Virus record (IMG/VR): IMGVR_UViG_3300012348_000091
Coordinates: 1-54,362 of that record
Length of the DNA stretch: 54,362 nucleotides
Direction: 5' to 3' (one strand)
Source: a virus
Taxonomy: Duplodnaviria > Caudoviricetes
Position 1 is the stretch's first letter. The number at the start of each line of letters is the position of its first letter. Below the pieces are notes generated by a model. The model was not told where the DNA came from. It saw only the letters and a program-made list of their open reading frames with translations, and ran no database searches. Of the stretch, positions 1 through 54,362 are shown in pieces. The position numbers and the translations under genes were made by a program.

Positions 1-1401
1 GTTGATGCGGGCGTTGGCTTGGAGGTAGGTCTCCACGCTCGTCACCGGGGCGTACCAGATGATTGTGTCTGCTGCCGTAAGGGTAAGGCCGTGAGAGGCC
101 GCCTGCGGCTGAATGATGAGGACGTGCGGGTCCTTCTGGGTCTGGAACCGCTGCACGATGTCGCTGCGCTTGTTGACGGGCACCTTGCCGTTGATGACAT
201 CGCAGGTGATGCCTTCCTTCTCCAGCTTGGCCCGCAGTAGCTCGATGGTGTGGGTGAACGGTACGAACACCAGCACCTTGTTGCTGGCTTCCTCGATGAC
301 CTCCAACACCACGTTCAGGCGGTTGCTGACGTCGAACTCCAACACCTCGCCAGTATCCGTGTAGACCGCGCCTCCGCTGATCTGGAGCAGCTTGTTGATC
401 TTGGTCGCTGCGTTGAGCGCACTGACCTCCTCGCCCTCAGCCTCGAAGAGCATCTGGCTCTTTAGCTGGGTGTAGTACTTACGCTGCTGCGGTGTGAGCG
501 GTGCCTCTCGCTCAGTATGGGTAACCTCTGGTAGGTCGAGGCAGTCCTTCTTCTCGAACCGGATGGCAGGCTGAAGGATGTTGTGCACGATGTCCTGCGC
601 CTTGGGCTTGGGAATCCATTTGAACTGGGTGACCTTCATCATCACCTGATCGCGGTACTGGCCATAATACTTGGGGCACCCCCGCGTGTCGGCCAACTTA
701 GCGAGGCCGTAAGCATCCAACGGCGACTGCGCTGCGGGTGTACCAGTGAGCAGCCATAGGCGTGGGTCGGTATCCTTCACGATCTTATTCAGGACACCCC
801 AGCGGTTGGTCTGCGCGTTCTTGTAGGCGTTGGCCTCGTCGATCACGATCAGGTCGAACCCACCCGCGATGATCTGGTCCTTCACAATGGCCAGCCCGTC
901 GAAGTTGATGATGACGAAATCAGCCCCGGCATTGATGATCTTCTCACGCTGCTTGGCGGTCCCGTGCGCCACGCTGCACGACCGGTGCATGGCGAACTTG
1001 AACAGGTCTTGCTGCCACGCCGACTTCATGATCGACAGGGGGCACAGCACCAGCACCCGCTTCACCAGCCCGCGCTTCATGAGGTAGTCGGCTGCCCAGA
1101 TGACGCTGGCCGTCTTGCCCGTACCCTGCTCGTTGAAACAGAACGCCCGCTTGCGGATGGAGAGGAACGATGCCGTGGTCTTCTGGTGTTCGAACGGCGT
1201 GAGCTTACCCGTCCACTGGTAGGACTTGAGCATGGGTGACGGAGTATCGTCGAAGCCAAGCTGAGCGAGGATTTCGCTCTCGGTGTGTCCCCATTTGACA
1301 AGGACACCCTCGGCTACCTCTGCGCTCTTATGGATATTGTCCGTGACCACGGACGGGTCAGGCACCTCCAACAGGAGGGCTTTATCTTCTACGATCTTCA
1401 C
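1..1401 (-). CDS. SNF2-family (SF2) helicase, truncated at window edge
   Basis: Manual translation from GTG 1401 (RBS AAGGAG): motif I NEQGTGKT, Ia LCPLS, II LIVIDEA, III LLTGTP, VI YLQANARIN at the edge. Missing from the ORF track because its stop lies outside the window. Confidence 0.9.
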   Translation of the reverse strand, partial: MKIVEDKALLLEVPDPSVVTDNIHKSAEVAEGVLVKWGHTESEILAQLGFDDTPSPMLKSYQWTGKLTPFEHQKTTASFLSIRKRAFCFNEQGTGKTASVIWAADYLMKRGLVKRVLVLCPLSIMKSAWQQDLFKFAMHRSCSVAHGTAKQREKIINAGADFVIINFDGLAIVKDQIIAGGFDLIVIDEANAYKNAQTNRWGVLNKIVKDTDPRLWLLTGTPAAQSPLDAYGLAKLADTRGCPKYYGQYRDQVMMKVTQFKWIPKPKAQDIVHNILQPAIRFEKKDCLDLPEVTHTEREAPLTPQQRKYYTQLKSQMLFEAEGEEVSALNAATKINKLLQISGGAVYTDTGEVLEFDVSNRLNVVLEVIEEASNKVLVFVPFTHTIELLRAKLEKEGITCDVINGKVPVNKRSDIVQRFQTQKDPHVLIIQPQAASHGLTLTAADTIIWYAPVTSVETYLQANARIN

Positions 1402-1419
1402 CAGTTTGCTCCTTGGTGT

Positions 1420-1698
1420 TTACTTCTTACGTTCGCGCTTGCTCGTCTCACTCACAAGGTTGCCCTTGCTGTCCCGCTTGAACGAGCGGTTGGCGGACTT
1501 GCTCTCAACCCGGAGGCCGTTCTTGATCGAGCCGCCCTTGTCGATGGCCTTCACGTGGGCCACGTCCTTGCCGTCGCCCTTCTTGACCTTACCAGCCTTA
1601 GCCATCTTGGCACGGGCAGCATTGCGCTGCGCCCGGTTCTTCTTCTGCTCCGGGCTGGCGTGATACGATTTGTACTCGGCCTTGTAGTCGCGGGCCAT
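1420..1698 (-). CDS. Small basic HNH-like protein, possibly degenerate endonuclease
   Basis: MARDYKAEY...GDGKDVAHVKAIDKGG...LRVESKSANRS follows the phage HNH pattern; RBS AGGAGG before ATG 1698. Confidence 0.6.
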   Translation of the reverse strand: MARDYKAEYKSYHASPEQKKNRAQRNAARAKMAKAGKVKKGDGKDVAHVKAIDKGGSIKNGLRVESKSANRSFKRDSKGNLVSETSKRERKK

Positions 1699-2369
1699 CA
1701 CTTCCTCCTTGGTCGCCAGTTCTCGCAGGTGGTCACTGGGCACCATGGGCACAGACCAGACGACACTGGGTTCCATATACCATTTTCCATGGCCGCTTCC
1801 AACCGATCCAACTGTGGATCGAACACCGACAGGTACTGCTCCGTATGCTCCCGCTTGTGGGTCTTCTTCGGGAACTCTTGGCTGACCACGTAGGCCAGCG
1901 CCGACTTGATGACCTTCAGGTCTGGGTACTTTACGAATAGCGCACCAGCCATAAGGTCTAGCTGCTTCATGTCTGCGTACTTGGCGTTCTTCCCGGTCTT
2001 GTAGTCGATCATCCAAGCCCGGTCGCCGTCGAGGATCAGAAGGTCCACGATGCCCCGGTACCAGACGCCCTTGGCGAAGAAGTCACAAGCCTCGTAGCCG
2101 TCCTCGGTCTTGCGAAGGCCCAGCTTCAACTCGGTCAGCTTCTCGCCCGGCTTGGCTGCCAGCGGTTCCACGATGGGGCGCATGAAGGCAAACTTGTTGG
2201 GGATCGGCGTCCCGTCCTTGATGAAGAACTCGGCTGCCTCATGCACCTCGGTCCCATAGACAGCAGCTTCGCCGGGGTCATCCTTGACGTCCTTGGCCAC
2301 CTTAAGGTGGAAGTACTTCTTCGGACACTGGTCGAAGGTCTTGATGCTGCTGTAGGACCACGCGGTCAT
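1698..2369 (-). CDS. PD-(D/E)XK Cas4/AddB-like exonuclease
   Basis: WSYSS..F.QCP N-terminus, RGIVDL, IDYKTG, C-terminal CPWCPVTTC cysteines. Confidence 0.85.
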   Translation of the reverse strand: MTAWSYSSIKTFDQCPKKYFHLKVAKDVKDDPGEAAVYGTEVHEAAEFFIKDGTPIPNKFAFMRPIVEPLAAKPGEKLTELKLGLRKTEDGYEACDFFAKGVWYRGIVDLLILDGDRAWMIDYKTGKNAKYADMKQLDLMAGALFVKYPDLKVIKSALAYVVSQEFPKKTHKREHTEQYLSVFDPQLDRLEAAMENGIWNPVSSGLCPWCPVTTCENWRPRRK

Positions 2370-2575
2370 ATGGGTCGTAGCTCCTGCGCCATGCGGCGCA
2401 CTTGGGTTATGGTGTTAAGCAGCGCACGCCTGTGCGTGTCCTGCGCCTTACCGAGGTGGTACACCGCAACGAGCCGTCCCGCCAGCTTTACTTTGTTGTG
2501 TTTTTTCCCCGCCTCAATCTCCCATGGGAGGCCCGTCCTATCTAGAGCCTCCCGCAGTTCCACCGGTAGTTTCAC
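2366..2575 (-). CDS. HicA-like small protein
   Basis: 69 aa with GKKH.K turn and a C-terminal RRALLN...VRR helix; overlap-coupled to neighbours. Confidence 0.4.
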   Translation of the reverse strand: MKLPVELREALDRTGLPWEIEAGKKHNKVKLAGRLVAVYHLGKAQDTHRRALLNTITQVRRMAQELRPI

Positions 2576-2847
2576 CTCACCGTTCCTTCTAGGCGATCAG
2601 CGACGAGCTTGGCGTAGCCCGCGATGTCGATCCAGCTATCAGCGTAGTTGGGATCACCGTTGACGATGCGCCCGATCTTGTGGAAGATCATGTCGAGGGC
2701 TTCCTGTTGGTCGGGTTCGAGCGCCTTGTTACGCTGCCTTAGGAAACCGGCGGTCAGCACCTTGTAGGTTTGCGTCACATCAGCATGGCCGACGAACGAG
2801 CCGTAACGGCTGCCACGCTCTTCAAGGATTTCGGTTACGTCGGTCAT
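2572..2847 (-). CDS. DUF6378-like all-alpha protein
   Basis: ILEERGSRYG...KIGRIVNGDPNYADSWIDIAGYA signature; start trimmed to the ATGA overlap at 2847. Confidence 0.75.
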   Translation of the reverse strand: MTDVTEILEERGSRYGSFVGHADVTQTYKVLTAGFLRQRNKALEPDQQEALDMIFHKIGRIVNGDPNYADSWIDIAGYAKLVADRLEGTVR

Positions 2848-3623
2848 TTCAGGTTGCCTCCGCTCTTCAGAATGTCGCCACCAAAGATGTAGGTGCCGAC
2901 GTGGTTGAGCTTGATGAACGGGTGGGCATGGATGATCCCACCGTGCTGCCGCCATAGTTCGCAGAAGTGGTAATCCTCTGAGAGCAGCGCTCCGGTTGCG
3001 TCGATAGACGTAGCGAAGAACTCGTGGGTCAGCGGCTTGTCGTACTCACCCGTCTCTGGGTTCTTGAACGACGATACCCGGTAGGTCGGCACGTGGGGTT
3101 TGAGATGCTCGAACACGCCCCGCTTGATGAGCATGAAGCCAGTGCCACCGTGGCGGACCTCGATGCAGCCAGACTCATCGCTGTGCACGTCACCGCTGCC
3201 GACCATATTGAACACGAAGGCTCCGGCGTAGTTCTCCAGCCCCTGCTTGCCACCCTGTGCAGCGCGCTCCACGCTGTCCCAGTTGACCTCCTTCTTGGGG
3301 TAGATACCACAGGCGATGTCCTTGTCGGCCAGCATCAGTTGAGCGATGGCCTCCCCGTCGAAGCCAATGTCGGCGTCGATGAACATCAGGTAGTCGTGGT
3401 CGCTCTCAAGGAACACACGGGCCAACTCGTTGCGGGCACGGGTGATGAGGCTCTCGTTCATGATCTGACACCATGCCACGTTGACGCCGATCTCACGCAT
3501 CTTCTGCATGGTCATCAGCAGCCCCTGCACATAGTGCCCAGTGCACATACCACCGTACATGGGAGTGGCGATCATCAGGCTCGGACGCTTCTCCACCGGC
3601 TTCACTTTGATTTCATCAGTCAT
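2844..3623 (-). CDS. GT-A fold glycosyltransferase-like protein (early copy)
   Basis: LMIATPMYGG, SLITRARN, YLMFIDAD (DxD), GTGFMLIKR, LSEDYHFC, LNHVG. Confidence 0.8.
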   Translation of the reverse strand: MTDEIKVKPVEKRPSLMIATPMYGGMCTGHYVQGLLMTMQKMREIGVNVAWCQIMNESLITRARNELARVFLESDHDYLMFIDADIGFDGEAIAQLMLADKDIACGIYPKKEVNWDSVERAAQGGKQGLENYAGAFVFNMVGSGDVHSDESGCIEVRHGGTGFMLIKRGVFEHLKPHVPTYRVSSFKNPETGEYDKPLTHEFFATSIDATGALLSEDYHFCELWRQHGGIIHAHPFIKLNHVGTYIFGGDILKSGGNLK

Positions 3624-4237
3624 GCGAACCATCCCTTAATCGTGCCCCAGAAGCCACGCGCCTTCTGAGCTTCTTCCAGTTCCTGCTTGGTCTCAGCCAA
3701 GTCAATGAGGGTGCCCTTGAGCACGTCGATCAGCGCTTCCTGCTGGTCGGTCATGAGGTTCATTGCCCTATAGATGTCCGCCAAGTGCCGCATAATCAGC
3801 ACCTCACGTTCAGCGATAGGGGTCGTCGGGCCTTCCGGCTCCGGGGTGATCTGCGTGAGGTTCGTCACGGGCTTGGGTGCTTCCACAGGCGGCGCAGCCG
3901 GTTCTTCGATCCAGTCATCAACCAGCTTCTGCACATACGCAGGGACAGGCTTCGGCTCCGGTTTCGGCTTCGGTTCGTACTTCGGCGCTGAGCGAGTCTT
4001 GTACTTAACGTGGTAGGTGCTGTACGTGTACCGCTTCCCGCTGGGGGATATACTTGTCTTCTTCCCACGGGATTCTAGCTCACCACGGAGGTGCATACGG
4101 GACACCATGGTCTGCACCCCGGAGGGGCTAAGGTGTGGTAGCTGTGCGGCTATCTCCGGGGTAGTCATGTCTGGGTTGCGGTGCAGCAGCTTGTAGATGA
4201 GTCTGGCGGTTTCGCCCTTCTTAGTTCTCTTACGCAT
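3620..4237 (-). CDS. Winged-HTH protein with coiled coil and amphipathic C-terminal tail
   Basis: MTTPEIAAQLPHLSPSGVQTMVSRM HTH, Pro-rich linker, C-terminal RGFWGTIKGWFA; RBS AGGAG before ATG 4237. Confidence 0.55.
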   Translation of the reverse strand: MRKRTKKGETARLIYKLLHRNPDMTTPEIAAQLPHLSPSGVQTMVSRMHLRGELESRGKKTSISPSGKRYTYSTYHVKYKTRSAPKYEPKPKPEPKPVPAYVQKLVDDWIEEPAAPPVEAPKPVTNLTQITPEPEGPTTPIAEREVLIMRHLADIYRAMNLMTDQQEALIDVLKGTLIDLAETKQELEEAQKARGFWGTIKGWFA

Positions 4238-4268
4238 GGAATAGCTCCTTCCTAGGTTCGTATTGGTA

Positions 4269-4451
4269 TTAATTCGGCTTAGTGAAACGCCCGTCAGGAC
4301 CACGGGTACTGATCTTGCGGTAGTCGCGTTCCAGTTGAGAATACTTTTCCTGAAGCTCCAGATACTCCTTGAGGCTCCAGATGCGCCCGATGGCGTACCC
4401 CAACCCCGCCGTGATGGGCGGGATAATCAACAGCATCCAATCCATATTCAC
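4269..4451 (-). CDS. Small membrane-anchored protein
   Basis: N-terminal hydrophobic helix and C-terminal RGPDGRF motif. Confidence 0.55.
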   Translation of the reverse strand: MNMDWMLLIIPPITAGLGYAIGRIWSLKEYLELQEKYSQLERDYRKISTRGPDGRFTKPN

Positions 4452-5131
4452 TCTCCTTTCTTGCGTACAACCAGTTGGTATCCGACGTGGACGATCTCAG
4501 CCTCTTCCGCGAAGATGTTGGTGAAGGCGTCGATAGCGGGCTTGGGGCGGTGCAGGATGTCGCGCGGGTTGCCCCACATGTAATCGTCGAACACCATGAT
4601 CCCCTTGGGCTTGAGCAGCGGCCAAGCCATGCAGGCGTCAGTCAGCACATCCTTGGCGATGTGGCTGCCGTCGATGTAGATGAAGTCGAAGAGGTTTTTG
4701 TTGTCGTAGCAACCCCCCAACTTAGAGCCTACGTATTGGGTAGACGTGCACTTATATTTGTACACTTTTTTGCGTTGCCCCTCAGTTGGGGCTGGGGACG
4801 CATACCGGGTGTGGACGGGGTACGGAAACTTGTACTCCGCGTCACGCTCTTCCACCACCGCACCGCCAAGCACCTTGTCGATGTTATGGTCAAAGCGGGC
4901 CTCGACGCTCGTCATGTCTTCTTCGTGGTGCTCTTCGCCGCCTTCCCACGTATCCACGCAGTCAATCCAGTCACCGGGGTTCATCATGTTCTCGATGATC
5001 CAGACGGCACTACGGCCCTCGAACGAGCCGATCTCAAGGAAAGCCTTACGCTCCGGCAGCATAGGGGTTAGCTGCGTCCAGACCTCTGGTGACCAGTGGA
5101 ACCAGTCTTTGGTGAATTGATACTCAGTCAT
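4448..5131 (-). CDS. Class I SAM-dependent methyltransferase (Methyltransf_24-like)
   Basis: FLEIGSFEGRS, CVDTW, FDFIYIDGSH, LKPKGIMVFDDY. Confidence 0.85.
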   Translation of the reverse strand: MTEYQFTKDWFHWSPEVWTQLTPMLPERKAFLEIGSFEGRSAVWIIENMMNPGDWIDCVDTWEGGEEHHEEDMTSVEARFDHNIDKVLGGAVVEERDAEYKFPYPVHTRYASPAPTEGQRKKVYKYKCTSTQYVGSKLGGCYDNKNLFDFIYIDGSHIAKDVLTDACMAWPLLKPKGIMVFDDYMWGNPRDILHRPKPAIDAFTNIFAEEAEIVHVGYQLVVRKKGE

Positions 5132-5141
5132 TTGTTTGCTC

Positions 5142-5624
5142 CTACTTTAGCCCTAGGGCACTCTTCATCTTCTTCAGCATCCCTGCGTCCAGCGTTTCGC
5201 CGCCGATGTTAAGTTGGCCGTTGGCTTGGATGCGCATGGCTTCCTGCCCAGCCGTGTTGATTACCAGCGACTGCGATGGTGTCTGGGTGCCGATGCCGAT
5301 AGCGTTCTGGTACTGACTTAGGTTCGCGCTAGCATTCAATTGGGCAACCGCTTGGACCGTCCTGTTTGCCGCCATAAGGTTCCTCTCGGCCTCGGCACGG
5401 CGCTCATCACCGTTGAAAAGCTCGTCCATCATCCACTTGTGCGCTTCGTCTAGGTGGATGGGTCGGAGTGCTGCCTTGATAGCCCTCCGCTCTTCATCAG
5501 AGCTACACTCCTCCACCTGCCCAAGCAGGTAACCCCAGCGGCTCTCGGCCCAACCAAACTCCTCGGGGTTGCTCTCCATACGGGCGAGCAGTAGCTCGAC
5601 CACCGGGTGAATATTATCCGCCAT
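5142..5624 (-). CDS. Hypothetical protein with a C-terminal tail-fibre-like repeat
   Basis: RBS AGGAG; IGIGTQTPS...EAMRIQANGQLNIG resembles the repeats in the tail fibres of this window. Confidence 0.6.
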   Translation of the reverse strand: MADNIHPVVELLLARMESNPEEFGWAESRWGYLLGQVEECSSDEERRAIKAALRPIHLDEAHKWMMDELFNGDERRAEAERNLMAANRTVQAVAQLNASANLSQYQNAIGIGTQTPSQSLVINTAGQEAMRIQANGQLNIGGETLDAGMLKKMKSALGLK

Positions 5625-5633
5625 GATTTGCTC

Positions 5634-6020
5634 CTATGTCCGTTCGGTGGGCAGCACGATCTCGGCCAGTTCTCCGTAGAGACGGGCAAGGTTCTTGTGG
5701 ACGCCGCCAATGGTGTTCAGGGTTGCCCGTAGCTTCTTAAGGGCATGGTATTCTTCGTGCTGTTCTACGCTCTGTTCTCTGTCTTCGAGGGTATATCCCT
5801 CGCGCAGGTGAGCGGTCAGGCGCTTCCAATCCCGCAGCGATTTCCGCCCGAAGTTTGATACGCGCATTATCGTTTCGTCTGGCAGGTCAACATAGTCCCC
5901 GACAGTGGCATCGCGCTTACCAAAAAATAACAGCGGGTATCCGTCGGCCAGCGAGTTAACCAGCCGGGTCGGCCCATCCAAATCCTTTATCCGCGTTTCG
6001 CGGGTCACTTCATCCGCCAT
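5634..6020 (-). CDS. RNA polymerase alpha-CTD-like protein
   Basis: IKDL..PTRLVNSL...TVGDYV...IMRVSNFGRKSL resembles the alpha-CTD N(L/F)GxKS motif; RBS AAGGAG. Confidence 0.7.
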   Translation of the reverse strand: MADEVTRETRIKDLDGPTRLVNSLADGYPLLFFGKRDATVGDYVDLPDETIMRVSNFGRKSLRDWKRLTAHLREGYTLEDREQSVEQHEEYHALKKLRATLNTIGGVHKNLARLYGELAEIVLPTERT

Positions 6021-6213
6021 GATTTGCTCCTTCCTTCTGCTTGCGTAGCTCATTGAAATAGGTCCGCCGTTTGATGCGCCGGTCTTCCTTGGCGACGATC
6101 TGCCGTATGCGCTCTGGGGTTAGCCCGTGCTTTTCCCCCAATGCCCGTAGGGTTGTTCCCGCTTCCTTGCGCTCCCTCCAGATGGCTAAGTTGCGCTCGG
6201 GCTTAGCCACCAT
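6010..6213 (-). CDS. Sigma70 region 4-like HTH protein
   Basis: TLRALGEKHGLTPERIRQI resembles region 4.2 (TLEEVG..F.VTRERIRQI); ATG 6213. Confidence 0.75.
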   Translation of the reverse strand: MVAKPERNLAIWRERKEAGTTLRALGEKHGLTPERIRQIVAKEDRRIKRRTYFNELRKQKEGANHGG

Positions 6214-8023
6214 AGCTTGCTCCCATCTTGCTCTCACAGTTGAGCGGCAGCAGCGATGCCCACTTGGGGCGGATACGCATACACTGCTCAACGAACTCAC
6301 GGGCTTCGCCCGCCTGCGCTACTGGTGCGATAGCACCCACAGCGTCATGCACCGTCATCACCACGCGATAGCGCCGTGCGACCATCAACATCTGCTCACC
6401 GATCACGATGCGGGCCAGCGCCTGACAGACATTCTCAACGCACTTGCCGCCATAGATGCGGCTCGTCAGCGTAGCCCGGCCCTTCTTCTGGTCGTAGACC
6501 ATCTCGGACTTGCCGTTAGGCTGCATCACCCAACGCAGGTTCGGGTATTGCAGGCGCAGCCCATTGGGTAGCTTGATGCCCTCTGCACCGTACACCAGCA
6601 GCACCCCATCCCGGCCAAGCGGCGCGGTCTGGTTGTTCGCCATTGCATCCAGCGCGTCACCCGCAGCCCGCCACAGTTTCGGGATCATGGGGTAGGTCTC
6701 GCGGTACACGCTGATGATGCGCTTGCACTCGGCCAGTTCCATCTGGACGTTGAACGTCTTAAGCTGAGCCTGAAACTTCTCAGCGCCCATACCGTAGCCG
6801 CAGCCAAGGATGGTGGTCTTACCCACGAACCGCTGCGCGTCCGTCACTTCTTCGATGGGCACCCCGTAGATGGAGGAGGCCATGATCTTATACACGTCCT
6901 CGCCAGCGTCGAATGCAGCCACAAGGTCATCCTGCCCGGCCAGCCACGCCAAGGTGCGCGCTTCGATCTGACTGCTATCGCAGTCGATGAAGCAGTATCC
7001 CTCTGGAGCGCGTATCGCCTTCTTCAGTGGCGACTTGCGGGGGAGGTTCTGCATGTTGACCTTGTCGTCCCCGCCCCAGCGTCCCGTGTGGGCCGCATAG
7101 TAACGTAGGGGGATGGGCAGGGTCCCGCGATCAGCGATGCGAATAAAACGCTCCGTGCGCGTCTCTTCCAGCGTAGACTTGACACCCAGACGCGCCGCCA
7201 CAATCGCCTGAACGATGGGGTTCTCATGCTCCAGCAGCGCCTTGAAGTCCTCGTCGTTCTTAGCAAAGGCATAGGTCTCCTTGCCCGTGGCCGGGCTGAT
7301 CTTCATGGGCGGCTCGACACCAATGTCTCGCAGCGTATCAGCAAGCTGCCCGTTGGACATCAGGTTGTCCTTGGAGATGAGCGCCTTCCCCAGTAGCTCG
7401 TTCTTCTTGTGCTGCACCTCGGACAGGTGATCCTTGAGGATGGTCGCGTCCAACTCTAGCACTGGCTCAGTAAACATCCGGATCGTCAGGTCGATCAGGC
7501 GGAACTCGATTGCCGGGAAGCCCACGGCGATGCGGTTGAACAGCGCGTAGGTCTTCTCCACGTCGTTGATGCAGTACTCCCCGTAGCGGGCAAGCTCCTC
7601 AGCAGTGAAGTCCAGTCGCCCCTTACCTAGCGCATGGATAACCTCGTCGCCCTTCTCGCCCAGTCCGTACCGCTCCAGCGCCTTGGCGAGGCTGTTGCCA
7701 GCGTTCGGCCCATCTATGGCGCGCAGCATGGAGAGGGTGTCAGCGATCCGCTTGGGGCGGATGTCGAAGTGCCAGTTGAGGATGGCCATGTCGAACATGG
7801 CGTTGTGCGCCACAGCGATGGACTCGTCCCATGGGAACTGGTCGAGGAAGGCTTTAGTCTGCTTCTCAGGGCCAGAGAACCACTGGGTCTCCCCGTCATT
7901 GACCTTTACAGCTACGCCGATAGTCTCAAAGTAGTCATGGCGGATATACTCCTCGGTCGTCATCTTGGACAGACTGAAGGTGCGGTCGTAGAACGTCTCG
8001 AAGTCTATGGTGATGATGTTCAC
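6203..8023 (-). CDS. Family A DNA polymerase with 3'-5' exonuclease
   Basis: Exonuclease IDFET, AHNAMFD, YCIND; polymerase motifs TGRW, NMQNLP, DSSQIEAR, RFVGKTTILGCGYG, TVHD. Confidence 0.95.
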   Translation of the reverse strand: MNIITIDFETFYDRTFSLSKMTTEEYIRHDYFETIGVAVKVNDGETQWFSGPEKQTKAFLDQFPWDESIAVAHNAMFDMAILNWHFDIRPKRIADTLSMLRAIDGPNAGNSLAKALERYGLGEKGDEVIHALGKGRLDFTAEELARYGEYCINDVEKTYALFNRIAVGFPAIEFRLIDLTIRMFTEPVLELDATILKDHLSEVQHKKNELLGKALISKDNLMSNGQLADTLRDIGVEPPMKISPATGKETYAFAKNDEDFKALLEHENPIVQAIVAARLGVKSTLEETRTERFIRIADRGTLPIPLRYYAAHTGRWGGDDKVNMQNLPRKSPLKKAIRAPEGYCFIDCDSSQIEARTLAWLAGQDDLVAAFDAGEDVYKIMASSIYGVPIEEVTDAQRFVGKTTILGCGYGMGAEKFQAQLKTFNVQMELAECKRIISVYRETYPMIPKLWRAAGDALDAMANNQTAPLGRDGVLLVYGAEGIKLPNGLRLQYPNLRWVMQPNGKSEMVYDQKKGRATLTSRIYGGKCVENVCQALARIVIGEQMLMVARRYRVVMTVHDAVGAIAPVAQAGEAREFVEQCMRIRPKWASLLPLNCESKMGASYGG

Positions 8024-8283
8024 TTGTCTGCTCCTTCAAGCCTACGTGTTGCTTCCGTGTAGGCACCCAGTTCGTCTGGGACGTTGATGATGTGCATGAT
8101 GCCGGGACGGATAACCCGCTTCCCCTTTTTCATATGCGTGTGCTCGCTGCTGTCCCATGGTTCGACCTTGGTGACGCGCTTCCGTTTGTGGAAGACAGCC
8201 CAACCCATCTCGTACTCCATGCCGAACAAGGCGTTCAATCCGGGAAGTAGCTCCTTGAGAAGCTGTGCGCGGGAGATAGCCAT
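8020..8283 (-). CDS. Small protein beginning with a copy of the major capsid N-terminus
   Basis: MAISRAQLLKELLPGLNALFG is identical to residues 1-21 of 28283..29194; its stop overlaps the polymerase start (GTGA). Confidence 0.75.
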   Translation of the reverse strand: MAISRAQLLKELLPGLNALFGMEYEMGWAVFHKRKRVTKVEPWDSSEHTHMKKGKRVIRPGIMHIINVPDELGAYTEATRRLEGADK

Positions 8284-8285
8284 GG

Positions 8286-8414
8286 TTACCCCCACCACTC
8301 CTCTTCCATGATCTCGCGCTCTTCGGGGGTGATCTCTGGGCGCGTGAGGATGCCGTAAACCGTCACCCCCACCACACCCAGTATGAACAGCGCCAGCCAG
8401 TTGTCGCTCGTCAT
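8286..8414 (-). CDS. 42-aa membrane peptide
   Basis: Manual translation MTSDNWLALFILGVVGVTVYGILTRPEITPEEREIMEEEWWG; fills the gap between neighbours. Confidence 0.6.
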   Translation of the reverse strand: MTSDNWLALFILGVVGVTVYGILTRPEITPEEREIMEEEWWG

Positions 8415-8418
8415 CCCA

Positions 8419-8598
8419 CTAGCCCTTGATGCTCAGGGGGCAGAGGCGATGGCCCACATTCAGCACGGTGCCGTTGCCGTATTTGCACATCTGCTGGCCG
8501 TTCTCATACCACTGCGCGGTCAGGTAGTAGGTCATCTGCTGTGCAACTACCGGCGTAGCGGTAAGAGCCAGTGCGGCTGCGATAACGATCTTCTTCAT
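8419..8598 (-). CDS. Small secreted protein with two cysteines
   Basis: Signal peptide MKKIVIAAALALTATPVVA; RBS AAGGAG. Confidence 0.7.
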   Translation of the reverse strand: MKKIVIAAALALTATPVVAQQMTYYLTAQWYENGQQMCKYGNGTVLNVGHRLCPLSIKG

Positions 8599-8822
8599 TT
8601 GTATTCTCCTTCTCCAATGAACGTAGCAACCTGCCTCATCCCGTGCTTCCTGAGCCACGTGGTGATGGCGTCCACTTCAGCCTTCACGGCGATGTCGATC
8701 TCTAGCTGCCGCGCTGCGGCTTGCGCATCGAGCACACTGTCGAACCACAGCACCCCACCATTGAGGTCGCGTATCCAATATTGTTGCTCTTTCTCCGACC
8801 AATGTGCTTTCGGTGTTGTCAC
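8595..8822 (-). CDS. Hypothetical protein
   Basis: Overlap-coupled ORF in the early operon. Confidence 0.6.
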   Translation of the reverse strand: MTTPKAHWSEKEQQYWIRDLNGGVLWFDSVLDAQAAARQLEIDIAVKAEVDAITTWLRKHGMRQVATFIGEGEYK

Positions 8823-8944
8823 CAGTCCTCTCCCTCATCAATCAGTTCCGGCATATTCTCACGCAGCCATAGGAGGCGGCGGTATTCGGCCATGTAGTCA
8901 GCTTGCCTCTCGGCCCAGCGGACGAGGTAGCTGTCGGGGATCAT
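8819..8944 (-). CDS. 41-aa protein, paralog copy A
   Basis: MIPDSYLVRWAERQADYMAEYRRLLWLRENMPELIDEGEDW; 4-nt overlaps on both sides. Confidence 0.7.
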   Translation of the reverse strand: MIPDSYLVRWAERQADYMAEYRRLLWLRENMPELIDEGEDW

Positions 8945-9123
8945 GCGCGCGGCTCCGCGAGTGCGGCGCGGGCGTATTGCCTAGCCACCGCGCAAGCATC
9001 TGGATCAATCGCCAGCGCGGCAAACAAACCCCGCAGCCGCTCGTTCTCGGCAGTCAGGGCTTCGATGCGGTCGGCTTGCTCCTTGCAGGTGGCGCAAAAA
9101 TTAGTGCGAATGTTGTCGGTCAT
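8941..9123 (-). CDS. Small coiled-coil protein
   Basis: CxxC plus RIEALTAENERLR. Confidence 0.6.
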   Translation of the reverse strand: MTDNIRTNFCATCKEQADRIEALTAENERLRGLFAALAIDPDACAVARQYARAALAEPRA

Positions 9124-9413
9124 TTCCCGTCTCCCTTCATTGCGCGGATGGTGGTGGCGATGCGGGAGCTATCCGTTTCGGTTAGATGCTCTGTCAGGCC
9201 ACGTACCGACTTGGCCCATTCTAGTGCGCGTTCATGGAAACAATCCGCCACCTTCGCCGCTTCCTCCAACACCTCATCCCTCACCGCTGCGAGGTGGGTG
9301 CGCAGCCGCTCGTTCTCGGCAGTCAGTGCTTCGATGCGTCCGCACAGTTCTATAACTTGTGTGTGCCTTGCGGCCTTCTTGCTGAGAACCCGCTTCACCA
9401 GATCGTCGGTCAT
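9120..9413 (-). CDS. Small coiled-coil protein
   Basis: MTDDLVKR...RIEALTAENERLR...LEEAAKVA; ATGA overlap. Confidence 0.6.
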   Translation of the reverse strand: MTDDLVKRVLSKKAARHTQVIELCGRIEALTAENERLRTHLAAVRDEVLEEAAKVADCFHERALEWAKSVRGLTEHLTETDSSRIATTIRAMKGDGK

Positions 9414-9700
9414 TTCCCAAACTCCTCTTCCCAAAGTTCGATGGCGCGGACGCAATGGTTAATTTCGCGCTCCGTAGCGGCTTCCGCCAGTGTGGGACTA
9501 CCATGTGATATTGCTTGCACCGCACACAGCAGCTTGCGATCTGGCGGCGGCTGTTCGTAGCGTTCGATCATGTCGCAGAGGGCGCGAAAGGTGCCATGGT
9601 TTTCATAGTAACTGCGCAGATTGCCAACGGTGTCGTCCCATTCGCTCCGCTTCCCAGCTTCGATAAGCACCCAGTCGGGCGGTGTTTGCTTGTCGGTCAT
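9410..9700 (-). CDS. Hypothetical protein
   Basis: MTDKQTPPDW; ATGA overlaps. Confidence 0.6.
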   Translation of the reverse strand: MTDKQTPPDWVLIEAGKRSEWDDTVGNLRSYYENHGTFRALCDMIERYEQPPPDRKLLCAVQAISHGSPTLAEAATEREINHCVRAIELWEEEFGK

Positions 9701-9942
9701 TTCGTCTCTCTCAGTGCGGCGCGGGCGCTCTTCTTTACGTCTAGCACAAGATCATCAATTGCGACTTGCGCCCTATGGTAGTGCGATCCGACAATGTCGA
9801 TCGTGTTGGCGAGGTGAGCCAACGCCTCCCGCAGCCGCTTGATCTCAGCCGCTTGGGCTTCGATGGTGTCGGTAATGGTATCGTCATGCCCGCAGGTGCA
9901 GGTGTATTCTCGGCCAGAACAGCCACGTTCGTGGTCACTCAC
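9697..9942 (-). CDS. Hypothetical Cys/His-rich coiled-coil protein
   Basis: DHERGCSGREYTCTCG then IEAQAAEIKRLREAL; GTG start overlaps the upstream stop. Confidence 0.6.
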   Translation of the reverse strand: MSDHERGCSGREYTCTCGHDDTITDTIEAQAAEIKRLREALAHLANTIDIVGSHYHRAQVAIDDLVLDVKKSARAALRETK

Positions 9943-10064
9943 CACTCATCTCCCTCATCAATCAGTTCTGGCATGTGCTCACGCAGCCATAGGAGGCGGC
10001 GATATTCGGCCACGTAGTCAGCCTGCCGCTCGGCCCACTCGGCTAGGTAGCGGTCAGGGATCAT
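9939..10064 (-). CDS. 41-aa protein, paralog copy B
   Basis: MIPDRYLAEWAERQADYVAEYRRLLWLREHMPELIDEGDEW; diverged direct repeat of 8819..8944. Confidence 0.7.
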   Translation of the reverse strand: MIPDRYLAEWAERQADYVAEYRRLLWLREHMPELIDEGDEW

Positions 10065-10357
10065 ACCCCCGTCACCTTCACAATCTCAGGTTGCCACATG
10101 GATATCTTCTCCACTTTCTTCTCGTAGAGAGGATGCCGTTCCATGATGTATTCGGCCCGCTGCACACCATACATGACGGTGGCATGGTCGCGGCCTAGGA
10201 ACCTACCTATCCTTGTGTAAGACCAGCCGCGCATCCGCAGGGCTGCGTAGAGGGCGAAGCGGGCTTCGACGATAGGTTTGCTACGCTTCGGACTCACTAG
10301 GTCTTTGACCGGCACCCCAAACAAGGTGGCACACAGCTTGATGATCTCGCCCTTCAT
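10061..10357 (-). CDS. Stand-alone DnaA domain IV-like HTH protein
   Basis: DLVSPKRSKPIVEAR...SYTRIGRFLGRDHATVMYG resembles the DnaA RDHTTV signature. Confidence 0.8.
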   Translation of the reverse strand: MKGEIIKLCATLFGVPVKDLVSPKRSKPIVEARFALYAALRMRGWSYTRIGRFLGRDHATVMYGVQRAEYIMERHPLYEKKVEKISMWQPEIVKVTGV

Positions 10358-10680
10358 TGGGTGTCGCTCTTTATGATAGAAGTGCCCTGCTTCAGCTTAC
10401 GGATAAGCTCCGGCAGGGTATCCCAGTTGGTCTCGTTAACCACCACAGCCACGCCGCCAGCGAGACGGATGTTCTCGATCTCGCGCACTTGTAGGGCGGT
10501 CGGCTTGTTGGTGCCTGCCTTGCACTCGATGGCGAGGAACAGCCCGTTGAGGCAGGCCACGATGTCAGGCACACCGCTACGTCCGTAGCCGTGGGTTGCG
10601 GGAAAGAAGTAGTAAGCACCCTCAGCCTTGAGGATGCCCACAACCTTATCTTTCACCTTTTTCTCAGGTGTAGCTGCCAT
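10354..10680 (-). CDS. VRR-NUC nuclease / Holliday junction resolvase-like
   Basis: PEKKVK...SGVPDI...AIECKAG..KPTALQ. Confidence 0.85.
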   Translation of the reverse strand: MAATPEKKVKDKVVGILKAEGAYYFFPATHGYGRSGVPDIVACLNGLFLAIECKAGTNKPTALQVREIENIRLAGGVAVVVNETNWDTLPELIRKLKQGTSIIKSDTQ

Positions 10681-10702
10681 TGAAGTTGCTCCTTCGCTCG
10701 CT

Positions 10703-10730
10703 GTGATATCGCACTGTTATACACTGTCAA
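10703..10730 (-). promoter_or_regulatory. Possible sigma70 promoter
   Basis: TTGACA-N16-TATCAC upstream of the VRR-NUC RBS. Confidence 0.45.
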
Positions 10731-10736
10731 CCCCCA

Positions 10737-11624
10737 TCATTTAGCATTTGACTCATCTTTCTTATCGGTAACGAAGTAGAGGTTAGAGTTGATACGCACG
10801 CCCACGCCGTCGATGTATGCGCTGTCTTGAACCAGCTTGAGCAGGCCCAGCGCACCGCGCAGGTGGTCGGTCAGCGTATCTTCGGTCATGCTCTCGGTCT
10901 TGTAGATGGCATTGAGGTTGCGCACCGTCAGATAGGTTCCATTAGGCTCGATCCGAACCACAAGACCTTCACCCTGCTCCAAGGCCACTTGTAGGTCGTA
11001 TCCCTCGTTATTAGCTTCGGTCAGTGCGGGCAGGTCGATCTTGGCTACGTCCGCACCCAGATGGTGCTTGATGGTCTCCCAGTTGCGAACAGCGTAGGCG
11101 AACAGTTCGTCCTCGACGGCACTCTTGGCCCGGCGGTAGGGCCAGTTGGTATTGTTCCGCACCGTGTGCACTACGCCGCGCGTCTCATTGAAGGCATCAA
11201 CTGCACGTTCCATAGGGGTCTTGAGGTGGAACGCCTTGACGATCCGCTTGGCTGCCACGTCCGGCTTGATTGAGTAGTTCGCACTGCCACGCTCCCGGGA
11301 CTTCTGTAATCGGAAGTTGTCGAAGTTGTAGCGGTAGCTGCCGTCACGGTAGCTCACCTCCGTCCACACCCGCCCCAGTTGCTCGTCACCATCGTAGATG
11401 ATGAAGGTGTCCACCTTGGGGGTTCTGCTGGTGTAGAGGTTCTGCGTCGATTTGTAGCGCCATGTGGGTCGCTCCTTGAGCAGGTGATCCAGCACAGGCA
11501 CTATGGCCGGATGCAGGGTGATCTCACGATCCGGATACTCAGGGCGTTCAAGTCCTTCCTCGTGCACAATGTTCTTGAGGCTATTGAGGTAGGTGTAGCG
11601 ATTCTTCATGTCGTCGATAAACAT
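10737..11624 (-). CDS. Hypothetical protein
   Basis: 295-aa ORF with GGAG RBS. Confidence 0.75.
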   Translation of the reverse strand: MFIDDMKNRYTYLNSLKNIVHEEGLERPEYPDREITLHPAIVPVLDHLLKERPTWRYKSTQNLYTSRTPKVDTFIIYDGDEQLGRVWTEVSYRDGSYRYNFDNFRLQKSRERGSANYSIKPDVAAKRIVKAFHLKTPMERAVDAFNETRGVVHTVRNNTNWPYRRAKSAVEDELFAYAVRNWETIKHHLGADVAKIDLPALTEANNEGYDLQVALEQGEGLVVRIEPNGTYLTVRNLNAIYKTESMTEDTLTDHLRGALGLLKLVQDSAYIDGVGVRINSNLYFVTDKKDESNAK

Positions 11625-11653
11625 TAGCTTGCTCCGTCTATTTTACGTGTTGC

Positions 11654-12508
11654 TTACCACTCGTATGACTTGAGGATGGCGTCGAGCTTACCCTTGACGT
11701 CCTCGCGGGTGGTCACGCTCTCCTTGATGTCTTCGATCTCGACACCAGAGATGGCCCGCTCCAGCCCGCGCCGTGCTTCCTCCAACTGAGGGTCACGGGT
11801 CACGTTGAGGTGGGTCAGCATCTGGCACATCTCATGGGCGTTGGTCAGGAAGGTGTCGTGCCAGCGGCGCTTGTCTTCCTCATCCTCCGGCTCGACCAAC
11901 TTGTCGGACATACGCGACACCATGTCGTGCAGCTTGCCCCACTGCTCCTGCATGGCGATAGCTACGCGCTCGTCGGCCTGCGCCTGATACTGCTGCTGCA
12001 TGGACACCATCTCCTGCGCGGGCAGGTCTATGCGGAAGTCACCAGCGTCAGGCACGGGCGAGAACACAAGGCGGTATCCGAACTTGGCCCGCACCTCGTC
12101 GGACTCCGGGTAGTCCGTCTGATCGAACAGGTCGCCAAGGTAGTTGTGCGCGGTCTGCACCAGCCGGGGGTAGGCCAGCAGGAACTCATCGACCTTGCTA
12201 TCGAAGTAGGCTTGGCGGGCGTTGGCCTCGGTCTTGTAGTCCATGAACAGACTGGTGGGCAGGAGGCGAGGGCCACGGTCAGCCCACGGCATCGTGCGGG
12301 AGCTATGCCACAGGCGGCAGCCCGAAGCGTAGTCAGCGATCTGCTTACGCAGGGTGCTCCCAGCCATGAGGTTCTTGCGGAAGTGCCCAGCGTCAGATGC
12401 TGCGCGGTTGTCGTCCATCACCTTGCGGCTGGCGTCCTTGTCGATCTTGTTGGCTGTCCAGACTGAGATGTTCATCTCAACCAGCATGGCGGCATGTGAT
12501 ATGCTCAT
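11654..12508 (-). CDS. DUF3150-like protein
   Basis: MLVEMNISVWTANK...TMPWADRGPRLLP...DYP...VRAKF; start moved to ATG 12508 behind AAGGAG. Confidence 0.6.
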   Translation of the reverse strand: MSISHAAMLVEMNISVWTANKIDKDASRKVMDDNRAASDAGHFRKNLMAGSTLRKQIADYASGCRLWHSSRTMPWADRGPRLLPTSLFMDYKTEANARQAYFDSKVDEFLLAYPRLVQTAHNYLGDLFDQTDYPESDEVRAKFGYRLVFSPVPDAGDFRIDLPAQEMVSMQQQYQAQADERVAIAMQEQWGKLHDMVSRMSDKLVEPEDEEDKRRWHDTFLTNAHEMCQMLTHLNVTRDPQLEEARRGLERAISGVEIEDIKESVTTREDVKGKLDAILKSYEW

Positions 12509-12522
12509 TGTTTGCTCCTTAT

Positions 12523-12536
12523 CATACTCGGGTATG
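12523..12536 (-). promoter_or_regulatory. Early-arm motif copy 1 (CATACCCGAGTATG on minus)
   Basis: Directly 5' of the RBS of 11654..12508. Confidence 0.7.
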
Positions 12537-12785
12537 CTACTTGCGCAGTGGGATCGGATTGGGTTGTGCGTGCATGACTTGAGTGTAGGCTTCCAGTTCA
12601 TCCCGCGCCCATGTCTTGACCACATACTTGAGGCCATCTGCGCATTTGTAGACAACGGAGTAGTATCTCAGCCCCCGACTTATCGCCTCGTTGGCGAACC
12701 GGTCATAAAAAGGGTCGTGCTCAACGCTCACGATCTCCACAGGCTCCGGTATGCTATGCTCCGGTATGCTATGCTCCTCCATCAC
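12537..12785 (-). CDS. Hypothetical protein
   Basis: Overlap-coupled to the AAA gene; EHSIP tandem repeat. Confidence 0.55.
   Translation of the reverse strand: MMEEHSIPEHSIPEPVEIVSVEHDPFYDRFANEAISRGLRYYSVVYKCADGLKYVVKTWARDELEAYTQVMHAQPNPIPLRK
12743..12777. repeat. 15-bp tandem repeat, about 2.3 copies
   Basis: gctccggtatgctat twice plus gctcc; resembles the early-arm motif. Confidence 0.8.
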
Positions 12786-13858
12786 AGGATGTCCTGATTC
12801 TCACGCGCCCAGTCGGTGAACGCCTTGTTGGTGAAGGCGATCTTCTGCTTGGACTTCGACCGTGCCAGCGTGGTGCAGAACACCGCCTGATGCTCGGCCC
12901 CCAGCCGGGTCACATACTTCATGATCGGCGTGATGGTGTCGGTATCGACTGCACGTTCGAGGTTGAACAGCAGCGTGATGATTGCCCCTACTGACGTAGG
13001 GATGTTGGCCGATTCGGGCGTCTTGATGATCGACTCGCGGGTCGGGATGTCATCCTGAAACGCAATGAACGCCTCGATGTCACGCGCACCAGCCTCACCA
13101 ATGGTGCCGATCAACGCTGCGGCCAGCGTGTTCTGGCTGATCTTGTCGCGCTTCCAAATGACGTTGGACGCAAGTTGCAGGGAGCGGGGCGTGATGAACT
13201 TACCCTGCACCCGGCGCGGGTTGTAGACGTAGGGGTTGTCGATGTCGAAGTCATCGTCGCGGAACGAGGACAGCACGGTCGGGGTCTGGTCAACCCACGC
13301 CATGAGCGCAGGGTGCACCTCGTTCTCGGCAGCCCACGGCAGCCACTCGTTTGCGTTGGCCTTGCGCACCTCGACCACAGTCAGACGGTCGATGCTGTGA
13401 TCCAGCATCATGTCGCCCAGCCCTTCCTCGGACAGGTTGGTCGTGAGGAAGACGATGCTACCCTCCGGCAAGTAGGTGTCTTGGATGCGCTTGCCGTCCA
13501 CCTCTAGCAGGGTGTGCATCATGTTCTGGATGGAGCGCGGAGCCTTGCCGAACTCGTCCAGCATTATGACCACGGGCTTGCCAGTATGCAGCTTGAGCGC
13601 GGTGTTGATGAAGAACTCCATGACCTTGCGCTCGCGGTCAGGGAACGGGATGGCAGTGTCGCCCTCGGACTTGTTGCCCATATCGAAGTAGGCATACTCG
13701 TAGCCTGCGCCCAAGAACTCAGGCAGCATCTTCATGATAGAAGACTTGCCGATGCCCTTCTCACCCTTGAGCAGGATGGTGTTGGTGGTGCCGATGGCGG
13801 CGATAAGCTCGGCAGCTTCACGAAGCGAGATGCGCGAACCAAAGTTGATGATGCTCAT
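12782..13858 (-). CDS. MoxR-like AAA+ ATPase
   Basis: Walker A GEKGIGKS, Walker B VIMLDEF, sensor TTN, TPRS. Confidence 0.85.
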   Translation of the reverse strand: MSIINFGSRISLREAAELIAAIGTTNTILLKGEKGIGKSSIMKMLPEFLGAGYEYAYFDMGNKSEGDTAIPFPDRERKVMEFFINTALKLHTGKPVVIMLDEFGKAPRSIQNMMHTLLEVDGKRIQDTYLPEGSIVFLTTNLSEEGLGDMMLDHSIDRLTVVEVRKANANEWLPWAAENEVHPALMAWVDQTPTVLSSFRDDDFDIDNPYVYNPRRVQGKFITPRSLQLASNVIWKRDKISQNTLAAALIGTIGEAGARDIEAFIAFQDDIPTRESIIKTPESANIPTSVGAIITLLFNLERAVDTDTITPIMKYVTRLGAEHQAVFCTTLARSKSKQKIAFTNKAFTDWARENQDIL

Positions 13859-13891
13859 GTGTTTGCTCCTTGGTTGTATCTAGGTATTTAC

Positions 13892-14485
13892 TTAGGCTGC
13901 CTTCTTACCCTTCGGGGGCAGGCCAAACTTCTTGTTGATGTCGGCCACCTGCACCACAGGCAGCGTCCGCTCGCCTTCGGGTATCAAGTCACCGATCACT
14001 TCCATCGCTTCGGGCCATGCCTCGGCCAGCTTCTTACCCGTTGTGCAGGTGTTCAACACAGCCATCGCCTCGTTGTATGCGGTCTCGCACACACCATCGA
14101 ACGCGCGCTTCTTATCGAAGTGGGTCTTTAGCTCCTCGATCAGCTTCTCGTCGGTGATGTTGTGGGCCATGAAAGAATCGACCAGCAGCACGGCGGGGCG
14201 CGGTGCGCTCTGGACGTTAACCCAGCGCGAACTGAACCCGCCACCCACCGTCACACGGTAGCCACCAGCGTTCACGGTCATGCGCTCGGCCCTGTTGAAC
14301 GCTTCGGGGAACTCCTTGCGCACCCCTTCCATGTGGTTGACCATAGCTTCGGAGTAGCGGTGCTTGTAGGCGCGGTCGAACAGCGCTCGGTCGGTATACA
14401 TAATCTCCTTGGCCTCGTCGTTGTAGCGGTGCGCCACCAGCTTGCGGGCCATCTGTTCGCGGATGCTCTTGGTAAGCTTGCTCAT
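13892..14485 (-). CDS. Nmad5-like (nucleotide modification associated domain 5) protein
   Basis: N-terminal KLTKSIRE and C-terminal TTGKKLAEAWPEA...LPV...FGLP. Confidence 0.6.
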   Translation of the reverse strand: MSKLTKSIREQMARKLVAHRYNDEAKEIMYTDRALFDRAYKHRYSEAMVNHMEGVRKEFPEAFNRAERMTVNAGGYRVTVGGGFSSRWVNVQSAPRPAVLLVDSFMAHNITDEKLIEELKTHFDKKRAFDGVCETAYNEAMAVLNTCTTGKKLAEAWPEAMEVIGDLIPEGERTLPVVQVADINKKFGLPPKGKKAA

Positions 14486-14500
14486 TGTCTTGCTCCTTAT

Positions 14501-14514
14501 TATACTCAGGTATG
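14501..14514 (-). promoter_or_regulatory. Early-arm motif copy 2
   Basis: CATACCTGAGTATA-ATAAGGAG on minus, next to the RBS. Confidence 0.7.
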
Positions 14515-14521
14515 GTGAAAC

Positions 14522-15712
14522 TTACTGCACGTGGACGGTCTTGCCCGTGCCAGCGACGATGCTTGTGTTGCCTGCGATCACCCAGAGGATAGGCGCAGGC
14601 CAGTTGGTGCCCCACTCACCGAACACCTCACCGTCCGTCATCATGACGATGCAGTCAGGCTTGATGTTGTTGTCCTTGAGGTAACGCTGGACGCAGCTAG
14701 GGTCAGTGCCCCCGCCACCCACCGGACGCATCGCGTTCTCGATGGCGTCATAGTCACCCTGCTTGTATTCCTCATGGCCCGTGACGTGCCCATCCCAGTA
14801 TAGAAGATCGACGTGCTCCGGGTTGACCATGCGCGTGATGCCCACGAACTCGGAGAGTATCTTCTTCATGTCGGACGGACTGCCCGACCACATGGAGCCG
14901 GACAGGTCTGCGCCTACCACGATATGCCCAAGGTTCTCCCCGTATGTGGTGGGCAGAATCAGGTCGAGCGCATGGAACCTGCGGTTGATGCGCCGGTAGG
15001 TGGTGTCATCCTTACGTGCACAGTGGCTGGTGATGAACTCACGCAGCGCGTTCTTCCAGTCGATCTGCGGACGCAGTAGCTGACCGATCTCGGCAGGGGT
15101 GTTGCCGTTGCCCAGCCCACACTTCTTGGCCTCGGCCTCGCCGCGCCGCAGCGCATGGTCGATCTCCTTCTCCAGTGCGTCACGTTCTGCGTCGGGCAGG
15201 GACTGCGCGTCATCCCACCCATGCTCATCGAAGCTTTGGCCACCGCCCCCATTCGTATCCTGCTTTAGCAGGTCGAAGACTTGCCGCGCCGACATGCCAT
15301 CGAACCGCTTATCGTATAGCCCCAGCCTGCTACCGTCTGGATTGCGCGGGAACTGCACGACAGACTCGCTAGGGTCGGCCTCAATGATGATGCGGTTAAC
15401 GACGTAGTCGCAAGCACGGTTGGCTAGATCGTGGTCTTCCTCGAACAGCTTGCGCCATGTCTTGAGGTGGCGCAGCCCCTTGTGCACTGCCTCATGCAGG
15501 CAGACGAAGCTGAGTTGCTGCACGGGTAGCATATCGACGAAGGCACGTCCGTAAACCTCATCGCGCCCGTTAGTGTAGGCGGTCCGGGTCTTGTCGCAGA
15601 TGCTGGTCTTACCGATTGCCATGACGCCAGACCAGAGCCGCAGGCCCGGCAGGGTCGAACGCATGACGTTGATCTTGGCTTTCTTGAGCTTGCGCTCGGC
15701 GGTGATGCTCAT
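14522..15712 (-). CDS. DUF2201-type metallopeptidase plus VWA domain protein
   Basis: TAYTNG, HEAVH (HExxH), MIDAS DLSGSM, GGGGTD, MTDG. Confidence 0.85.
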   Translation of the reverse strand: MSITAERKLKKAKINVMRSTLPGLRLWSGVMAIGKTSICDKTRTAYTNGRDEVYGRAFVDMLPVQQLSFVCLHEAVHKGLRHLKTWRKLFEEDHDLANRACDYVVNRIIIEADPSESVVQFPRNPDGSRLGLYDKRFDGMSARQVFDLLKQDTNGGGGQSFDEHGWDDAQSLPDAERDALEKEIDHALRRGEAEAKKCGLGNGNTPAEIGQLLRPQIDWKNALREFITSHCARKDDTTYRRINRRFHALDLILPTTYGENLGHIVVGADLSGSMWSGSPSDMKKILSEFVGITRMVNPEHVDLLYWDGHVTGHEEYKQGDYDAIENAMRPVGGGGTDPSCVQRYLKDNNIKPDCIVMMTDGEVFGEWGTNWPAPILWVIAGNTSIVAGTGKTVHVQ

Positions 15713-15735
15713 CGTTTTGCTCCCGATGAAGTTAT

Positions 15736-15749
15736 CATACTCAGGTATG
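15736..15749 (-). promoter_or_regulatory. Early-arm motif copy 3
   Basis: CATACCTGAGTATG between the promoter and the RBS. Confidence 0.7.
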
Positions 15750-15791
15750 GTAGGTGGGTAGCGGGCGGTCTCACTTCCGCCCTGCCCCTAG

Positions 15792-15820
15792 TATGTAGCA
15801 GAGTAGCTACACAATGTCAA
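15792..15820 (-). promoter_or_regulatory. Sigma70-type early promoter
   Basis: TTGACA-N17-TACATA with an extended -10 TG. Confidence 0.7.
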
Positions 15821-15844
15821 GTTACTCCCCGTCTCGTTTACCCC

Positions 15845-16003
15845 TCACTCACTCATCTCGTCGATGGTGTCACGCCGGATGGTATCGAGGCGCTCGGCCA
15901 TAACGGTAGCTAGTTCCTGCCAGTCCACGTTGATGCCGTAGCGGATTTCTTCTTGCAGTTGGCGCGTGTCCATACTGCGGTAGTCGTTGCGGTCTTTACG
16001 CAT
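15845..16003 (-). CDS. Hypothetical protein
   Basis: MRKDRNDY, GGAG RBS. Confidence 0.55.
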   Translation of the reverse strand: MRKDRNDYRSMDTRQLQEEIRYGINVDWQELATVMAERLDTIRRDTIDEMSE

Positions 16004-16121
16004 TGGTCTGCTCCGTAATAAAGTGCATCCACCGGCCCAGCTTGTCGGCACGGCGATAGAGTTGGGGGTTGGCGAAGCCACCTAAGTCATACCAACGCCT
16101 CTTGGTTATCCTCCTACCCAT
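15996..16121 (-). CDS. Hypothetical protein
   Basis: MGRRITKRRWYDLGG, GGAG RBS. Confidence 0.5.
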   Translation of the reverse strand: MGRRITKRRWYDLGGFANPQLYRRADKLGRWMHFITEQTNA

Positions 16122-16350
16122 TGGCTTGCTCCCACATGGCTTGCTCGGCTTGGTTCTCGATGCGGAGGCGCTCCTCGTTGTCCAACTGGATGCGTAGGTG
16201 ATCCTTGTTGAACCCCCAGTGTCCGGTCGCTCGGCCATACTCGGTGCAGGCTTTGGCTAGGTCGCGCTCCACCTCGCGTATCTCTTTACGCATGGCGTCA
16301 TAGCGGTGGAGTAGCGCGGCTGCGCGCTGCTTGGTGGTCGGGTTGGTCAT
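16114..16350 (-). CDS. Hypothetical coiled-coil protein
   Basis: MTNPTTK, purine-rich RBS. Confidence 0.6.
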   Translation of the reverse strand: MTNPTTKQRAAALLHRYDAMRKEIREVERDLAKACTEYGRATGHWGFNKDHLRIQLDNEERLRIENQAEQAMWEQANG

Positions 16351-16510
16351 TGGTCTTCCCTCTCAGTCTAAGGTTGCGATGCTGACGTGGAACGCCAGCT
16401 TCCATATGAAGATACCCAGCACCAGCGAGGCACCGGAATTTGAGCGCGTCACGGCCACGTGGATGGCCCCGATGGGCCACAGGCGCAGTGTCCACACGTG
16501 CATCTCTGGT

Positions 16511-16890
16511 TCAGTCAAAGGTGATCTCCCGTCTCACGCCCAGCCGGTAGCTACAGTAGTCGCTACGGGTCTCTTGGATGTCGTCAACTTGCTCCCCACC
16601 TCGACTAGCTCGAACGAGGCTAGGCCATCGCTACCGTTGGCATCGAAGCACTCGCAGAATGTGTCGAGTAGCCCGCGCACCGTATGCACGTGGCTATAGT
16701 CGGGATACCACTTCACATACTGGTAGGTGACAAGCACGTAGTCGTCACCCGTCTCGATCTTGGCTTCCCATTCGATCATGGCTTCTTTGGCCGGGTAGTT
16801 CTCGTCGAACCACAGCTTGAGCGAGGCGAGGGGCAGCTTCTCTGTGTCGTGTGAGTAGAACACGATGCGCACGTCTGATCTATATCCCAT
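16511..16890 (-). CDS. Hypothetical protein, possibly frameshifted near 16594-16597
   Basis: As read it stops at 16534; one extra G gives the tail GEQVDDIQETRSDYCSYRLGVRREITFD ending at 16511. Confidence 0.5.
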
Positions 16891-17104
16891 TGGCTTGTCC
16901 TCTCAGGTGGTCGTCCCACAGGTTCAACTGCGGGATAAAGAGGGGGTCGGTGTGCCCGTCGCGGTCGGGGACGTATTCGAGTATCTCTGTCGTGTGCCCG
17001 TGGTTCATCCATGCGCTCATCTCTCGGAAGATCGGGTAATTGTCCTCCATCCACACGATGTATCTGCTGTTGTTGTAGGTGCGCTGGATAATCAGATAGC
17101 CCAT
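16880..17104 (-). CDS. Hypothetical protein
   Basis: MGYLIIQ, GGAG RBS. Confidence 0.55.
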   Translation of the reverse strand: MGYLIIQRTYNNSRYIVWMEDNYPIFREMSAWMNHGHTTEILEYVPDRDGHTDPLFIPQLNLWDDHLRGQANGI

Positions 17105-17322
17105 CAGTCTTGCTCCCCTTCCGCCCCACACTCGGTGCAGACGTTAATCATAGCCTCGCCACGCTCGAACACGTGGTCGCACTCCTCCCTCCCGATGAAC
17201 TCTTCCCACAGGTCGAGGTGGACGCGCAGGGTCACGCTATCCTCGAACTCATGGAGGGTATCGCTGCTCTCCAGTATCTCCAACGCCAGCGCCGCGCGGG
17301 CTTGGTCGGTCATATGTCCCAT
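17104..17322 (-). CDS. Hypothetical protein with CxH...CxxC
   Basis: AAGGAG RBS; CDH and CTEC. Confidence 0.55.
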   Translation of the reverse strand: MGHMTDQARAALALEILESSDTLHEFEDSVTLRVHLDLWEEFIGREECDHVFERGEAMINVCTECGAEGEQD

Positions 17323-17338
17323 CTCGTTTGCTCCTTGT

Positions 17339-17629
17339 TTATTTCGGGCGCTTGGTGGGTGACTTGCGCTTGGGTATGCCCGCATCTGGGTGCCGTCTGC
17401 GATACCCCTCGATAGCGCTGGTCACGGTGGTGAGGTGACGCCCCTCGCTGTCTGCGATCTGCTGGTGCGTCTCGCCGTCCATCCAGCGTTCGATGTAAGC
17501 CCGCGCCCGCCTGTCGGCCTTTGCTGTGCGCTCGGCGTTCGCCTTAGCCAATTGGGGAGGAAGCTTCCGCGCTTTCTTGGCGAGTAGCCGCGCCCGCGCC
17601 TCGGCTGCTGTGAGAGGCTCGTCACTCAT
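17339..17629 (-). CDS. HTH DNA-binding protein
   Basis: GETHQQIADSEGRHLTTVTSAI. Confidence 0.65.
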   Translation of the reverse strand: MSDEPLTAAEARARLLAKKARKLPPQLAKANAERTAKADRRARAYIERWMDGETHQQIADSEGRHLTTVTSAIEGYRRRHPDAGIPKRKSPTKRPK

Positions 17630-17645
17630 CTCATTTGCTCCTTAT

Positions 17646-17659
17646 CATACTCAGGTATG
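17646..17659 (-). promoter_or_regulatory. Early-arm motif copy 4
   Basis: TACCATACCTGAGTATGATAAGGAG on minus. Confidence 0.7.
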
Positions 17660-17667
17660 GTAGCCCG

Positions 17668-18024
17668 TCAGGCCGCTAGGCCCATGTCCCGTTGGAACCG
17701 CTCCAGTTGGCGGTGGTAGCCCATGTGGCTGGTGATGAAGTTGCGAAGCCACGTGCAGCTTTTCTCGATGGTCTCGGTGTGCGGGTGGGTTTGGGTGCGG
17801 TGCTTGCTCGTGGTTGAGGAACAGCGGTCTTCGTTCTCGTGCCAGTCGAAGCCATCATGGACGAACAGGGGCCAGTGGCTCCCGTAGCTGTAGACTACAT
17901 AAAGCGTGGGTGTGTGCTGGACAGCGTAGAGTTGGCCGTTGCTGTTTTGGAAGGGCTTGCGGGCTTGGACGTAGGGACGCGCCAAGCGGCCATTGATGCG
18001 GGGTGTCTTGGTCGGGTTGGTCAT
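17668..18024 (-). CDS. Phage early protein, function unknown
   Basis: YVVYSYG.HWP...SSTTSKH motif; start moved to ATG 18024 behind GAGGAG. Confidence 0.65.
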   Translation of the reverse strand: MTNPTKTPRINGRLARPYVQARKPFQNSNGQLYAVQHTPTLYVVYSYGSHWPLFVHDGFDWHENEDRCSSTTSKHRTQTHPHTETIEKSCTWLRNFITSHMGYHRQLERFQRDMGLAA

Positions 18025-18044
18025 GTCGTTTGCTCCTCGTTTGG

Positions 18045-18116
18045 TCAGTCTGCGCGGTAGGCTGCGACGATGCACATCGCTGCGACCACAATCATGATGA
18101 ATAGCTCGAAAGGCAT
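18045..18116 (-). CDS. 23-aa hydrophobic peptide
   Basis: MPFELFIMIVVAAMCIVAAYRAD fills the intergenic gap. Confidence 0.35.
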   Translation of the reverse strand: MPFELFIMIVVAAMCIVAAYRAD

Positions 18117-18131
18117 GGTCGGTTGCCCCTA

Positions 18132-18347
18132 TTACGATAGGTGAATGGGTTGGGTGTCGGCCATCAGGGTCGCATAATGGACGGGGCGTTCGTATCGGCC
18201 TTGTTCGTCGCGGTAGATGGAAAGCCAGCGGCCAGCGGCTGCCAGCCCGATGGTTTCACCGTAGTTGACGTTCGCACCCAGCGGCCAGAGGTGGGCGAGG
18301 TTTTCGCTGTCCAGCGCAGCGTTCAAGGTAGGGAACCAAATCTGCAT
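18132..18347 (-). CDS. Hypothetical protein
   Basis: MQIWFPTL...RDEQGRYERPVHY; GGAG RBS. Confidence 0.6.
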   Translation of the reverse strand: MQIWFPTLNAALDSENLAHLWPLGANVNYGETIGLAAAGRWLSIYRDEQGRYERPVHYATLMADTQPIHLS

Positions 18348-18361
18348 TGTCTGCTCTCCAT

Positions 18362-18375
18362 CATACTCAGGTATG
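18362..18375 (-). promoter_or_regulatory. Early-arm motif copy 5
   Basis: ATCATAC-CTGA-GTATGAT, 7-bp inverted arms. Confidence 0.7.
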
Positions 18376-18415
18376 ATAACCAGTGGCGCGGGGCGTTCCT
18401 TGCCCCGTCCCCTAT

Positions 18416-18444
18416 TATGTAGCACCCTAATCATACAATGTCAA
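18416..18444 (-). promoter_or_regulatory. Sigma70-type early promoter
   Basis: TTGACA-N17-TACATA, same boxes as 15792..15820. Confidence 0.7.
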
Positions 18445-18524
18445 GCGCAAGGGTTGGGGGCCGTTTTGTTCATCATGGAGTATACCTTTTATGAACGAAC
18501 GGGGTGTCGGCTAGGGGGTGGAAT

Positions 18525-18865
18525 AGACAATGTATAATGTAATAATGCTATGAAACCAAAACCGGGTTCTTACAAAAGAATCTTACAAAAGGACTGCCCA
18601 AAAATCAGGGGGTTGTGTAGGAAAAATGGGGTAATGTAATAATGTAATAAAAATTTAACTACTACTACAGGATTCCGGGATTTTGGCTACAACGGTGTAA
18701 GAATCAGCGAGCAGGCTCGCCCGATCCCGGAAATTGAATAAGACCTCAAAAATTTCATTACATTATTACATTAGGGCCGAAGTCCTTGAAAACGCAAAGG
18801 AAACACCCTCAAAAAAACCTTACAAAAGAATCTTACATTAGCCCATTTTATTACATTACAAACTA
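18525..18865. repeat. AT-rich repeat region, candidate replication origin
   Basis: 19-bp direct repeat at 18569 and 18819; perfect 17-bp inverted repeat 18632-18648/18757-18773; inner 8-bp inverted repeat on the same axis. Confidence 0.6.
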
Positions 18866-18962
18866 GATTCTTCCGCTTGCCCTACGCTGAAATGCCGCTT
18901 ATAGGCGCTCTACCCTCACACGCCGCTCAGAGCGTATAAAGAGGGTATTTAGGAGAAAACCC

Positions 18963-19199
18963 ATGCATGAAGTAAGATTTCGCACTCCCGCACCGCTCCA
19001 CAATGCAATCAATTTGGCCGCTGCACAGCGAGGTATCGCGGCCTCCGCTTTGGTATCAATGGCGCTTTATGAATACCTGCGCGAACGCGGCGAGCTTACA
19101 CCTACGCAAGCACGCGCAGTTGAACCGGCGGTTACATCCAGCCCCGACCTTGCCGTTTGGTTTGACGAGGATGACGAGCCACTCAACGTGGGAAGCTAA
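18963..19199 (+). CDS. Ribbon-helix-helix (Arc/CopG-like) regulator
   Basis: Strand EVRFRT then helices LHNAINLAAAQRG and ASALVSMALYEYL; AGGAG RBS. Confidence 0.65.
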   Translation: MHEVRFRTPAPLHNAINLAAAQRGIAASALVSMALYEYLRERGELTPTQARAVEPAVTSSPDLAVWFDEDDEPLNVGS

Positions 19200-19204
19200 T
19201 TTAC

Positions 19205-19218
19205 CATACCTGAGTATG
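19205..19218 (+). promoter_or_regulatory. Early-arm motif copy 6, inverted orientation
   Basis: TACCATACCTGAGTATGTTAAGG on plus, just after the RHH stop. Confidence 0.7.
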
Positions 19219-19278
19219 TTAAGGCCGACCGCCCCACATCTATCATAGGGCCGCCCATGTCGCGCGGATTGCAGGCAC

Positions 19279-19312
19279 AAAAAAACCCCGCTTGGCACAG
19301 GGCCAAGCGGGG
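19279..19312 (-). terminator. Rho-independent terminator
   Basis: 11-bp stem CCCCGCTTGGC/GCCAAGCGGGG followed by T7 on minus. Confidence 0.85.
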
Positions 19313-19343
19313 CAAGGGGGCGGGGTGTGCGGCCCCGCCGAAG

Positions 19344-20108
19344 TCAATCCTCTGCGAAGGCTTCGGGGTTGGCAGCGACAAGCGCAGCGATACGGCGGGC
19401 GAATGAGAGGGCGGCGGGTGCAAGGGCTTCCTCACCCTTGGCAGCGCCCTCCACAAGGCGCGCGGCTAGTGCCATTACTTCACTAGGGGTAGCAAGGCGC
19501 GCATCGCTGTCACCCTCACCCTTGGTATTGCTAGGCGCGGCGCGGTTGGTGCCAGCCTCACCTTTGGCAACCTTGCCCAAAGCGGAAAGGCTCTTGGCCT
19601 TTGCCATTGCCGCCGCCTTGTCGGACGTGCCACCTTCCAGCACCAGCGCGCCGTCTTTGATAAGCGCCGTCATACCTTCGGCGCGGATAGCGGTTGCCAT
19701 TGCCACGGCTTTGCTAGCCATAGTCCAGAGCGCGTCATTCTTTTTCGTCACATTGAAGAACGTGGCAAGGAACGCCGCCTTGTATGCGCCTTGCGCTTCG
19801 CGGCTTACCTTGCCTTCCCCGTTGCGCATCCATGCCAGCGCCTCATCCCCAAACTGGTCAAGGCCCGTGCAATCAACATGGGTGTGCACGTCACCCTTCA
19901 CCGTGATGTCGAAGGCCCAATCGCGCGCGGCCACTTCGTCCGAAGCAAAGCCTGCTGTCATAACAGCAAGGGCAGCAGCGCCCTTAGCCTTGCCTTTGTC
20001 TATCTGTGCCTTGCCCTTGATAGCGGTTGCAGCAGCAACAGAAAGGAACGTAGCGGCTTCCGAAGCGGTGAGGGAAGCCTTAGCGATGTTGTTAGCGGTC
20101 AGGTTCAT
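19344..20108 (-). CDS. Ala/Lys-rich first gene of the early arm, function unknown
   Basis: 254-aa ORF with its own promoter and terminator. Confidence 0.7.
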   Translation of the reverse strand: MNLTANNIAKASLTASEAATFLSVAAATAIKGKAQIDKGKAKGAAALAVMTAGFASDEVAARDWAFDITVKGDVHTHVDCTGLDQFGDEALAWMRNGEGKVSREAQGAYKAAFLATFFNVTKKNDALWTMASKAVAMATAIRAEGMTALIKDGALVLEGGTSDKAAAMAKAKSLSALGKVAKGEAGTNRAAPSNTKGEGDSDARLATPSEVMALAARLVEGAAKGEEALAPAALSFARRIAALVAANPEAFAED

Positions 20109-20155
20109 TGCGGTGTCTTTCTTTTGAGGCGGGCGCGTCATTGCCCCGCCCCATT

Positions 20156-20184
20156 TTCCTGCCAGACTAATCATACAGTGTCAA
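20156..20184 (-). promoter_or_regulatory. Possible early promoter
   Basis: TTGACA(C/T)TGTATGATTAG shared with the 18444 promoter; -10 box weak. Confidence 0.45.
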
Positions 20185-20227
20185 GCGTGCGAGGTGCAAC
20201 GGGACAAGGTGTAGCGCGCGGGGTTAT

Positions 20228-20241
20228 CATACTCGGGTATG
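20228..20241 (-). promoter_or_regulatory. Early-arm motif copy 7
   Basis: TATCATAC-CCGA-GTATGATA, 8-bp inverted arms. Confidence 0.7.
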
Positions 20242-20708
20242 ATACGGGTGAGGCGCAATCCAGAGGGGGGCTAGCGCGGTGTGAAACGGGCGGGGGGTAG
20301 GGGTTCGCTTTTCGGGCTTTCGCGGCCCCACCTACCCGCCACCCCCCAAAACCACAGCAAATGTCACCGCCCGCTCATACATAATAAAATGCTCAAACGA
20401 CGACGCACTTTTGAAATCCGACCCCCCACCCCCTTCATTTTGCCTACGTCTAGCCTGCTCTCCGTCCACGGAAACACCCCCCGTCACTTTTTGTTTGGGT
20501 CCCCTACCCCCGGGGGGTATATATTTTGGCAGAATGCTCTGGAGGTTCCTGTGGCGACCAAGCGACATGGGGGAAGATAGGAACGTAAAGAGCGAAATTA
20601 CTGGTCGTGGCGTGCCAGCACCTCAGCAGCCAGAGCATTCTTCCTTTACAGCTACGCTGGTAGACTGTTACACAGCAGGTCTGCTCCCTCAAACCGGACG
20701 CTGCACCC

Positions 20709-21332
20709 ATGGCTGTTGTAAAAGTGACTCCCTCCGAGGACCACAAAGTACCCTTCGACGTCGAACCCGACGAGCCAGCAAACTTCATGGAAGAACTGGC
20801 GATAGCAGCGAACACAGCAGAGACGCTCGAAGTGCTGGGTGCCCCACTGGAAGTGGACCCGGCTACATATGACCGCGAGAAGGCGTTGATCGACGCCGTG
20901 GCGAAGCGCCAGCAGTCCGCTCCCCTGAAGAACTACTCCACTGCACTGGCAGCCTCTGGCTTCCTGAAGACCTATGGTCAGAACATCGCGTTCGACGTGG
21001 GGCAGGTCCGGGCCGCGCTGACCAACAAGCTGATGGAAATCGCCAACTGCGGCGAGACCAAGTACGAGTTGAAAGCCCTCGAACTGCTGGGCAAGCACAG
21101 TGACATCAGCCTCTTCACCGAGCGCAGCGAGATCACCATCAACTACAATAGCCCGGATGCACTGGAGGCTGCGATCAAGGACCGGGTCAAGCGCCTGCTG
21201 AACGCCACGGTGATCGACATGACCCCACCGGGCATGGACCTCGACGATGAGTTGGGGGTCTACGAGCGGCAACTGCCGAACACCGAGGACGAGACCTCCG
21301 AAGACGAAGAAGAGGGTGAGGACGAAGGCTGA
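20709..21332 (+). CDS. Putative terminase small subunit
   Basis: Directly upstream of the large subunit; LKALELLGK...LFTER motif. Confidence 0.6.
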   Translation: MAVVKVTPSEDHKVPFDVEPDEPANFMEELAIAANTAETLEVLGAPLEVDPATYDREKALIDAVAKRQQSAPLKNYSTALAASGFLKTYGQNIAFDVGQVRAALTNKLMEIANCGETKYELKALELLGKHSDISLFTERSEITINYNSPDALEAAIKDRVKRLLNATVIDMTPPGMDLDDELGVYERQLPNTEDETSEDEEEGEDEG

Positions 21333-22873
21333 TGGGTCGTCCCAACATGCAGCTTATCGAGGAGATCGACCTCGATGACATCCCAAAAATCCTACCCCTG
21401 TTGTCCGTAGCGGAGCAGCAGCACCTGCTGGCTGAGTTGGAGAAGCTGGAGAAGCTGAAGACCCAGCAGCAGTGCCGCGACAAGTTCATGGCCTTCGTGA
21501 ACGAGGTCTGGCCTACGTTCATTGGAGGACGCCACCATGCTAAGATGGCTGAAGCGTTTGAGAGAGTGGCACGGGGGGAGCTTAAGCGCCTCATTATTAA
21601 CATGCCTCCTCGTCACACTAAATCTGAGTTTGCCTCTTATCTTCTGCCTGCTTGGTTCCTAGGCAAATACCCGGGCAAGAAGGTGATCCAGACGTCCCAC
21701 ACCGCTGAACTGGCGGTGGGCTTTGGTCGTAAGGTGCGTAACCTTGTCGATACCGAGAATTATCACCAGATTTTCCCCGATCTGAGCCTCTCAAGCGACT
21801 CGAAGGCAGCCGGGCGCTGGAACACCTCCAAGGGTGGTGACTATTTCGCTATCGGTGTGGGCGGTGCGGTGACCGGTAAGGGCGCTGACCTCCTCATCAT
21901 TGACGACCCGCACTCCGAGCAGGAGGCGGCGCTGGCCGAAATCAACCCGGATATTTACGACAAGACCTACGAGTGGTACACTTCCGGCCCCCGTCAGCGT
22001 CTCCAGCCGGGCGGGGCTATCGTCATCGTGATGACGCGCTGGTCGAAGCGCGATCTGACCGCTCAGGTGCTGAAAAGCGAGTCCCTGCGTGGTGGTGACG
22101 GGTGGGAAGTCATCGAATTTCCGGCCCTGCTGCCCTCCGGCAACCCGCTGTGGCCCGAGTTCTGGAGCCTCAAGGAGCTTAGCTCGCTCAAAGAGGAACT
22201 GCCCAACTCGAAGTGGATGGCGCAGTACCAGCAGAACCCGACGGGCGACCAGAGCGCCATCGTCAAACGGGAATGGTGGCAGATTTGGGAGAAGGAGACG
22301 CCTCCCCAGTGCGAGTTCATCCTCCAGTCGTGGGATACGGCTTTCGAGAAGACGCAGCGTGCCGACTATTCAGCCTGCACCACGTGGGGTGTGTTCTACC
22401 ACCCCGACAATAACGGCCTCGAACAGGCCAACATCATCCTCCTGAACGCGTTCCGGGACCGCATGGAGTTTCCGACGCTGAAGCGCACGGCTATCGAGGA
22501 GTATCGGGACTGGGACCCGGATAGCGTCATCATCGAAAAGAAGGCATCAGGTGCGCCGCTCATCTACGAGATGAGGGCGATGGGCATCCCAGTGCAGGAG
22601 TTCACCCCGACGCGCGGTAACGACAAGATCAGCCGTCTGAACGCGGTATCCGACCTGTTCGCAAGCGGGAGAGTGTGGGCACCGGGCACCCACTGGGCCG
22701 AGGAAGTCATCGACGAAGTGGCGTCATTCCCGGGTTCAGAGCACGACGACTACGTGGATAGCGTGTCCATGGCGATGCACAGATTCCGTAGAGGCGGCTA
22801 TGTGACTACTGAACTAGACGCAGAGGACGATCCCGTGTATTTCAAGTCAAACCGCAATCGAGGGTACTACTGA
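21332..22873 (+). CDS. terL: Terminase large subunit
   Basis: Walker A MPPRHTKS, Walker B LLIIDDP, VMTRW, nuclease SWDTA, IIEKKASG, HDDYVDS. Confidence 0.95.
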   Translation: MGRPNMQLIEEIDLDDIPKILPLLSVAEQQHLLAELEKLEKLKTQQQCRDKFMAFVNEVWPTFIGGRHHAKMAEAFERVARGELKRLIINMPPRHTKSEFASYLLPAWFLGKYPGKKVIQTSHTAELAVGFGRKVRNLVDTENYHQIFPDLSLSSDSKAAGRWNTSKGGDYFAIGVGGAVTGKGADLLIIDDPHSEQEAALAEINPDIYDKTYEWYTSGPRQRLQPGGAIVIVMTRWSKRDLTAQVLKSESLRGGDGWEVIEFPALLPSGNPLWPEFWSLKELSSLKEELPNSKWMAQYQQNPTGDQSAIVKREWWQIWEKETPPQCEFILQSWDTAFEKTQRADYSACTTWGVFYHPDNNGLEQANIILLNAFRDRMEFPTLKRTAIEEYRDWDPDSVIIEKKASGAPLIYEMRAMGIPVQEFTPTRGNDKISRLNAVSDLFASGRVWAPGTHWAEEVIDEVASFPGSEHDDYVDSVSMAMHRFRRGGYVTTELDAEDDPVYFKSNRNRGYY

Positions 22874-23133
22874 TGGCTGAGGTGAAGGCACAATTCCCGA
22901 TTGGGAAGACCCAGTGGGCTAAGTGGAGCGACGTGCAGCGGGGGGTGTTTAACCTACTCCGCGATGGGGGTATGCCCCACGACGAGGCCGTAAAAGAGGC
23001 CAGTTGCACTGGGTGGGTCGAGTTCAAGCCCGAGGTGGCCGTGCCCGAAGAGCCGGTAAAGGTCGAAGCGGTAGCGCCGGTAGAGCCGGTCCCGCCGGTC
23101 AAGAAGCCCGCCCCTAAGAAGAAAGCCAAGTAA
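22873..23133 (+). CDS. Hypothetical protein
   Basis: Coupled between terL and portal. Confidence 0.6.
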   Translation: MAEVKAQFPIGKTQWAKWSDVQRGVFNLLRDGGMPHDEAVKEASCTGWVEFKPEVAVPEEPVKVEAVAPVEPVPPVKKPAPKKKAK

Positions 23134-25620
23134 ATGGACATCGACAAGGCTCTCAACCAAGCCCCGCTTGGTCTGTCCCCCGAAGACCTGATGGGCGAAG
23201 AGCCTGATATCGAGATTGAGATCGAGGACCCCGAGTCGGTAAGCATCGGCATTGGGGACATGGAGATCGAGATCGACCCCGATGCGGTCGATGAGGACGA
23301 GTTCAACGAGAACCTCGCTGAAGACCTCGACGAGGGCCAGCTTACAGAGCTTGCCGGTGACCTGCTTGGTGAGTTTGAGGAGGACGTCTCGTCGCGCAAG
23401 GACTGGATACAGACCTACGTAGACGGGTTGGAACTGCTCGGCATGAAGGTCGAAGACCGGACTGAGCCGTGGCCGGGCGCGTGCGGCGTCTACCACCCGC
23501 TCCTCTCCGAAGCTCTCGTCAAGTTCCAAGCTGAGACCATGATGGAGACCTTCCCGGCCCAAGGGCCGGTGCGGACCGAGGTCATCGGCAAGGAGACGCC
23601 TGAGACGCGTGAGGCTGCGGCCCGCGTGCAGGCGGATATGAATTACCAGTTGACCGATGTGATGGTCGAGTATCGTCCGGAACACGAGCGTATGCTGTGG
23701 GGGTTGGGCCTCGCAGGTAATGCGTTCAAGAAGGTGTACTACGATCCGTCACTCGGTCGTCAGGCTTCGATGTACATTCCGGCTGAGGATGTCGTCGTCC
23801 CCTATGGCGCGTCCAGCTTGGAAGTCGCTGGGCGCGTCACCCATGTGATGCGGAAGACCCCGAACGAGCTTAACAAGCTGCAAGCCTCGGGGTTCTACCG
23901 TGACGTCGATCTGCCTGAGCCAGTCGATACGCTCGATGAGATCGAGAAGGCTATCGCTGAGAAGATGGGCTTCCGAGCCTCTTCCGACGACCGCTACAAA
24001 CTGCTTGAGATGCACGTCGATCTGGTGCTGCCAGACGACAAGTTTGCAAAAGACGAGGCCAAGGCCGAGGTTGCTGTCCCCTATGTGGTGACCCTCGACA
24101 AGGGCACGCAGACCGTGCTGGCTATCCGGCGCAACTGGAACCCGGATGACGAGCGTAAGCAGAAGCGCAACCACTTCGTCCACTACGCCTACATCCCGGG
24201 CTTTGGCTTCTATGCCTTCGGCCTCATCCACCTCATCGGTGCTTTCGCCAAGTCGGGCACCAGTCTGATCCGTCAGTTGGTGGACGCAGGTACGCTGTCG
24301 AACCTGCCGGGCGGCTTCAAGACCAAGGGTCTTCGGGTCAAGGGTGATGACACCCCCATCGCCCCTGCCGAGTGGCGTGACGTCGATGTGGCGTCGGGCA
24401 CGATGCGCGACAACATCATGCCGCTGCCGTACAAGGAGCCGTCACAGGTCCTTTATAGCCTCCTCGGCACCATCGTGGAGGAAGGCCGTCGCTTCGCCTC
24501 TGCTGCTGACCTTCAGGTCAGTGATATGTCGGGTCAGGCTCCCGTCGGGACCACGCTGGCCATCCTTGAGCGCACGCTCAAGACCATGTCGGCTGTGCAG
24601 GCCCGCATCCACTACTCGATGAAGCAGGAGTTCCGGCTCCTCAAGACCATCATCGCTGACTATACGCCGGAAGAGTACAACTACGACCCCGAAGACGGTG
24701 ACCGTAAGGCCAAGAAGTCCGACTACGACCGGGTCAACGTCATCCCCGTCAGTGACCCCAACGCTGCCACCATGGCGCAGAAGATCGTCCAGTATCAGGC
24801 GGTCCTTCAGTTGGCGCAGGGCGCACCTCAGCTTTACGACTTGCCATACCTGCACCGGCAGATGTTGGAGGTTCTGGGCATCCAGAACGCCGAGAAGCTC
24901 GTGCCGCTCAAGGACGGCGACGAGATGAAGCCGCGTGACCCGGTCAGCGAGAACATGGATGTCATTAACGGCAAGCCCGTGAAGGCGTTCATCTACCAAG
25001 ACCACGAGGCGCATATCGCAGTCCACATGGCTGCTATGCAGGACCCCAAGGTCGCGCAGCTTATGGGCCAGAACCCCAACGCACAGGCTATGATGGCTGC
25101 TATGCAGGCCCACATCGCGGAGCACTTGGCGTTCGCCTATCGCAAACAGATCGAAGAGCAGGCCGGGGTGCCGCTGCCTCCGCCCAACGCTGAGATGGAT
25201 GAAGCCACCGAGCTTGCGATTTCTCGTCTGGCTGCTGTGGCTGGCCAACAGCTTCTCCAGAAGAACCAAGCCGAAGCGCAACAGCAACAGAACCAGCAGA
25301 TGCAGCAGGACCCCATCGTCCAGATGCAGATGCAGGAGCTTCAGATCAAACAAGGCGAACTCGACCTCAAGAAGCAGAAGCTTCAGATCGAGGCGGCTGA
25401 TAAGGCCGACCGGATCGAGATCGAAGAGAAGCGCATCGCCTCTCAGCAAGAAATCGCTGGCCTCCAAGTGGGGGCCAAGATGGCAACGGATCAGGCCAAC
25501 CTGTCCGCCAAGGAGCAGATGGAAGGACTTCGTATGGGCGTTGAGGTCGCCCGCGAGCAGTTCCAAAATGCACAACAACCCCCTGTTTCCCCAACCCAGC
25601 AGCCAGAGGAGCCTGAATGA
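23134..25620 (+). CDS. Portal protein
   Basis: Position after terL; GNAFKKVYYD, GFGFYAFG; long Gln-rich C-terminal coiled coil. Confidence 0.85.
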   Translation: MDIDKALNQAPLGLSPEDLMGEEPDIEIEIEDPESVSIGIGDMEIEIDPDAVDEDEFNENLAEDLDEGQLTELAGDLLGEFEEDVSSRKDWIQTYVDGLELLGMKVEDRTEPWPGACGVYHPLLSEALVKFQAETMMETFPAQGPVRTEVIGKETPETREAAARVQADMNYQLTDVMVEYRPEHERMLWGLGLAGNAFKKVYYDPSLGRQASMYIPAEDVVVPYGASSLEVAGRVTHVMRKTPNELNKLQASGFYRDVDLPEPVDTLDEIEKAIAEKMGFRASSDDRYKLLEMHVDLVLPDDKFAKDEAKAEVAVPYVVTLDKGTQTVLAIRRNWNPDDERKQKRNHFVHYAYIPGFGFYAFGLIHLIGAFAKSGTSLIRQLVDAGTLSNLPGGFKTKGLRVKGDDTPIAPAEWRDVDVASGTMRDNIMPLPYKEPSQVLYSLLGTIVEEGRRFASAADLQVSDMSGQAPVGTTLAILERTLKTMSAVQARIHYSMKQEFRLLKTIIADYTPEEYNYDPEDGDRKAKKSDYDRVNVIPVSDPNAATMAQKIVQYQAVLQLAQGAPQLYDLPYLHRQMLEVLGIQNAEKLVPLKDGDEMKPRDPVSENMDVINGKPVKAFIYQDHEAHIAVHMAAMQDPKVAQLMGQNPNAQAMMAAMQAHIAEHLAFAYRKQIEEQAGVPLPPPNAEMDEATELAISRLAAVAGQQLLQKNQAEAQQQQNQQMQQDPIVQMQMQELQIKQGELDLKKQKLQIEAADKADRIEIEEKRIASQQEIAGLQVGAKMATDQANLSAKEQMEGLRMGVEVAREQFQNAQQPPVSPTQQPEEPE

Positions 25621-25811
25621 GTAGCGACCTATTGAAGTACTTAGCCGAGAAAGTGAACGCTGAGATCGCCGTCATGAGCGACGATCTCGCACGCGGCACT
25701 GCCAAGGATCATGGAGAGTACAAGTATGCCTGCGGGATCATCCGTGGGCTTATGATCGCAAACGGCCTCTTCGCTGAGACCGCACAACGCATGGAAAACG
25801 ACGATGACTGA
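25617..25811 (+). CDS. Small hypothetical protein
   Basis: GTAKDHGEYKYACGIIRGL; ATGA overlap. Confidence 0.65.
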   Translation: MSSDLLKYLAEKVNAEIAVMSDDLARGTAKDHGEYKYACGIIRGLMIANGLFAETAQRMENDDD

Positions 25812-26214
25812 CCTCATTGACCTTTCCGGCAAGCCCCTCCCCAAGGTGGGTGCCGCCTCCGAACTTCCCATCGAGGAACGCGCAAGGCAGCTTCCTGAAC
25901 CGTCGGGCTATCGCCTCCTTTGTGGTATCCCGGAGATCGAGAAGACCACTGCCGGGGGCATCATCAAGGCGGATGAGACCATTCGTCATGAAGAACTGCT
26001 CGCCACGGTGCTGTTCGTTCTGAAAGTCGGCCCTGACGCCTACGCGGACGAGAAGCGCTTCCCGACCGGCCCATGGTGCAAGGAGGGGGACTTCATCCTC
26101 GTGCGCCCCCATGCCGGTTCGAGGCTCAAGATTCATGGCCGTGAGTTCCGGATCATCAATGATGATGCGGTTGAAGCTGTTGTGGAAGACCCGAGAGGCA
26201 TCTCTCGCGCCTAA
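25804..26214 (+). CDS. GroES/Cpn10-like co-chaperonin
   Basis: PSGYRLL, TAGGII, VLKVGP, KEGDFI, FRIINDD.VEAVV. Confidence 0.85.
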   Translation: MTDLIDLSGKPLPKVGAASELPIEERARQLPEPSGYRLLCGIPEIEKTTAGGIIKADETIRHEELLATVLFVLKVGPDAYADEKRFPTGPWCKEGDFILVRPHAGSRLKIHGREFRIINDDAVEAVVEDPRGISRA

Positions 26215-26247
26215 CGGGGGCGTTTCCCCGTACAAAAGGAGAAGACG

Positions 26248-27186
26248 ATGGCTACGAAGCCCGATGATGACTTCCAGTGGGAAGTTGAAGACGAAACCCC
26301 TGTTTCCGACACGCCTGAAATTGATGTTGAAGACGATACCCCCGAGGCAGACCGTGGGCGCGAGCCTATGCCGAAGGAGGTCGTTGACGAACTCGAAGCC
26401 GATGAACTCGAAGAGTACTCGGAAAAGGTCAAGCTGCGCCTCAAGCAGATGAAGAAGGTCTGGCACGACGAGCGCCGCGAGAAAGAGCGGTACCAGCGTG
26501 AGCAGAACGAAGCCCTGAGCGCTGCACAGCGCCTCCTCGAAGAGAACCGCCGCCTCAAGTCCACCCTGTCCGAGGGTGAGCAGACGCTGGTTGGTAGCTT
26601 CAAGCAGACCGCTGAGTACGAGCTTGCGCAGGCCAAACGTGAGTACAAGGACGCCTATGAAGCAGGTGACACCGACCGCGTTCTGGACGCACAGCAGAAG
26701 CTAAGCGAAGCGCAATATAAGCTCCAACAGCTTGCGGGCTATCGTCCTACTTTACAAGGTGCAGAGGACGAGGTACAACTTCCTCAACAGCAGGTCCAGA
26801 TTCCTCAGCCTGACTCCAAGACTATGGCGTGGCAAGAGCGCAATACGTGGTGGGGTACTGATCCTGAGATGACGGCATCTGCTCTTGGGCTTCACCAGAA
26901 GCTTGAGAAAGAACGTGGTCCGCAGTTTGTGGGCACCGACGAATATTGGGGCGCTATCGACACAACGATGCGCCGTCGCTTCCCTGAATACTTCGGGGAA
27001 GATAAAGCGACCGAAGGCACTGCGAAGGCTCAACGCGCCTCGAAACCTGCCAATGTAGTCGCGCCAGCTTCGCGTAGCACGTCCCCCAAAAAGATTGTGC
27101 TGAAACAGTCCCAGATCACAATCGCCAAGCGGTTGGGTCTAACCCCCGAGCAATATGCCCGGGAACTGATGAAGATGGAGCGTTGA
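26248..27186 (+). CDS. Putative scaffolding protein
   Basis: Acidic N-terminus, coiled coil, C-terminal IAKRLGLTPEQYA; lies between portal and capsid. Confidence 0.65.
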   Translation: MATKPDDDFQWEVEDETPVSDTPEIDVEDDTPEADRGREPMPKEVVDELEADELEEYSEKVKLRLKQMKKVWHDERREKERYQREQNEALSAAQRLLEENRRLKSTLSEGEQTLVGSFKQTAEYELAQAKREYKDAYEAGDTDRVLDAQQKLSEAQYKLQQLAGYRPTLQGAEDEVQLPQQQVQIPQPDSKTMAWQERNTWWGTDPEMTASALGLHQKLEKERGPQFVGTDEYWGAIDTTMRRRFPEYFGEDKATEGTAKAQRASKPANVVAPASRSTSPKKIVLKQSQITIAKRLGLTPEQYARELMKMER

Positions 27187-27188
27187 AA

Positions 27189-27638
27189 ATGGCAGAGACT
27201 AGAGTTGCACGCGAGCACGAAGATCGCACGAGTATGAGCCGCCCTGAGTCGTGGGCACCAGCCGGAGGGCTTCCTGAGCCTGAACGCCAGCCCGGATACG
27301 CCTACAGGTGGATTCGTGTCTCTGCGATGGAGCAGCAAGACGCCAAAAACGTCTCAGCCAAGTTCCGCGAGGGATGGGAGCCGGTACGGATTGAAGAGCA
27401 GCCGAAGCTCAGCTTTCTAGCCGATCCTAACAGTCGTTTTAAGGACAACATCGAAATCGGCGGGTTGCTGCTCTGCAAAATTCCGTCTGAGTTTATGGAT
27501 CAACGGCGGAACTATTTCGCCAACCAGAACCGCGCTCAGATCGACTCTGTAGACAACAACTTCATGCGTGACAGCGATCCTCGGATGCCTCTTTTCCGTG
27601 AAAAGAAGTCTTCGACGTCGTTTGGTAAAGGCAAATAG
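27189..27638 (+). CDS. Head-module protein, function unknown
   Basis: GYAYRWIR...REGWEPV...GGLLLCKIP. Confidence 0.7.
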   Translation: MAETRVAREHEDRTSMSRPESWAPAGGLPEPERQPGYAYRWIRVSAMEQQDAKNVSAKFREGWEPVRIEEQPKLSFLADPNSRFKDNIEIGGLLLCKIPSEFMDQRRNYFANQNRAQIDSVDNNFMRDSDPRMPLFREKKSSTSFGKGK

Positions 27639-27652
27639 CTAGGAGCTAGACT

Positions 27653-28270
27653 ATGGCATACCCTTCTGTTGAAAGCCCGTATGGGCTTATTCCGATCAAT
27701 CTGATCGGCGGGCAGGTATTTGCTGGTTCGACTCGCCTGCTGCCCATCGCTACCAACTCCTCGACTGCCATCTTCTATGGTGACGTCGTGCAGTTGCTGG
27801 CTGGTGGTACGCTCGGCAAGGACACCGGCACCGACACCGCTAATCCGGTTGGCGTCTTCCTTGGTTGCACCTACACCGATCCGGTGTTCGGTAAGACCTT
27901 CCGCCAGTACTACCCCGGTACCACGAACATCACCGACGTTCAGGCTTATGTCCTCGACGATCCGGATGCGCTGTTCAAGGTCGCCGTCTGCGCTGGCACC
28001 AACTCGAACACCGTCAGCTTCCTGACTCAGGCTGCTGTCGGCTCGAACGTCAAACTGGCCAACGGCGCGAACAACGTCGGTTCGACCATCACGGGTAACT
28101 CGAAGGTCGGTGTTGATTCGACCGAGGGCACTACCTCGACGTGGCCGATCCGCGTGGTGGACGTTGTCCCTGCAACCGCGATTGCTGGTAACCCCGGTTC
28201 TTACACCGAAGTTATCGTCAAGTGGAATCAGGGCCGTCACCAGTACCTCAACCCCACTGGCCTCGCATAA
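27653..28270 (+). CDS. Putative capsid decoration/cement protein
   Basis: Beta-rich, IFYGDVV, GVFLGC, DDPDALF; directly upstream of the capsid gene. Confidence 0.6.
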   Translation: MAYPSVESPYGLIPINLIGGQVFAGSTRLLPIATNSSTAIFYGDVVQLLAGGTLGKDTGTDTANPVGVFLGCTYTDPVFGKTFRQYYPGTTNITDVQAYVLDDPDALFKVAVCAGTNSNTVSFLTQAAVGSNVKLANGANNVGSTITGNSKVGVDSTEGTTSTWPIRVVDVVPATAIAGNPGSYTEVIVKWNQGRHQYLNPTGLA

Positions 28271-28282
28271 GGAGACTGAGAC

Positions 28283-29194
28283 ATGGCAATTTCACGCGCA
28301 CAGCTTCTCAAGGAGCTTCTGCCCGGACTGAACGCCTTGTTCGGTCTCGAATATGCTCGCTACGGCGAAGAGCACAAGGAAATCTTCGAAACGGAGACTT
28401 CTGAGCGTTCGTTCGAAGAAGAAACCAAGCTCTCGGGCTTCTCGGCTGCGCCGGTGAAGAACGAAGGTTCGGCCATCGCTTACGACAACGCGCAGGAAGT
28501 CTTCACGGCTCGCTACAACCATGAAACGATTGCCCTCGGGTTCTCGCTCACGGAAGAAGCCATCGAAGATAACCTCTACGACTCGCTGTCGTCGCGGTAC
28601 ACCAAGGCTCTGGCTCGTGCCATGGCCTACACGAAGCAGACCAAGGCTGCTGCGGTCCTGAACAATGGCTTCGACACCGACTATGCCGGTGGCGACGGAC
28701 AGCCGCTGTTCTCGAACGCTCACCCGCTGGTCTCTGGTGGCACCAACTCGAACATCCCCAGCACCCCGGCTGACCTGAACGAAACGTCGCTTGAAGCGGC
28801 TGTCATTCAGATCGCGGCGTGGACGGATGAACGTGGCCTGCTGATCGCGGCGAAGCCGCGTAAGCTGGTGGTCCCGCCGAGCCTGATGTTCGTTGCGACC
28901 CGCCTGTTGGAGACTGAACTCCGCACGGCGACCGCTGACAACGACATCAACGCTCTGAAGTCGAACGGCTCGATCCCGGAAGGTTACACCGTTAACCACT
29001 TCCTGACCGACACCGACGCGTGGTTCCTGACCACCGACGTGCCGAACGGCCTCAAGCACTTCGTGCGTTCGCCCATGCAGAACAGCATGGACGGTGACTT
29101 CGACACCGGCAACGTCCGTTATAAGGCTCGTGAGCGTTACAGCTTCGGCTGGTCTGACCCTCTGGGCATGTACGGTTCCGAAGGCGCTGCCTAA
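28283..29194 (+). CDS. Major capsid protein
   Basis: Strong RBS AAGGAG, biased codons, GGDGQPLFS.AHP, KPRKLVVPP, YKARERYSFG; followed by a terminator. Confidence 0.9.
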   Translation: MAISRAQLLKELLPGLNALFGLEYARYGEEHKEIFETETSERSFEEETKLSGFSAAPVKNEGSAIAYDNAQEVFTARYNHETIALGFSLTEEAIEDNLYDSLSSRYTKALARAMAYTKQTKAAAVLNNGFDTDYAGGDGQPLFSNAHPLVSGGTNSNIPSTPADLNETSLEAAVIQIAAWTDERGLLIAAKPRKLVVPPSLMFVATRLLETELRTATADNDINALKSNGSIPEGYTVNHFLTDTDAWFLTTDVPNGLKHFVRSPMQNSMDGDFDTGNVRYKARERYSFGWSDPLGMYGSEGAA

Positions 29195-29205
29195 GGAAAC
29201 AGGGG

Positions 29206-29242
29206 GAGGGGAAGCGGGAAACTGCTTCCCCTCTTTTCTTTT
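29206..29242 (+). terminator. Rho-independent terminator
   Basis: GAGGGGAAGCGG-GAAA-CTGCTTCCCCTC then a T-rich tract. Confidence 0.85.
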
Positions 29243-29260
29243 GGGTGCTATACCTACTTA

Positions 29261-29330
29261 CCTAGGGTTTTAGCCCGCACCGACTGACCTAGCGGACGTA
29301 GCAGAGACGGTGTGGGATTGTGCTGCTACA
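29261..29330 (+). ncRNA. Candidate pseudoknotted leader RNA
   Basis: Three interleaved complementary pairs of 5, 9 and 7 bp in a 70-nt intergenic leader. Confidence 0.45.
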
Positions 29331-29342
29331 CGGAGAAAGATA

Positions 29343-29708
29343 ATGGCTAACACCACCTTCAACGGCCCCGTTCGTTCTGAGAACGGCTTCCAGACCATCT
29401 CGATCAACCAGAGCACCGGCACTGTGACCGTTACCGGCACTTTCGGTGCCGCTACCTCGGTGACTTCTCTTGCCGCAACCGGCACGGTAACCGCGCGCAG
29501 TGCCTCGGCACTTGTCGCTGGCGGTGCAGCCGCCTTCGTCGGCACCAACACCGCCGCTGGCATGGGCGTTTATTTCGGTTCGGGCGCTCCGACCGTGGCA
29601 GCCGCCAAGGGTTCGCTCTACCTGCGTAGTGACGGTAGCTCGGCTTCGACCCGCATGTACGTCTCGGACGGTGGCACCACTTGGATCGCCGTAACGACTG
29701 CCTCGTAA
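29343..29708 (+). CDS. Putative minor capsid / head-fibre protein
   Basis: MANTTFNGPVRSENGF; G.PTVAAAKGSLYLR; Thr/Ala/Gly rich. Confidence 0.6.
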   Translation: MANTTFNGPVRSENGFQTISINQSTGTVTVTGTFGAATSVTSLAATGTVTARSASALVAGGAAAFVGTNTAAGMGVYFGSGAPTVAAAKGSLYLRSDGSSASTRMYVSDGGTTWIAVTTAS

Positions 29709-29731
29709 TAGCTCGGTAGGAGGACCCTCCT

Positions 29732-30205
29732 ATGGGTATGCAGTACGACGTCAAATCTATCCATGCCTCTACCAGCGGTCTTCTGGTTGGGTATCGCACA
29801 CGTCTGAAGGGGGCGGTTATCTTCCCCCTCGTTACCGCTACGCGGTACACGGCGTTTGTCGATAACGTCTCGGTAGCGGGGACTTACGCTCGCACCACTA
29901 CCACGGCGACGATCACCGCTGCCAACCACGGTCTCTCGACCGGGCAGTGGGCGTACCTCGACTGGGACCTCACGGACGACCCGTACCTAGTCACTGTAGT
30001 AGATGCCAACACGTTCACCGTGACGGTGCCTAACAGCGGCGCGACCAGTGGGAACGTCACGGTGTGGCCTCGGATGCTGCTTCAGGCAGACTCGCAGAAC
30101 GCTACCTCGTTCACCATTGTCATCCCCGGCGAAGGTATCTTGGCAGAGAACGGTATTCGGGTATTCCTCGAAGCCGGTGTCCATACCACGATCTTCTACG
30201 GGTGA
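29732..30205 (+). CDS. Putative virion protein
   Basis: Beta-rich, with an internal NHGLSTG...VTVVDANTFTV module. Confidence 0.6.
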   Translation: MGMQYDVKSIHASTSGLLVGYRTRLKGAVIFPLVTATRYTAFVDNVSVAGTYARTTTTATITAANHGLSTGQWAYLDWDLTDDPYLVTVVDANTFTVTVPNSGATSGNVTVWPRMLLQADSQNATSFTIVIPGEGILAENGIRVFLEAGVHTTIFYG

Positions 30206-30208
30206 CCT

Positions 30209-30946
30209 ATGCAGGCGCAAAAAAGCTATGATCTAGCCGGGAAGAGCATCTTCATTGCTCTCCCGGCCTACGACTTCAAGGTGTCCTTGAAGCTGGCCGT
30301 GTCGCTTGCCCGCTTCGCGCAGGCTGCTCCGCAGCACGGTATCGACATTCAGATCGGCAGCATCTGCGGCTGCTCGGTGGTCTCCCGCGCACGCAACCTG
30401 CTCGTGCAGGATTTGCTGGAAAGTCCGTGTGACTACCTCATGTTCATCGACAGCGACATTAACTTCGAGCCGGACGACATCCTGCGTCTCATGGCTTGGG
30501 GTAGCGACCCCAAGAAGGGTATCGTCGCTGGGGTGCCGCGCACGCGGAGCGAGACCAAGACCTACATCGCCAACCTCGAATACGACGAGAATGGCGAGTT
30601 GACCATGAACGGGATGGGTCTGGTCCGCGCTGAGCGCGTGGCCACCGCCTTCATGCTGGTGCGCCGTGAGGTCTTCGAGCAGATGATCGAGGCTCACCCC
30701 GAGTGGAAGTACTACGACAAGAAGACGGATCGCATGATCCCGTGCCTGTTCGACTTCCAACTCACCGAAGAAGGTTACATGGGTGAGGACTACCTGTTCT
30801 GCGACCGCGCCCGTGAGATTGGCTTTGAGGTCTGGGTCGATCCGTCGATCTCGCTCGGCCACATGGGCGTGCAGGAATACATGGGCGATTACGGTAGGGA
30901 CGTTCTCTACCCGATGATCGCTCCTTCGGTGAAGGATGTGGCATGA
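30209..30946 (+). CDS. GT-A fold glycosyltransferase-like protein (late copy)
   Basis: IFIALPAY, VSRARN, YLMFIDSD, TAFMLVRR, GEDYLFC, LGHMG. Confidence 0.8.
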   Translation: MQAQKSYDLAGKSIFIALPAYDFKVSLKLAVSLARFAQAAPQHGIDIQIGSICGCSVVSRARNLLVQDLLESPCDYLMFIDSDINFEPDDILRLMAWGSDPKKGIVAGVPRTRSETKTYIANLEYDENGELTMNGMGLVRAERVATAFMLVRREVFEQMIEAHPEWKYYDKKTDRMIPCLFDFQLTEEGYMGEDYLFCDRAREIGFEVWVDPSISLGHMGVQEYMGDYGRDVLYPMIAPSVKDVA

Positions 30947-31338
30947 AGAACCCTAATTTTGGCATTGGCGCTCGTAATGTTGCGGCTCTGGCCCGCGCGC
31001 GGCAGCCGCAGCAAGCAGTTCAGCAGAGGCCGGTTGCGACACAATCGGGGGGTGGGATTGGTTCATTGATGCGTCCGGGAGCGCCGCGTCCGGGAGCGCC
31101 GCGTTCGGGAACGCGGATGCCCGACTTCTCTGGTTTTGCTGCCCAGATACGTGGACTAATGCCAATGCCCGAAAACCGTGTGATGATTGGTCGTCATGGA
31201 ATGCCGTCGGCAGGTATGAAAAAGGGCGGCAAGGTCAAGGCCAAGCCAGCCAAGAAGATGGCCAAGGGCGGCTCGACCGCTTCGAAGCGTGCTGACGGCT
31301 GCGCCACCAAGGGTAAGACCAAGGGGCGGTTCGTCTAA
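30943..31338 (+). CDS. Basic low-complexity protein with KGG motifs
   Basis: MKKGGKV, MAKGGS, DGCATKGKTK. Confidence 0.6.
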   Translation: MKNPNFGIGARNVAALARARQPQQAVQQRPVATQSGGGIGSLMRPGAPRPGAPRSGTRMPDFSGFAAQIRGLMPMPENRVMIGRHGMPSAGMKKGGKVKAKPAKKMAKGGSTASKRADGCATKGKTKGRFV

Positions 31339-31598
31339 TGGCTAAGACACCAGCTTGGACCCGTAAGGCCGGGAAAAATCCGGCTGGTGGCCTCAATGCC
31401 AAGGGGCGTGCCTCTGCCAAGGCGCAGGGCATGAACCTCAAGCCACCCGTGAGCGCGAAACAGGCGAAGAAGTCGCCCAAGTCCGCTGCTCGCCGCAAGA
31501 GCTTTTGTGCGCGGATGTCGGGGATGCCCGGCCCGATGAAGGACGAGAAGGGTCGCCCCACTCGTAAGGCTTTGTCGCTTAGGAAGTGGGACTGTTAA
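31338..31598 (+). CDS. DUF6321-like basic protein
   Basis: GGLNAKGR...RRKSFCARM...LRKWDC. Confidence 0.7.
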   Translation: MAKTPAWTRKAGKNPAGGLNAKGRASAKAQGMNLKPPVSAKQAKKSPKSAARRKSFCARMSGMPGPMKDEKGRPTRKALSLRKWDC

Positions 31599-31599
31599 C

Positions 31600-31842
31600 G
31601 TGGAAATGATGGTATGGAACGTCATTCTCAGTGGTATCGTCGCGGTTCTTGGCTTCATGGTTAAGGGCAAGTTCGACGAGTTGGACAGGATCACAATACT
31701 GCTCAACAAGACCCGTGAAGAGGTCGCTCGGGATCACGTGACCCGTGCGGAGATGAATACAACCGTGAACCAGTTGGGTGATCGGTTCGACAAGGCGGTC
31801 GAACGCCTCGAAGCCAAACTCGATGATCTACGGAAAGGATAA
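31600..31842 (+). CDS. Membrane-anchored coiled-coil protein
   Basis: N-terminal transmembrane helix then heptad repeats. Confidence 0.65.
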   Translation: MEMMVWNVILSGIVAVLGFMVKGKFDELDRITILLNKTREEVARDHVTRAEMNTTVNQLGDRFDKAVERLEAKLDDLRKG

Positions 31843-31847
31843 GTATT

Positions 31848-32270
31848 ATGGCCAAGCTCCCCTCGCAAAATTATCTGGCTGAGCGGCTCCGTAAGGCTGC
31901 CGAAGGACCTGAGAACCGTTCGGCTAAATCGCTTCAGCGCGGTGCAATTGAGCGCGCCAACCGTGAACAGGCCCGTGAGGCCAACACCCCCAAGCGTGCC
32001 AAAGGAGGCGTTATGAAGAAGGCAACTAAGGCTGGTAAGGCCATGACCAAGAAGTCGGCTGACACCATGGGCCGTGCGATGGTCAAGAAGTACGCCAAGG
32101 GCGGCTCCATCGACGGCTGCGCCACCAAGGGCAAGACCAAGGCCAAGATGGTCAAGATGGCCATGGGCGGCATGATGGCCGAAGATATGGGCGGTCCCGC
32201 TATGATGAACATGCCGGGCTACAAGAAGGGTGGCAAGACGGGCTACAAGCGCGGCGGGAAAACCTGCTAA
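31848..32270 (+). CDS. Basic protein with repeated KGG motifs
   Basis: RAKGG, YAKGG, MAMGG, YKKGG, YKRGG. Confidence 0.65.
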   Translation: MAKLPSQNYLAERLRKAAEGPENRSAKSLQRGAIERANREQAREANTPKRAKGGVMKKATKAGKAMTKKSADTMGRAMVKKYAKGGSIDGCATKGKTKAKMVKMAMGGMMAEDMGGPAMMNMPGYKKGGKTGYKRGGKTC

Positions 32271-32566
32271 TGCGCCCGTCGCGCGGTATGGGCGACATGA
32301 GGGCATCGAAGATGCCGGGCAAGAAGATCGTCAAGCGTAAGGACAACCCCAATGACGTTGCGGTATACGCGAAGGGGGGTAAGGCGAAAAAGCTCGACAT
32401 CTCCAAGGCGATCAAAAAGCCCGGCGCACTCCGTGCGCAGCTTGGCACTCCTGAGGGAAAGAAAATCCCAGCAGGAAAACTAGCCAAGGCCGCTAAGGCA
32501 CCCGGCAAGCTCGGCCAGCGTGCGCGGTTCGCGCAGATGCTGAAGGGCTTCAAGAAGGGTAAGTAG
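32270..32566 (+). CDS. Basic protein
   Basis: MRPSRGMG, YAKGG, AIKKPGALR. Confidence 0.65.
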   Translation: MRPSRGMGDMRASKMPGKKIVKRKDNPNDVAVYAKGGKAKKLDISKAIKKPGALRAQLGTPEGKKIPAGKLAKAAKAPGKLGQRARFAQMLKGFKKGK

Positions 32567-32567
32567 C

Positions 32568-32756
32568 ATGATGAAGTGCCGAGGCATGGGTAAGGTTCGG
32601 AAGGGGCTGGCTAAGGGCGGCTCTACCAAGGACGCGTGCTACTCAAAGGTTAAGGCACGCTACAAGGTCTTCCCTTCCGCCTATGCCTCGGGCGCTATCG
32701 CCAAGTGCCGCAAAGTCGGCGCTAAGAACTGGGGTAACAAGAGTGGCCGTTCGTAA
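32568..32756 (+). CDS. Basic protein
   Basis: LAKGG, DACYSKVKARYKVFPSAYASG. Confidence 0.65.
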   Translation: MMKCRGMGKVRKGLAKGGSTKDACYSKVKARYKVFPSAYASGAIAKCRKVGAKNWGNKSGRS

Positions 32757-33021
32757 AACAGAGAAAGGTGCTGCCCTCAAGCGCTGGTTCCAAGAGGACT
32801 GGAAGGACGTCCGCACGGGTAAAGCCTGTGGGCGTCAAGAAGGTGAGAAGCGCGGCACTCCTTACTGTAGACCGACCAAGCGTATATCTGATAAGACACC
32901 CAAGACGTCATCGGAAATGACCGCGTCGGAGAAGCGTAAACGCATCACCCAGAAGAAGCAGTTGGGGCAGCCCGCTGGAAAGCCTAAGCGTGTAGAGGCG
33001 GCTCGGAGGAAGAAGAAATGA
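32743..33021 (+). CDS. DUF5872-like basic protein
   Basis: LKRWFQEDW...CGR...PYCRP; GTG start. Confidence 0.6.
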   Translation: MAVRKTEKGAALKRWFQEDWKDVRTGKACGRQEGEKRGTPYCRPTKRISDKTPKTSSEMTASEKRKRITQKKQLGQPAGKPKRVEAARRKKK

Positions 33022-33728
33022 CGACGAGCGGCAACACCGTATTCAACCTCAATCTGAACGAACTCGTTGAGGAGGCGTTCGAGCGTTGCGGTGCCGAGCT
33101 TCGGACCGGCTATGACTTCCGCACGGCGCGGCGCAGCCTCAATCTGCTTACCATCGAGTGGGCCAACCGGGGTATCAACCTCTGGACCATCGAGGAGGGG
33201 CAGATCGCAATGAACCAAGGGCAGATCGTCTATGACCTGCCGGTGGACACGATTGACCTGCTCGACCACGTGATCCGGACCCAGACGGGTCAGGGCCAGA
33301 CCGACATCAACATCACGCGGATCAGCGTCGATACCTACTCGACGATCCCGAACAAGAACGCTCAGGGTCGCCCCATTCAGGTGTGGATCAACCGTCAGTC
33401 AGGCGCGACCGAGCCGGTGACTGGTGTGGCCTACCCCCAGATCAACGTGTGGCCTGCCCCTGAGCAGAGCGACTACTACACCTTCGTCTACTGGCGGCTC
33501 CGGCGTATTCAGGACGCGGGCAACGGCGTCACGACGCAGGACATCCCGTTCCGCTTCCTGCCGTGCATGGTGGCTGGCCTTGCCTACCACCTGTCCAAGA
33601 AGGTGCCCGGTGCCCTTGAGCGCTCGCAGATGCTCAAGATGGAGTACGAAGAACTGTGGCAGCAGGCTGCCGATGAGGACCGCGAGAAGGCTGCGCTGCG
33701 CATCGCACCGCGCCAGATGTTCTACTAG
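33018..33728 (+). CDS. Putative head-tail adaptor
   Basis: EEAFERCG, ARRSLNLL..EWANRG, GRP, VWPAP, GLAY. Confidence 0.65.
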   Translation: MTTSGNTVFNLNLNELVEEAFERCGAELRTGYDFRTARRSLNLLTIEWANRGINLWTIEEGQIAMNQGQIVYDLPVDTIDLLDHVIRTQTGQGQTDINITRISVDTYSTIPNKNAQGRPIQVWINRQSGATEPVTGVAYPQINVWPAPEQSDYYTFVYWRLRRIQDAGNGVTTQDIPFRFLPCMVAGLAYHLSKKVPGALERSQMLKMEYEELWQQAADEDREKAALRIAPRQMFY

Positions 33729-33736
33729 GAGGTACC

Positions 33737-34177
33737 GTGCCAAACAGGTTCGCCTCTGGTAAATTTGCGATCTCGCAGTGCGACCGCTGCGGCTTCCGCT
33801 ACAAGCTCAAGCAGCTTCGGCGTCTCGTCATCAAGACGAAGAACGTCAACATCCTCGTGTGCCCCACCTGCTGGGAACCAGATCAGCCGCAGCTTCAGCT
33901 TGGTATGTACCCGGTCGATGACCCGCAGGCGCTGCGCAACCCGCGTCCGGACACGACATATTTCCAAGGCGGTCTGACTGGTCTGCGGATCGAGACCCAA
34001 GGTGAAGTGCCCAATGACAACGTGCTAGACTCCGGTACGCCGTCGGGCGGTAGCCGCGTAATCCAGTGGGGCTGGAACCCTGTCGGCCTAAACGATCCTT
34101 TGGGTTTATCTGGCCTTCCAAATACGCTATTAGCACGAGGTAGCGTAGGTGCTGTAACTGTGCAGACGGAGAACTGA
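33737..34177 (+). CDS. Protein with CxxC...CxxC
   Basis: CDRCG, CPTCWE, DPQALRNPRPD. Confidence 0.65.
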   Translation: MPNRFASGKFAISQCDRCGFRYKLKQLRRLVIKTKNVNILVCPTCWEPDQPQLQLGMYPVDDPQALRNPRPDTTYFQGGLTGLRIETQGEVPNDNVLDSGTPSGGSRVIQWGWNPVGLNDPLGLSGLPNTLLARGSVGAVTVQTEN

Positions 34178-34179
34178 CG

Positions 34180-34371
34180 ATGGACAAGAAAGACATGAAG
34201 CAGGACAAGGCCATGGTCAGCAAGGCCGTCCACAAGCATGAGAAGAACATGCACCCGGGCAAGAAGCCGACCAAGCTCGCCAAGGGCGGCAAGACCAACG
34301 CCCAGATGCTGGCCATGGGTCGCAATCTGGCGAAGATCGCCAACCAGAAAAAATCTTCGCGGGGTAAGTGA
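34180..34371 (+). CDS. Small basic protein
   Basis: KHEKNMH, LAKGG. Confidence 0.65.
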   Translation: MDKKDMKQDKAMVSKAVHKHEKNMHPGKKPTKLAKGGKTNAQMLAMGRNLAKIANQKKSSRGK

Positions 34372-34372
34372 G

Positions 34373-34522
34373 ATGAAGGTCGTCAACAAGCCGAAGGTCT
34401 ACACACAGGCCGACCTTGGTAACAACGGCTACCCGAACAAGGTTGCCAACACCCAGACGCAGAAGACCCGTGGCACGGGTGCGGCTACCAAGGGTACCGG
34501 GCACAGCAAGAAGATGGGCTGA
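34373..34522 (+). CDS. Small basic protein
   Basis: RGTGAATKG. Confidence 0.6.
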   Translation: MKVVNKPKVYTQADLGNNGYPNKVANTQTQKTRGTGAATKGTGHSKKMG

Positions 34523-35202
34523 TGAACTACGCTCAACTGTTTGAGACGATCAAGGGGTACGTCGAAAACGACTTCCCCAACACCTCGTGGACCGACTCCA
34601 CCGGTTCCGGGACGGTGACGCTTACGTCCACCGAACAGATCAACACGTTCATTCAACAGGCTGAGCAGCGCATCTTCAATACGGTCCAGCTTCTGGACCT
34701 CCGCAAAAACGTGACCGGTAACGTCACCTCCGGGAACAAGTACCTCTCGGTGCCCACCGACTGGCTCGCTAACTTCTCGCTGGCCGTGATCGACGGGGAC
34801 GGCAACTACGAGTACCTGCTCAACAAGGATGTGAACTTCATCCGGCAGGCGTACCCCAACCCGAACGATCAGGGCTTACCCTACTGCTACGCCTACTTCG
34901 ACGAGAACTCGTACATCCTCGGTCCGACCCCGGATGATGATTACGCCGTTGAGCTTCACTACTTCTACTACCCACCGTCCATCGTGACTGCGGGTACGTC
35001 GTGGTTGGGCGACAACTTTGATAGCGCGCTCCTCTACGGGTCGCTGCTGGAAGCCTACACCTTCATGAAGGGTGAGCAGGACATCATCGCTGGGTATCAG
35101 AAGCGGTACGAAGAGGCGATGGGTCTGCTCAAGCAGCTTGGCGACGGCAAGAACCGTCAGGATATGTATCGTAGCGGCCAAGTCCGCTACCCGGTGAGGT
35201 AA
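34522..35202 (+). CDS. Putative tail adaptor / tubular protein
   Basis: MNYAQL, FIQQAEQRI, GLPYCY, LGPTPD, LLYGSLLEA. Confidence 0.7.
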   Translation: MNYAQLFETIKGYVENDFPNTSWTDSTGSGTVTLTSTEQINTFIQQAEQRIFNTVQLLDLRKNVTGNVTSGNKYLSVPTDWLANFSLAVIDGDGNYEYLLNKDVNFIRQAYPNPNDQGLPYCYAYFDENSYILGPTPDDDYAVELHYFYYPPSIVTAGTSWLGDNFDSALLYGSLLEAYTFMKGEQDIIAGYQKRYEEAMGLLKQLGDGKNRQDMYRSGQVRYPVR

Positions 35203-35205
35203 GCG

Positions 35206-35487
35206 ATGTTCAACGGACTTAGTGACGTCGGGAACGTGATGGTCATGGCGACCGAAGGGCGCGGGTTCACGCCTGAGGAGATCGCTGAGCGTGCCCTCGA
35301 CAAGATCATTTACGTTGGTAGCCACGCTCACCCGGCTATCCGCGATCAGGCCGAAGCCTTCAAGGACAGCATCCGTCAGGTGCTCGTCCATTACATGCAC
35401 GAGGCTGTGCGGTCACACAACGTGACTCTGGTAAACAAGTTCAAACAGGCGGGTCATCCGGAGTTGATCCCGATCCTCGACGCATAA
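35206..35487 (+). CDS. Hypothetical protein
   Basis: RGFTPEEIAE...IRDQAEAF. Confidence 0.65.
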   Translation: MFNGLSDVGNVMVMATEGRGFTPEEIAERALDKIIYVGSHAHPAIRDQAEAFKDSIRQVLVHYMHEAVRSHNVTLVNKFKQAGHPELIPILDA

Positions 35488-35497
35488 GGAGGCCGAA

Positions 35498-35977
35498 ATG
35501 GCAATTACGCAAGCAATGTGCACCAGCTTCAAGGCCGAGCTTATGCTCGCCGTGCACGATTTTCGCGCCACTGGTGGCGACACCTTTAAGCTCGCCCTCT
35601 ACACCTCGTCGGCTGACCTGAGCGCGAACACCACGGCGTATACCTCGTCGAATGAGGTCTCGTCGTCGGGCACCAACTACACCGCTGGTGGCGGCACGCT
35701 GGTCAACCTCGGGGTCGTTACGTCGAACAACAACACTTCGACCGGCACCGGCTTCACTGACTTCAGTGACCTGACCTTTGCCAACGCGACGATCACGGCT
35801 CGCGGTGCGTTGATCTACAACACCACCCCGTCGGCCAACTCGAACGCCAACACCACGCTGACCAATGCGGCTGTGTGCTCGCTGGACTTCGGGTCGGACA
35901 AGACCTCGACGGACGGTGACTTCACCATCATCTTCCCGACGGCAACGAACACCACCGCTATTATCCGGATCGCCTAA
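35498..35977 (+). CDS. Putative tail protein
   Basis: FKLALYT, YTAGG, ARGALIYN, LDFGSDK. Confidence 0.65.
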   Translation: MAITQAMCTSFKAELMLAVHDFRATGGDTFKLALYTSSADLSANTTAYTSSNEVSSSGTNYTAGGGTLVNLGVVTSNNNTSTGTGFTDFSDLTFANATITARGALIYNTTPSANSNANTTLTNAAVCSLDFGSDKTSTDGDFTIIFPTATNTTAIIRIA

Positions 35978-38900
35978 TGCCCCTTATCCTCGCTGATCGT
36001 GTCCGCGACACCACCACTACGACTGGTACTGGCACGGTCACGCTCAGCGGGACCGCACCGACGGGGTATCAGAACTTCTCGGTAATCGGGAACGGCAACA
36101 CCACCTACTACACGATCAATGCTGGCTCCCAGTGGGAAGTCGGCATTGGCACCTACTCGTCCACTGGACCGACCCTCGCCCGCAACACGGTGCTGGAGTC
36201 GAGCAACGCTAACGCTCTGGTGGACTTCGCTGCGGGTACCAAGGACGTCTTCGTCACTTACCCTTCGGACAAGTCGGTCAACTACGACGAGAGTAACAAC
36301 GTCGGGATCGGGACCACCAGCCCCAGTGCTATCCTCGAAACGTCAAGCAGCACCGACGCTAGCATTTTTGCTTCGACTTATGTCGGCAGCGGGGTCGGTG
36401 GTAGTTTCATTGGCCGCAAGGCTCGCGGCTCCCAAAGCTCGCCATCCGGCATATTGAGCGGGGACACGCTCACTTCAGTGCTTGGGCGTGGATACACGTC
36501 TGCGGGGGCTTTCAGCGGTAACGTAGGTGCTGTCGCTATCGTCGCGGCGGAAAACTTTAGCTCTACCGCCAACGGCACGAATATTACTTTTGCCACCACG
36601 GCGACGGGTGCGACATCGCGCACCGAACGTATGCGCATCGACAGCGCGGGTAGCCTCGGGATCGGGACGAGCAGCCCTGCGGAGCGGTTGACTGTAAACT
36701 CGGCCAGCAGTGAGTTTGCCATCCAATGGAGCGGCCCCGGCAACGATTGGGTTTTGGCCTCGGCGGCGAACCGTGCCTACATCCGCAACAAAACGGCTGG
36801 CGTGGAAGCCCTAACCATCCTCAACGCGGGCAACGTTGGGATCGGGACGAGCGCACCGGGCAGTACTCTTGATGTGGGTGGTACAATTCGCACTAGCGCG
36901 GGGGGCAGTGATCCCGGCACGGGTTCGGTTTTCTATTTCGTCGGCTCTGGCGCTTTTCAGACCGTCGTAGCTGGTGCGGCTTTTGCCGTTAACACCGGAG
37001 CCAACAACGCCCGTACCGAGCGTATGCGCATTTCCATCGACGGCTCCACAACGCTCAACGTCGGCGGCGTCTCCAGTACCCACCAGTTCCTCTACAACGA
37101 GAACGGCGCTGAAATCCAACTCTCGGACGCTACTGGCAACGGGCCGATCCTGATCGACAACTCGGGTGGCTTGGCTCGGTTCTACAAGGTCGGCAACGGC
37201 GGCATGGCTGTCGGCACCACGGGCACTGGCGCGTTTCAGTTCCTAACCAACAACACCGAACGTATGCGCATCGACAACGCAGGTTTGGTAGGTATCGGCA
37301 CCTCCGCACCCAGCGCGCGGCTGGACGTTCGCTCTGGCGCAGGGGCGGATAACATCATCGCCAACCGCGCGGGTAACGCGGCATACATGGTGTTGCAGGG
37401 GACTTCATTCCCCAACTTCAACCAAGTGCAGTCCTACGATGGGTCCGGCAACCTATACTGGGCTATTGGTGGAACCGGCACCGCAAATACCTTGGCCTTC
37501 TCTACCAATGGTAGCAACGAGCGGATGCGCATCGACGCCAGCGGCAATCTCAGCCTTGGCACCACCGTAGGGACTGCGAGGCTTCGCGTGTCTGCTGGGG
37601 GTCGAATTGACGCTCCCGTTCTGGGCAACGTCACAAATTACCCCGCCTTCTTCAGCAACAACGATCCTAGCTACGGCCTAGGTATTGGGACAAACGGGTC
37701 AACCGGCCATGTGTGGCTCCAAGCCCAACGTAGCGACAGCGCGGTGGCCTACAACATCACGCTCAACGAAGCAGGCGGCAACGTCGGGATCGGGACGAGC
37801 GCCCCCCAAGGGCTGCTACACGTTGTCGCGGGGGCGAATAACACCCTGCTGTTCCGTGGCCCTATCAACTACGCAACTGGCGGCTCGATCTACGCGGTGA
37901 ACTCCGCGAACAGCGCCATCACACCAATGGAGTTCGGTGCCTCCTCGTACTTCTTTGCCGGAGGCAACGTCGGGATCGGCACCAGCAGCCCCAGCGAGCG
38001 GTTGGACACGGGTACGGGTAACACCCGGACACAGGCGCTTGTGGTTAGCGGCGACCAGCACCTCATCTACAGTGCCTCCGCTACCGAGCTTGGCATCCGC
38101 ATCGGCACGGGCGGGCCGTTCTTTGGGATCGGTACTACCGGCTCCAGTAACATGCGCATCAACAGTGCGTCGGGCGGCGACATGCTCTTCGCCATCGGCG
38201 GCACCGAACGTATGCGGCTCAACAACAGCGGTCAGCTTCTCGTCGGCACGTCCTCCGGTGGCCGCACGGTCTGCATTAATGCTGCCGACAACTGGATACG
38301 CCAAGTTAACCCCAGCCGTTCGTGGTTGATCGGGTGTGGCACCGGTACTGCCTATACCATCTTCGATGAGACGGCAGGTACCGCACGATTTAGTATCGAC
38401 ACCGCAGGCGTGTGGAACGGACCCAACGCAATCGCTCTCGGTGCAGGTCAGAACCTCGACAACCGGCTTGAGATCGGTACGGGCCGCACGGGCAGCAACT
38501 TCGCCTACCTCGACCTGATCGGTGATACTACCTACACCGATTACGGCCTACGTCTGATCCGTGGGAATGGTGGTCCGAACGCCATCTCGCAGCTTATCCA
38601 CCGGGGCACCGGGGATATGTACATTACCACGCAAGACGCGGCTCCGTTGTACATCCAGACGAACAACGCCACGCGCGCGTTTTTCCAGTCCGACGGCACG
38701 ATGATAATGAACGGCAGCCTCCTCGTCGGACGGCAAACCAGCGGATCGAACGTCAACACCAACAACGACACCGGCTCGTTCTCCGTGCGCGGTGATGGCA
38801 GCAACGCTGCGTCCATGTCCTTCCACCGTATAGGTGTCTTCGCCATCAACATGGGCCTTGGCACTGATGCGGTCTTCCGTATCGGTGGGTGGTCGGCCAG

Positions 38901-39237
38901 CAGCAACTGCTTCCAGATGGACGCCAGCGGCAACCTCACCATGCTGGGCAACGTCACGGCCTACTCGGACGCGCGGATCAAGAAGGACGTCGAGACCATC
39001 GGCGGCGCACTTGACCTCGTCTCGAAGATGCGCGGCGTGCGTTTCACCCGGACGGACAACAACACGAAGGGCGTCGGCGTCATCGCGCAGGAGATGCTCG
39101 AAGTGCTGCCGGAAGTGGTTCAGCAGGGCGTCGGAGACGACGACACGCTCTCGGTTGCCTATGGCAACATCGTCGGTGTATTGATCGAAGCAGTTAAGGA
39201 ACTCACTGCCCGCGTGGCGGAACTGGAAGGAAAGTAA
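35977..39237 (+). CDS. Long tail fibre with C-terminal intramolecular chaperone (peptidase S74)
   Basis: Repeated ERMRID..G.VGIGT modules; YSDARIKKD cleavage motif, GVIAQE, terminal coiled coil. Confidence 0.9.
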   Translation: MPLILADRVRDTTTTTGTGTVTLSGTAPTGYQNFSVIGNGNTTYYTINAGSQWEVGIGTYSSTGPTLARNTVLESSNANALVDFAAGTKDVFVTYPSDKSVNYDESNNVGIGTTSPSAILETSSSTDASIFASTYVGSGVGGSFIGRKARGSQSSPSGILSGDTLTSVLGRGYTSAGAFSGNVGAVAIVAAENFSSTANGTNITFATTATGATSRTERMRIDSAGSLGIGTSSPAERLTVNSASSEFAIQWSGPGNDWVLASAANRAYIRNKTAGVEALTILNAGNVGIGTSAPGSTLDVGGTIRTSAGGSDPGTGSVFYFVGSGAFQTVVAGAAFAVNTGANNARTERMRISIDGSTTLNVGGVSSTHQFLYNENGAEIQLSDATGNGPILIDNSGGLARFYKVGNGGMAVGTTGTGAFQFLTNNTERMRIDNAGLVGIGTSAPSARLDVRSGAGADNIIANRAGNAAYMVLQGTSFPNFNQVQSYDGSGNLYWAIGGTGTANTLAFSTNGSNERMRIDASGNLSLGTTVGTARLRVSAGGRIDAPVLGNVTNYPAFFSNNDPSYGLGIGTNGSTGHVWLQAQRSDSAVAYNITLNEAGGNVGIGTSAPQGLLHVVAGANNTLLFRGPINYATGGSIYAVNSANSAITPMEFGASSYFFAGGNVGIGTSSPSERLDTGTGNTRTQALVVSGDQHLIYSASATELGIRIGTGGPFFGIGTTGSSNMRINSASGGDMLFAIGGTERMRLNNSGQLLVGTSSGGRTVCINAADNWIRQVNPSRSWLIGCGTGTAYTIFDETAGTARFSIDTAGVWNGPNAIALGAGQNLDNRLEIGTGRTGSNFAYLDLIGDTTYTDYGLRLIRGNGGPNAISQLIHRGTGDMYITTQDAAPLYIQTNNATRAFFQSDGTMIMNGSLLVGRQTSGSNVNTNNDTGSFSVRGDGSNAASMSFHRIGVFAINMGLGTDAVFRIGGWSASSNCFQMDASGNLTMLGNVTAYSDARIKKDVETIGGALDLVSKMRGVRFTRTDNNTKGVGVIAQEMLEVLPEVVQQGVGDDDTLSVAYGNIVGVLIEAVKELTARVAELEGK

Positions 39238-39238
39238 C

Positions 39239-39574
39239 ATGGCAGTCACCTACACTTGGTCCGTCGTGCAGATGGACGCATACCCCGAAGAAGACGGCGA
39301 GACCGATGTGGTCTTCAACGTCCACTGGACCCTCGCTGGCATCGACCAGACCTACCAAGGCTACGCCTACGGCACGCAGGGCGTAAGCATCGACCCCGAC
39401 GCGCCGTTCACTCCCTACGCCGATCTGACCGAAGCGCAGGTCATCGGGTGGGTGCAGGCTGCCATGGGACCGGAGCAGGTCGCCGCGCTTGAGGCCAACG
39501 TCGCCCAGCAGATCGAAAACCAGATTAACCCCCCTGTTGTTACCCCGCCCCTTCCGTGGGCACCAGCGCCTTAA
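39239..39574 (+). CDS. Tail-fibre associated protein
   Basis: DVVFNVHW, FTPYADLTEAQVIGWV, PPLPW. Confidence 0.65.
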   Translation: MAVTYTWSVVQMDAYPEEDGETDVVFNVHWTLAGIDQTYQGYAYGTQGVSIDPDAPFTPYADLTEAQVIGWVQAAMGPEQVAALEANVAQQIENQINPPVVTPPLPWAPAP

Positions 39575-39583
39575 GGAGTATTT

Positions 39584-39745
39584 ATGATTAAGCTCGAACT
39601 CGAAATCGAAGCCGTGAACGACATCCTGACTGTCCTCGGCCAACTTCCGACCGCCTCTGGCGCGTGGCCGCTGATGCAGCGCATCCGTGCGCAGGCTGAA
39701 GCTCAGGCGGAGCCGGAAAAACCCACTGAAGCAGAAGCTGCGTAA
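39584..39745 (+). CDS. Small tail-fibre associated protein
   Basis: Manual translation MIKLELEIEAVNDILTVLGQLP; AAGGAG RBS. Confidence 0.6.
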   Translation: MIKLELEIEAVNDILTVLGQLPTASGAWPLMQRIRAQAEAQAEPEKPTEAEAA

Positions 39746-39760
39746 TAAGAAGGGCCGACA

Positions 39761-40234
39761 ATGAGTTTTTGGGATCGTTTTGAAAGCCAGCGCGAGGGTG
39801 TCAACGACACCGTCGAGTTCGTGATCCGTGTGGCTATCGTCACGCTGTCCGCTGTGATCCTCGTGGTCGTGGCGGCGCTCGTTGTCGGCCTCTTCCTACC
39901 CAATCATATCGTCGATAGCGCGGCTATCCTCGACATGGTCAACCCTGCCTTTCAGACCATTATCGGTGCCTTTGTCGGCCTGCTGGGTGGTTTGAGCCTC
40001 AACGCCAATGCGCGCGATGCGCAACCGGAACCCGAAGCACCCGCACCGGAGCCGGAACCCGAAGCGCCCAAGACCTACGACGATCCGAACGGCACGGTCT
40101 TCATCGACACCCCCGAGGACGATGGCGACTTGGAGCCTTGGGAAAAGTACCGCAATGACCTGCGGTATGACGCGAACGGTGACGGCGTGGTCGATGAAAA
40201 CGACTTCCCCGACTGGCGCAATCCGGACCGGTAA
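39761..40234 (+). CDS. Two-TM membrane protein with an EF-hand-like loop
   Basis: Two hydrophobic helices, PE linker, DANGDGVVDEND. Confidence 0.65.
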   Translation: MSFWDRFESQREGVNDTVEFVIRVAIVTLSAVILVVVAALVVGLFLPNHIVDSAAILDMVNPAFQTIIGAFVGLLGGLSLNANARDAQPEPEAPAPEPEPEAPKTYDDPNGTVFIDTPEDDGDLEPWEKYRNDLRYDANGDGVVDENDFPDWRNPDR

Positions 40235-40402
40235 GTGGCTGGCGAACTCTCCACCGTCGAACTGATCGGTCAACTCTGGCCGGTCGTTCTGGCGTTCATC
40301 TCCCTGACGATTATCCTTGCCAAGATGGACGTGCGCCTCGGCGTGGCGGAGGAGAAGATCAAGACGCTCTTCGAGCTATGGAATAAGGAAAAGGACAAGT
40401 GA
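40235..40402 (+). CDS. Holin/hemolysin-like single-TM protein
   Basis: Manual translation MAGELSTVELIGQLWPVVLAFISLTIILAKMD...; its stop overlaps the endolysin start. Confidence 0.5.
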   Translation: MAGELSTVELIGQLWPVVLAFISLTIILAKMDVRLGVAEEKIKTLFELWNKEKDK

Positions 40403-41010
40403 GCCTCGTAAACCTCCAAAAGAAAATCGGGGTCACGGCTGACGGGGCTTTCGGTCCCGGCACGCTCAGAGCCGCCTGTGCCCACTACAAGCTGAACCGC
40501 AACCGTGGTGCCCACTTCTTCGCCCAGTGCGCTCACGAGAGCGGCAACTGGCGGGCCACCAGCGAGAACCTCAACTACAGCGCGCAGGGGCTGCGGGGCA
40601 TCTTCCGCAAGTACTTCCCGACCGATGCTCTGGCTGCGCAGTATGCTCGCAAGCCGCAGGCTATCGCCAACCGTGTCTACGCCAATCGTATGGGCAATGG
40701 CCCTGAGAGCAGTGGGGACGGTTGGAAGTTCCGCGGTCGCGGCTTCCTTCAACTCACCGGGCACGACAACTACAAAGCCCTGTCAGAATACATCAACCGC
40801 CCCGACATCATGGACAACCCTGATCTGGTGGCTGGGGAACTGGCGATTGAGAGCGCCCTATGGTTCTTCGACCGTAACAAGCTCTGGTCGATCTGCGATC
40901 AGGGCATCACAGACAGTGCGATCCTCGCGCTGACTAAGCGGATCAACGGGGGCACTCATGGCCTCGCTGACCGCAATGCAAAGACCAAGAAGTACGCGAC
41001 TTGGCTCTAA
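40399..41010 (+). CDS. GH19 endolysin with N-terminal peptidoglycan-binding segment
   Basis: LQKKIGVTADGAFGPGT, FFAQCAHESG, ENLNYS, FRGRGFLQLTG, TKRINGG. Confidence 0.9.
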   Translation: MSLVNLQKKIGVTADGAFGPGTLRAACAHYKLNRNRGAHFFAQCAHESGNWRATSENLNYSAQGLRGIFRKYFPTDALAAQYARKPQAIANRVYANRMGNGPESSGDGWKFRGRGFLQLTGHDNYKALSEYINRPDIMDNPDLVAGELAIESALWFFDRNKLWSICDQGITDSAILALTKRINGGTHGLADRNAKTKKYATWL

Positions 41011-41020
41011 GGAGAATACC

Positions 41021-41203
41021 ATGAACCTGAAGAAGATCATCGGCGGCATCGCCAAGGACAAGCTGGCCGAGCACGCCGCCCGCAAAATCGTCCCCTTGGA
41101 AGAGGCTGCGCCCGCGAAGGGCTGGAAGGCCAAAGCCGCCGCTATCCTCGCTGGTATCGCCGTTATCGCTGGTACGCTGTCGCAGTTCCTTGGCGGTTCG
41201 TAA
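41021..41203 (+). CDS. Small membrane protein in the lysis cassette
   Basis: AAGGAG RBS; amphipathic N-terminus and C-terminal TM helix. Confidence 0.55.
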   Translation: MNLKKIIGGIAKDKLAEHAARKIVPLEEAAPAKGWKAKAAAILAGIAVIAGTLSQFLGGS

Positions 41204-41241
41204 TCTGCTAGTATAACCCCTAACCGGAAGGAGGGTCACTG

Positions 41242-42210
41242 ATGTTCGGTTTCTCTCCTTTCGCTTCCTCCGCCTTTGCGGACATTAAAGAGACCAACCG
41301 GGTTCTAATCGAACTGACGGGTGTGTCTGCTGAAGCCATCGACGATGGTGTGGGCGTTGCTGCTGGCGGCAGCATCTCGGTCCCCGTCTTTGAAGACCCG
41401 GCGAACGGTGAGATCGGCACCGTCGCTATCGCCGCCAAGAATAATGTCGTCCTCACTGGTGTCGAAGCCTCTGGCCAGACCGGCACGCTCAACGCGACCG
41501 GCATCTCGAACACCACTGTTACTGGTGTAGAGGCTACAGGTGAGATCGGCACCGTAGCTCTTTCGCTGGGTGTCGGCGTATTCCCGACCGGCGTCTCCGC
41601 GACTGGCGAGATCGGCACGGCTGATGCGCGGTCGATTGTCAGCGTACTCCTCACGGGCGTACAGGCCGACGGCCTCACTGGCACTCCGGTCGTCACCGGC
41701 ATAGCCAACTTCTCTGTCACCGGGGTGGAAGCCACTGGCGAGGTCGGCACTGTCGCAGTTCAGGCGAACACTAACGCCGTCACCACAGGTGTAGAGGCCC
41801 AAGGTGCAGTCGGTACGGTGGCTGTCCCTGCAAATGCGCTGGTTGTGGTCACTGGCGTCAACGCCTCGATCCAGCTTGATAGCGTCATCGTTCGCATCCC
41901 GAAGGACGTGCCGGTCACAGGCGTAGAGGCCACTGGAGCGGTCACTGCGCCTACGGTCGTAGGCGGTTCCAAAGTTCTTCTGGTTGGTGTACAAGCGGTC
42001 GGAAGGGTCACCACGCCGCTCATCTGGAGTGTCATTAACGACAACCAGAACGCTGATTGGGGGCCGATTGATGATTCTCAGGCGGGTAGTTGGACCGCGA
42101 TTAACGATAGCCAAAGTCCGGGTTGGGTGAACGTCAACGATACCCAGACAGGCGATTGGGTTCAGGTGAACGACGGGAACACTGTCGTCTGGGTACAGAT
42201 ACCGACGTAA
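41242..42210 (+). CDS. Repetitive virion protein
   Basis: Repeated TGVEATGEIGTV units and C-terminal W..INDSQ repeats. Confidence 0.7.
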   Translation: MFGFSPFASSAFADIKETNRVLIELTGVSAEAIDDGVGVAAGGSISVPVFEDPANGEIGTVAIAAKNNVVLTGVEASGQTGTLNATGISNTTVTGVEATGEIGTVALSLGVGVFPTGVSATGEIGTADARSIVSVLLTGVQADGLTGTPVVTGIANFSVTGVEATGEVGTVAVQANTNAVTTGVEAQGAVGTVAVPANALVVVTGVNASIQLDSVIVRIPKDVPVTGVEATGAVTAPTVVGGSKVLLVGVQAVGRVTTPLIWSVINDNQNADWGPIDDSQAGSWTAINDSQSPGWVNVNDTQTGDWVQVNDGNTVVWVQIPT

Positions 42211-42219
42211 GGGACGGAC

Positions 42220-44079
42220 ATGGCAAGCACATACAGCAACATCAAAATCCAGTTGATGGCCACGGGTGAGAACAGCACCACGTGGGGTGACGTCACCAAC
42301 ATCAACTTGGGCACGGCGATTGAGGAAGCCATCGTCGGGTCGGCAGACGTCACCTTTGCCAGCGCGAACGTCACCCTCACCCTGTCGAACACCAACGCCT
42401 CACAGACGGCGCGTAATCTGCGCCTGCGCTGCACTGGCACGACCGGTGGCTCGACCCGCAATCTCGTGGTCCCCAGCATCGAGAAGCCGTACATCGTCGC
42501 CAACGACTGCGCGGATTCGATCCTCGTCAAGACCGCTGCGGGCACCGGGATTACGGTCCCTGCTGGTAAGACCATGTGGGTCTATAATAACGGCACTGAC
42601 GTGGTGGACGTCACCACCCACCTGTCGTCAGTCACGCTCGGCTCTGCTCTCCCAGTTGCGTCCGGTGGCACCGGCACGACGACCGCTCTTACCGCTGGCT
42701 CCGTTGTGTTCGCGGGCGCATCAGGCGTGTATTCGCAGGACAACGCCAATCTGTTCTGGGATAACACCAACGACCGTTTGGGGATCGGGACGACCAGCCC
42801 TGCGGTGCCTTTGGAGGTTGCGGGTAACATCCGCTCTGTTGGCCTGTTCCAGCGTTTTGACAACTCCGGTCTGTCTTTGTCGGGCGGGACTACCTTCAAC
42901 ACTGGCGGTGCCGGTATCGCGCTTCGCGGTGTTTCCTCCGGTTTCAACGCCCACGGCATGGAGTTCTACGCGGGCGGCTCCGAACGTATGCGCATCGACG
43001 CCAGCGGCAACATCGGGATCGGTACGAACGCACCGGGTGCGAATAGAGTTGCTATTACCGGCCCGTCTGGGGGAACGTCTCTGTTCCTCACTGACGCAGT
43101 GAACTCAACCTTGCAAATTAAACATGAGGCTGGCAGCCTCCTAACCTACGAAAGTCTTGGCTCCGCATCACAGCGTTTTGTTACCAACAGCGTCGAACGT
43201 ATGCGCATCAACGCCAGCGGCAACGTCGGGATCGGCACGGCTTCGCCCACCGCGCTCTTGGACGTAAACGGCGCGGCACGGGCTAATTCGCTAACCCTGA
43301 CGACAGACCTCGCGGTCGTCGATGGCGGCACGGGCGCTTCCGATGCTGCGGGCGCGCGCACCAATCTTGGCGCTTCCACTTTGGGCGGCAACATTTTCAC
43401 CATCACCAACCCCGGTGCGGTGACCTTCCCACGCTTCAACGCCGACAATACGGTGAGCGCGCTGAGCGCAGCGGACTTCCGAACGGCAATCGGCGTGGGC
43501 ACGGGCACCGTCACCTCAGTCTCAGGCACCGGCACGGTCAACGGTCTCACCCTGACAGGCACAGTCACTTCGTCGGGCAACCTCACTCTTGGTGGCACGC
43601 TGTCTGGCGTCAGCCTGACCACGCAGGTCACAGGTACGCTCCCCATCGCCAACGGCGGCACTAACGCTACTACAGCAGGGCAGGCACTGACCAACCTCGG
43701 CGCGTACCCGGCCTCGAACCCCAACGGCTACACCAGCAACGTAGGTACGGTCACTTCGGTCAGCGGCACCGGCACGGCTTCCGGCCTGACCTTGTCCGGC
43801 ACAGTGACCTCCTCGGGCAACCTGACGCTGAGCGGTACGGTTAACAGCCTCGCCGCAGGCACGTATGCGATCAGCATTTCCGGCAACGCTGCCACGGCTA
43901 CCTCGGCTACCTCCGCGACGAACGCCACAAACGCAGCCAATCTCGTGGCGGCAAACTTCTCGGTTGTGCAGTCGGGCACCAACCTGCTCTTCCAGTATAA
44001 CGGCACCACCATCGCCGTGCTGGACAGCACCGGTAACTTCACTGCTAAGAACAACGTCACTGCCTACGGGAGCATCTGA
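42220..44079 (+). CDS. Second tail fibre
   Basis: GENSTTWG N-terminal anchor, ERMRI/GIGT modules, GGTGA...ARTNLG repeats. Confidence 0.8.
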   Translation: MASTYSNIKIQLMATGENSTTWGDVTNINLGTAIEEAIVGSADVTFASANVTLTLSNTNASQTARNLRLRCTGTTGGSTRNLVVPSIEKPYIVANDCADSILVKTAAGTGITVPAGKTMWVYNNGTDVVDVTTHLSSVTLGSALPVASGGTGTTTALTAGSVVFAGASGVYSQDNANLFWDNTNDRLGIGTTSPAVPLEVAGNIRSVGLFQRFDNSGLSLSGGTTFNTGGAGIALRGVSSGFNAHGMEFYAGGSERMRIDASGNIGIGTNAPGANRVAITGPSGGTSLFLTDAVNSTLQIKHEAGSLLTYESLGSASQRFVTNSVERMRINASGNVGIGTASPTALLDVNGAARANSLTLTTDLAVVDGGTGASDAAGARTNLGASTLGGNIFTITNPGAVTFPRFNADNTVSALSAADFRTAIGVGTGTVTSVSGTGTVNGLTLTGTVTSSGNLTLGGTLSGVSLTTQVTGTLPIANGGTNATTAGQALTNLGAYPASNPNGYTSNVGTVTSVSGTGTASGLTLSGTVTSSGNLTLSGTVNSLAAGTYAISISGNAATATSATSATNATNAANLVAANFSVVQSGTNLLFQYNGTTIAVLDSTGNFTAKNNVTAYGSI

Positions 44080-44651
44080 TGCCTCTTCCTTCCAGCGGAC
44101 CCCTTTCGCTCAACGACATCCAGACCGAGTTTGGCGGTACCAACCCCATCTCGCTGAGCGAGTATTACGCTGGCGGGGCGAACGTCCCTGCGGGTACGAC
44201 TGGTACTTTCGGAGCCGTGCCTTCGATAGGCAACCCGATCAGCATCCGCAACTTCTACGGCACCAGCAAAATCGTGTACCGCCTTGACAGCGGCACCTAT
44301 TCTGATTTTGCGCTCGCTCCGCTGGACGCGCGGACTACCCTTACTGTCGGTTCGGACGGCGTTCTGGATGTTGGTACGTTTAATTCGGGGGTGTTGGACA
44401 GTTACAACTGGCTTACCCCCACCGCGACCGCCTCGACACATTTTGTGCGGCTAACCCCGAGCAGTGGTACTTTTAGCGGCACTACGACCGGTGTCTGGGT
44501 GGCCCTCACCACTAATGCGGCTTGGTTTGTTAGCCAGACGGGGGTCGGGTTTAGTTCCGCCTCGGGCACGCTGGCGATTTCCACAAACTCGGGTGGCACC
44601 AACATCGTCGCAACCGCGAGCATTACCCTTCAGGCGCTGGTGGACACCTAA
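44079..44651 (+). CDS. Tail-fibre tip / adhesin-like protein
   Basis: LPSSGPLSLNDIQTEFGG...ISLSEYY...ISIRNFYG resembles gp38-type adhesin N-termini. Confidence 0.55.
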   Translation: MPLPSSGPLSLNDIQTEFGGTNPISLSEYYAGGANVPAGTTGTFGAVPSIGNPISIRNFYGTSKIVYRLDSGTYSDFALAPLDARTTLTVGSDGVLDVGTFNSGVLDSYNWLTPTATASTHFVRLTPSSGTFSGTTTGVWVALTTNAAWFVSQTGVGFSSASGTLAISTNSGGTNIVATASITLQALVDT

Positions 44652-44654
44652 CCT

Positions 44655-46577
44655 ATGGCCTTCATCAAACTCCAGTTCAAACCCGGCGTTAACCGCGACC
44701 AGACCGACTACTCGAACGAGGGTGGCTGGTACGAGTGCGACAAGATCAGGTTCCGCTCAGGTTACCCTGAGAAGCTGGGGGGCTGGGTCAAGGCAACGCC
44801 TACTCCCTTCGCGGGTGTATGCCGCCAGATGTGGAACTGGATCACCTCGTTCAACGACAACTTCCTCGCGCTCGGCACCGACACCAAGGTGTATATCGAG
44901 GAGGGCGGTAACTACTACAACATCACTCCGTTCGGTGAAGCGCTCGCAGGGTCTAACACCTTTGCGGTGACCAACGGCTCGGCTGATGTCACGGTGACCA
45001 CAACCACCGCGCTTCCCTCATGGGTGGTGACTGGGGAGCCTGTCCTTGTAGCGGGCTTTGTCTCGCCGCTTGGTGGCATCCCCATTACTGAACTGAACGC
45101 AGTCCACACGGTCACTAAGCTCGGAGCGAATAGCTTCAGGTTCACCGTTGCTACCCCTGCGTCTTCGACCACTTCGGTCAGCGGCGTCGGCTTTACGGTG
45201 CGGGTTGAAATCGAGCCGGGCAACGCCATCACCGTAGCGGGTCTTGGCTGGGGTGCGGGTGCGTGGGGACGTGACGCATGGGGTCTCGGTACCACTTCCG
45301 GGGGGATTAACCTCCCTCAACGTGACTGGTGGTTCGACAACTTCGACAACGACCTCGTAATGAACATCCGCAACGGCGCACCCTACTGGTGGGTTCGTGG
45401 GCTGACAGACGACCCCCGAAGCTCACTGGGGACGCACGCTATCACCCTGCAAGATTACGCGACCGGAGAAGGCTACTCTGCCAGTGCGGTGCCGATCAAA
45501 GTCATGCAGTTGCTGGTATCACAGCAGGACAAGCACCTTGTAGCGTTCGGCGCGGTACCGTTCGGCTCCACCAACCCCGCTGACTTTGACCCACTTCTGA
45601 TCCGCTGGGCCGACCAAGACACTCCGGGCGACTGGACCCCGACCCAGACCAATACTGCTGGCGACCTTCGGGTTTCGCGCGGCTCGCGCATCGTGCGCGC
45701 TCTGCCGACTCGTCAGGAAATCCTCGTCTGGACCGACACCAACCTCTACACCTTGCAGTTCCTCGGCACGACTGACGTCTTCGGGCTTCAGGAGTATGCG
45801 GACAATATCTCGATTGCGTCCTCTCGTGCGGTGGCGTCGGCTGCCAACATCACCTACTGGATGGGGCAGGACAAGTTCTACGCCTACACGGGCCGCGTCG
45901 AGACGCTCCCCTGCACGCTGCGCAACCACGTCTTCAAGAACCTCAACTACAACCAAGCTGACCAGATCGTCTGCGGCACCAACGAGCAGTGGAACGAGGT
46001 GTGGTGGTTCTACCCGACTGCCGACAGTGACTATAACAACGCCTACGTGGTCTATAACCACCTAGAGCGCATCTGGTACTACGGCACCATTGACCGCACG
46101 GCTTGGCTCGACACGCCGCTGCGGCAGTACCCGCAGGCTGCTAACACTACGATCTCGGTCAGCGGAAGCACCGTCACCACTGGCCCCGGCTTCCTCTATA
46201 ACCACGAGGACGGCCTCGATGACGATGTGCTGCCTATGGACAGCTACATCCAGTCGTCGGACTTTGATCTCGATGATGGCGACCAGTTCATGCTGACGCG
46301 CCGTATCCTGCCCGACGTCGGGTTCGAGGGTTCGACCGCTATGTCCCCTGAGGTCACTCTACAGGTGCGCCCGCGCAACTTCCCCGGCAGTGCGTTCAGC
46401 GCCGATCCGGCTGATACGCAGCGGGTTATCGAGACTCCAGTGGGGGTCTACACCGATCAGGTCTTCCTGCGCGCCCGCGCCCGCCAGATGGCGTTCAAGA
46501 TCAGATCGCAGAACCTCGGGGTCCAGTGGCAGCTTGGTGCACCTCGTCTCGATGCGCGCCCTGACGGGAGGCGCTAA
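44655..46577 (+). CDS. Tail hub / DNA stabilisation protein (P22 gp10-like)
   Basis: Trp-rich beta-propeller-like sequence: IRWADQ, EVWWFYP, YVVYN...WYYG. Confidence 0.65.
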   Translation: MAFIKLQFKPGVNRDQTDYSNEGGWYECDKIRFRSGYPEKLGGWVKATPTPFAGVCRQMWNWITSFNDNFLALGTDTKVYIEEGGNYYNITPFGEALAGSNTFAVTNGSADVTVTTTTALPSWVVTGEPVLVAGFVSPLGGIPITELNAVHTVTKLGANSFRFTVATPASSTTSVSGVGFTVRVEIEPGNAITVAGLGWGAGAWGRDAWGLGTTSGGINLPQRDWWFDNFDNDLVMNIRNGAPYWWVRGLTDDPRSSLGTHAITLQDYATGEGYSASAVPIKVMQLLVSQQDKHLVAFGAVPFGSTNPADFDPLLIRWADQDTPGDWTPTQTNTAGDLRVSRGSRIVRALPTRQEILVWTDTNLYTLQFLGTTDVFGLQEYADNISIASSRAVASAANITYWMGQDKFYAYTGRVETLPCTLRNHVFKNLNYNQADQIVCGTNEQWNEVWWFYPTADSDYNNAYVVYNHLERIWYYGTIDRTAWLDTPLRQYPQAANTTISVSGSTVTTGPGFLYNHEDGLDDDVLPMDSYIQSSDFDLDDGDQFMLTRRILPDVGFEGSTAMSPEVTLQVRPRNFPGSAFSADPADTQRVIETPVGVYTDQVFLRARARQMAFKIRSQNLGVQWQLGAPRLDARPDGRR

Positions 46578-47269
46578 TGGCTCTCGACAAGTTCCGGGCA
46601 GCACCACTCCCCAACCCCCCGTCACAGTACGACCCGCAGTACATGCGGCAGGTGATCCGCGTTCTGGAAACCTACTTCTCGCAGCTTGACTCCCGCGCCG
46701 CGAACAACGCGCAGCAGTACACGGCTGACTTTTTCTATGGGAGTGGCATCGGTCTAACCATGCCGCATAACCAGTTCTTGAGTAACGTGGATCAGACAGC
46801 GGCAGCTATCGACCAAGCCTATGCAGTGCGATTGGAGATTACGTCTTTCACAGACGGCATCACTATTACCGGTGTAAACAACACACGGATTACTTTCGCG
46901 TCTCCGGGTATGTACATGTTTATATACAGCCTGTCGTTTAAGAACCCGACCAACGATGCGCAGTCGGTGGATATCTGGCTGCGGTACAACAACGGCACGA
47001 CAACTACTGATGTGCCTAACTCGAACAGTAAGTTTACGATCCCCCCGCGCAAATCCACGGGCGATTCTTCTTACCTTATCGCGGTTACACCCTTCAGTGG
47101 GTATGCTGAAGCTGATGGTGTTTGGGTCGAAGTCATGTGGCACGTCTCAGATACGTCTGTAGTTATGGAACATCTCCCCGCAGTGACTGCCGTTCCGGGC
47201 ACAACACCCGCTATTCCCGCTACCCCTTCGGCTATTGTCGAGGCGTTTTTTGTGTCGAAGGCAGTTTGA
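46577..47269 (+). CDS. Putative tail protein
   Basis: N-terminal helix plus a C-terminal beta-sandwich-like region. Confidence 0.6.
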   Translation: MALDKFRAAPLPNPPSQYDPQYMRQVIRVLETYFSQLDSRAANNAQQYTADFFYGSGIGLTMPHNQFLSNVDQTAAAIDQAYAVRLEITSFTDGITITGVNNTRITFASPGMYMFIYSLSFKNPTNDAQSVDIWLRYNNGTTTTDVPNSNSKFTIPPRKSTGDSSYLIAVTPFSGYAEADGVWVEVMWHVSDTSVVMEHLPAVTAVPGTTPAIPATPSAIVEAFFVSKAV

Positions 47270-47336
47270 CGTGCGCAGAGGCTTTGGTTTTGGACAACTT
47301 GGCGCTATAAGCGTAGCCACAAGGTAGGATTTCGCA

Positions 47337-48824
47337 ATGGACATGCAGGCTACTCCGCCGACATATACCCCGGTAGGGGCTGGTCAGACCCCGATGGGTA
47401 ACCCTCCCGTGCTTGGTCAGCAGGTTCCGGGTATGTCTGGTGGCCTGCCTGCGCAGGGCGGTCTCTCGGTTCTAGCCAACCCCATGGCCCAGCAGCTTCA
47501 GAGCATGGGCCGCGATGATGATAGCGTGCTCGTCCACATGACCCCCGACGAGGTCAACAGCCTCCAAGGGCTGGCCATGGCCGCAGGCGGTTCGCTTACC
47601 ATCAACCCCCAGACGGGCCTCCCTGAAGCAGGCTTCCTCAAGAAGCTGCTACCCATGATCGCGGGTATTGGGTTGAACTTCGTCCTGCCGGGTTCTGGCC
47701 TTGCAATTAAGGGGCTTAGCACCGCTGCACAGGCTGGCCTCATGACTGGCGCGGCCAGCACTGCGCTTACCGGCAACCTCCAGAAAGGTCTGATGGCTGG
47801 CCTCGGTGCATTCGGCGGCGCTTCGCTTGCTGGTGGTGTCCAAGGGGCTTTGGCCAAGACCGCAGTCCCCCCTCCGGGTGGCGTTATCCCTCCCGGCGGT
47901 ACTACTCCGCCGATTGCCCCCTCAGGACCGGCCTTTACTGTCCCCGCCGGAGGTGGCCCTATGCCGCTGGACGCCCTACAGGCTACCCTCCCCGCCCCGG
48001 CGGCTGGCACACAAGCCCCCGGCGTCCTCTCTCGCTTTGGCCAAGGATTTGCTCAGACGGCCAAGGGTAATATGACTGGGTTGGCTGCTAAGGCAGCCGT
48101 CCCGATGGCGGGCCTCGGTGTCCTCAGCGGTATTTCCGAAGCGACAACCCCCGGCTTCAAGACTGCTGGCGGTCAGATCGACAACTCGTATCAGGGTCCG
48201 TACACCTCGCAGCGGCGCGAAGCGCAGTTCGCCGCCGATACAGCGGATATTCTTGGTTCGTCCAAGGAGCGCGACTACTTCGCCGTTGATACGCCGGAAA
48301 TCTACAACATGCAGGGTCAGGTTGTGCAGCCGGGTACGACCACTGCGCCGGGCACCATGATCTACCAGAACGTCCTCAACCCCAAAGCTAAGAAGGGCCG
48401 ACCGATGTATTCGTTGGTTGGCACCCCGTTCATGGGTCCCCAAGAGGAAGAAGAGGGCTTTGCCGAAGGCGGCGAAATCAAACTGGCTGACGGTGCGTTT
48501 GTGATCGACGCGCGTACGGTGTCGGAGATCGGTAACGGTAGCAGCAACGCTGGTATTGAAGCACTCGCCCGTATGGGTGGTAGCCCTGTGCGCGGCCCCG
48601 GCGACGGCGTCAGCGACTCCGTTCGCGCCCGTATTGGTCGTGACCAGCCTGCGCGCGTAGCGCGGGATGAAGTGATCTTCCAGCCGGAGGCGGTGCGCCG
48701 TGTCGGTAAGGGTAACCCCAAGCGCGGTGCTGAAAAGCTCTACGCGCTCATGGAGAAGGCCCACAAGGCCCGGAAGAAATCTGAGCGTGGTAAGGATACC
48801 AAGCTGCGGAAGGGTCTGGCCTAA
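47337..48824 (+). CDS. Putative internal virion / ejection protein
   Basis: GRDDDSVLVHM...TINPQTGLPEA, Gly/Ala hydrophobic stretch, GPGDGVSDS. Confidence 0.6.
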   Translation: MDMQATPPTYTPVGAGQTPMGNPPVLGQQVPGMSGGLPAQGGLSVLANPMAQQLQSMGRDDDSVLVHMTPDEVNSLQGLAMAAGGSLTINPQTGLPEAGFLKKLLPMIAGIGLNFVLPGSGLAIKGLSTAAQAGLMTGAASTALTGNLQKGLMAGLGAFGGASLAGGVQGALAKTAVPPPGGVIPPGGTTPPIAPSGPAFTVPAGGGPMPLDALQATLPAPAAGTQAPGVLSRFGQGFAQTAKGNMTGLAAKAAVPMAGLGVLSGISEATTPGFKTAGGQIDNSYQGPYTSQRREAQFAADTADILGSSKERDYFAVDTPEIYNMQGQVVQPGTTTAPGTMIYQNVLNPKAKKGRPMYSLVGTPFMGPQEEEEGFAEGGEIKLADGAFVIDARTVSEIGNGSSNAGIEALARMGGSPVRGPGDGVSDSVRARIGRDQPARVARDEVIFQPEAVRRVGKGNPKRGAEKLYALMEKAHKARKKSERGKDTKLRKGLA

Positions 48825-49267
48825 TGGAAGTCAGCCTCGTCCCCCCTGAGCTTATCGACGGCCTATGGCCGCAGGTGTTTCCGCATATGGCTAATGCGGC
48901 TGCGTATACCTTTGGGCGCTACGAACCCGAGGACATCTTAGAGGCTGTGCTCAACGGTGATGCCCACCTATGGGTTGTGATTGCCGAAGATGGGGCGATC
49001 ACCGGGATCACCGTAACGCGCTTCTGGCGCTACCCACGCAAGACGTGCCTCGACATGGTCTTCCTTGCTGGGGACGATGGGTTTGAATGGCGGGATGCCA
49101 TGCTCTCTACGCTGCGCCGCTGGGCGCGCGATGCTGGTTGTGATGCACTTGAAGGCTCCGGTCGTCCGGGTCTTGCGCGAGCTTTTCGTAATGACGGTTA
49201 CCAGCTACTGTGGCAGGTATTTGAAATCCCCGTAGACGAAACGGGTGGCGGAGATCAGGATGTCTAA
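48824..49267 (+). CDS. GNAT-like protein
   Basis: HLWVV, LAG, WARDAGC..LEGSGRPG; position among ejection genes. Confidence 0.5.
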   Translation: MEVSLVPPELIDGLWPQVFPHMANAAAYTFGRYEPEDILEAVLNGDAHLWVVIAEDGAITGITVTRFWRYPRKTCLDMVFLAGDDGFEWRDAMLSTLRRWARDAGCDALEGSGRPGLARAFRNDGYQLLWQVFEIPVDETGGGDQDV

Positions 49268-50978
49268 GGGCGGTAGTCAACAACCCCAATCGCAGACGGT
49301 TACGCAGACTAACCTGCCGGAATACGCACGTCCGTATTTCGAGAACCTTATGCAGCGTTCGCAGTCTCTGCTCAGTCAGGGCTACACACCCTACGGGCAG
49401 GAGCGCATCGCCGGTTTTACGCCGCAGCAGCAGGCTCTCCAGCAGGACATCCTCGGCCAGCAGACCCCGGGTGAGTTTGGCACTGCCGCTGGTTTGGCCA
49501 CTATTGCCGGGCATCGCTCGCTGGACGCGTCCAACTACGCCACGGGCCAGTTTGGCGCGCAGCAGATCGGCCTACCCAACCTCCAACAGTTCAGTATGGA
49601 TGGGCCACAAGAGGTGCAGGCTGGCCAATATGGTTCGCCTGAGATGCAGGCTGCCCAGACCGGCTTCAGTCCGCAGGTCCAAGCGTTCATGATGGATAAC
49701 GCCCGCGACGTGGGCGCGCAAGAAGTCTCCGCCCCCATGATGCAGGCTGCCCAGACCGACTTCGGTCAGGGGCCGCTTGAGCAGTTCCGTATGGAAGGGC
49801 CGCAGATGTTCGGGTCTGAGCAGGCCCAGCAGTACATGTCGCCGTTCCTTGAACAGGCGCTGGAGCCTCAGCTTCGTAGCGCTGTGTCGGATGCTCGCCG
49901 TGCGCAGGTAACCCAAGACCTCGACGCTGCCCGTAAGGGCACCTTTGGCGGTAGCCGCCAATTGCTCGCCTCCATGGAGCGTGAGAAGAACCTCGGCCAG
50001 CAGATGGGCGACATCCGCGCACGTGGTATGCAGAGCGCGTTTGAGAATGCACAGCAGCAGTTCGAGCGTGACCGCGCAGCGGGCATGACCACTGGCCAGC
50101 AGAACCTTGAAGCTGCGCTTCGGCAGCAGCAACTTGGCACCCAGACGGGCCTTCAGTCGGCACTGGCGAACCTGTCGAACGAGCAGCAGTCGCGGGTCAA
50201 CAACCAAGCGATGCAGTTCCAAGCGCAGGGGATGAACCAAGAGCAGGCAATGCGCGCTGCGCTTGCCAATCAGGGCGTGGATGTCACGCGGCTTCAGGCC
50301 AACCAGCAGGCGCAGATGCAGGCGCAGCAGCTTGGCACTCAGACCGGTGCTCAGTTGGCCTTGGCGAACCTTGACGCGGCTTCACAGGCAAACGTCCAGA
50401 ACCTCGCGGCGCAGCTTCAGACGCAGGGTCTCAATGCCGAGCAGGCGATGCGGGCGGCGCTGGCCAATCAGCAGGCGCAGCTTACCACGGGCCAGCAGAA
50501 CTTGTCTGCCGCGCTCCAGACGCAGCAGTTGGGTGCCCAGACGGGTCTCGAAGCTCTTCGGGCCAACCAGCAGGCTGACCTTGAGCGGCAGCGTATGCGG
50601 GAGCAGTCGCGTCAGTTCGGTGCACAGCAGGGTCTCGCGGGTCTCGCTCAGGCTGGCCAGATGGGTCAGACGCTCACCAATATCGGTTCGGCTCGCTCTC
50701 AGGCCGACCAAGCCCGCTTTGGTTTGCAGACCCAGACGGCAGCGCAGCAGCAGGCGCTTCAGCAGCAGTACATGGACATGGCGTATCAGGACTTCCTGCG
50801 CCAGCGTGACTTCCCGCTTGAGATGCTCCAGCAGTACAGCAGCCTGCTTCGCGGCGTACCGGTCGAGGTCGGGTCCACCCGCTCCACTTACGCGCAGCAG
50901 CCGGGTATCGGGCAGCAGCTTCTTGGTACCGGGCTTGGGGCAGCCAGCCTCTATAATACCTTCGCAGGGGGTCGATAA
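49260..50978 (+). CDS. Gln-rich putative ejection protein
   Basis: MSKGGS, LPEYARPY, GTFGGSR, repeated QQLGTQTG and AMRAALANQ. Confidence 0.65.
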   Translation: MSKGGSQQPQSQTVTQTNLPEYARPYFENLMQRSQSLLSQGYTPYGQERIAGFTPQQQALQQDILGQQTPGEFGTAAGLATIAGHRSLDASNYATGQFGAQQIGLPNLQQFSMDGPQEVQAGQYGSPEMQAAQTGFSPQVQAFMMDNARDVGAQEVSAPMMQAAQTDFGQGPLEQFRMEGPQMFGSEQAQQYMSPFLEQALEPQLRSAVSDARRAQVTQDLDAARKGTFGGSRQLLASMEREKNLGQQMGDIRARGMQSAFENAQQQFERDRAAGMTTGQQNLEAALRQQQLGTQTGLQSALANLSNEQQSRVNNQAMQFQAQGMNQEQAMRAALANQGVDVTRLQANQQAQMQAQQLGTQTGAQLALANLDAASQANVQNLAAQLQTQGLNAEQAMRAALANQQAQLTTGQQNLSAALQTQQLGAQTGLEALRANQQADLERQRMREQSRQFGAQQGLAGLAQAGQMGQTLTNIGSARSQADQARFGLQTQTAAQQQALQQQYMDMAYQDFLRQRDFPLEMLQQYSSLLRGVPVEVGSTRSTYAQQPGIGQQLLGTGLGAASLYNTFAGGR

Positions 50979-52354
50979 TGGAAACTAAACCCTACAGCCT
51001 CCAGTCCCCAGAGCAGATCGCCAAGGACTATGGCGGCAACAAGCAGAAGATCGCGGAAGCGATGCAGATGGGGGTCATCGACCCCACTGCTGGCACACTG
51101 GCGGGTATGTTCATTGACCGGATGCGCTCCGCTGCGCAGACCGAGGCTGCCCCGCAGCAGTCCGTAGCCCAGCAGGTCTTTGCTCCTCCCATGCCCCCGA
51201 TGCCTCAGGGTATGCCTCCGATGCCGCAGATGCCTCAGGGTGCTCCTGCTGGTCTTGGTGCTACTCCACAAGCCGCAGCTATGCCTGCTCCTGCTGCTGC
51301 GCCTCCTATGGGGATGCCCACGGAGCAACCCGTACCGGGTATGGCCGCTGGTGGTATGGTACCGCCCTACATGGGCGGCGGTGGTCTCTCCGACCTCCCA
51401 CTACCTGATGGTATGTTCGACGAGCCGAGCAACGGCGGGTTTGGTGATGGCTACCGTGGCGGTGGCCTTGTGGCTTTTGCCAGAGGCGACTTGGTTGATG
51501 AAGATGAGGTCGTTGATCCCAACGCTCCAGACTTATCTCAGGGGATTGTCGTTGAGAGGCAGCGTAAAAAAGAGCCGGAAGCGGTGCCTGAGCCTGTTGG
51601 ACCTGATGAGTACTATGGTACCTTCAGGGACCCCTTCCGTATGCAGGACGCTATTAATGAGTTGGCCCCGCAGGTAACCGAGCGCCGGGAGCAGGTTAAT
51701 AAGTACCTCGACCGGCTGCTGAGTCCCGAAGATCAGAAGGCGCGGCGCAAGGAAGATATGTGGATGGCCCTTGGCCAGATCGGTGCGCGCATGGCTAGCA
51801 CTCCGGGTTCGCTGCTTCAGGCTGCCAGTGCGGGTATCGGTGAAGCCCTGCCGGGTATTGCTGCTGCGGCTAAGGAACGCCGCGCTGAGGAACGTGGTGC
51901 CCTTTCCGAGCTTGCGAAGAACGAGGGGCTTACCAACGCTGAGGCCCGCGATATGTACCGCCTCACCCGCGAAGGTACCAACCAGTATGGTCAGTTCAAC
52001 GAGGCCCGCCTCAGCCGCGAGCAGCAGGAGAGGCTTGAGCGGTATAAGGAGGAGCGGGCTGACTACCGCGCTCGGGTCAATGCGGCTGCTGGGATCACTC
52101 AGACGGGTATGTCTGTAGCTGGCCAGCGTGATGTCGCTCGTATCAATCAGAGTGGTGATACGGCTCGGTACAACTTCCAAATCAACCAGATGATTGAGAG
52201 TATGATCGCTCCGGGCGGTTCGCGCTATGCTGAGTATCTAAAGGCTCCAGACAAGAACGCATTTATTGGTGGGCTGCGGGCTTCACTTGGTGCTATGCCC
52301 TCACCTTCTGGTGGGGCTACGCCTCCACTGCCCCCCGGATATAATCCTGACTAA
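50978..52354 (+). CDS. Putative ejection protein
   Basis: Pro/Met-rich N-terminus, MAAGG and GGLVAFA motifs, helical C-terminus. Confidence 0.6.
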   Translation: METKPYSLQSPEQIAKDYGGNKQKIAEAMQMGVIDPTAGTLAGMFIDRMRSAAQTEAAPQQSVAQQVFAPPMPPMPQGMPPMPQMPQGAPAGLGATPQAAAMPAPAAAPPMGMPTEQPVPGMAAGGMVPPYMGGGGLSDLPLPDGMFDEPSNGGFGDGYRGGGLVAFARGDLVDEDEVVDPNAPDLSQGIVVERQRKKEPEAVPEPVGPDEYYGTFRDPFRMQDAINELAPQVTERREQVNKYLDRLLSPEDQKARRKEDMWMALGQIGARMASTPGSLLQAASAGIGEALPGIAAAAKERRAEERGALSELAKNEGLTNAEARDMYRLTREGTNQYGQFNEARLSREQQERLERYKEERADYRARVNAAAGITQTGMSVAGQRDVARINQSGDTARYNFQINQMIESMIAPGGSRYAEYLKAPDKNAFIGGLRASLGAMPSPSGGATPPLPPGYNPD

Positions 52355-52369
52355 CAGCAGAGGTAGCTG

Positions 52370-54362
52370 ATGCCCCAGACGGCCACTAATCCGGAGACCG
52401 GCGAGAAGGTAGCTCTGATCGGTGGTCAGTGGGTACCTATTACTCAAACGGCAACCAACCCGGAGACCGGTGAGCGCGTCGGCCTCGCGGGGAACCAGTG
52501 GGTACCTATCGGGAAGGTGGCTGCTGCGCCTGCGCCTGCGCCTGCGCCTGCGCCTGCGCCTGCTCCAGAAGACGAGCGCGGGTTCCTAGGTTTTTTGGAG
52601 GATACTTTTGTCCAGCGGAGTGGCGGTAGAGGGCTAAGCGGTCTGGGTAAACTGGGCGAGCAAATTCCGTCTTTCCTCGAAGGCGCGCTACGTGAAAGTG
52701 CTGCGACGGCGGCTACTATATCGCCGCTGCTAAGCTCCCTGTCCGCTACGCTCGGGCCAGAAAAAGCAAGAAACCTGATCTCTGAAGTTATAGCTCAGAA
52801 GACAGGTTCCCGCGAACTTGCCGGACAGGCGGATAAAGCCCTCCTCCCGTATGTACAGCCGGTTACACGACCTATCGTAGAGGCGGGGGAAACTCTAGAA
52901 GGCTACGGTGGCGAACGGTACTTTGATCCGGACGCCGTTGGTCTGCTCAAGCGTGGCGAGATCGGTGCAGCACTTGGCTCCGGGGTTGAATCTTTCCTTG
53001 AGAGCGCTGCACCGACAGCCTTGGCGGGGGCGACCACCTTGGCGACTAGAAGCCCCACGGCAGGTCGGGCTGTGTTGGGAGCCACAATGGCTCCGCAAAT
53101 CTACACCGGTATCCGCGAAGAACAGGAGCGGACGGGTAAAGGTGATGCGGGGGACGCATTTTTCGCCACTGCCGCAGGGATGGCGCTAGAGCTTATCGGT
53201 GGTACGGGTGCCGCTGTCACGTCTCGCCTAACGAGAGAAGCGAGTGCCGAAGCACAGCGCGGTGTCGCTGCTGCCCTAAAGCGCGTGGGCCGCGAAGGTG
53301 TAACCACCATGGGGCAAGAAGGTCTGGTCGAAATGGCCCAGACGGCGCTGGAACGCCAAGCTGCGGGTAAGGATTTAACCAGTCCCGAAGCCATTAATGA
53401 ACTGCTCAACGCGGGTTTTGTCGGCCTCATTGGCGGTGGTGCCGTGGGCACAACCGTGCAGGGCGGAAAAGAAATTGCGTCCGCACTTCGGAGGGGTACT
53501 CCCGAAGCCACGGCCCTCGCAGCAGACCCAACTATTCGAGCAGAGTTCCAGCGACTGGCAGCCCAAGAGGTTGCCACGGTTATGCAGGCTGACCCGGAGA
53601 TCAGCCAAAATGATGCTGTCGCTCAGGTGTCTGAGCGTGCAGAAGACCTGCTCACACGGGCCGCAGCTAATGTGGTCGGAGCCGAAGGAGAAACCGATGT
53701 CGCAGCCGATGCTGATACCGCTGTGGATGTCCCCGGAGGAGGTGTCGCAGGCACTGCTCCTGATCTCGGAACCGCACCGCCCGTTGCCGGTGCCCCAGAC
53801 CTTGGAGAGGCTGTCGCAGGACGACTGGGAGAACCTCTTCCTAGCGTACCAGTTCCTACTGTTGGCACGGGAGCGGGAGTCGCTCCACTAGCACCCATCG
53901 CGCCTGCGTTTGATATTACGCCGATCATGGAAGCTCCTACGTTGGCGGAGCGTACTTCGGCTGCGCGGCAGGTCGTGGCGGACATCGCCATTGACATACC
54001 TGAGCTTCAAGCCCTGCCGAAGGGCAAGTACACCCAAGCCGCGAACCAGATGGCGAAGAGCGCAGCGCGCGGCGAGCAGTTCGACCCGGTCGATATTGTG
54101 TATAACGTAGCAGGTATAGAGCGCCCTGCACCGGTTGCTCCCGCACCCGCACCCGAAGTCCCGGCTGCTCCCTCGGTTGACGAAGTGGCTGTGGCCCCAG
54201 TCAAGGCTGCGATTGAGACGGCTGCTGCACCTGCGCCTGTGGTTCCCGGTGCCGTGCCCAGCCTCGCACAGGCTTCCGCGCGTGAAGTGGGTATCACGCC
54301 TGCGCCTACGGTTGAGCCTGCGCCCCCGGCCCCCGCTGCTACTATCACGCCTGCTCCGACCC
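52370..54362 (+). CDS. Large internal virion protein, truncated at window edge
   Basis: Manual translation MPQTATNPETGEKVALIGGQWVPI (module duplicated), AP linker; no stop seen to the edge; GAGG RBS. Confidence 0.75.
   Translation, partial: MPQTATNPETGEKVALIGGQWVPITQTATNPETGERVGLAGNQWVPIGKVAAAPAPAPAPAPAPAPEDERGFLGFLEDTFVQRSGGRGLSGLGKLGEQIPSFLEGALRESAATAATISPLLSSLSATLGPEKARNLISEVIAQKTGSRELAGQADKALLPYVQPVTRPIVEAGETLEGYGGERYFDPDAVGLLKRGEIGAALGSGVESFLESAAPTALAGATTLATRSPTAGRAVLGATMAPQIYTGIREEQERTGKGDAGDAFFATAAGMALELIGGTGAAVTSRLTREASAEAQRGVAAALKRVGREGVTTMGQEGLVEMAQTALERQAAGKDLTSPEAINELLNAGFVGLIGGGAVGTTVQGGKEIASALRRGTPEATALAADPTIRAEFQRLAAQEVATVMQADPEISQNDAVAQVSERAEDLLTRAAANVVGAEGETDVAADADTAVDVPGGGVAGTAPDLGTAPPVAGAPDLGEAVAGRLGEPLPSVPVPTVGTGAGVAPLAPIAPAFDITPIMEAPTLAERTSAARQVVADIAIDIPELQALPKGKYTQAANQMAKSAARGEQFDPVDIVYNVAGIERPAPVAPAPAPEVPAAPSVDEVAVAPVKAAIETAAAPAPVVPGAVPSLAQASAREVGITPAPTVEPAPPAPAATITPAPT
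52526..52561. repeat. (GCGCCT)6 microsatellite encoding an AP linker
   Basis: Six perfect hexamer copies. Confidence 0.9.
53697..53891 (+). CDS. Candidate overprinted 64-aa protein in the +1 frame
   Basis: AAGGAG at 53685-53690, ATG 53697; MSQPMLIPLWMSPEEV...DWENLFLAYQFLLLARERESLH. Confidence 0.55.
   Translation: MSQPMLIPLWMSPEEVSQALLLISEPHRPLPVPQTLERLSQDDWENLFLAYQFLLLARERESLH

What the first reader, a model, noticed from the sequence alone, without database searches (positions are those of the whole stretch)
8020..8283. Early gene carrying a copy of the phage's own major capsid N-terminus (candidate capsid decoy)
Seen: the ORF starts MAISRAQLLKELLPGLNALFGMEY and the capsid (28283) starts MAISRAQLLKELLPGLNALFGLEY, 23 of 24 residues identical. 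Over those 24 codons I count 9 synonymous differences and 1 non-synonymous codon, so this is not an assembly duplicate or a fresh copy. After residue 24 the proteins look unrelated. The gene lies 20 kb from the capsid gene, on the opposite strand, and overlaps the DNA polymerase start, so it should be made before the capsid. Established: some defence systems (e.g. CapRel SJ46, Lit) are triggered by major capsid proteins, and satellites interfere with helper capsid assembly. Inference: the peptide could be a decoy for a capsid-sensing defence, a dominant-negative poison of competing phages' assembly, or a tag that loads the C-terminal cargo into the head. It could also be a fragment captured from a related phage's capsid gene.
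Basis: partly seen in the sequence, partly recalled or inferred. Interest (0 to 1): 0.88.

Follow-up and report, generated by a model that had tools for sequence, protein, structure and literature searches.

The report
Early phage protein mimicking capsid N-arm
A small accessory gene next to this phage's DNA polymerase begins with a copy of the first 24 residues of the phage's own major capsid protein, kept by selection; it belongs to an undescribed family in which this N-terminal piece is swapped like a cassette, so it probably acts as a molecular mimic of the capsid arm.

Summary
ORF 8020-8283 (-), 87 aa, shares 23 of its first 24 residues with the major capsid protein (28283-29194, +). The DNA is 61/72 identical, with dS about 0.96, dN 0.028 and dN/dS about 0.03. 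Its stop overlaps the DNA polymerase start.

It is not a one-off. It belongs to an unannotated family of 81 protein clusters of 67-103 aa. Each has an orphan-fold C-domain and a loosely attached N-terminal helix. In 39 of 81 clusters that helix matches the capsid N-arm at 17 or more of 24 positions; in 41 it matches at 9 or fewer.

The N-module is exchanged between near-identical C-domains; well-supported branches force at least 6 switches. Its codons differ from those of capsid genes, so it is not a fresh capture. In the capsid-like class the N-module is 75% identical pairwise, against 44% for the C-domain.

The gene is accessory. Sister phages with 95-96% identical capsids carry the other N-module, and some contigs lack the gene precisely.

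Function is inferred only. My best guess is a mimic that engages the capsid N-arm's partner in head assembly. An anti-defence decoy is the main rival. No annotated family matched, and two paper searches found no phage capsid decoy.

The parts
8020..8283 (-). 87-aa small accessory gene (ATG 8283, stop TGA 8020-8022). It is a member of the new family.
   Evidence: 17 full-length homologues and 80 family clusters. The same position before the DNA polymerase is seen in L003, L007 and L008.
8212..8283 (-). N-module, codons 1-24: a copy of the capsid N-arm, predicted to be a helix (residues 5-19).
   Evidence: 23/24 aa and 61/72 nt identical to 28283-28354, dN/dS 0.03. Inverted repeat I1. AF2 predicts a helix with pLDDT about 61-65.
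8023..8211 (-). C-domain, codons 25-87: beta strands plus a C-terminal helix, an orphan fold. Conserved motifs are W-A-V-[FY], KVEPW and DE[LMI]xAY.
   Evidence: AF2 pLDDT about 90 over residues 31-80. Family alignments A1, A3 and A4. No hit in Pfam, PHROGs, PDB, BFVD or the Atlas.
28283..28354 (+). Codons 1-24 of the major capsid gene (the N-arm), the sequence that is copied.
   Evidence: It lies N-terminal to the Pfam Phage_capsid_4 match, which covers residues 31-297. Calling it the N-arm is an inference from HK97-fold topology.
28283..29194 (+). Major capsid protein gene (303 aa).
   Evidence: Pfam Phage_capsid_4 and Mu-like_gpT. PHROG 371 major head protein. 72% identical to the Planktothrix phage Pag-Yong1 capsid and 65% to HTVC023P.
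6203..8023 (-). Family-A DNA polymerase. Its GTG start overlaps the small gene's stop, which suggests translational coupling.
   Evidence: The same 4-nt overlap is seen in L003, L007 and L008. In G002 and G006 another small gene lies between.
26248..27186 (+). Candidate scaffolding protein (312 aa): acidic N-terminus, long charged middle region (coiled coil judged by eye, no prediction run), and a nearly invariant C-terminal helix-turn-helix-like end. It is the inferred partner of the capsid N-arm.
   Evidence: It lies between the portal and capsid genes. Sequence. C-terminal conservation in 22 homologues and in G001, G002 and G006. The role is inferred; no family match.

Best explanation
**What is shown.** The gene encodes a two-part accessory protein of a previously unannotated phage family.
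- One part is a compact C-domain of about 60 aa.
- The other is a loosely attached N-terminal amphipathic helix that behaves as an exchangeable module.
- In this allele the module is a copy of the major capsid protein's N-arm, kept by selection.

**What is inferred.** I think the helix works as a molecular mimic.
- It would occupy the site that the capsid N-arm normally engages during head assembly. The most likely site is the conserved C-terminal helix-turn-helix-like end of the candidate scaffolding protein (26248-27186). A neighbouring capsid subunit is the alternative.
- The C-domain would thereby be brought to, or into, assembling proheads. This resembles a T4-style capsid-targeting tag, but one derived from the capsid itself.
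- A weaker variant is that it tunes or blocks assembly.
- The binding partner, the timing and the consequence are all untested.
For: **The mimicry is real and selected.**
- 23/24 aa identical with dS 0.96 and dN 0.028 between the two copies in one genome.
- In the 41 capsid-like members the N-module is 75% identical pairwise against 44% for the C-domain. It stays at 74% in the 343 pairs whose C-domains are under 40% identical.
- Small genes share their own codons (GCT ATC TCC) against the capsids' GCA ATT TCA. The module therefore descends among small genes and is not re-copied each time.

**The N-helix behaves as a separate module.**
- Three cross-class pairs have C-domains 92-98% identical but different N-modules: P0013/P0126, P0146/P0139 and P0174/P0171.
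- The C-domain tree needs 15 label changes, and starred branches force at least 6.
- AF2 places the helix with low confidence (pLDDT about 61-65 and 49-55) beside a well-modelled C-domain in both classes.

**The N-arm is a known assembly handle.**
- In 80alpha the scaffold's C-terminal helix-and-hook contacts the capsid N-arm helix (PMC5644958, passages read).
- In SPP1 the scaffold binds the capsid's N-terminal helix, and the N-arm later makes contacts between capsomeres (PMC6813328, passages read).
- The window's candidate scaffold has a near-invariant C-terminal end.

**All N-modules look related in outline.** In 72 of 81 clusters the protein begins with M plus A, G or P, and the N-module is about 26-31 residues long with hydrophobic residues at similar spacing (judged by eye). 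An HMM of the non-capsid modules scores capsid N-arms slightly above shuffles: at most 2 of 200 shuffles reach the real score for 5 of 10 capsids. This is weak evidence.
Against: - The gene sits in the minus-strand replication block, coupled to the DNA polymerase, not among the head genes. That position is not typical for a virion component.
- It is dispensable for assembly. G001 and G002 have 95-96% identical capsids and near-identical scaffold C-termini, yet carry a non-capsid N-module. Contigs in two runs join 8021 to 8288 without the gene.
- 35 of 41 capsid-like members differ from capsids at position 18 (E, not A), so most are not perfect copies.
- No prohead protease was found among the 10 head-module ORFs scanned. 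A T4-like cleavage step is therefore unsupported.
- No binding, expression or virion data exist.
Confidence: 0.38

Rival explanations
1. It is an anti-defence decoy or antagonist. The protein is made early and presents the most conserved stretch of the capsid to a host immune sensor that recognises capsid protein. The C-domain blocks or diverts the sensor before the real capsid appears. The alternative N-modules would address other sensors.
For: - Its distribution is accessory and patchy.
- It lies in a variable early region among small membrane and secreted ORFs.
- N-modules are swapped repeatedly between near-identical C-domains, and the C-domain evolves fast, as is common in conflict genes.
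- Several defence systems sense major capsid proteins: Avs7 and Dsr1 (bioRxiv 10.64898/2026.01.04.697583, passages read) and CapRel SJ46 (PMC13728456, passages read).
Against: - An early copy of a trigger epitope would be expected to set off an abortive-infection sensor rather than silence it.
- The Avs7 preprint describes recognition through extended fold-level interfaces, not a 24-residue arm.
- Two paper searches turned up no phage-encoded capsid decoy.
- The host and its defences are unknown.
Confidence: 0.27
2. It is a weapon in competition between phages or against satellites. The early-made N-arm mimic acts as a dominant-negative cap on scaffold or capsid subunits. It would spoil head assembly by co-infecting relatives or capsid-hijacking satellites that use the same highly conserved capsid.
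For: - The capsid is 95-96% identical across phages whose other genes differ widely, so there is a shared target.
- The gene is accessory and its modules are swapped.
- Satellites are known to compete at exactly this interface: CpmB and the scaffold both bind at the capsid N-arm in 80alpha/SaPI1 (PMC5644958).
Against: - The mimic would poison the producer's own identical capsid as well. No self-immunity feature is visible.
- No satellite sequence was seen.
Confidence: 0.12
3. There is no mimic function. The N-helix is just a structural or oligomerisation helix of the small protein. The capsid-like version arose by illegitimate recombination and spread by linkage, and its conservation reflects the helix's own role.
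For: - Half of the family works with unrelated-looking helices.
- Sister phages with the same capsid use the other module.
Against: - The capsid-like module is far more conserved (75%) than the alternative modules (27%) and than its own C-domain (44%).
- It stays 17-23 of 24 identical to the capsid arm across C-domains down to about 19-25% identity.
- The window's allele matches the capsid at positions 15 and 18, where its closest relative P0001 (identical C-domain) does not.
Confidence: 0.13
4. The function lies in nucleic acid. The shared 72 nt would be an RNA or DNA element, such as a common translation-initiation region, a regulator's site or a recombination substrate, rather than a peptide.
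For: A 23-nt core (CGCGCACAGCTTCTCAAGGAGCT) is identical in the window's small gene, in L007 and L008, and in the window's and G001's capsid genes.
Against: - That core carries synonymous changes in G003-G006 small genes and in G002 and G006 capsid genes, while the peptide is kept.
- dS is about 1 with dN/dS 0.03, which points to protein-level selection.
Confidence: 0.04

Closest known systems
T4 internal proteins (IPI, IPII, IPIII and others) with the N-terminal capsid targeting sequence (PMC3012670, passages read)
   Same: They are small, fast-evolving proteins. A short N-terminal peptide is conserved far better than the rest and serves as an address into the assembling head. The cargo can be an anti-restriction protein.
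   Different: - In the account read, T4's tag directs the proteins into the scaffolding core; that it is removed by the prohead protease, and that it does not copy the capsid protein's own N-terminus, are recalled, not checked.
- Here the tag is the capsid's own first 24 residues.
- No protease was found.
- The gene lies beside the DNA polymerase.
- Presence in virions is unknown.
SaPI1 CpmB and the 80alpha scaffolding protein (PMC5644958, passages read)
   Same: This is molecular mimicry at the capsid N-arm / scaffold C-terminus interface. Two proteins with like helices compete for one site.
   Different: - CpmB mimics the scaffold side and is encoded by a satellite.
- Here the capsid side is mimicked, and the gene is the phage's own.
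SaPIbov5 Ccm, a capsid-protein homologue that redirects assembly (PMC8569155, abstract only, in the listing)
   Same: A second gene resembling the capsid protein acts on the helper's capsid assembly.
   Different: - Ccm is a full HK97-fold homologue encoded by a satellite.
- The protein here shares only the N-arm and has an unrelated C-domain (no capsid Pfam match).
Phage proteins sensed by capsid-recognising defences: the major capsid protein and Gp54 for CapRel SJ46, and the major capsid protein for Avs7 and Dsr1
   Same: A small phage protein and the capsid protein can address the same host sensor.
   Different: - Gp54 is described as structurally unrelated to the capsid protein and is a trigger, not a copy.
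- No sensor is known for this phage group.

Membership tests
HK97-fold major capsid proteins (Pfam Phage_capsid_4 / Mu-like_gpT) | HK97 core (A and P domains) detectable by the family profile | tested here: not met
   The small protein has 0 Pfam families at E <= 0.01 and 0 PHROGs. The capsid's own Pfam match covers residues 31-297, outside the shared 24 residues.
HK97-fold major capsid proteins (Pfam Phage_capsid_4 / Mu-like_gpT) | Length of about 300 aa and a position in the head gene module | tested here: not met
   It is 87 aa, lies 20 kb away on the other strand and overlaps the DNA polymerase start.
T4-type internal proteins with a capsid targeting sequence | A short N-terminal peptide conserved much better than the rest of the protein | tested here: met
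   In the 41 capsid-like members the N-module is 75% identical pairwise against 44% for the C-domain.
T4-type internal proteins with a capsid targeting sequence | Removal of the tag by a prohead protease | tested here: inconclusive
   No protease family was found among the 10 head-module ORFs scanned with PHROGs or those scanned with Pfam. Absence from profile searches is not proof, and cleavage itself cannot be tested here.
T4-type internal proteins with a capsid targeting sequence | The protein is present inside proheads or virions | not testable with these tools
   This needs virion proteomics. tblastn of three family members against the phage collection found no isolate with this gene family.
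Anti-defence decoys or inhibitors of capsid-sensing immunity | Accessory, patchily distributed, fast-evolving early gene | tested here: met
   The other N-module is present in G001 and G002. Contigs lack the gene. C-domain identity falls to about 19-25%. Early timing is inferred from position only.
Anti-defence decoys or inhibitors of capsid-sensing immunity | Binds a host sensor and restores plating on hosts that carry it | not testable with these tools
   The host is unknown and no defence gene is in the window. The PADLOC library was not searched.
Satellite-encoded capsid-redirecting proteins (CpmB, Sid, Ccm) | Encoded by a satellite that lacks its own capsid gene | tested here: not met
   The gene lies in a 54-kb phage record with its own terminase, portal and capsid genes.

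The most novel reading that the evidence does not exclude
Phages of this abundant aquatic and soil group carry a cassette system of 'address helices' on a small early effector protein. One cassette is a selected copy of the capsid's own N-arm. The phage would use it either to load an effector into its head through the scaffold's capsid-binding site, or to pre-empt a host sensor that reads the capsid N-arm. Either way this is self-mimicry of a structural protein by an accessory gene, which the two paper searches run here did not find described.
Probability: 0.55. Interest if true: 0.85.

Novelty: categorically new. Interest (0 to 1): 0.74.

Why it matters
**If the capsid-arm copy is functional, there are two readings.**
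- It may be the first case of a phage copying its own capsid's assembly handle onto a non-structural protein. That would give a natural, minimal tag for loading cargo into HK97-type heads.
- It may be the first natural decoy or antagonist for capsid-sensing immunity.

**Both readings can be tested directly.** The module is 24 residues long, and natural alleles exist with and without it on near-identical C-domains.

**Broader points.**
- The phage group is abundant. The candidate scaffold alone has more than 7,600 homologue clusters.
- The case shows modular N-terminal swapping in very small phage genes that standard annotation leaves blank.

Tried and rejected
**Searches that found nothing**
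- DNA search of 7000-9500 against GenBank phages: no match.
- tblastn of the small protein against GenBank phages: 9 of 10 records match only their own capsid start and 1 is a chance hit at E = 2, with one place per record. The isolates related by capsid (Pag-Yong1, MinM2, HTVC023P/027P, DSL-LC04, 023Pt_psg01, CRP-901/902) therefore lack a second copy at this sensitivity.
- tblastn of two non-capsid-class members, P0123 and P0160: only chance hits at E >= 2.
- C-domain fold. Foldseek against the PDB gave 0 hits at E <= 0.001, best E = 1.0. Foldseek against BFVD gave 0 at E <= 0.001. The ESM Atlas gave no score >= 0.9, and its best structural row had TM 0.52 to an unrelated long protein. The fold stays an orphan.
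- phmmer of the capsid against PDB sequences: 0 hits at E <= 1.
- Do the non-capsid N-modules copy another protein? Six-frame searches of G001 and G002 with their own small proteins at E <= 10 found only the gene itself. The exhaustive profile search with 40 non-capsid members returned 61 representatives, all 48-112 aa and none longer. A 25-residue variable segment gives little power, so this is no proof of absence.

**Hits set aside**
- 691 short proteins had E <= 1 and 120 were listed. I fetched 48 of them. 18 are true family members. The other 30 I read as truncated or frameshifted capsid genes: 26 visibly run on in capsid sequence (...RYGEEHKE...) before breaking off or frameshifting, and 4 (P0016, P0017, P0029, P0063) diverge sooner, of which only P0016 visibly returns to capsid sequence. 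All 30 were set aside as not the phenomenon.
- P0127 (67 aa, N-terminally truncated) was dropped from the tree and the identity counts.

**Jobs and runs without an answer**
- Complex prediction of the small protein with the scaffold C-terminus (residues 190-312): no verdict, score 0.00. It is no evidence either way.
- The look-up of sequencing runs: no RNA holder listed, so expression is untested.
- In read laying, the depth peak over 8215-8277 comes from capsid genes of abundant relatives mapping to the shared 72 nt. The loose ends continue in capsid sequence. It is not a finding about this gene.

**Ideas rejected**
- Ongoing gene conversion from the capsid gene as the reason for conservation. 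dS is about 1 within one genome, the codon signatures differ, and A18E is a near-fixed difference.
- The 23-nt identical core as an RNA element. It is not kept in G002-G006.

- Supplementary files of papers were not consulted.
Full report
**1. The observation**

The minus-strand frame 8020..8298 contains an ATG at 8283 that opens an 87-aa protein starting MAISRAQLLKELLPGLNALFGMEY. The 303-aa ORF 28283..29194 (+) starts MAISRAQLLKELLPGLNALFGLEY. It is the major capsid protein: Pfam Phage_capsid_4 at 8e-15 and Mu-like_gpT at 1.1e-11, and PHROG 371 major head protein.

The two DNA stretches are 61/72 identical. Nine codons differ synonymously and one non-synonymously. Nei-Gojobori counts give Sd 9.5 of 17.5 sites and Nd 1.5 of 54.5, so dS is 0.96, dN is 0.028 and the ratio is 0.03.

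The pair is the longest inverted repeat in the window (72 nt, 86%; the next is 51 nt, 80%). A six-frame search of the record with the small protein finds the capsid start at E = 1.1e-10.

The small gene's TGA overlaps the GTG start of a family-A DNA polymerase (6203..8023). The upstream 42-aa ORF ends 2 nt before ATG 8283.

**2. Setting**

The window is a whole IMG/VR virus record of 54,362 bases, estimated 87% complete. A simple ORF map shows two blocks.
- A minus-strand block runs up to about 20.2 kb. It holds the DNA polymerase, an Hjc/VRR-NUC-like nuclease at 10354-10680 and many small ORFs.
- A plus-strand block runs from about 20.3 kb. Its ORFs are, in order: terminase large subunit; portal; a GroES-like protein; a 312-aa protein; 151-aa and 205-aa proteins; the capsid; tail genes.

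By capsid, the nearest isolates are:
- Planktothrix phage Pag-Yong1 and Synechococcus phage MinM2 (72%);
- Pelagibacter phages HTVC023P and HTVC027P (64-65%);
- DSL-LC04 and 023Pt_psg01 (about 64%);
- Roseobacter phages CRP-901 and CRP-902 (58%).

The DNA polymerase is of a different lineage. Its best hits are Rhizobium and Pseudomonas phages at 35%. None of these isolates holds a second copy of the capsid start (one place per record).

**3. A family, not a one-off**

A word-indexed search limited to proteins of 47-153 aa returned 691 hits at E <= 1. I fetched 48 of the 120 listed.
- 30 I read as truncated or frameshifted capsid genes, and I set them aside. Most visibly continue in capsid sequence before breaking off or frameshifting; 4 diverge sooner.
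- 18 are full-length relatives of 82-95 aa. They keep both the capsid-like start and the C-terminal part (alignment A1).

A profile of the C-terminal part alone (A3) then found 80 clusters of 67-103 aa at E <= 0.01 among 285 candidates. With P0010, that makes 81 clusters.

An exhaustive HMMER search of 1.84 billion representatives, using a profile of 40 non-capsid members, gave 61 representatives. All are 48-112 aa. No fused or long form appeared.

No Pfam or PHROG family matches:
- the window's protein against Pfam, 0 families;
- five family members against PHROGs, 4 with none and 1 weak hit at E = 0.011;
- 40 members against Pfam, only scattered weak hits, at most 4 of 40 for any family.

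**4. Two parts**

AlphaFold2 on A1 gives mean pLDDT 79.8. It models an N-terminal helix (residues 5-19, pLDDT about 61-65) and a well-modelled domain of strands plus a C-terminal helix (residues 28-84; pLDDT about 90 over residues 31-80).

A member of the other class, P0160 with alignment A4, gives the same layout. Its N-helix covers residues 6-27 at pLDDT about 49-55.

The C-domain fold has no match in the PDB, BFVD or the ESM Atlas.

**5. The N-module is bimodal and exchangeable**

Ungapped identity of each member's start to the capsid's 24 residues falls into two groups:
- 39 of 81 clusters score 17-23;
- one scores 13;
- 41 score 2-9.

The second group carries other helices, for example MAVPLTNMRKALAQSLDDVF... 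and MAVTLKEMRPFTEAALRDMLEDMEQKA... .

Three cross-class pairs have C-domains 92-98% identical but different N-modules: P0013/P0126, P0146/P0139 and P0174/P0171.

[quoted passage not shown] Starred branches alone force at least 6. Shuffled labels need 27.4 on average, and 0 of 500 shuffles are as low.

The junction lies at the start of the W-A-V-[FY] motif.

**6. Selection on the capsid-like module**

| Class | Members | N-module pairwise identity | C-domain pairwise identity |
|---|---|---|---|
| Capsid-like (with the window) | 41 | 0.75 | 0.44 |
| Other | 40 | 0.27 | 0.40 |

In the 343 capsid-like pairs whose C-domains are under 40% identical, the N-module is still 0.74 identical.

At the DNA level, the seven distinct small genes for which I hold DNA share codon choices at positions 2-4. 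They use GCT (GGT in L008), ATC, and TCC, TCT or AGT. Seven capsid genes use GCA, ATT or ATA, and TCA or ACA. Pag-Yong1's capsid, seen only, has GCA ATT TCC. The module has therefore been inherited and exchanged among small genes, not freshly copied from the resident capsid gene each time.

Position 18 is E in 35 of 41 small proteins. It is A in the window's capsid and in 5 of the 9 relatives compared (T in CRP-902; the other 3 have a different motif there).

The window's allele is one of four with the capsid state at position 18. It differs from its closest relative P0001, whose C-domain is identical, at exactly positions 15 and 18, both towards the capsid sequence. I could not tell whether this is a short conversion tract or point changes. 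The intervening Leu codon does not match the capsid's.

A 23-nt core is identical between the window's two copies and in L007, L008 and G001's capsid. It carries synonymous changes in G002-G006. I read the constraint as acting on the protein.

**7. An accessory gene**

| Record | Capsid identity to the window | Candidate scaffold C-terminus | N-module of the small gene |
|---|---|---|---|
| Window | - | reference | capsid-like |
| G006 | 96% | near-identical | capsid-like |
| G001 | 95% | near-identical | other |
| G002 | 96% | near-identical | other |

The other modules of G001 and G002 have no second copy in their own genomes at E <= 10.

The gene directly precedes the polymerase and overlaps its start in the window, G001, L007 and L008. 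In G002 and G006 another small gene lies between them.

Metagenome contigs laid on 7900-8500 include forms without the gene.
- One contig each in runs X1 (28 letters on the shorter side) and X2 (61 letters) joins 8021 to 8288, skipping exactly this gene.
- One contig in X3 joins 8022 to 8412.
- The likeness cut-off was 80%, so these may be relatives rather than this strain.

The candidate scaffold has more than 7,636 homologue clusters, against 81 for this family. Small ORFs are under-called, so this contrast is only rough.

**8. How it may work**

What is shown:
- a conserved small protein;
- a separable N-helix;
- strong protein-level selection for likeness to the capsid N-arm in half of the family;
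- recurrent module exchange;
- accessory status.

The rest is inference.

In solved procapsids the capsid's N-terminal helix is the scaffold's docking site. This holds for 80alpha and SPP1, and the listing includes P22 and phi29 papers on the same theme (abstracts only). The N-arm later makes contacts between capsomeres.

The window's 312-aa protein lies between portal and capsid. It has an acidic start, a long charged middle region that by eye looks like a coiled coil (no prediction was run), and a near-invariant end...IAKRLGLTPEQYARELMKMER. I take it to be the scaffold, by position and composition only.

A free copy of the N-arm would be expected to bind that end or the N-arm's site on a neighbouring subunit. 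That could carry the C-domain into proheads, in the manner of T4's capsid targeting sequence, or could modulate assembly. I give this reading 0.38.

The main rival, at 0.27, is an anti-defence role against capsid-sensing immunity. The accessory, fast-evolving, cassette-swapping character fits it. It faces the problem that an early copy of a trigger should fire a sensor rather than silence it.

Three other readings follow:
- competition between phages or with satellites (0.12);
- no mimic function (0.13);
- a nucleic-acid element (0.04).

The one complex prediction I could run, the small protein with the scaffold's C-terminal 123 residues, gave no verdict and counts for nothing.

A weak hint that all N-modules share ancestry or a common constraint comes from an HMM of the non-capsid modules. 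It scores capsid N-arms slightly above composition-matched shuffles: at most 2 of 200 shuffles reach the real score for 5 of 10 capsids. For DSL-LC04, 10 of 200 reach it, and the other 4 capsids are not distinguishable or gave no score.

**9. Comparison with what is known, and novelty**

- The protein is not a capsid-family member; it has no HK97 core.
- It resembles T4 internal proteins in having an N-terminal address that is conserved better than the cargo. No protease or virion evidence supports membership of that group.
- It is the mirror image of SaPI1 CpmB, which mimics the scaffold side of the same interface.
- Searches of the paper library for 'capsid decoy' with 'phage' (14 papers, the 10 listed all about AAV or gene therapy) and for CapRel with 'major capsid protein' and 'decoy' (4 papers) found no phage-encoded copy of a capsid N-terminus.
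- A targeted search for 'N-arm mimic' was not run, and supplements were closed.

I rate the family and the self-mimicry as categorically new in kind. The caveat is that its function is unproven.

**10. Limits**

- The tree rests on 64 columns.
- DNA is held for only seven distinct small genes.
- 'Early' is inferred from position.
- The 'N-arm' and 'scaffold' labels are inferred from topology and composition.
- No expression, binding or virion data exist.

Noticed in passing
window 3290-3395 (-) and 30431-30518 (+): A second early/late inverted repeat (51 nt at 80% plus 29 nt at 83%). It lies in two paralogous glycosyltransferase-like genes, 2844-3632 (-) and 30209-30946 (+). Pfam gives Glyco_transf_21 above its cut-off and Glycos_transf_2 just below it for the late copy, and Anp1 below its cut-off for both. 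These look like ordinary paralogues, one in each transcription block.
   Followed up: partly
window 12519, 14497, 15732, 17642, 18358, 20224 (repeat families D6 and D14): A repeated motif TTATCATACTCAGGTATG(G/A)TA recurs six times in the minus-strand block. The reverse complement would lie upstream of minus-strand genes, so these may be phage-specific promoters. The sigma-70 scan found no excess of sites (7 found against 6.2 expected).
   Followed up: no
window 8819-8956 vs 9939-10076, and 9032-9069 / 9301-9338 / 9830-9867: There are local direct repeats: 138 nt at 85%, and 38 nt at 97% and 76%. They lie within a run of small ORFs that share the peptide ALTAENERLR. This is a variable region of duplicated small early genes between the nuclease and the finding.
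   Followed up: no
window 8286-8414 (-) and 8419-8598 (-): Directly upstream of the finding lie two small ORFs, both conserved in L007. One is a 42-aa ORF with one hydrophobic stretch (LALFILGVVGVTVYGIL). The other is a 59-aa ORF with a signal-peptide-like start (MKKIVIAAALALTATPVVAQQ). They look like small membrane or secreted accessory genes. The reading is by eye only.
   Followed up: no
L009:946-1137 and L019:2720-3001: The family's C-terminal helix (DELGAYVEATRRLEGAE, or AKDELEAMIRFKQL) also occurs on other small proteins with different N-terminal parts, next to other genes. Mosaicism therefore extends to the C-terminal helix.
   Followed up: no
window 25804-26214 (+): A GroES-like co-chaperonin gene lies in the head module, between the portal and the candidate scaffold (PHROG 3188 at 1.1e-10, Pfam Cpn10 at 5e-5). 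It is also annotated in Pag-Yong1. It may be relevant to capsid folding.
   Followed up: no
window 18632-18773: An AT-rich inverted repeat (25-nt arms, 92%, 92 nt apart) lies in a stretch without long ORFs, about 1.5 kb from the switch between the two transcription blocks. It could be an origin or a regulatory region.
   Followed up: no
window 36297-43250: There are many dispersed repeats of a 30-83-nt unit (GGGATCGGGACGAGC......GAACGTATGCGCATCGAC...) inside the large tail-region ORFs 35977-39237 and 42220-44079. They look like repeated protein motifs in tail fibre-like genes.
   Followed up: no
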